In this document: positions 1 to 23,694 of the stretch, piece by piece
Layout: each line of letters opens with the position of its first letter
Position numbering within the stretch: the stretch's first letter is position 1
Source: an uncultured bacterium
GTDB lineage: Bacteria > Schekmanbacteria > GWA2-38-11 > J061
Length of the DNA stretch: 23,694 nt
NCBI GenBank assembly: GCA_964549305.1
Contig: CAZJVM010000040.1
Location: 1 to 23,694, forward strand
Reading direction: 5' to 3'
Translations under genes and position numbers: made by a program
Notes under the pieces: generated by a model
Databases searched by the model: none
What the model was told of the DNA's origin: nothing
Seen by the model: the letters and a program-made list of their open reading frames with translations, nothing else

Positions 1-3000
1 ACATAGACATATGGGTTCAATGTCTGTGGTAAATATGGAGTGGCGATTACCGGGTCGGGGGAGAGGTATCTGCCGTTGTCCGGGTCATAGTATCTTGCTC
101 CATTGTAGAAAAAACCGCTTTCCTCATCATACCACTGTCCGGGGAATCTGAAATTATTTTCAACCGTAGTACCCTGCTCGCTGTAAATCCTGCCGAAGGG
201 ATAATATTCTGCCTGCCATGAAACATTCCCGCTCTCATCTGTCATCATCACGGGACGTCCCAAATGGTCATTGTGGTAGAAGTAAACCACCTCTGCCGGC
301 GCTGAATAACTTCCCATTATCTTTGCCGTAAAATTAAATGAATGTGAACCGGGGTCATGAAATTCCCAATGAATAATATTTTTTCCGCCTTTTGCGATTT
401 TTCCGTAATACCAGAAAGGTTTTCCCGAAACATTACCGTCCGGATTGAAAGCAATGACTGACGCGTCGGATATTCCGGTAACCCGTGCATCGACATCATA
501 TATATCAAGCGTTGAGGTTTTGTTGGTAATTTCAACATCTGCGGATAAAATTTTCCTTATGCCGTCCCACGACGCAACTCCTAAAACTGTTACCTTCGGT
601 TCAACATCTGCTTTGAAAGATTTCCCTTTTCGTCTCTTTTTTCTCTTTTGTTTTTTTATCCTTAACTTTGGCTTTCCGTGTTTCATCTTGAACTTAATTT
701 TATATGCGCCAAGAAGAATGTGCTTTTTGCGATGCTTTGTCTTCCCGCCTTTCACTTTGCGGTAACTTCCCGCGGAAGCTTCGCTTTGGGGCATTACAAC
801 GCCAATCCTCTCATCTCCGGTATAAACAAAATCTGCCGCGCAATTTCCGTTTCTGTCGATTACTGAAATCAATCTTCCCTCAAGGTCATAGAGATAATTT
901 TGCCAATTTCCTTCCCGAATCTTTTTATATCTTTTACCATAAAAGTCATATTCATAGGATATATTTTTATTATTATTTGTAATGGTGCTGTTAATTAGGC
1001 CATCTTTGTTATAAGTCAAGTTGACACTGCCGTTTGAAATAAGATTGCCTTCGGAATTGTAGGAGTAGTTTTTTGATATGTCGCCTGAGATTGAAGCTAA
1101 TTGGTTATCAACATAGTTGTAATTCCTTTCAACGCCGTTTAAAACTGATTTGATTCGATTTCCGACTCCGTCGTAGGTGAAAGATATATTTCCGAAATGT
1201 CCCGATGAAGATGTAATTCTGGCGAATGAATCATAGCCGAATGATAAATTTCGTGATGCATCAAGCGTATCTGTTATGAATGTTACATTGCCGTCAACAT
1301 CTCTTGCATAGTCTAAGTCTATAATTTTAATTGCGCCCTGTTTCTCGATTTTATGGGAGTCAATCCGGTATTGCTTGTCATATCCAAATGTTTCAGTGAT
1401 TCCGGAAGGTAAAACGATTTTTCTTATTTTATCATCTGCCCCGCGTGAAATTGTCACATCAACTGTCGTGCCATCGGTTTTTTTAATCTTCACGCCATGG
1501 GGATAACTCCAAGTGTCCGCATAATCATATAAAACTTCAATGCCTGAAGGATAGTCCATTTTAGTTATCCTGCCGTTTTTGTCATATCCATAAATGACAG
1601 AATAGCTTTTGCCATCGGTAGTTGTATCTTCCTGTGTAAGATTTCCATAAACATCATAGTGATAACGCACTGTGAAATTTCCATCTGATATGGAAGTTAG
1701 TTGTCCCTTCCCGAAACTCGATTCCGGTTCATCGTATGCAAGCGTCAATGATTTGTTTTCGTTCACATAGTTGATATTTGTAAGTCGTCCTAACGAATCA
1801 TAAGAGAATTGACGTGTCCTGCTGAATGGGTCTTTTACAGTCGCGGGGAAACTCAAAGCATCATAGGAAAAGAGTTTCTCTCCACGCTGAGCGGAACTTA
1901 CTCTTAAAAGCCGTCCAAGGTCATCATATTCGAATTCTGCCGCATTGCCTGAAGCGTCGGTTATCGACTTTATGTTGTCTGAATTGTCATAGAGATAATT
2001 TGTGGCTAGGTTTGCGCCCTGAGGAAACTCAGTAATTTTCTTGACGCGAAGAAGCGAGTCATAAGAGAATTCCATAGAGAATTCGCCTTCAGGAAGAGAC
2101 GCCTGACGAAACTTATTAAGCAGAAGAGAATTTGCCATTTCGATTTTTATATTTGTATCCGACGCATCGGGATAAACATATTTTAGCTCATTGAGATATC
2201 CGTAGAAATATCCTTCATGAAGGACTGTTGTCCCGTTCTCATCTCCTTCTTTAATTTCAAGCGATGTGACATTTCTTTCTGCATCGTATGTATAGAGAAG
2301 AGTTTCTAAAATATCCGATTGAAGTCCGGCGCCTTTCAGGAGTTTTGCCATACTTAGGTCGCCTAAATCATTATAGAAATATTCGATGATATTTCCCTCA
2401 GGCATTTTTTCATAATGCAGGACTCCGCCCGGATAATAGCCGTATTGCCGTAGCGCGGAATCCTTTTTTACCTGAGTGATATTTCCCGCGGCATCATATG
2501 AAAGCTCAATGAAAGTGACATCGGGAAATGTGATTTTCCCCGCATTGCCGTAGATGTCATAATTGTCATAGGTATATTTATTTCCGAGAGCATCGGTAAA
2601 TGATTTCAGTCTGTTTCTGTTCAGAGTGTCAGCATCGTCTGCCGCGTAATATTCAAATGAGGTAATATCGGATAAATCATCCCGTGGACCGTCAAGAGAA
2701 GTAATCCGTGAAAGTGCGTCATAAGAAACCGATGTTGTATATGTAAAGGGCACCGCATTCTTTTGAATGTCCCTTGTGTATCCTTTTAAAACAACATTCT
2801 TCAAAAGATTTCCGGGGTTTTCATTGTAGTTATTGTTTCCGTCATCGTCATAATCTAAGATTATTTCTCTGTATCCGTTTCCAAAAACGCTTTCACTTTT
2901 TGCGGAAAGGGTCTCCCCTGTATCGGTGTTGTAAGTGAGATAAACTGCCCTTTCATCACTGCTTCCGTTTGCGTAGCGTATGGTTTGAGGATGTCCCGCA

Positions 3001-4613
3001 TTGTCGAAATTTTCATAGGAAGTGGTGTTCCCGTAGGAATCTGTTTCTTCCGTTAACCTTCCAAAAATGTCATTTGTATATGAGAAGAAAGGCGAAGCGC
3101 AGGTTGTGCAGGTGTTGCCTGTAGTGTTTTTAAGCAATCCGGCGCGGTTAATGGATTCGTAATGAAGAAACGTAGAATTGCCTCTTGTATTGGTGAGTTT
3201 CGTGTACCACTCGGTGGGATGATATTCCAGCGACGAGAAGTGTTTGCCGTTGTCATCGGAAAATGACGAAACCCGGTCAGCGGTATCATAAATGTAATTA
3301 TGCACTCTGCCGTCTCTTGCAGTGGTCCTGGTAATGTTGAGGTTGTCATTTGCATCATTGTATTCAAATTGCGCTGTGGAGTTGTCCGGATAGGATACGG
3401 AAGTCAATCTGCCCGTAGAATCATAACTGAATGAGACAAGAGTTGCCGTCTGCGAATCTTCGACTATTGATGTTATTCTGCCATTTGAATCGTAATTGAG
3501 CGAATATTGTCTGTTAAGCGTGTCATAAATTTTTACGAGTTTGCCACTGCCGTCATATTCAAGCTCGATATGGTTTCCTTCGGGGCTGATTAAGGTAAGA
3601 AGCGCGCCGCTTTCTGAAAAAATCATCGCTTTGCCGTTATCGTATGTAAGCGAATATGTGGTGTCGCCGTTATCGTGAAAACTCATCGAAGAAGGTTTTC
3701 CCGATTGCAGAAAATTTGCCGAAGATTCCGATTCTTTGTAAAAGTATGAACTCCTTCCCTTTCCATTGACAAAGCGTATGACATTGCCCGACTGAAGAAA
3801 ATCAATATGTGACGAATAGTTATGAGTCCACCCCCAACCGATTGGAGTGCCTCTTGTGAGTGAATCATAACTTGCAGAAAGTGCGGGAGACGATGCGCCC
3901 TTTCTGCCGATTTCCATCAACTCGCTGAATATGGACGACGCGGCGGATTTATTCACAGGTACGCTGATTCCGTTTGCTATTGATGGTATTTGCTGTCTTG
4001 AGGAATAACTTCGCCTAAATTCAAGGTCAATGTTAATTCCCTTTATTTTGAAATCGGTTTCCTCGAGAGTCATTTCACCGTTTAGTATGTTTATCGGTTC
4101 GCCAACTTCTTTTCGCTTTGATGAGCAGGTGTCCGTATCGTCGGGCGGAATGGAAAGATAAGTGCCGCATCCTTCCGTTGCCATATTCAGGACTTTCGTG
4201 ACAGAGTCGGAGTTATAGGATGCCGAAGGACTGCAGAGGTGGCACTCAATTGACAGTAGGCGCGCCGAAATGAGGACTTCAACCACATTCGTGTCCCCGT
4301 GAAGAAGTGTTGTGTATGAAGTAGCATCTTTTTGAAGGTGAATATGATTGCCCCCTCCATTTGAGCAGTTTCTCAAAGTGGTAATAGTGAGATCATATCC
4401 CAAAAGACGGTCAATGTTGTTGTTGCAGCAGCTTGTCCAGGAACTGTAACGCTGCCAGCTTATATGAAGTTTTTTTTGCGCATTTCCGTATATATCAAAA
4501 TCCGGAGTTACAGATACTGATAAACCGCTTGGAGGAGGGTCAGATGCAAAAACCGGTGAGGATATAAAACAAATTAACAGGACTGCTGATAATAAAAAAA
4601 GCTTTTTGTTCAT
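1..4613 (-). CDS. Rhs/YD-repeat protein with Rhs-associated core and N-terminal signal peptide (3' end beyond window; at least 1537 aa)
   Basis: Manually translated minus frame from ATG at 4613 (AGGAG RBS just upstream) has no stop down to base 3. It begins MNKKLFLLSAVLLICFISSPVFA and contains VGEPINILNGEM...PIGWGWTHNY (DUF6531-like), many YDxxGRL-type repeats (YDSTGRL, YDDLGRL, YDSLGRL, YDLEGRL), SLDGPRDDLSDITSFEYY, and core motifs YFYHNDHLGRP, FRFPGQWYDEESG, YNGARYYDP, GRYLSPDP, LNPYVY. Confidence 0.95.
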   Translation of the reverse strand, partial: MNKKLFLLSAVLLICFISSPVFASDPPPSGLSVSVTPDFDIYGNAQKKLHISWQRYSSWTSCCNNNIDRLLGYDLTITTLRNCSNGGGNHIHLQKDATSYTTLLHGDTNVVEVLISARLLSIECHLCSPSASYNSDSVTKVLNMATEGCGTYLSIPPDDTDTCSSKRKEVGEPINILNGEMTLEETDFKIKGINIDLEFRRSYSSRQQIPSIANGISVPVNKSAASSIFSELMEIGRKGASSPALSASYDSLTRGTPIGWGWTHNYSSHIDFLQSGNVIRFVNGKGRSSYFYKESESSANFLQSGKPSSMSFHDNGDTTYSLTYDNGKAMIFSESGALLTLISPEGNHIELEYDGSGKLVKIYDTLNRQYSLNYDSNGRITSIVEDSQTATLVSFSYDSTGRLTSVSYPDNSTAQFEYNDANDNLNITRTTARDGRVHNYIYDTADRVSSFSDDNGKHFSSLEYHPTEWYTKLTNTRGNSTFLHYESINRAGLLKNTTGNTCTTCASPFFSYTNDIFGRLTEETDSYGNTTSYENFDNAGHPQTIRYANGSSDERAVYLTYNTDTGETLSAKSESVFGNGYREIILDYDDDGNNNYNENPGNLLKNVVLKGYTRDIQKNAVPFTYTTSVSYDALSRITSLDGPRDDLSDITSFEYYAADDADTLNRNRLKSFTDALGNKYTYDNYDIYGNAGKITFPDVTFIELSYDAAGNITQVKKDSALRQYGYYPGGVLHYEKMPEGNIIEYFYNDLGDLSMAKLLKGAGLQSDILETLLYTYDAERNVTSLEIKEGDENGTTVLHEGYFYGYLNELKYVYPDASDTNIKIEMANSLLLNKFRQASLPEGEFSMEFSYDSLLRVKKITEFPQGANLATNYLYDNSDNIKSITDASGNAAEFEYDDLGRLLRVSSAQRGEKLFSYDALSFPATVKDPFSRTRQFSYDSLGRLTNINYVNENKSLTLAYDEPESSFGKGQLTSISDGNFTVRYHYDVYGNLTQEDTTTDGKSYSVIYGYDKNGRITKMDYPSGIEVLYDYADTWSYPHGVKIKKTDGTTVDVTISRGADDKIRKIVLPSGITETFGYDKQYRIDSHKIEKQGAIKIIDLDYARDVDGNVTFITDTLDASRNLSFGYDSFARITSSSGHFGNISFTYDGVGNRIKSVLNGVERNYNYVDNQLASISGDISKNYSYNSEGNLISNGSVNLTYNKDGLINSTITNNNKNISYEYDFYGKRYKKIREGNWQNYLYDLEGRLISVIDRNGNCAADFVYTGDERIGVVMPQSEASAGSYRKVKGGKTKHRKKHILLGAYKIKFKMKHGKPKLRIKKQKRKKRRKGKSFKADVEPKVTVLGVASWDGIRKILSADVEITNKTSTLDIYDVDARVTGISDASVIAFNPDGNVSGKPFWYYGKIAKGGKNIIHWEFHDPGSHSFNFTAKIMGSYSAPAEVVYFYHNDHLGRPVMMTDESGNVSWQAEYYPFGRIYSEQGTTVENNFRFPGQWYDEESGFFYNGARYYDPDNGRYLSPDPVIATPYLPQTLNPYVY

Positions 4614-4784
4614 TTTTTATCTCCTGACTTTTGAATGTTGGATAAAAAATAAATAAACTGTTAAAAAAGTCAAGAAATATTTAAAATTATATAAAAAAAG
4701 CAATTAAACCTTGCGCAAGACGATCCATTTGTGTTGCGGGAGAATGACAATGGGTGAAAATAGTAAATGGCAGAAATGAAGGAA

Positions 4785-5420
4785 CTAAGCGGTTTTTTTC
4801 CCTGTACTGATTAAAGTCATCAGTATGAGCATAATCCCCCAGAAAAGGGTGACGAAAGGGGAAAGAATGAGGGCAAGAATCAGAAGTAGTATGAGTTTAA
4901 TTCCTTTGAGAAGTGAACCAAAAAATATATTTATCAGGGTCGTGTACAGGAATTTGTAACGGTAAAATTTCTTAGGAAGGTTATAAAAATCATTGTTGCC
5001 GTCAATTCCGATTACTTCAGCGCGCTTTCCTTTGAATGCCGCAATTTCAAAAAAAAGATTCGGGCGGTCGATTTTGTCAGCATAAAATATCAAAATGCGT
5101 GTAAAATCCGTTCCTTTTAAAAGTTTAAAAAGCGCTCTGTTTGAATCGAATATTTTGATTGTGTGATTTTCTGAAAGATTTTTCACAGTTTCATTGTCAG
5201 AAAAGGGCGCCGGCTCATTTTTTTTGCTTTTTAGATAAAGGGAGATTTCAGATTCATTAATGCCTCCGTCTTTGACCAGATATTCTTTTATCCTTCCCAT
5301 ATCTGAAGGTCTGAGTATGAAAGCAATTTTCCCGGTGGTTTTTTTTTCAATATCTGAAATACCCCCGATTTTCTCCGCCAGTTGCGACGGTTTGATTATT
5401 TCCTTAAGCGAATCAAACAT
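4785..5420 (-). CDS. Hypothetical protein with C-terminal hydrophobic membrane segment(s)
   Basis: 211-aa ORF, co-oriented with and downstream of the glycan operon. Soluble N-terminal ~160 aa followed by ILLLILALILSPFVTLFWGIMLILMTLIS. No family recognised. Confidence 0.7.
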   Translation of the reverse strand: MFDSLKEIIKPSQLAEKIGGISDIEKKTTGKIAFILRPSDMGRIKEYLVKDGGINESEISLYLKSKKNEPAPFSDNETVKNLSENHTIKIFDSNRALFKLLKGTDFTRILIFYADKIDRPNLFFEIAAFKGKRAEVIGIDGNNDFYNLPKKFYRYKFLYTTLINIFFGSLLKGIKLILLLILALILSPFVTLFWGIMLILMTLISTGKKTA

Positions 5421-5515
5421 AATTTGTTGTTAGATACTCTTTATTTGTAGTCTTTCCAGACTTTTTTCTTGTAATCATCGTGCCTGACAGGATGTGGCGG
5501 AAAACATTTCAATAA

Positions 5516-7891
5516 TTATTCAATAATGTTCCGCTTATGAAGTTTTTTGATAAGCCAACCGAGAGGCGCGGTCAATTTCCATCTTTTTGAATTGTAAATC
5601 GCCTTAAGCTGTTTTTCCTGCTCTTCTGATTTTGTTTTTACTTTGTGCAGTTCTTGTTCCACTTCGGCAAGACGGATTTCGGTTTTTGAAAGATTGTGCA
5701 GGAGTGAAACTACCGCGACTTTCTCTTCTGATTTTTTTTCTTCCCTTTCCATATACCCCACCATTAAAGCATAGTTTAAAGCGCATCTGTAGATTATTTT
5801 CAGCTTCTTCGCGTCGATGCTTTCCTTCGATGACTCATATTCCTCTATTGCTTCGATTATTTCATCATATGCCTGCCTCGAGAATATTTTTTCTTTATCA
5901 AGTTCGCTATATGAATGGGCAAGGTCTACGCCCAGGCGTTTTACTTCGGAATTATACCATCCAACCATTCTTTGTCTTTCGGCAAATTCCCTGAATGTGA
6001 TGGAATGCTTATGGTATAGGGTAAAATCTTTTCTGAAGTGAATTACCAGTCCCGCTTTGGCTAATCTGTGCCCAAGCTCGATGTCTTCCCACATTGCGTG
6101 CTTGAAAATTTCATTATTGAAAAGCCCGTAGCTTGCAGTCATAATCCGTTTAAATGAGATATTGCTGCTCCAGAAGTATTCATAACCGAGATGGTCAATA
6201 TCCCTGCGGGTAAGCCCTTCGTATCCGAATTGCTGAGCTCCCTCCTTCGTTATATATTCCATCAAAGGCGTTATCTCGATGTCCTTATCCCATTCCACCA
6301 TCCCCAGACAAGCATCTCCTGCGGCGGGGTATTCAACGTGGAAGCGCGCGTGTTTTTCAATGAAATCGGAATCGTACATAATCATATCGTCACCCACGGA
6401 GAGAATGATTTTTCCCCTCGCATTTTCGAGCGCTCTGTTTCGCGCCGACGCGGGACCGTTGTGGTTGTTGGTAAAAAAAGTGAAATTGACAGGCGTTTTT
6501 TTTGAATAGTTTCCGAGAAACTCTTTCGTGCCGTCCGATGAACCGTCATCTACCACGAGAAGCTCGAAATCCTCTTTGGGAAATGTCTGTTCTTCGATTT
6601 TTGCCAAACTTTCCTTAAGGATTTCCAGTCTGTTGTAAGTGGGCATTATAAGGGTTATTTTGTATTTATCTTTTCCTCCTTCGGGAATGAAATCTGAAAC
6701 AATGGGTTTAGTTTTTGATTCCCGGGGTTTTTCTATATCAAGAAGGCCAAGCAGTGTGGGAAAGATGTCAGGCATTTCAATGACATCATCAATATTTTTC
6801 CGAATGCCAAGCCCGCCAATAATGAATTTTGCCCAGTTAGCTTTTACTTCAGGAAGATAACCGTGCAGACCTTTGCAGGGGTTTGTATGCTGAAAGAAGT
6901 TTGGGAAAATGCCTATCCCTTCGTTGACAACAAAAATCAGTTCGCCGAACCTCTTGTCAGGGAAGTTGAAATGCAATTCATCAATATGGGAAGCGGAAAG
7001 TATTTTTCCGTCGGATATTTTTAAGAGCAGGGATGTTATAGTGTTTCGCGCATTGTCATTGAAAAACCAAAAACGCGCCTGCGTGGAATCAAGAAAATAA
7101 AGATAGTCCTTTGTTAAAACAAGACCGGTTTCCGCGAGCATCTTTTCGATATCTATATGCTTCCTGACTTCTACCTGTCCGTGGTCACCGAAGATTAATG
7201 ATTTTACGTCGCTGAATCGGGAGTTTATTGTTTTGAATACGTCGCTTACGGCCAAATCGATTTTTTTGAGCGTTTTTTTCTGCACATCCGAATGAGGACC
7301 TCCTTCGTGTCCCGCCCAGTCAAGTTCGGAAAAATGAAGATAGATAAAGTCTTCATCACCCTGAAGTTTTGAATCAAGCTCGCCGAGAATTTCCGGAGCA
7401 GTACCGGGACTGCCGGGATATCCTATCCAGAGCCATTTTTTGTCATTCATCCTGAGAAGGTCAAATAATGTCTTATGCTTGCCTAACGCGCCCTCATCGC
7501 TTGTTTTGATTTTTTCGGAGAAGTCGAAATACTTCAGAAGATTAAGAGGAATTTCAGCGCATCCTCCGTGATGCTTTACGAGAGTGTATCCTCTCCTTCC
7601 GGCTTCTTTTCTTAACTTATCGGAGATGATAGTTCTGTCGCCTGAGCTAATATTAATATTGCGAAAGGGCGAATCGACTGAATTGTAGAAATACATATTT
7701 CCCACTCCGCACTCATCGGGGTGAAGTCCGGCAAAGAACGCGGGGCGAAGTTCAAAGGCGAATGTTTCCCTGACCGCGCCGTCAATGTTTAATTTTGCAA
7801 GGGAGTGCAGGAAGGGCGAATCATCGGGATTGACATAGTCATATCGGAATCCGTCAATGAGTATGAGAAGAACGGTTTTTTTCATTATCAT
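5516..7891 (-). CDS. Fusion: alkaline phosphatase/nucleotide pyrophosphatase-phosphodiesterase superfamily domain + GT2 glycosyltransferase + C-terminal coiled coil
   Basis: N-terminal domain has LIDGFRYDY, ELDWAGH, FGDHG and GLHGY (AP-superfamily metal ligands). Middle has IMPTYNR, VVDDGSSDGT, GPASARN, VGDD and WEDIELG (GT2). C-terminus is E/K/Q-rich heptads ending YNSKRWKLTAPL. Confidence 0.88.
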   Translation of the reverse strand: MIMKKTVLLILIDGFRYDYVNPDDSPFLHSLAKLNIDGAVRETFAFELRPAFFAGLHPDECGVGNMYFYNSVDSPFRNINISSGDRTIISDKLRKEAGRRGYTLVKHHGGCAEIPLNLLKYFDFSEKIKTSDEGALGKHKTLFDLLRMNDKKWLWIGYPGSPGTAPEILGELDSKLQGDEDFIYLHFSELDWAGHEGGPHSDVQKKTLKKIDLAVSDVFKTINSRFSDVKSLIFGDHGQVEVRKHIDIEKMLAETGLVLTKDYLYFLDSTQARFWFFNDNARNTITSLLLKISDGKILSASHIDELHFNFPDKRFGELIFVVNEGIGIFPNFFQHTNPCKGLHGYLPEVKANWAKFIIGGLGIRKNIDDVIEMPDIFPTLLGLLDIEKPRESKTKPIVSDFIPEGGKDKYKITLIMPTYNRLEILKESLAKIEEQTFPKEDFELLVVDDGSSDGTKEFLGNYSKKTPVNFTFFTNNHNGPASARNRALENARGKIILSVGDDMIMYDSDFIEKHARFHVEYPAAGDACLGMVEWDKDIEITPLMEYITKEGAQQFGYEGLTRRDIDHLGYEYFWSSNISFKRIMTASYGLFNNEIFKHAMWEDIELGHRLAKAGLVIHFRKDFTLYHKHSITFREFAERQRMVGWYNSEVKRLGVDLAHSYSELDKEKIFSRQAYDEIIEAIEEYESSKESIDAKKLKIIYRCALNYALMVGYMEREEKKSEEKVAVVSLLHNLSKTEIRLAEVEQELHKVKTKSEEQEKQLKAIYNSKRWKLTAPLGWLIKKLHKRNIIE

Positions 7892-7893
7892 TT

Positions 7894-8934
7894 TTATTTG
7901 TGAATTTGATGCCAGTGCCGCGCTGTCTTTTCCCTTAAAGTTTCCCAGTTAAAACTTTTCGCGTCTTCTCCGGTAATTTCCTCAAATTCACCGCGCGCCA
8001 ATGAGAGCAATTTATAGCGCATAGGCGGTTGAGCGGATTTACAGAGCAATAACAGAATTTCAACTCTTTCAATGGGGATATTCGTTGCTGATTTTTTTGT
8101 CTTATCATTTGTCAATTTTTTAAAAATACGTTTAACGGGATTAAAAAATCCTGGCGAAATAAATCCGGCTATTGCATTGATTAGTTCGCAGACCGTCTTT
8201 TCCCAATAATTTAAAGGGTCGGAGGGAGGTGGTGAAGAAGGATCGAGCTTAAATCGTGTTGCCGTGTCGTTTAATGAGATCAGCTCTTTTTCTTTCATAA
8301 ATTCCGATTCAAAAATCTTTTTTCTTTGCCTTAAACTGTGGTGATATATGTGCTTTTTCATTAGAAGTGCCTCAACACAGGAAGAGACCACTTTGCCTGT
8401 CTGATTAATAAGGAAAAAGCTCTCCTCTTCATTCATCTTCCTGTTCCTGAAGTCTTCCGAATATGCTTCTATGGCGCAAATCATCCTGTTTAAAAGAAGT
8501 GTTTTCGGAGCGTTTTTTTCGAGTCTTCCTTTTTTAAACGCCGGCATTGAATCAAGAAGTTTTTCTCCCCAAAGATGTTTTCCCCCATATTTAAGATCGT
8601 AATAAAACTGTGTTGCGGGCAGAACGGAAAGAGATGAATGCCTTATGGGAATAATATCAACAAGCCTTATGTCAATTTTGTCTGCCAGCTTTTTTTCAAG
8701 TTTTACAAAGTCTGCGCACTTCTCATCATTGGCTATGACAAAAATGTCATAATCGTTCACAGGGCGTATTTTCCCATTCCTTAAAATCACGCTTCCTTCG
8801 CCTCTCCCGAAACCCCCGCCGAGAATTATTTCTCGCACCTGAGTGATTTTCGACAACTCTTCGATTATCAGCTTAAGATGTGATTCGATTGTTTCATCGA
8901 TTTCCGGGTTTTCTAAAACCGTATAGATGCCCAA
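7894..8934 (-). CDS. Pol-beta-superfamily nucleotidyltransferase-like protein with helical C-terminal domain
   Basis: IILGGGFGRGEG followed by NDYDIFVI and a later LVDII strand fits the hG[GS]...DhD...D catalytic pattern. TTG start with GGAGA upstream. Confidence 0.72.
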   Translation of the reverse strand: MGIYTVLENPEIDETIESHLKLIIEELSKITQVREIILGGGFGRGEGSVILRNGKIRPVNDYDIFVIANDEKCADFVKLEKKLADKIDIRLVDIIPIRHSSLSVLPATQFYYDLKYGGKHLWGEKLLDSMPAFKKGRLEKNAPKTLLLNRMICAIEAYSEDFRNRKMNEEESFFLINQTGKVVSSCVEALLMKKHIYHHSLRQRKKIFESEFMKEKELISLNDTATRFKLDPSSPPPSDPLNYWEKTVCELINAIAGFISPGFFNPVKRIFKKLTNDKTKKSATNIPIERVEILLLLCKSAQPPMRYKLLSLARGEFEEITGEDAKSFNWETLREKTARHWHQIHK

Positions 8935-8949
8935 TTTAAAGACAATCTC

Positions 8950-10332
8950 CTATTTTTTCCCAAACAGTCCGGAAATTAGCTTAGCCACTTTGCCGGATTT
9001 TTCTTTTTTTGCGCTTTCCCCCGTTATTTGAAGAGAGGGAATCAGATTACTGAATTCCGCGATTAAAGTTTCCCTCGTTTCAATCAGTTTTTCATCGGTA
9101 AAGTCCGTCAGGTTAATCGTAAGCTCAGTGGCATCCTTATCAAGAGCGCAAATGTATTCTTCTTCATCTTTTATCAGTCCCTTTTGCCTGCACTCCCCGT
9201 AAAGCGCTGTACCCGGATAGGGGACAGGGAAAAAAGGGATATTGAACAATTTGTTTCTTCTGAAAAACTTCCTGTTTTCTTCAATTGTTTTTTCATCTTC
9301 ACCGGGCATTCCGATTATAAACGTTCCCGTAACAATTAGTCCCGCGTCCCTGCTCATTTGTATCGTGTTTTCTATATTTTCTATCTTTTGATGTTTTTTC
9401 ATTCTGTCGAGCATTTTCTGGCTTCCCGATTCTATGCCGTAGCCAATCCATCTGCATCCTGCCTCATACATTAGCCCGAGTGTTTCCTTGTCGGCGAAAT
9501 CAGTCCTTCCTATGCATCTCCACGTGATTTGTATCTTTTCGCTGATTATTTTTGAACAAAGCGCCTTAACCTTTTCAAGGTCCGCGTTGAATATTTCATC
9601 GAGAAAATCTATGTGGCCGATTCCGAACAGTTCCACTGCCGATTTGATTTCTTCCATAATGTCATCAACCTTCCTGTGGCGTATCTTTCTTCCGAAATTC
9701 CTGTAGCAGAATGTGCATTCAAAGGGGCATCCCCTGCTTGTTATCATTGTAATGCTCGGAGTCTTTACGTTAACGAGATAGGGAGTTTTCGTGTACGATT
9801 CCATATCGAATAAATCCCAGCAGGGAAGCGGAATTGAGTCAATGTCAACGGGTTTTGATTCAATAGGGTAATGAATTTTTCCCTCCTTTTTAACCATAAG
9901 ATTCGCAATGGATGATATTTCTTTGCCTTCATTGAGCACATCATATAACCTCGCGGCGACATCTTCTCCTTCGCCGACGCATACTGCGTCAAAATCGGAA
10001 TTTTCAAGAAGAAGTTCTCCGGCAGTGCAGATGCTTCCTCCGGCAACGATTATGGCGCGGGGATTGTGTTTTCTGATTGTTGCCGCAAGCCATTTGGCGT
10101 ACTTATAGGTCGTAACCATTCCGCTGAAAGCGACGAGGTCGAATTTGTTACCTCTTGCCTTAAAAAACGATGAAACGCTCTCTTCGCTCTGTTTGCCAGG
10201 TCCTCCGTCAAGCACTTCAACTGTACACCCTTTGTTCTTCAGTACCGCCCCTATGTATGCCAGTCCCATCGGATACGCTCCCTGCGCGGGGCAATTTGTT
10301 TTAAGAGGAGAATTTATCAGGAGAACATTCAT
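8950..10332 (-). CDS. Cobalamin-binding radical SAM protein (class B methyltransferase-like)
   Basis: N-terminal B12-binding-like domain (YPMGLAYIGAVL, VAGG, VGEGE), SRGCPFECTFC CxxxCxxC motif, GIESGSQ, FIIGMPGE, PYPGT. Confidence 0.9.
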   Translation of the reverse strand: MNVLLINSPLKTNCPAQGAYPMGLAYIGAVLKNKGCTVEVLDGGPGKQSEESVSSFFKARGNKFDLVAFSGMVTTYKYAKWLAATIRKHNPRAIIVAGGSICTAGELLLENSDFDAVCVGEGEDVAARLYDVLNEGKEISSIANLMVKKEGKIHYPIESKPVDIDSIPLPCWDLFDMESYTKTPYLVNVKTPSITMITSRGCPFECTFCYRNFGRKIRHRKVDDIMEEIKSAVELFGIGHIDFLDEIFNADLEKVKALCSKIISEKIQITWRCIGRTDFADKETLGLMYEAGCRWIGYGIESGSQKMLDRMKKHQKIENIENTIQMSRDAGLIVTGTFIIGMPGEDEKTIEENRKFFRRNKLFNIPFFPVPYPGTALYGECRQKGLIKDEEEYICALDKDATELTINLTDFTDEKLIETRETLIAEFSNLIPSLQITGESAKKEKSGKVAKLISGLFGKK

Positions 10333-10346
10333 TGTTTTATGAAAGT

Positions 10347-11603
10347 TTATGGTTTTTCAATATTTACGCTAACCGATGAATCCAGATTTGTAATACCCGA
10401 TACGGTTTCCTCTGAGACAACTTCAAAGATGAGATAGTCCGATATCCAATCCAGTCGTTTTATGCCATTTTCCGTCGATTGGCTAACTGCAACGGTTACC
10501 GTATATTTTCCCGCTACGAGCGTCATCTTCTGAGAAAAGCATATTTCAAGAATGCTTTCCTTCTTAACTTCGGGGATATCAATTCCTTTCCATCGGGTAT
10601 TAGTCATATAAACATCTATGCCCGTGTTGTTTCTTACTGTAATTCCCGCAAGAATATCCTTTAAATCTTTGAGGAACCGGACCTTCACTATTATTTTGGT
10701 ATCTTCCATTGATGTTATCGCGTTGGTTTTATCTCCTTTGCCGTTTAACAGCGAGACATCGGTTATTTTGGCTTCCTGAGTGCCGTATTTCTGACTTTTC
10801 CCGTTTTCCCTTGCTTTTGCGAGTTCAGATGGCGAAAAGTCACTCTTTGATGTTTCCGCTTCAATCTGTCTGAAGATAATGGCATTGTATAGATCAATGA
10901 TTTCCGTGGGATTTCCCCTGTCTATAATTTCACCGTTTTGAAGAAGTATGACTTCGTGGCAGTTTCTTTTAATTGCATTCATATCGTGCGAAACAAAAAT
11001 AATAGTCATATTTCTGTTTTGAAATTCTTCGAATTTTCTAAGGCACTTTTGGAAAAACTTGGCATCTCCCACGGCAAGAACTTCGTCAATGAGGAGAATA
11101 TCGGGGTTGCAGTGAATTGCCGTTGCGAATCCAAGGCGCACATACATTCCCGATGAGTAGTATTTTACAGGCATATCGATGAAACTTTCAAGCTCCGAAA
11201 ACTCGATAATCGATGAGATATTCCTGTCTATGTCATCCCTTTTCATTCCCATAATCGAGCCGTTAAGATAGATGTTTTCCCTGCCCGAAAATTCCGGATG
11301 AAATCCTGCGCCAAGCTCCAGAAGTACGCCCATTTTCCCTTTAATTTCGATTGAACCCGACGAGGGTTTCGTAATTCCCGCAAGAAGCTTGAGGATGGTA
11401 CTTTTGCCCGCGCCGTTAGGTCCTATTATTCCGAGAGTCTTTCCCTTTTCCACTTCAAAGGATATTCCTTTCAGCGCGCAGAAAGATTGTGAAGAAGCCA
11501 AGTCGTCTTTTTTGCCGAAGAGGGATGAAATCGAACTTCTCAAACTCCTGTTCTGCCTGGAATACTCTTTTGTAACGCCGTTGAATTTAATAGCTTTTTC
11601 CAT
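10347..11603 (-). CDS. wzt: Polysaccharide ABC exporter ATP-binding subunit with C-terminal Wzt_C (carbohydrate-binding) domain
   Basis: Walker A GPNGAGKST, LLELGAGFHPE, YSSGM signature, LLIDEVLAVGD, VSH, plus a ~150-aa beta-rich C-terminal extension starting near YGTQEAKITDV. Confidence 0.92.
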   Translation of the reverse strand: MEKAIKFNGVTKEYSRQNRSLRSSISSLFGKKDDLASSQSFCALKGISFEVEKGKTLGIIGPNGAGKSTILKLLAGITKPSSGSIEIKGKMGVLLELGAGFHPEFSGRENIYLNGSIMGMKRDDIDRNISSIIEFSELESFIDMPVKYYSSGMYVRLGFATAIHCNPDILLIDEVLAVGDAKFFQKCLRKFEEFQNRNMTIIFVSHDMNAIKRNCHEVILLQNGEIIDRGNPTEIIDLYNAIIFRQIEAETSKSDFSPSELAKARENGKSQKYGTQEAKITDVSLLNGKGDKTNAITSMEDTKIIVKVRFLKDLKDILAGITVRNNTGIDVYMTNTRWKGIDIPEVKKESILEICFSQKMTLVAGKYTVTVAVSQSTENGIKRLDWISDYLIFEVVSEETVSGITNLDSSVSVNIEKP

Positions 11604-11616
11604 CGTTCCTTTTTTA

Positions 11617-12399
11617 CTAAATTATATCCGCAAACTTCATCTCGACTTTTTTGAAATAAAGATATGAAAGCAGAAACACTATTAGCGAAATAACTCCCGA
11701 CAAAGCCGTATATTTCATTGAAGGCATAGTGCCGTAGAGAAGGCAATGCCTGTATCCCTCGATTATTCCCGCAACGGGATTAAGCATATATATGTCCCTG
11801 TATTGCGCCGGAACAATGCTTACGGGATATACTACGGGAGAAAGAAACATCCATATCTGAAGCATTATAGGGACAAGATAACCGATATCGCGTTTAAAAA
11901 CATTTGCCGCCGAAAGGAAAAACGACACCCCTGTAATTAAGATAAACTGAATAACAAGAAAGAGGGGCATAAGCAGAATATAGGGCGAAACCCTGATATG
12001 GTAAAAAAGCGTCATCACGAAGCAGAGAAGCGCGGCAATGATAAAATCCACGAAAGCCGATGATATAACGGACAGCGGAAGAAGTTCGCGGGGAAAATAT
12101 ATCTTTGTCACGAGATTCACATTCTGCACGATGCTCGTGATACCTTTCGTCACCGCCCCTGAAAAGAATGCCCACACAACAAGTCCGCTGTAAGCAAAAA
12201 GAGGGTAGGGGATATTGTTCGTGTCAACCTTTGCAAAAAGTGAAAAGACTATCGTGAAGACTACCATCATCGCTAAGGGTTGAAAGAGGGCCCATCCCAC
12301 ACCGATTACAGTCTGCTTGTAGCGCGCCCTGATATCCTTGACGATAAGGTTGTAAAGCAATTCCCTGTAAGCAAAGAGATTGGATATGTTGGTAATCAT
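11617..12399 (-). CDS. wzm: Polysaccharide ABC exporter permease (ABC-2 type)
   Basis: DIRARYKQTVIGVGW, KIYFPRE, FLSPVVYP, LNP motifs and about six hydrophobic segments. ATG at 12399 preferred over the track's TTG at 12420; start is uncertain. Confidence 0.9.
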   Translation of the reverse strand: MITNISNLFAYRELLYNLIVKDIRARYKQTVIGVGWALFQPLAMMVVFTIVFSLFAKVDTNNIPYPLFAYSGLVVWAFFSGAVTKGITSIVQNVNLVTKIYFPRELLPLSVISSAFVDFIIAALLCFVMTLFYHIRVSPYILLMPLFLVIQFILITGVSFFLSAANVFKRDIGYLVPIMLQIWMFLSPVVYPVSIVPAQYRDIYMLNPVAGIIEGYRHCLLYGTMPSMKYTALSGVISLIVFLLSYLYFKKVEMKFADII

Positions 12400-12408
12400 T
12401 ATGCGGAT

Positions 12409-12417
12409 ATTATAGCA
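12409..12417 (-). promoter_or_regulatory. Putative extended -10 element (TGcTATAAT) upstream of wzm
   Basis: Minus strand reads TGC TATAAT, then 9 nt, then ATG at 12399. No clear -35 or Shine-Dalgarno. Confidence 0.4.
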
Positions 12418-12462
12418 CAAGGGGAGTGAGTATAGAAATATTCAGAAGCGGTTGCGCCGAAA

Positions 12463-13578
12463 TCAGACGAGCCCTTTTTCCTTGAGCTCTTTTGCCGCCT
12501 CTTCGAACTTATCTTCAAAGTAAGCTGTTTCAGCCCATTCTATAAGTTCCTTCATTCCCTCTTCAAAGGAAACGGAAGGCGTATAGAGGCGGTTAATTAC
12601 CTCGGTGCTGTCACTGTAGCAGTGGCGCACATCGCCTTTTCTGAATTTGTTGAGGACAAGCGGCTCGATGTCTTTTCCGTAAAGTGTGGCAAGCTGTCGC
12701 GCGACACTTTTTATTGTCTGCGGGTTGCCGGACCCGAGATTCAGACTCATATAGTCTCCGCCGCTGTTTTCAATCGCGGCGTGGTTTGCCGCGGCAATGT
12801 CCCGCACCGATATAAAATCCCTTGTCTGAAGCCCGTCTTCATAGACTACCGGCTGTTGATTGTTCTTTATCCTGCTCATAAATATTGCCGCAACGCCCGT
12901 GTAGGGATTTGAAAGGGACTGGCGCGGACCGTAAGCATTAAAATAACGAAAGGCAACTGCAGGTATGTCGTATGTCCTTCCGATGTTTAATATCATATCC
13001 TCCTGCATTTTTTTGGTAAGCGCGTAGATTGAATTGCAGACTTGCTCCTTTTTTTCATCTGTGGGTATGGGGGTTACGGGCGCGCCGCAAAGGGGACAGA
13101 AAAGCTCCCACTTTCCGCTTTCCATCTGCTCCTCGGTGCGAAGGGGGGGATTGACTTTTCCGCATTTTTTACAGTTGTAGCGTCCTTCTCCGTAACTGCT
13201 CATCGACGCGGCGATAACAATTTTCCCGATGTCATATTTGCCGTTAACAATCAGATTGAGAAGATTGGAAGTGCCTCCCACGTTGGTGTTCACATAATAA
13301 TCTATCTTGTACTGCGACTGTCCCACTCCCACTGCCGCGGCGTGGTGTGAAACCGCGCTGACTCCCTTAAGCGCCTTCGCAAGGTCGTCGGGGTTTCTCA
13401 CATCCCCTTTTATGAATTCGGCATCTTTGTTGAGATGCTCCGGTTCCTTGCCGTCGGGATGCACCTGATGGTCGAGGTTGTCGAAAATCCGGACATCATA
13501 TCCTTCTTCGACAAGTTTATCGACTATGAATGATCCGATAAAACCCGCGCCGCCTGTAACAAGAACTTTTTTAGCCAT
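12463..13578 (-). CDS. NAD-dependent nucleotide-sugar epimerase/dehydratase (extended SDR) with CxxC...CxxC insert
   Basis: TGGAGFIGS Rossmann motif, ASMSSYG, catalytic YALTK, RYFNAYGPRQ, RDFI, GDVRH. Inserted CKKC and CPLC pairs. Confidence 0.9.
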   Translation of the reverse strand: MAKKVLVTGGAGFIGSFIVDKLVEEGYDVRIFDNLDHQVHPDGKEPEHLNKDAEFIKGDVRNPDDLAKALKGVSAVSHHAAAVGVGQSQYKIDYYVNTNVGGTSNLLNLIVNGKYDIGKIVIAASMSSYGEGRYNCKKCGKVNPPLRTEEQMESGKWELFCPLCGAPVTPIPTDEKKEQVCNSIYALTKKMQEDMILNIGRTYDIPAVAFRYFNAYGPRQSLSNPYTGVAAIFMSRIKNNQQPVVYEDGLQTRDFISVRDIAAANHAAIENSGGDYMSLNLGSGNPQTIKSVARQLATLYGKDIEPLVLNKFRKGDVRHCYSDSTEVINRLYTPSVSFEEGMKELIEWAETAYFEDKFEEAAKELKEKGLV

Positions 13579-13611
13579 ATTTTTTATTCCTTTATTTCAT
13601 TTTATTTCAGA

Positions 13612-13640
13612 AGTTTAGCACTCTCATAATCGGAGGTCAA
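13612..13640 (-). promoter_or_regulatory. Putative sigma70 promoter for the leftward glycan operon
   Basis: Minus strand TTGACC-N17-TAAACT with a TG extended -10, about 33 nt upstream of the ATG at 13578. Confidence 0.6.
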
Positions 13641-13772
13641 GAAAGTGAAAATTAGAAAACTTTTTCATTTTTGCCTGTTGGGAAAAAATTAAAAAGATTG
13701 ACGGTGCAGGCGTGTCAAAATTATTCTATAATCAGTAAAGTTCATTTATTTTAACAAAAGCGGTGCGGATAA

Positions 13773-14771
13773 TTGAGACTTGAATTTTTTCTGACATTTG
13801 TTCTTGCGTTCCTTTTTGCAATTTACGGCACTCCCGTTGCCATTGCCGCGGCACGCAAATTCGGAGTCGTTGACAAACCTGACGGCAATCTGAAAACCCA
13901 CAAGGAACCGGTGCCCTATCTCGGCGGACTTGCCGTTTACCTTTCCTTTCTTCTCGCCCTTGGAATGGTCTATGACTTTTCGCGGGAAGTTTTGGGGATA
14001 ATCCTTTCGGGAACGATTGTCGTTCTGCTCGGATTAATCGACGATTTCGGTGTTCTTTCGCCCGGAATGAAATTTTTAGGACAGCTCGTGGCGGTGTTCA
14101 TTCTTCTGAAATCCGGTGTAATGATAACCGTTATTGCCCTTCCTCCGTGGCTTGCGATACTCCTTACGATTTTCTGGATGATAGGCATCATTAACGGTTT
14201 TAATATCATCGATGTAATGGACGGACTCTCATCGGGAATCGCTTTCTTCGCCTCTCTCGCATTTTTTGTTGTTGCCGTAATAAATAGCGAACCGATGATT
14301 GCCATTATAAGCATTGCTCTTGCCGGAAGTCTTTTGGGATTTCTTTACTATAATTTCGAACCTGCAAAAATCTATCTCGGAGATACGGGGAGTATGTTCA
14401 TAGGACTGATACTTGGCGCTCTCGCGATGACCGGAAAATACAGTTTCAACAACAATGTGGGATTTCTCGCGCCGTTGGTGATTCTTGCCGTACCCATATT
14501 CGACACGATTCTCGTTATGTATCTGCGCGCTCTCAGGAGAAAATCAATCTTTTTGGGAAGCAAGGACCATTTTGCCCTGCGCCTCAGGAAATGGACTCTT
14601 TCAGTACGCAGGACCGTTCTTCTAAGCTACGGGGCGTCTCTTTGCCTGAGTATATTAGGTATAGCAGTTATTTTCACCGATAACACTACCGCTCTTTCGC
14701 TCGTTGCCGTAATTCTTCTTTTTTTCCTTTTAATCGCAAGATGGTTGAAGAGAATCGATGTCGGATTCTAA
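13773..14771 (+). CDS. MraY/WecA/TagO-family undecaprenyl-phosphate HexNAc-1-phosphate transferase
   Basis: Polytopic membrane protein with VPYLGGLA, LGLIDD, GFNIIDVMDGL, PAKIYLGDTGS, PIFDT, and a KDH motif in the late cytoplasmic loop. TTG start. Confidence 0.9.
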   Translation: MRLEFFLTFVLAFLFAIYGTPVAIAAARKFGVVDKPDGNLKTHKEPVPYLGGLAVYLSFLLALGMVYDFSREVLGIILSGTIVVLLGLIDDFGVLSPGMKFLGQLVAVFILLKSGVMITVIALPPWLAILLTIFWMIGIINGFNIIDVMDGLSSGIAFFASLAFFVVAVINSEPMIAIISIALAGSLLGFLYYNFEPAKIYLGDTGSMFIGLILGALAMTGKYSFNNNVGFLAPLVILAVPIFDTILVMYLRALRRKSIFLGSKDHFALRLRKWTLSVRRTVLLSYGASLCLSILGIAVIFTDNTTALSLVAVILLFFLLIARWLKRIDVGF

Positions 14772-15927
14772 TAAAAAAATAACAGTCGTTCACATCATCA
14801 CAAAGCTCGAACTGGGCGGCGCTCAGCAGAATACTCTTTACACTGCGGAACATCTCGACCGTGAAAAATTCAATGTGGCGCTTATAACGGGAAACGAGGG
14901 GTATCTCATAAACAGGGCGATGAATCTAAAAGATATTGACCTTTATTTTGTAGATGAGCTTGTTCGGGAAATAAATCCTTTCAGAGATTACGTGGCGCTG
15001 AAAAAAATCAGAAAAATATTGAAGGACAAAGCGCAGATTTGCGGCACTGAAAGAATCATAGTCCACACCCACAGCTCAAAAGCGGGAATTCTGGGTAGAT
15101 GGGCGGCAAGGCAGAACGGGATACCTTTCATAATACACACATTCCACGGATTCGGCTTCAATGATTTTCAAAATGCGCTGAAAAGGAGCTTTTATATTTT
15201 TCTTGAAAGAATGACCGCAAATATATCCACTGCGCTCATTGCCGTAAGCGAGGCAAATATTAAAAAAGCGCTGAAGCTTGGAATCGGGAAGCAGAATCAG
15301 TTTCATCTTATAAGAAGCGGAATAAAGGTAGAAGATTATTCGGGAAATCCCGCAGGCAAAGAGGAAGCAAGAAGAGCGTTGTCACTTCCCGCTGATATTC
15401 CTCTTGTGGGCGCGGTTGCCTGTTTCAAACCTCAGAAGGACCTGCTTACTTTTGTGCGCGCGGCGAGGGAAGTATCCGATGAAATTCCCAATGCCAAATT
15501 CGTTTTGGCGGGAGACGGCATTATGAGGAGAAAAATAGAGGATGAGATAAAAAAACTTTCCCTTGTTGACAAGTTCATTCTTTTGGGCTGGACCGAAAAG
15601 ACTTCGCTTTTTCTAAGGGCAATCGATGTTCTGCTTCATACGGCGCTTTGGGAGGGGTTGCCCCGCGTTTTGCCCGAATCTGTGGCAACGGGAGTGCCCG
15701 TAGTCGCCACTGATGTTGACGGAAACAAAGAAGCGGTTGCGGAAGGCATTAACGGCTTTTTAACCGCGCCCGGTGATTATGCTGATATGGCAAAAAAAGT
15801 ATGCGGCATTTTAAAAGATGAAGCGCTTTACGAAAAACTATCGAACAATCAGGGTCTGATTGATGACACCTTCCATATAGATACGATGGTGAGGTTACAG
15901 GAGAAACTTTATCTTTCGTTCTATTGA
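14758..15927 (+). CDS. GT4-family (GT-B) glycosyltransferase
   Basis: LELGGAQ, HTHSSKAG, HTFHG, KPQKD, and EGLPRVLPE (EX7E), VVATDVDG. Overlaps the upstream gene by 14 nt. Confidence 0.92.
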   Translation: MSDSNKKITVVHIITKLELGGAQQNTLYTAEHLDREKFNVALITGNEGYLINRAMNLKDIDLYFVDELVREINPFRDYVALKKIRKILKDKAQICGTERIIVHTHSSKAGILGRWAARQNGIPFIIHTFHGFGFNDFQNALKRSFYIFLERMTANISTALIAVSEANIKKALKLGIGKQNQFHLIRSGIKVEDYSGNPAGKEEARRALSLPADIPLVGAVACFKPQKDLLTFVRAAREVSDEIPNAKFVLAGDGIMRRKIEDEIKKLSLVDKFILLGWTEKTSLFLRAIDVLLHTALWEGLPRVLPESVATGVPVVATDVDGNKEAVAEGINGFLTAPGDYADMAKKVCGILKDEALYEKLSNNQGLIDDTFHIDTMVRLQEKLYLSFY

Positions 15928-15959
15928 CAAAAACGCGCTAACGCTAAACTCTCATTCCT

Positions 15960-18900
15960 TTAAGCAATTTCACCGGCAGATGAATATTCGGCATTTGCCG
16001 ATTCTTTTGTTTCGCCCCTGTCCCCGGAGAGAGAGTCCTGCTCTTTATCTTTAAGCTTAACGGAAACAAGTTTCGATACGCCCACGTCTTCCATAGTTAC
16101 GCCGTAAAGTATGTCTGATATTGCCATTGTGCGGTTTGCGTGGGTAATTACGAGAAACTGCGTTTTTTCAGACATCTTCTTCAGAAACTTTCCCAGTCTG
16201 ATTACATTCGCTTCATCGAGAGGCGCGTCTGCCTCGTCGAGAAGGCAGAAAGGGCTTGGCTTTACAAGGAATACCGCAAAGAGAAGCGATATGAATGTCA
16301 TTGCTTTTTCACCGCCTGAAAGAAGATTGACATTTTGAAGTTTCTTTCCCGGAGGCCTTGCGATGACTTCGATTCCCGAATCAAGAAGGTCGTTTTCATC
16401 CTGAAGCTTTAATTCGCCTTCACCGCCGTCGAAGAATTCCTTGAATACCATATTGAAGTTTGAATTGATTTTATCGAATGTTTCTCTGAATAAATCCCTG
16501 CTCGTTTTGTTGAGTTTCCTGATTATCTGCTTGAAGGAATCAGATGCCTTTACAAGGTCCTCCTTCTGTTTTTCGAGAGTTTCGAAACGTTCATTTTGTA
16601 TTTCGTATTCGTTGAGAGCTTCGAAGTTGACAGGGCCTATTTTTTCAAGACGGCTTTTTGTCTTTTCAAATTCGGATTTTAAGGACTCCATGTCCGCTTC
16701 GGCAGAGGTCGAAATAATGTCATCAAGCGACGAATTTTTGAATCTGTCGTTGAAAAGCTCTTTCTGGTCGTTGTATTTCGTGAGAAGTTCGGTTTTTCTT
16801 CTGTCAAGGGCAGAAACTTTTTCAGAGATAGCCTCAAAATCGCTCTTGATGCTTTTTCTTCTGTTGTCGAGCTCTGATATTCTGTAATTCTTTTCTTCGA
16901 TTTCACGGGTTTTTAACTCGACACCTTTTCGGGATTCTTCCGCCTTCACGCCCAAACTCTCAATCTCTTTTTTCAGATTTACCGCTTCCTCTTCTTTTCT
17001 GACCAGAAGTTGCGATGATTCTTCTGCCATCTGTTGTTCGTTTTCCGTGCGCGAAACGAGGTCGTTTATGGAAGTCTTGTAATTTTCAATCTGAAAGGTA
17101 AGGCGTTTTTCCTCCTCGAGGTACCGGGCATGCCCGATTTTACATTCCGTAAGTTCCGATTGCGTTCTTTCATAATCTTCTTCCGTTCCCCCCATTTCTT
17201 CACTGCATCTTTCGATTTCCGACTGAGCGGCATTTATGCTTTCGTTAAGGGAATCAATTTTCTTTTTCAGACCTTCCGACTTTTCGACTATTTCGTTTTT
17301 CTCGTATTCAATCTGTTCGATGTCGAACTTAATCTCGTCGATTTTCTCGTTCATCCTGTTTCTTTCTTCGACCTTTATGGCAAGAGATTTGTCGCAGTTG
17401 ATGAGCTTGTCGTTAATTTCGCTTTCCTTTTCGGAAAGATTTTTAATTTCGTCATTGAGTGAAACAATTCTTTCGCTCAATTGTGAAATGACGGTTTTAC
17501 ATTCCTCCTCCTCTTTTTGAAAAAGGGCGATTTCTTCGGAAAGTTCTTTAATCTTTCTCTTCTTGAAGAGTATTCCTCCCTCTTCAACGGCGCCTGAACC
17601 GCCTTTGAGCAAACCTTCCGGAAATACCATATCACCTTCAAGGTCAACAAGCGTGTATTTGTGTCCGTTTTCCCTGTGCACTTTAAGAGCGGTCTGAAAA
17701 TCATTGACGACCATTATGTCTTTCAAGATGAAATCGATGAGTTTGCGGTGTTCACCTTTGCAGGAAACAAAATCCGATGCCTTTCCTATGACGCCTTCTC
17801 TCGACAGAAAACCGTTCGCGGAATCTTCGCAAGGTTGGGACTTGATATTTGCAGGCAGAAAGACGCATTTGCCCCCCTTTTTATCTTTCAGGTGAACGAT
17901 GGATTTTTCCGCGGTTTCCATTGAATTTACGATAACGCCGTCCATATAGTTTTTAAGGGCCGATTCAATGGCAATTTCGTAACCTTTGTTGACATCTATC
18001 ATTTCCGAAAGAGCGCCTTCTATTGATTCGCTTTGAGGCGTAATTTCATCTTTTGAGGAGAGAACGTTTCTCGGTCCGTCGGAAAGGTCTTCGTGGTTTT
18101 TGCAGAATTTTTCAAGAGATGAATGTTCCGAACGGGAAAGTGAAAGTTTCTCCTTTACCTGCGCGAGTTGTTCTTCACTTCCTTCTCTGTTCGATTCAAG
18201 AGTTTCAATCTCATTGAGCTTCGCGCTCTTTGTTTCCCGCAGAACTTCAATTTCGCTCTTCAGCTGAACCACTGCGCCTTCAATTTCCCTTATGCTTTCG
18301 TCGAGGTTTCTTTTCCTCTCTTCCGCTCCGCTCTTCTCATTGTTCAGTGCCGCTATTTTGTTTTCTATGGACTGAATCCTGAATTCGCCTTCCTCGACGG
18401 AGTTGCTGCAAGCGGCAATCTCGGTCTGCATTGACTGAAGCTTGTTTTTTTCTTCGTTTACGCGGGCAAGGCGCGCCGAGATTTCTTCCTTGAGGCGAGA
18501 AAGCTCCGATTCCTTATGGCGCACTTTTTGCTGTGCCTCTTCGATTTTTGAAGAAAAACTCCCCATTTCCTCTTCTGTTTCCCTGAGAAGTTTTTCCATC
18601 TCGTCCTTCTGCGCGTCATATACGGATATATTCTTTTTTGAACGCTCTTCCGAGTCGGTAAGATGGGATATTTCGTTCTTTATGATTTCGATACGGTTTT
18701 CAATCCGCCTTATGTCGTTCTCCACGCCGTAAAGGTCGTTGCGTTTGTCTTTGAGTACATTTTCTTCCGTGAGCGCTGTAAGACGCATCTCCTCTATACT
18801 GCTTTCAATCTTTGACAGTTCCGCGGATACCGACGACTTTTCGTTTTCGGCTTCCGTCAACTCTTTTTCCAGAGGAGTTTTTTCGTCTCTGATTTTTTTG

Positions 18901-19610
18901 ATTTCAAGGGCAAGCAGGGTGCTTTCGAGGTCTTTCAGGGAATCATTGAGGCGGTTATAGGCTTTTGTTTTTGATGCCTGCCTTTTAAGGGAGTTAACCT
19001 GTTTTTTAACCTCAATAACGATATCTTCAATTCTCTCGAGATTTTCCGCGGTTCTCTGAAGTTTCCTCTCTACCTCCTTCTTCTGCATCTGATATTTCTC
19101 GATGCCTGCCGCCTCTTCTATGAGGCGTCTTCTCTGTTCGGGCTGAGAGGTGAGCAATTCGTTTACCTGTCCCTGTTTGATAATAGAACACGCTTTCGTG
19201 CCAAGCCCTGTATCAAGAAACATTTCCGTGATATCTTTAAGGCGGCAGGGTATCCTGTTCATAAAGTATTCGCTTTCACCTGAACGGTAAAGGCGTCTTG
19301 TAAGCATAATTTCTGACATACTTCTGTAATGCTCGCCGAAGTCTCCGTTTTCATTGGATACTGTAAGACTTACCTCTGCCATACCGAGAGGTTTCCTGTC
19401 AACGGTGCCGTTGAATATGACGTCTTCCATACTTTTGCCGCGAAGATTTTTCGCGCTCTGTTCCCCCAAAATCCAGCTTATCGCATCGGAAACATTGCTC
19501 TTTCCGCAACCGTTGGGACCTACGACAGCGGTAATACCCGGCTCGAAAATCATTTCAGCTTTATCGGAAAACGATTTAAAACCTCTCATTTCAAGCTTTT
19601 CTATTCTCAA
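15960..19610 (-). CDS. smc: Chromosome segregation protein SMC
   Basis: GFKSF, Walker A GPNGCGKSN, long coiled coils around a hinge (EGLLKGGS), LSGGEK signature, LLDEADAPLD, ITH. Start reassigned to TTG at 19610 (AGGAG upstream), giving 1216 aa. Confidence 0.96.
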   Translation of the reverse strand: MRIEKLEMRGFKSFSDKAEMIFEPGITAVVGPNGCGKSNVSDAISWILGEQSAKNLRGKSMEDVIFNGTVDRKPLGMAEVSLTVSNENGDFGEHYRSMSEIMLTRRLYRSGESEYFMNRIPCRLKDITEMFLDTGLGTKACSIIKQGQVNELLTSQPEQRRRLIEEAAGIEKYQMQKKEVERKLQRTAENLERIEDIVIEVKKQVNSLKRQASKTKAYNRLNDSLKDLESTLLALEIKKIRDEKTPLEKELTEAENEKSSVSAELSKIESSIEEMRLTALTEENVLKDKRNDLYGVENDIRRIENRIEIIKNEISHLTDSEERSKKNISVYDAQKDEMEKLLRETEEEMGSFSSKIEEAQQKVRHKESELSRLKEEISARLARVNEEKNKLQSMQTEIAACSNSVEEGEFRIQSIENKIAALNNEKSGAEERKRNLDESIREIEGAVVQLKSEIEVLRETKSAKLNEIETLESNREGSEEQLAQVKEKLSLSRSEHSSLEKFCKNHEDLSDGPRNVLSSKDEITPQSESIEGALSEMIDVNKGYEIAIESALKNYMDGVIVNSMETAEKSIVHLKDKKGGKCVFLPANIKSQPCEDSANGFLSREGVIGKASDFVSCKGEHRKLIDFILKDIMVVNDFQTALKVHRENGHKYTLVDLEGDMVFPEGLLKGGSGAVEEGGILFKKRKIKELSEEIALFQKEEEECKTVISQLSERIVSLNDEIKNLSEKESEINDKLINCDKSLAIKVEERNRMNEKIDEIKFDIEQIEYEKNEIVEKSEGLKKKIDSLNESINAAQSEIERCSEEMGGTEEDYERTQSELTECKIGHARYLEEEKRLTFQIENYKTSINDLVSRTENEQQMAEESSQLLVRKEEEAVNLKKEIESLGVKAEESRKGVELKTREIEEKNYRISELDNRRKSIKSDFEAISEKVSALDRRKTELLTKYNDQKELFNDRFKNSSLDDIISTSAEADMESLKSEFEKTKSRLEKIGPVNFEALNEYEIQNERFETLEKQKEDLVKASDSFKQIIRKLNKTSRDLFRETFDKINSNFNMVFKEFFDGGEGELKLQDENDLLDSGIEVIARPPGKKLQNVNLLSGGEKAMTFISLLFAVFLVKPSPFCLLDEADAPLDEANVIRLGKFLKKMSEKTQFLVITHANRTMAISDILYGVTMEDVGVSKLVSVKLKDKEQDSLSGDRGETKESANAEYSSAGEIA

Positions 19611-19648
19611 TTTATAATCTCCTATGAAAAATATGAAGTATGCAATCG

Positions 19649-19678
19649 AGTATAAATGAGGTTTTTTGCCAATGTCAA
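19649..19678 (-). promoter_or_regulatory. Putative sigma70 promoter of smc
   Basis: Minus strand TTGACA-N18-TATACT, 38 nt upstream of the TTG at 19610. Confidence 0.6.
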
Positions 19679-19779
19679 GAAGGAATGCCATATGTTGGTG
19701 TTATTTTGCGGATACAATACATTATATTGTGGTTTTGAGGATTTTGGCTTTTTACGGCAGAACCGGGAAAAATCTCTTT

Positions 19780-21333
19780 TTAATCAATCCTGTAATGGCA
19801 TCCCCGGCTTTTCCTGTTTGACCTTGCCGCAGATAAAATAACGAGTGCGGATTGTATTCCGTTTCGAAGTCCTATCAGGTCATCTGAAAGAAGCGCATAC
19901 CTGTAAAACTCCTCTATTTCGTTTGTCAGTTCCGAGAAAATCCTCTCCGCCCGGGCAAGCCGTTTGCTTGAGCGCACAAGGCCGACATAATTCCACATAG
20001 TATGCTTAATCGTAAGCCAGTCCTGCATTATGAGGGCAGGGTCAACATTTTCTTTTTCGTGTTTCCAACCTTCTACTTTCGGATAATTGAAATTTTCTTT
20101 GCTTGCTTCGATTTTGCCCGCTATGTCTTTGCCCGCGATATGTCCCCACACGAGTCCTTCAAGCAGCGAACTGCTCGCAAGGCGGTTTGCGCCGTGAATT
20201 CCTGTGCAGGAAACTTCCCCTACTGCGCGCAGGCGTTTAATGGAAGTGCGCCCCTTGCCGTCAACGAAGATTCCCCCGCAAAGATAATGCGCCGCAGGTA
20301 CGACAGGAATCGGCTGTTTTGTAATATCGATATTGAAGGAGAGGCATTTTTCATAGATATTGGGAAATCTTTTTTTAATCCATTCAGATTTTTTTGTGCT
20401 TATATCGAGATAAACGCATTCGCTGTCATCTTTTATCATTTCTTCGTGAATTGCTCTTGCAACAATATCCCGCGGAGCAAGAGTGCCGAGTTTATGATAC
20501 TTGCCCATAAAGGGTTTACCTGATTTGTTTAAAAGCTTCGCGCCTTCCCCGCGCATTGATTCCGAGATAAGAAATCTTTCACCGTCGGGATGAAAAAGCG
20601 CCGTAGGATGAAACTGTATGTATTCCATATTGAGTGTGAGAGCGCCCGCTCTTTTCGCCATGGCGATTCCGTCACCCCGCGCATACTTTGGATTTGTGGT
20701 GTGAAGGAAAAGCGAACCCACTCCGCCCGTGGCAAGTATCGTCTCCTTTGCAAAAAGCGAAATCACCTTTTCCGCCTTTTGGTCAAAAAGATACGCGCCG
20801 AAACATTCCGGTTCGTGATAAATATCAAGGGGATTCTTTGAGTGATGTGAAAATGTGAGGAGGTCCACTGCGGTAAATCCCGCTTTGAGTGTTATGTTTT
20901 TTATTTTTTTTACTTTCTTTACAAGTGCCACTTCTATGCTTCTTCCGGTAAGGTCTCTTGAATGAATAATGCGCGGTACCGTATGCGCCGCTTCATCGGT
21001 GATGTGGTAGCCGCCGTCTTCGGTACGGTCAAAATCGACCTCGATTTCCTTCATAAGAATATTCTCGACGCATTTCGGCCCCATTGACGCAACCACATCG
21101 AGAGCGCTCGGATTGCAAAGCCCCGCGCCTGCGCGCTGAAGGTCTCTTTTAAAAATGTCGGGAGAGTCGCCTTTGCCCTTGTAGATTATTCCGCCCTGGG
21201 CGTAATAGGTGTTGCTTTCGTGAATTTCGGGACCGTTGCAGACAACCGTTACCTTCGCGCCCTTCGATGCCGCGCTCAATGCCGCAGTAAGACCCGCAAT
21301 TCCGCTTCCGATTATGAGAACGTCTGTCTTCAT
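19780..21333 (-). CDS. nadB: L-aspartate oxidase
   Basis: IIGSGIAGL FAD motif, YAQGGI, QFHPT, LISESMRGEG, LAPRDIVARAI, PAAHYLCGG, GIHGANRLASSSLLEG, SRGCHYR. Confidence 0.93.
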   Translation of the reverse strand: MKTDVLIIGSGIAGLTAALSAASKGAKVTVVCNGPEIHESNTYYAQGGIIYKGKGDSPDIFKRDLQRAGAGLCNPSALDVVASMGPKCVENILMKEIEVDFDRTEDGGYHITDEAAHTVPRIIHSRDLTGRSIEVALVKKVKKIKNITLKAGFTAVDLLTFSHHSKNPLDIYHEPECFGAYLFDQKAEKVISLFAKETILATGGVGSLFLHTTNPKYARGDGIAMAKRAGALTLNMEYIQFHPTALFHPDGERFLISESMRGEGAKLLNKSGKPFMGKYHKLGTLAPRDIVARAIHEEMIKDDSECVYLDISTKKSEWIKKRFPNIYEKCLSFNIDITKQPIPVVPAAHYLCGGIFVDGKGRTSIKRLRAVGEVSCTGIHGANRLASSSLLEGLVWGHIAGKDIAGKIEASKENFNYPKVEGWKHEKENVDPALIMQDWLTIKHTMWNYVGLVRSSKRLARAERIFSELTNEIEEFYRYALLSDDLIGLRNGIQSALVILSAARSNRKSRGCHYRID

Positions 21334-22460
21334 CGCCTTTTCCCTTTGTGATTGATATTGCCAGTTATCAATATATCGTTGCCTCTTCGGTTAATTTTTG
21401 AAATTTCGATTTTATACGCCGACGAAAGCTTTTTTATGCCGTCGCTTCCGATAAAACCCTTTGCCCTGTTTCCGCCGATTAAGATTGGCGCTAAAAATAG
21501 ATAAACTGTATCGACAATGCCTTCGGCAAGAGCGCTCGCGTTGATTTCCCCTCCGCCTTCGATGAGAAGCGATGTGATGTTTTCCCTGCCGAGTTTTTTT
21601 ATAAGGTCTTTTAAACTGATATGAGTTTTATCTTTTTTACAGAAAAGAATTTCAACGCTTTTGGCGGAAAACTTTTTTGCCTTCCTTCTGTTTGAAGCGT
21701 TGTCGGCGCAGGCGATAATGACGCGCCGTTTTCCGGCGGATTTAAAAACCTCCGACTCCGGGTTTGCCCGAAGATTGGTGTCCGCGATGACCGCGTCGGG
21801 AATGTGTTTTGCCTTTACAAGACGGCAGTCAAGAAGAGGGTTGTCCGCCTTAAGAGTTTTTGAACCGATTAATATGGCGTCAACGGACGCCCTGAGTTTA
21901 TGAACGAATTTCCTCGACTCAATGCCTGTTATCCATTTTGATTCCCCCGTCGATGTTGCAATCTTTCCGTCAAGGCTTGCGGCGCTTTTCATTATAACAT
22001 AGGGTTTTCCTGTGGTGATAAATTTAAAAAATACTTTGTTCAGCTCTTTTGCTTCTTCTTCGAAAATACCGCTTAAAACATCAATGCCCGCTCTTTTGAG
22101 CTTGTCTTTGCCCTTCCCGTTTACAAGGGGGTTGGGGTCGCCGCAGGCAAAAACCACTCGTTTTATTCCGGCTTCGATTATTGCGTCACAACAGGGTCCT
22201 GTCCTTCCGCTGTGCACACAAGGTTCGAGATTTACATAAAGAGTTGCGCTCTTTGCCTTTTTTCCCGCTCTGTCAATGGCAATGATTTCTGCGTGTTTGC
22301 CGCCTGCCGCTTTATGGTATCCCGTAGAAATGACTTTTCCGCCTTTCACAATCAAAGCGCCTACAAGAGGATTCGGGCTTACACTTCCACTTCCCTTTCT
22401 TGCAAGTGAGAATGTTTTCCTGACAAACGCGGTATCTTCCGGCAATATATTTTCAGTCAT
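21330..22460 (-). CDS. ribD: Bifunctional riboflavin biosynthesis deaminase/reductase
   Basis: PNPLVGA, HAE, LEPCVHSGRTGPCC (Zn deaminase), SLDGKIA, SKWIT, LLIEGG. 4-nt ATGA overlap with nadB. Confidence 0.95.
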   Translation of the reverse strand: MTENILPEDTAFVRKTFSLARKGSGSVSPNPLVGALIVKGGKVISTGYHKAAGGKHAEIIAIDRAGKKAKSATLYVNLEPCVHSGRTGPCCDAIIEAGIKRVVFACGDPNPLVNGKGKDKLKRAGIDVLSGIFEEEAKELNKVFFKFITTGKPYVIMKSAASLDGKIATSTGESKWITGIESRKFVHKLRASVDAILIGSKTLKADNPLLDCRLVKAKHIPDAVIADTNLRANPESEVFKSAGKRRVIIACADNASNRRKAKKFSAKSVEILFCKKDKTHISLKDLIKKLGRENITSLLIEGGGEINASALAEGIVDTVYLFLAPILIGGNRAKGFIGSDGIKKLSSAYKIEISKINRRGNDILITGNINHKGKRR

Positions 22461-22550
22461 ATTTTGAACTGTTTTATTAATGTAAAGATACTGCTTATTA
22501 CAATATAAAGGGTAAAAAGTAAATGATTCCGCGAAAAGGGCTTAAAACAT

Positions 22551-22579
22551 TTGACCTTAAAAAATGAAAGTTGTACCTT
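22551..22579 (+). promoter_or_regulatory. Putative sigma70 promoter for the ORF at 22634
   Basis: TTGACC-N17-TACCTT, with a GAGGAG RBS at 22621-22626. Confidence 0.4.
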
Positions 22580-22633
22580 TGATGAAATCATAAGCTTTAA
22601 AAGAGTGAAATTTGTATATTGAGGAGATAAAAA

Positions 22634-23149
22634 ATGGCTACAAGAGAAGAGATTGAAGAAAAGATTATCGATTTTCTTGAAGGCGGAGGTTATCTTGGCC
22701 TTGGCACATGCAAAGACAACATTCCCCGAGTGACTCCCGTTTCCTTTGAAAGCGACGGGATGACAATCTGGGTTGTGGCAGACCCGGGCGGCAAGGTTGA
22801 GAATATGAAGGCAAACCCCAATATCGCCGCGGCGGTTTATTCCAGAATGGAAGAAGGAGTGGAAAATATAAGTTTACAGATACAGGCGAAAGCACAGCTC
22901 ATAACATATGAAAATAACCGCGATGAATTTATGGACAGGGCGAAGAAGAGGGGAATGCTTGAACGTCTTGAAGAACGAAAAAACAAGGAAACAGGGCTTG
23001 TTTATTCGCCATATCAGAAAAAAGAATTGCCAATGGAAGACATTCTGAAACGCATCACTTTTTTAAAGATTGAACCGGATGAAGTGAATTATCTCAGTCT
23101 CGGAGGCCCCGGGGGAGGCCAGAAGTTCAAGTGGAAACGGAATGAATAA
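22634..23149 (+). CDS. Pyridoxamine 5'-phosphate oxidase-like (FMN-binding split barrel) protein
   Basis: LGTCKDNIPRVTPV, KVENMKANPNIA, LQIQAKA and FLKIEP match the split-barrel pattern. Strong RBS. Confidence 0.75.
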   Translation: MATREEIEEKIIDFLEGGGYLGLGTCKDNIPRVTPVSFESDGMTIWVVADPGGKVENMKANPNIAAAVYSRMEEGVENISLQIQAKAQLITYENNRDEFMDRAKKRGMLERLEERKNKETGLVYSPYQKKELPMEDILKRITFLKIEPDEVNYLSLGGPGGGQKFKWKRNE

Positions 23150-23558
23150 ATAGGCGGATTGCCTGCGGACAGTCTTCCCTTTGAAGCCAGGGGCAGGCGG
23201 CGCAGAGTTCCCTGATTTCATTTTCTTCCGTATTTTCGAGCGCTTTGATTATCGCGGACAGTTCAATTTCGTTACTGTCCTTATCAAGATTCAGTTTTTT
23301 GAGAACATTATTATCCATTGAGCGGGTTTTTGATTCGGAGTCTTCAGCATCTATACAGCAAATTGATTTTTTAAGGTGAGGGCACGCTGAACAGATGTCA
23401 TCAGGACCATCGGTTATTTTGATTTTTATGTTCTTTTCTTTTTTTATTCTTTCCTGCAGTTTTTTCAGATTACTGATAAATGCAGAATCATACCCTTTGC
23501 CTCTGAAAGCCAAAAGGCATAGAAGATGGTGTCCGCGAAGTTTCAGTTGGTTAGACAT
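23127..23558 (-). CDS. DUF1284-like Cys/His-rich putative metal-binding protein
   Basis: LRGHHLLCL..FRGKGY, DDICSACP, CAACPW...C. Its 3' end overlaps the convergent gene by 23 nt. Confidence 0.8.
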   Translation of the reverse strand: MSNQLKLRGHHLLCLLAFRGKGYDSAFISNLKKLQERIKKEKNIKIKITDGPDDICSACPHLKKSICCIDAEDSESKTRSMDNNVLKKLNLDKDSNEIELSAIIKALENTEENEIRELCAACPWLQREDCPQAIRLFIHSVST

Positions 23559-23626
23559 AAATATAAAAATATTAATTTTCTGTGATACTGTCCAATGAAA
23601 TTTAATTCAGCGCAATTATTATGCTT

Positions 23627-23694
23627 TGTCATTCCACGACTTGATCGGGGAATCCAGTTGTTGATGTTTTCCGGCTCATCCGGTCAAGCCGGAT
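23627..23694. repeat. REP/RPE-like palindromic doublet element (truncated at window edge)
   Basis: TGTC followed by hairpin ATTCCACGA-CTTGA-TCGGGGAAT (23631-23653, one mismatch), a spacer, then hairpin ATCCGG-TCAAG-CCGGAT (23678-23694). The two loops are reverse complements. Confidence 0.7.

What the first reader, a model, noticed from the sequence alone, without database searches (positions are those of the whole stretch)
612..761. Extreme polybasic 50-aa tract inserted just before the Rhs core
Seen: minus-strand translation gives RKVKGGKTKHRKKHILLGAYKIKFKMKHGKPKLRIKKQKRKKRRKGKSFK, with 26 K/R, 3 H and no D/E in 50 residues. It includes an alternating KIKFKMKH strand and a KKQKRKKRRK cluster. 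It is in frame between FVYTGDERIGVV and YFYHNDHLG. Established: in typical Rhs proteins these two motifs are joined by a short turn, and the YD repeats form a shell around the C-terminal cargo. Inference: the tract loops out of (or into) the shell. It could act as a built-in cell-penetrating or NLS-like peptide, or as a binder of anionic surfaces or nucleic acid. That would give a Sec-exported Rhs without PAAR/VgrG its own targeting or uptake module. I do not know a described Rhs with this architecture, but could not search.
Basis: partly seen in the sequence, partly recalled or inferred. Interest (0 to 1): 0.78.

Follow-up and report, generated by a model that had tools for sequence, protein, structure and literature searches.

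The report
Lysine-rich add-on domain inside Rhs toxin
The lysine/arginine-rich stretch is real, but it is the front part of a roughly 170-residue folded add-on domain spliced into a loop of a bacterial Rhs toxin shell, a loop where many related toxins carry other add-on domains. It most likely acts as a sticky handle for negatively charged cell surfaces.

Summary
The tract is confirmed at window 612-761, minus strand (Rhs residues 1285-1334): 26 K/R, 3 H and no D/E in 50 residues, which is not a chance composition. The description of its position is incomplete. It does not abut the YFYHNDHLG motif, because 109 further residues follow it.

The real unit is a roughly 165-170-residue insertion (aa 1274-1443). 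It has four parts:
- a disordered basic leader;
- a confidently predicted beta-hairpin;
- a disordered polybasic linker;
- a roughly 100-residue beta-sandwich.

This module has no Pfam family. It recurs in secreted non-Rhs proteins: lipoproteins, S8 subtilases and one PT-HINT/AHH toxin.

Only one other Rhs protein, P0002 (50% identical overall), has the module. It keeps the linker almost unchanged (10 of 13 residues identical) but not the lysines of the first hairpin strand.

The insertion site is a hot spot. Of 114 Rhs proteins I could anchor on both sides, 30 carry more than 30 extra residues there. These include dockerin, Golvesin_C and Ig-like arrays of up to about 950 residues, so the site must face outward.

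Best reading: an external, positively charged accessory binding module on a Sec-type Rhs toxin. That it binds anionic surfaces is inferred, not shown. I found no support for a cell-penetrating or NLS role. This is a new variant of a known kind, of moderate interest.

The parts
3..4613 (-). Rhs/YD-repeat toxin gene, 1537 aa, running off the window at its 3' end. The toxin domain and any immunity gene are not in the window.
   Evidence: ORF list and translation. Pfam RHS_repeat 1.5e-49, DUF6531 and PF03527. TIGR01643 and TIGR03696. The AF2 model of aa 338-1537 matches solved Rhs shells at Foldseek E 7e-52.
4545..4613 (-). Signal-peptide-like N-terminus (aa 1-23, ending VFA|SD)
   Evidence: Read by eye. 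A Kyte-Doolittle 12-residue window gives 3.12. No signal-peptide predictor was available.
783..1016 (-). Last regular YD hairpins before the insertion (aa 1200-1277)
   Evidence: Matches columns 1-78 of the short-loop site profile, E 3.6e-12.
285..794 (-). Whole inserted module (aa 1274-1443, about 165-170 residues)
   Evidence: 165 extra residues relative to the site profile. In PDB 8h8a about 32 residues span the same interval. phmmer finds the module in P0002 and in non-Rhs proteins. It has no Pfam family.
720..794 (-). Flexible leader (aa 1274-1298). Its second half, RKVKGGKTKHRKK, is the first part of the reported tract.
   Evidence: pLDDT is about 50 in the stand-alone model and below 50 for aa 1278-1296 in the 1200-residue model.
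651..719 (-). Beta-hairpin of the module (aa 1299-1321): ILLGAYKIKFKMK, a turn, then KPKLRIKK. K alternates with hydrophobic residues.
   Evidence: DSSP strands 26-38 and 41-48 at pLDDT of about 90. The same strands appear at pLDDT 80-85 in context. The hairpin aligns with those of P0125, P0134, P0127 and P0126.
612..650 (-). Polybasic linker (aa 1322-1334, QKRKKRRKGKSFK): 9 K/R in 13 residues
   Evidence: pLDDT 59 and below 50. 10 of 13 residues are identical in P0002, and 8 of the 9 K/R are kept. Of 15 family members that have a linker, 12 have no D/E in it and 6 have 4 or more K/R. There is a weak 9-bp tandem repeat at 621-649, score 35.
306..611 (-). Beta-sandwich core of the module (aa 1335-1436)
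   Evidence: pLDDT 93-97 over most of the stand-alone model (76 and 77 in the end blocks). 57 of 102 residues are identical in P0002. phmmer E-values run from 3.6e-17 to 5e-4 against non-Rhs proteins.
177..287 (-). PF03527 'RHS protein' motif region, starting at VYFYHNDHLG (aa 1443-1479)
   Evidence: Pfam 8.6e-14. Aligns to the same region of 13 solved Rhs, Tc and teneurin chains.
3..206 (-). Rhs repeat-associated core domain TIGR03696 (aa 1470-1537), cut by the window end at model position 62 of 76
   Evidence: NCBIfam 56.6 bits against a cut-off of 32.5.

Best explanation
The 50-residue polybasic tract is the N-terminal part of a domain insertion of about 170 residues. That part comprises a flexible leader, a beta-hairpin and a flexible linker.

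An uncharacterised beta-sandwich module was spliced into the surface loop that separates the last ordinary YD hairpin from the conserved C-terminal Rhs core. Elsewhere this module is the first domain of secreted lipoproteins or a C-terminal appendage of subtilases. In this family of mostly signal-peptide-bearing environmental Rhs toxins, that loop is a recurrent socket for accessory domains: dockerin, Golvesin_C, Ig-like arrays and a hydrophobic membrane-like segment.

The module therefore sits on the outside of the toxin-filled shell, near the pole that is closed by the C-terminal core. In the window's protein and its one close relative, the module's linker has become extremely rich in K/R. 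In the window's protein alone, the solvent-facing side of the hairpin and the leader have too. This puts a charge of roughly +26 on two flexible tethers and one flat face.

Inferred mechanism: the positively charged appendage captures polyanionic envelope or matrix polymers, such as LPS, teichoic or uronic-acid polysaccharides, acidic phospholipid, or possibly extracellular DNA. This would hold the Sec-exported shell on a cell surface, either the target's or the producer's. That role is played by PAAR/VgrG in T6SS Rhs toxins and by N-terminal wall-binding domains in WapA.

Shown: the anatomy, the homology, the hot spot, and the conservation of the linker. Inferred: the outward location, the ligand class and the targeting role.
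For: Anatomy:
- The tract coordinates and composition are confirmed.
- The insert is 165 residues longer than a short-loop site profile. About 32 residues span the same interval in PDB 8h8a.

Folded module:
- The AF2 model of aa 1274-1443 has mean pLDDT 84.6 and pTM 0.75. The hairpin scores about 90, the core 93-97 over most of its length, the leader about 50 and the linker 59.
- The same pattern appears in the 1200-residue model, which has pLDDT 82.4.

Homology:
- phmmer over 1.84 billion representatives gave 18 hits at E<=1e-3. P0002 is the only Rhs among them.
- The rest include S8 subtilases, FG-GAP and BNR/Ycf48-like proteins, and a CBM2 + PT-HINT + AHH toxin.
- The hairpin and linker align across members.
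- 7 of 15 non-Rhs members have a lipobox-like motif by regex, with the module as the first domain in most of these.

Constraint:
- Against P0002 the module core is 57/102 identical and the linker 10/13 identical, compared with 50% identity overall.
- The linker has no D/E in 12 of 15 members, and 4 or more K/R in 6 of 15.

Hot spot:
- Of 121 Rhs proteins, 73 have 10 or fewer extra residues at the site, 11 have 11-30, 10 have 31-100, 20 have more than 100, and 7 could not be anchored.
- Pfam places the following directly between the last YD anchor and PF03527: Dockerin_1 (P0029, P0041, P0119), Golvesin_C (P0016 x5, P0037, P0049, P0054, P0057), and Big_1/bMG3/CarboxypepD_reg/PPC arrays (P0024, P0036, P0051).

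Outward location:
- Inserts of 945-950 residues (5 proteins) and 559 residues cannot fit a cavity of about 25,000-37,000 cubic angstroms. That figure comes from passages of bioRxiv 10.1101/2024.02.26.582050.
- The 170-residue module together with a toxin of about 160 residues would not fit either. This uses a residue volume I recall from memory.

Charge logic:
- The shell without the insert has 110 K/R against 162 D/E, so the appendage is the only strongly basic element.
- Among the 121 Rhs proteins, only P0001 and P0025 have a 30-residue window with 14 or more K/R. In both the window lies in the insert at this same site.

Binding-domain flavour (leads only):
- The ESM Atlas rows below 0.9 are CBM_2, CBM_3, CBM49 and CHB_HEX.
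Against: - No binding was tested, so the ligand class is pure inference.
- The tools return no coordinates, so inside versus outside could not be measured on the models (one search shows no structure files). The outward placement rests on size arguments and on the kinds of domain found at the same site in other proteins.
- The fold search of the module gave no convincing structural relative (TMq 0.25-0.44). The CBM resemblance is below the Atlas reliability threshold.
- The lysines of the first hairpin strand and much of the leader are not conserved in P0002. Part of the extreme charge may therefore be recent and unselected.
- A weak 9-bp repeat underlies the linker.
- Several family members have neutral or acidic equivalents of the tract, for example P0128 with 0 K/R and 8 D/E, and P0137 with 2 and 8. 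Basicity is therefore not a defining property of the module.
- Published T6SS Rhs shells are negatively charged outside. The tract could simply lie on its own shell.
- How a Sec-exported protein would leave the periplasm, if the organism is diderm, is unknown.
Confidence: 0.55

Rival explanations
1. Intramolecular electrostatic docking. The basic leader, hairpin face and linker lie on the acidic outer wall of the protein's own YD shell. They fix the inserted module to the shell, or act as a latch near the C-terminal plug, rather than binding anything foreign.
For: The shell without the insert is net acidic, with 110 K/R against 162 D/E. Solved T6SS Rhs shells are described as negatively charged inside and outside (passages of bioRxiv 10.1101/2024.02.26.582050). 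The insert sits immediately before the region that spirals inward and seals the shell (passage of PMC8765631).
Against: The leader and linker are predicted with pLDDT below 50 even in the model that contains the shell, so no fixed contact is predicted. The same module with a semi-basic linker occurs in proteins that have no YD shell.
Confidence: 0.15
2. Largely neutral low-complexity expansion. Purine-rich AAA/AAG/AGA codons expanded by slippage in tolerant, flexible linkers of an inserted domain, and the extreme charge has no specific role.
For: There is a weak 9-bp tandem repeat at 621-649 (3.1 copies, 76% matches, score 35). AT skew reaches -0.5 over 601-750. The hairpin and leader lysines are not shared with P0002: both proteins have K/R at 3 of 9 and 3 of 8 positions respectively. 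The flexible parts have low pLDDT.
Against: The linker is the best-conserved stretch of the tract, at 10 of 13 identical between proteins that are 50% identical overall. There are no acidic residues in 50 positions. The linker lacks D/E in 12 of 15 family members. K and R use six different codons, not one repeated unit.
Confidence: 0.15
3. Multibasic protease-sensitive linker. The K/R run is a cleavage site for trypsin-like, omptin-like or subtilisin/kexin-like proteases. Cutting there nicks the chain next to the C-terminal plug, and either sheds the module or primes toxin release.
For: Runs of paired basic residues lie in a segment predicted to be flexible. They lie 110-120 residues upstream of the core that seals the shell. 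The module family is also found fused to S8 subtilases, although there it lacks the linker.
Against: There is no evidence of processing. The subtilase association concerns the sandwich core only. Rhs toxin release is known to depend on the protein's own aspartyl autoprotease, not on external cuts.
Confidence: 0.08
4. The tract is a free polybasic loop acting as a built-in cell-penetrating or NLS-like peptide that gives the toxin its own uptake or nuclear-import signal.
For: The composition resembles arginine/lysine-rich import and uptake peptides. This resemblance is from my recall and was not tested. The protein lacks PAAR and VgrG.
Against: About half of the tract is a structured hairpin belonging to a folded domain. 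The tract sits on a shell of about 170 kDa, not on the toxin domain that would have to enter a cell. The toxin is cleaved off and encapsulated in this family. The one close relative is annotated as from a Candidatus Schekmanbacteria MAG. That group is mentioned in papers on sediments, wetlands and sponges, which I saw as a search listing only. Nothing points to a eukaryotic nucleus as the target.
Confidence: 0.05
5. The module and tract lie inside the cocoon, with the basic segments lining the negatively charged lumen or pairing with the toxin.
For: The lumen of solved Rhs shells is uniformly negative. The insertion borders the segment that spirals inward.
Against: Volume: about 170 folded residues plus a toxin domain would exceed a cavity of about 25,000 cubic angstroms (residue volume from my recall). 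The same site holds 559-950-residue arrays, dockerins and a hydrophobic segment in other Rhs proteins. The module is an autonomous extracellular domain elsewhere.
Confidence: 0.03

Closest known systems
WapA-type Sec-exported Rhs toxins of Gram-positive bacteria (B. subtilis and S. suis WapA)
   Same: An N-terminal signal peptide instead of PAAR/VgrG, a YD shell, a C-terminal polymorphic toxin, and an extra domain that attaches the shell to a cell envelope (passages of PMC12704120).
   Different: In WapA the attachment domain (LysM or wall-binding repeats) is N-terminal to the shell. Here no such Pfam domain is found. The accessory module is instead inserted inside the shell sequence, just before PF03527, and carries a polybasic tether.
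T6SS-delivered Rhs effectors with solved structures (RhsA 7q97, Rhs1/Tre23 7pq5, RhsP 8h8a, Tse5 8cp6, Tse15 8uy4, S. bongori and A. mimigardefordensis Rhs 8qja-8qjd)
   Same: YD repeats, PF03527/TIGR03696 core and cocoon fold. The site corresponds to the loop just before residue 1316 of S. bongori Rhs. The authors list loop 1312-1315 as variable in length between species (the index mapping is mine).
   Different: These proteins are PAAR- or VgrG-linked. Their outside is described as smooth and lacking decorations. About 32 residues span the interval where this protein has about 198.
Decorated YD shells: Tc toxin BC components and teneurins
   Same: YD shells that carry extra folded domains outside the cocoon. 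The model matches them by Foldseek at E 1e-40 to 1e-31. The preprint contrasts BC 'decorations' with the smooth T6SS Rhs.
   Different: From my recall, their decorations (beta-propeller, FN-plug, NHL, ABD) sit at other positions of the chain. I did not test this here. None is known to me to be a polybasic beta-sandwich placed before the core.
Other Rhs proteins with accessory domains at the same pre-core loop (P0016, P0024, P0029, P0037, P0041, P0051 and others; unnamed metagenomic proteins)
   Same: The insertion point is the same, between the last YD hairpin and YYYHNDHLG. The inserted domains are of extracellular binding types: Dockerin_1, Golvesin_C, Big_1, bMG3, CarboxypepD_reg and PPC. 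P0025 also ends its insert with a K-rich run.
   Different: The inserted domains are unrelated to this one. Only P0002 shares this module.
Amphipathic cationic beta-hairpins that bind LPS (Limulus anti-LPS factor loop, tachyplesin-type peptides). This comparison is recalled from memory and was not tested.
   Same: Basic and hydrophobic residues alternate on a two-stranded hairpin (KIKFKMK / KLRIKK).
   Different: Here the hydrophobic face is predicted to pack on a beta-sandwich rather than being free to enter a membrane. There is no sequence relationship.

Membership tests
Rhs / YD-repeat polymorphic toxin | Multiple YD (RHS) repeats | tested here: met
   PF05593 at 1.5e-49 with 7 stretches. 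TIGR01643 at 7.3e-31.
Rhs / YD-repeat polymorphic toxin | Conserved C-terminal core (PF03527 plus TIGR03696) | tested here: met
   PF03527 scores 51.5 bits against a cut-off of 27.9, at aa 1443-1479. TIGR03696 scores 56.6 bits against 32.5, at aa 1470-1537, truncated by the window end.
Rhs / YD-repeat polymorphic toxin | PxxxxDPxGL-type autoproteolysis motif followed by a variable toxin domain and an immunity gene | not testable with these tools
   The ORF runs off the window 14 residues before the position where P0002 has ...LALTDPEG. No close relative was found in genome contigs.
Rhs / YD-repeat polymorphic toxin | Beta-cocoon fold | tested here: met
   The AF2 model of aa 338-1537 has pLDDT 82.4. 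Foldseek E-values to 8qja, 8uy4, 8qjc, 8cp6, 7pq5 and 7q97 run from 7e-52 to 2e-44. This is a prediction, not an experiment.
Enterobacterial RHS element core protein (NF041261 equivalog) | Whole-protein score above the curated cut-off | tested here: not met
   156.7 bits against a cut-off of 2000.
T6SS-delivered Rhs effector | PAAR, prePAAR or VgrG domain in the protein, or T6SS genes nearby | tested here: not met
   No such Pfam family was found in P0001 or in the 14 other ORFs scanned in the window. The window covers only 23.7 kb, so distant loci remain unchecked.
WapA-like Sec-exported Rhs | N-terminal Sec signal peptide | tested here: inconclusive
   A typical n-h-c pattern ending VFA|SD was read by eye, and the hydrophobicity heuristic gives 3.12. 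No dedicated predictor was available.
WapA-like Sec-exported Rhs | N-terminal cell-wall-binding domain (LysM or wall-binding repeats) | tested here: not met
   There is no such Pfam match. Residues 24-170 have no family.
Unnamed beta-sandwich module (P0122-P0138 family) | Significant sequence similarity across the sandwich core, with the conserved G.ASWD ... LSGNVT.TN ... PYW.YG ... W.F.DP..F.F pattern | tested here: met
   phmmer E-values of 1.6e-36 (P0002) and 3.6e-17 to 5.2e-4 for the other hits. There is no Pfam family.
Carbohydrate-binding module (CBM2/CBM3/CBM49-like) | Sequence or fold match to a CBM family | tested here: inconclusive
   No Pfam match. The Atlas CBM rows score 0.79-0.83, below the 0.9 level. 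The Foldseek CBM hit 3ndy_E has TMq 0.28.
Cell-penetrating / NLS peptide | Demonstrated uptake or importin-dependent import | not testable with these tools
   This can be judged here from composition only. It needs an experiment.

The most novel reading that the evidence does not exclude
The loop just before the Rhs core is a general display socket. Secretion-system-independent Rhs toxins plug interchangeable targeting domains into it. In this protein the plugged-in module carries a polycationic tether. That tether adsorbs the toxin-filled shell to anionic envelopes. Because it is wired directly into the strand that starts the inward-spiralling plug, ligand capture or cleavage of the tether would be mechanically coupled to opening of the C-terminal seal and release of the toxin. 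This would amount to a self-contained receptor-binding and trigger device for an Rhs toxin.
Probability: 0.1. Interest if true: 0.75.

Novelty: new variant of a known kind. Interest (0 to 1): 0.45.

Why it matters
How Rhs toxins that lack a T6SS spike find and enter target cells is an open question. The WapA paper states that translocation 'remains enigmatic'.

Published structural work on T6SS Rhs stresses a smooth, undecorated shell. The data here point the other way for a large, mostly signal-peptide-bearing environmental branch. About a quarter of the Rhs relatives sampled carry accessory domains at one precise loop. The window's protein is the most highly charged example.

If the appendage is a targeting device, swapping it would be a second axis of Rhs polymorphism besides the toxin tip. 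The module would also give a simple handle for testing how such shells dock on cells.

If the charge is only low-complexity drift, the finding reduces to one more domain insertion.

Tried and rejected
1. Structural relatives of the module. Foldseek against PDB gave only generic beta-sandwich hits: mu-homology domains at TMq 0.25-0.29 with rmsd 14-22, WSSV VP37 at TMq 0.44, and one CBM at TMq 0.28. I assigned no family.
2. ESM Atlas. The top clusters are unnamed (0.93 and 0.91). The CBM rows score 0.79-0.83 and are leads only.
3. Inside or outside by modelling. Two AF2 models were made, but the tools return no coordinates, so the geometry could not be measured.
4. More Rhs proteins with this module:
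   - The word-indexed search of residues 1230-1537 found only P0002 covering the insert. There were 394 hits at E<=1e-3, of which 120 were listed.
   - The 'shorter' search of residues 1262-1460 found none among 1411 candidates.
   - The genome-contig scan found 10 distant Rhs loci at 22-28% identity. It found neither the window's own genome nor that of P0002.
5. Whether decorated Rhs proteins are preferentially Sec-type. A crude hydrophobicity test gave signal-peptide-like N-termini in 17 of 27 insert-bearing proteins and 48 of 77 short-loop proteins that start with M. There is no association.
6. First anchoring attempts. BLAST of one P0001 segment mis-anchored on upstream YD repeats. I replaced it with a profile of 24 short-loop sequences. 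A first parsing rule missed P0016 and others, and was corrected.
7. Pfam on the C-terminal 159 residues of P0002 at E<=10 gave no family.
8. Literature. 'Rhs' + 'polybasic' returned 27 papers, and none of the 10 listed concerns an Rhs tract, judging by title. In the search for 'Rhs', 'YD-repeat', 'dockerin' and 'polymorphic toxin', none of the 12 listed papers contains 'dockerin'. 'Rhs', 'YD repeat', 'cocoon' and 'inserted domain' gave no paper containing 'inserted domain'.
9. P0129 and P0132 were left out of alignment A1. Each matched in 9 short repetitive stretches.
10. Opposite-strand ORFs over the tract (445..765 +, 678..866 +, 704..982 +) were judged mechanical. They lie inside a gene that is homologous end to end with P0002.
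Full report
**Observation**

The window holds a minus-strand ORF at 3..4613 of 1537 residues that runs off the window at its 3' end. The quoted 50 residues are aa 1285-1334, which is window 612-761. They contain 20 K, 6 R, 3 H and no D or E. The rest of the protein is 8.9% K/R. The binomial chance of such a window is 7.7e-15, or 1.1e-11 after allowing for 1488 windows.

FVYTGDERIGVV ends at aa 1273 and YFYHNDHLG begins at aa 1444. Eleven residues precede the tract and 109 follow it before the core motif.

**The host protein**

Pfam finds RHS_repeat (1.5e-49), DUF6531 (aa 171-208) and PF03527 (aa 1443-1479). NCBIfam finds YD_repeat_2x and TIGR03696 (aa 1470-1537, cut by the window end). The enterobacterial RHS_core equivalog is far below its cut-off, at 156.7 against 2000 bits.

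The N-terminus looks like a Sec signal peptide by eye and by a hydrophobicity heuristic. No PAAR or VgrG domain is present in this protein or in the 14 other ORFs I scanned. Those ORFs encode glycan-synthesis and export proteins, SMC, a NadB-like protein, RibD and others.

An AF2 model of aa 338-1537 has pLDDT 82.4 and pTM 0.75. It matches solved Rhs shells at Foldseek E 7e-52 to 2e-44, and teneurins and Tc BC components at 1e-40 to 1e-31.

**Size of the insertion**

Against PDB 8h8a, query residues 1182-1245 align with chain residues 952-1018, and query 1443-1523 align with 1050-1129. About 32 residues in the solved protein therefore correspond to about 198 here.

I built a profile from 24 Rhs relatives with a short loop. 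It places 165 extra residues in the window's protein and 160 in P0002.

**What the insert is**

I searched aa 1274-1443 with phmmer against 1.84 billion representatives. This gave 18 hits at E<=1e-3, and the only Rhs among them is P0002, at 1.6e-36. The others are non-Rhs secreted proteins:
- S8 subtilases with the module at the C-terminus (P0122, P0124, P0128);
- an FG-GAP protein (P0123);
- BNR/Ycf48-like proteins (P0127, P0131, P0134);
- a protein with a weak cohesin match (P0125);
- two large proteins with no family (P0126, P0130);
- a protein with CarboxypepD_reg-type domains (P0133);
- a CBM2 + TIG + PT-HINT + AHH polymorphic toxin (P0137).

The insert itself matches no Pfam family. Seven of 15 non-Rhs members have a lipobox-like motif by regex. 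In most of those the module is the first domain after it.

**Anatomy of the tract**

In alignment A1 (17 sequences; P0129 and P0132 were dropped as repetitive matches) the tract resolves into three pieces.

1. A variable leader, RKVKGGKTKHRKK.
2. A beta-hairpin, ILLGAYKIKFKMK-HG-KPKLRIKK. It aligns with YFLGAYKVHMNLAKGTMSFRQI of P0125 and with equivalent hairpins in P0134, P0127, P0126 and P0002.
3. A linker, QKRKKRRKGKSFK. It aligns with KKGKKISYKS (P0125), RTRRRNARQYSE (P0126) and KLNKRSSFKMYS (P0130).

AF2 on A1 gives pLDDT 84.6 and pTM 0.75. The hairpin strands are at 26-38 and 41-48 with pLDDT of about 90. The sandwich core scores 93-97 over most of its length, the leader about 50 and the linker 59.

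The 1200-residue model repeats this pattern. The hairpin scores 80-85. The leader (aa 1278-1296) and the linker (aa 1326-1337) both score below 50.

The tract is therefore half structure and half flexible tether. It is not a free loop. The alternation of K with I/F/M and L/I implies one lysine-only face. That is an inference from the strand pattern, because no coordinates were available.

**Conservation**

P0002 is annotated by its source as coming from a Candidatus Schekmanbacteria MAG. It is 50% identical over 1527 aligned residues.

| Region | Identity to P0002 | K/R shared by both |
|---|---|---|
| Tract columns overall | P0002 has 18 K/R and 1 D/E in 45 residues | not separately counted |
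| Linker | 10 of 13 | 8 of 9 |
| Hairpin | 8 of 24 | 3 of 9 |
| Sandwich core | 57 of 102 | not relevant |

Across the family, the linker lacks D/E in 12 of the 15 members that have one, and has 4 or more K/R in 6 of them. The whole tract equivalent ranges down to 0 K/R and 8 D/E in P0128.

The linker's basic character is therefore under constraint in the two Rhs proteins and recurs in the family. The extra lysines on the hairpin and leader are specific to the window's protein. The linker DNA shows only a weak 9-bp repeat (score 35). K and R are spread over six codons.

**The insertion site is a hot spot**

In the profile analysis of 121 Rhs proteins (the window's protein plus the 120 listed), the extra residues at the site were distributed as follows:

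| Extra residues | Proteins |
|---|---|
| 10 or fewer | 73 |
| 11-30 | 11 |
| 31-100 | 10 |
| more than 100 | 20 |
| no confident upstream anchor | 7 |

Pfam places these domains directly between the last YD anchor and PF03527:
- Dockerin_1 in P0029 (1389-1444), P0041 (1466-1513) and P0119;
- Golvesin_C in P0037, P0049, P0054 and P0057, and five copies in P0016 (a 559-residue insert);
- Big_1, bMG3, CarboxypepD_reg, DUF4198 and PPC arrays in P0024, P0036 and P0051.

Inserts of 945-950 residues occur in five proteins. P0011 has a hydrophobic, membrane-like segment there. P0025 ends its unrelated insert with KGKKEKKEKKGKKSKKTKK. It is the only other protein among the 121 with 14 or more K/R in a 30-residue window.

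The sample was drawn from relatives of one protein, so the fraction should not be generalised.

**Inside or outside**

I could not measure this, because no coordinates are returned. The inference for outside rests on several points.
- Passages of the preprint 10.1101/2024.02.26.582050 give the lumen as about 25,000 cubic angstroms, against about 37,000 for BC components. Inserts of 559-950 residues cannot be inside such a cavity.
- Dockerins and a membrane-like segment make sense only outside.
- The module is an autonomous extracellular domain in other proteins.
- About 170 residues plus a toxin domain would overfill the lumen. P0002 has 159 residues after its DPEG motif. The residue volume used here is from my recall.

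The same preprint notes that the loop at S. bongori residues 1312-1315 differs in length among solved Rhs proteins. By my index mapping, that loop immediately precedes the residue aligned with aa 1443-1444 here.

PMC8765631 states that the conserved C-terminal region spirals into the cocoon and seals it. The insert therefore sits at the boundary of the seal.

**Mechanism proposed**

I propose an external accessory module whose flexible leader and linker, together with one hairpin face, carry about +26 charge. The shell is otherwise acidic, with 110 K/R against 162 D/E. The appendage would most plausibly adsorb to polyanionic envelope or matrix polymers and hold a Sec-exported toxin shell at a cell surface.

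This is analogous in role to the N-terminal wall-anchoring domains of WapA (passages of PMC12704120). The CBM-like Atlas leads and the co-occurrence of the module with CBM2 and TIG domains in P0137 fit a binding domain but do not prove one.

Shown: the anatomy, the homology, the linker conservation and the hot spot. Inferred: the outward location, the ligand class and the targeting role.

Each is weighed in its own section.

**Comparison and novelty**

The protein is an Rhs-family member by repeats, core and predicted fold. The autoproteolysis motif and the toxin lie beyond the window. It is not a T6SS-type Rhs by domain content. It resembles WapA in its export signal but lacks WapA's wall-binding domain.

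Decorated YD shells are known (Tc BC components and teneurins), and T6SS Rhs shells are described as undecorated. My searches found no paper describing accessory domains at the pre-core loop or a polybasic Rhs insert. That library omits most subscription journals.

I rate this a new variant of a known kind. Interest is moderate. The tract itself is less exotic than first described. The insertion socket and its charged occupant are a testable lead on how Rhs toxins without a spike find cells.

**Limits**

- The gene is truncated in the window.
- The source genome was not found in genome contigs.
- The signal peptide and lipobox calls are heuristic.
- All structures are predictions.

Noticed in passing
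P0002 residues 1546-1704 (relative of the window's Rhs; the equivalent part of the window's gene lies beyond the window end at position 3): After the DPEG motif the relative's toxin domain starts IWPEDIH... and has a later GMHALMDSTSPTH stretch. From my recall, this W/H...H..D...H spacing resembles zinc phospholipase C / P1-nuclease-type enzymes, which use the new N-terminal Trp as a metal ligand. Pfam gave no family even at E<=10.
   Followed up: partly
window 4785-5420 (-): A 211-residue ORF lies directly upstream of the Rhs gene. It has no Pfam or NCBIfam match and a strongly hydrophobic C-terminal third, consistent with two or three membrane spans. Its relation to the Rhs gene is unknown.
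   Followed up: no
window 5516-15927: A surface-glycan gene cluster lies next to the Rhs gene. It contains a 791-residue fusion of a type I phosphodiesterase / alkaline-phosphatase-like domain with a GT2 glycosyltransferase, a nucleotidyltransferase-like ORF, a B12-binding radical SAM enzyme, Wzt (with Wzt_C) and Wzm ABC exporter genes, an NAD epimerase/dehydratase, a GT4 (Glycos_transf_4) enzyme and a GT1 enzyme.
   Followed up: no
window 4104-4544 (-), Rhs residues 24-170: A cysteine-containing N-terminal region (including SWTSCCNNN) lies between the signal peptide and DUF6531. It is conserved in P0002 and has no family. It may be another accessory or plug domain.
   Followed up: no
P0011 residues about 1334-1407 (Rhs relative): At the same pre-core loop this Rhs protein has a segment of about 78 residues with two long hydrophobic stretches (GGFAFGFAIISLFGIVYL ... 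LLVFVLGLGCLGTAGVLGFLVL). This suggests a membrane-anchoring hairpin inserted in the shell.
   Followed up: no
P0025 residues 1419-1459 and P0044 insert (Rhs relatives): Two unrelated inserts at the same site also end in basic runs: KGKKEKKEKKGKKSKKTKK in P0025 and RRRTR...KARRMQKKRRLLAGLRARRH in P0044. This may be a convergent theme of basic tails on pre-core appendages.
   Followed up: partly
P0137 (1604 aa, non-Rhs): The same beta-sandwich module (residues 306-410) occurs in a different class of polymorphic toxin, with CBM_2, TIG, CarboxypepD_reg, PT-HINT and an AHH nuclease tip. The module is therefore shared between toxin delivery scaffolds.
   Followed up: partly
P0123, P0126, P0127, P0130, P0131, P0134, P0136: In these proteins the module is the first folded domain after a lipobox-like motif (...GC GG...) and a low-complexity spacer. 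This means it sits next to the membrane in predicted lipoproteins.
   Followed up: partly
window 15960-19691 (-): The SMC ORF matches TIGR02168 from model position 1 only at its residue 29. The listed ATG may therefore lie upstream of the true start.
   Followed up: no
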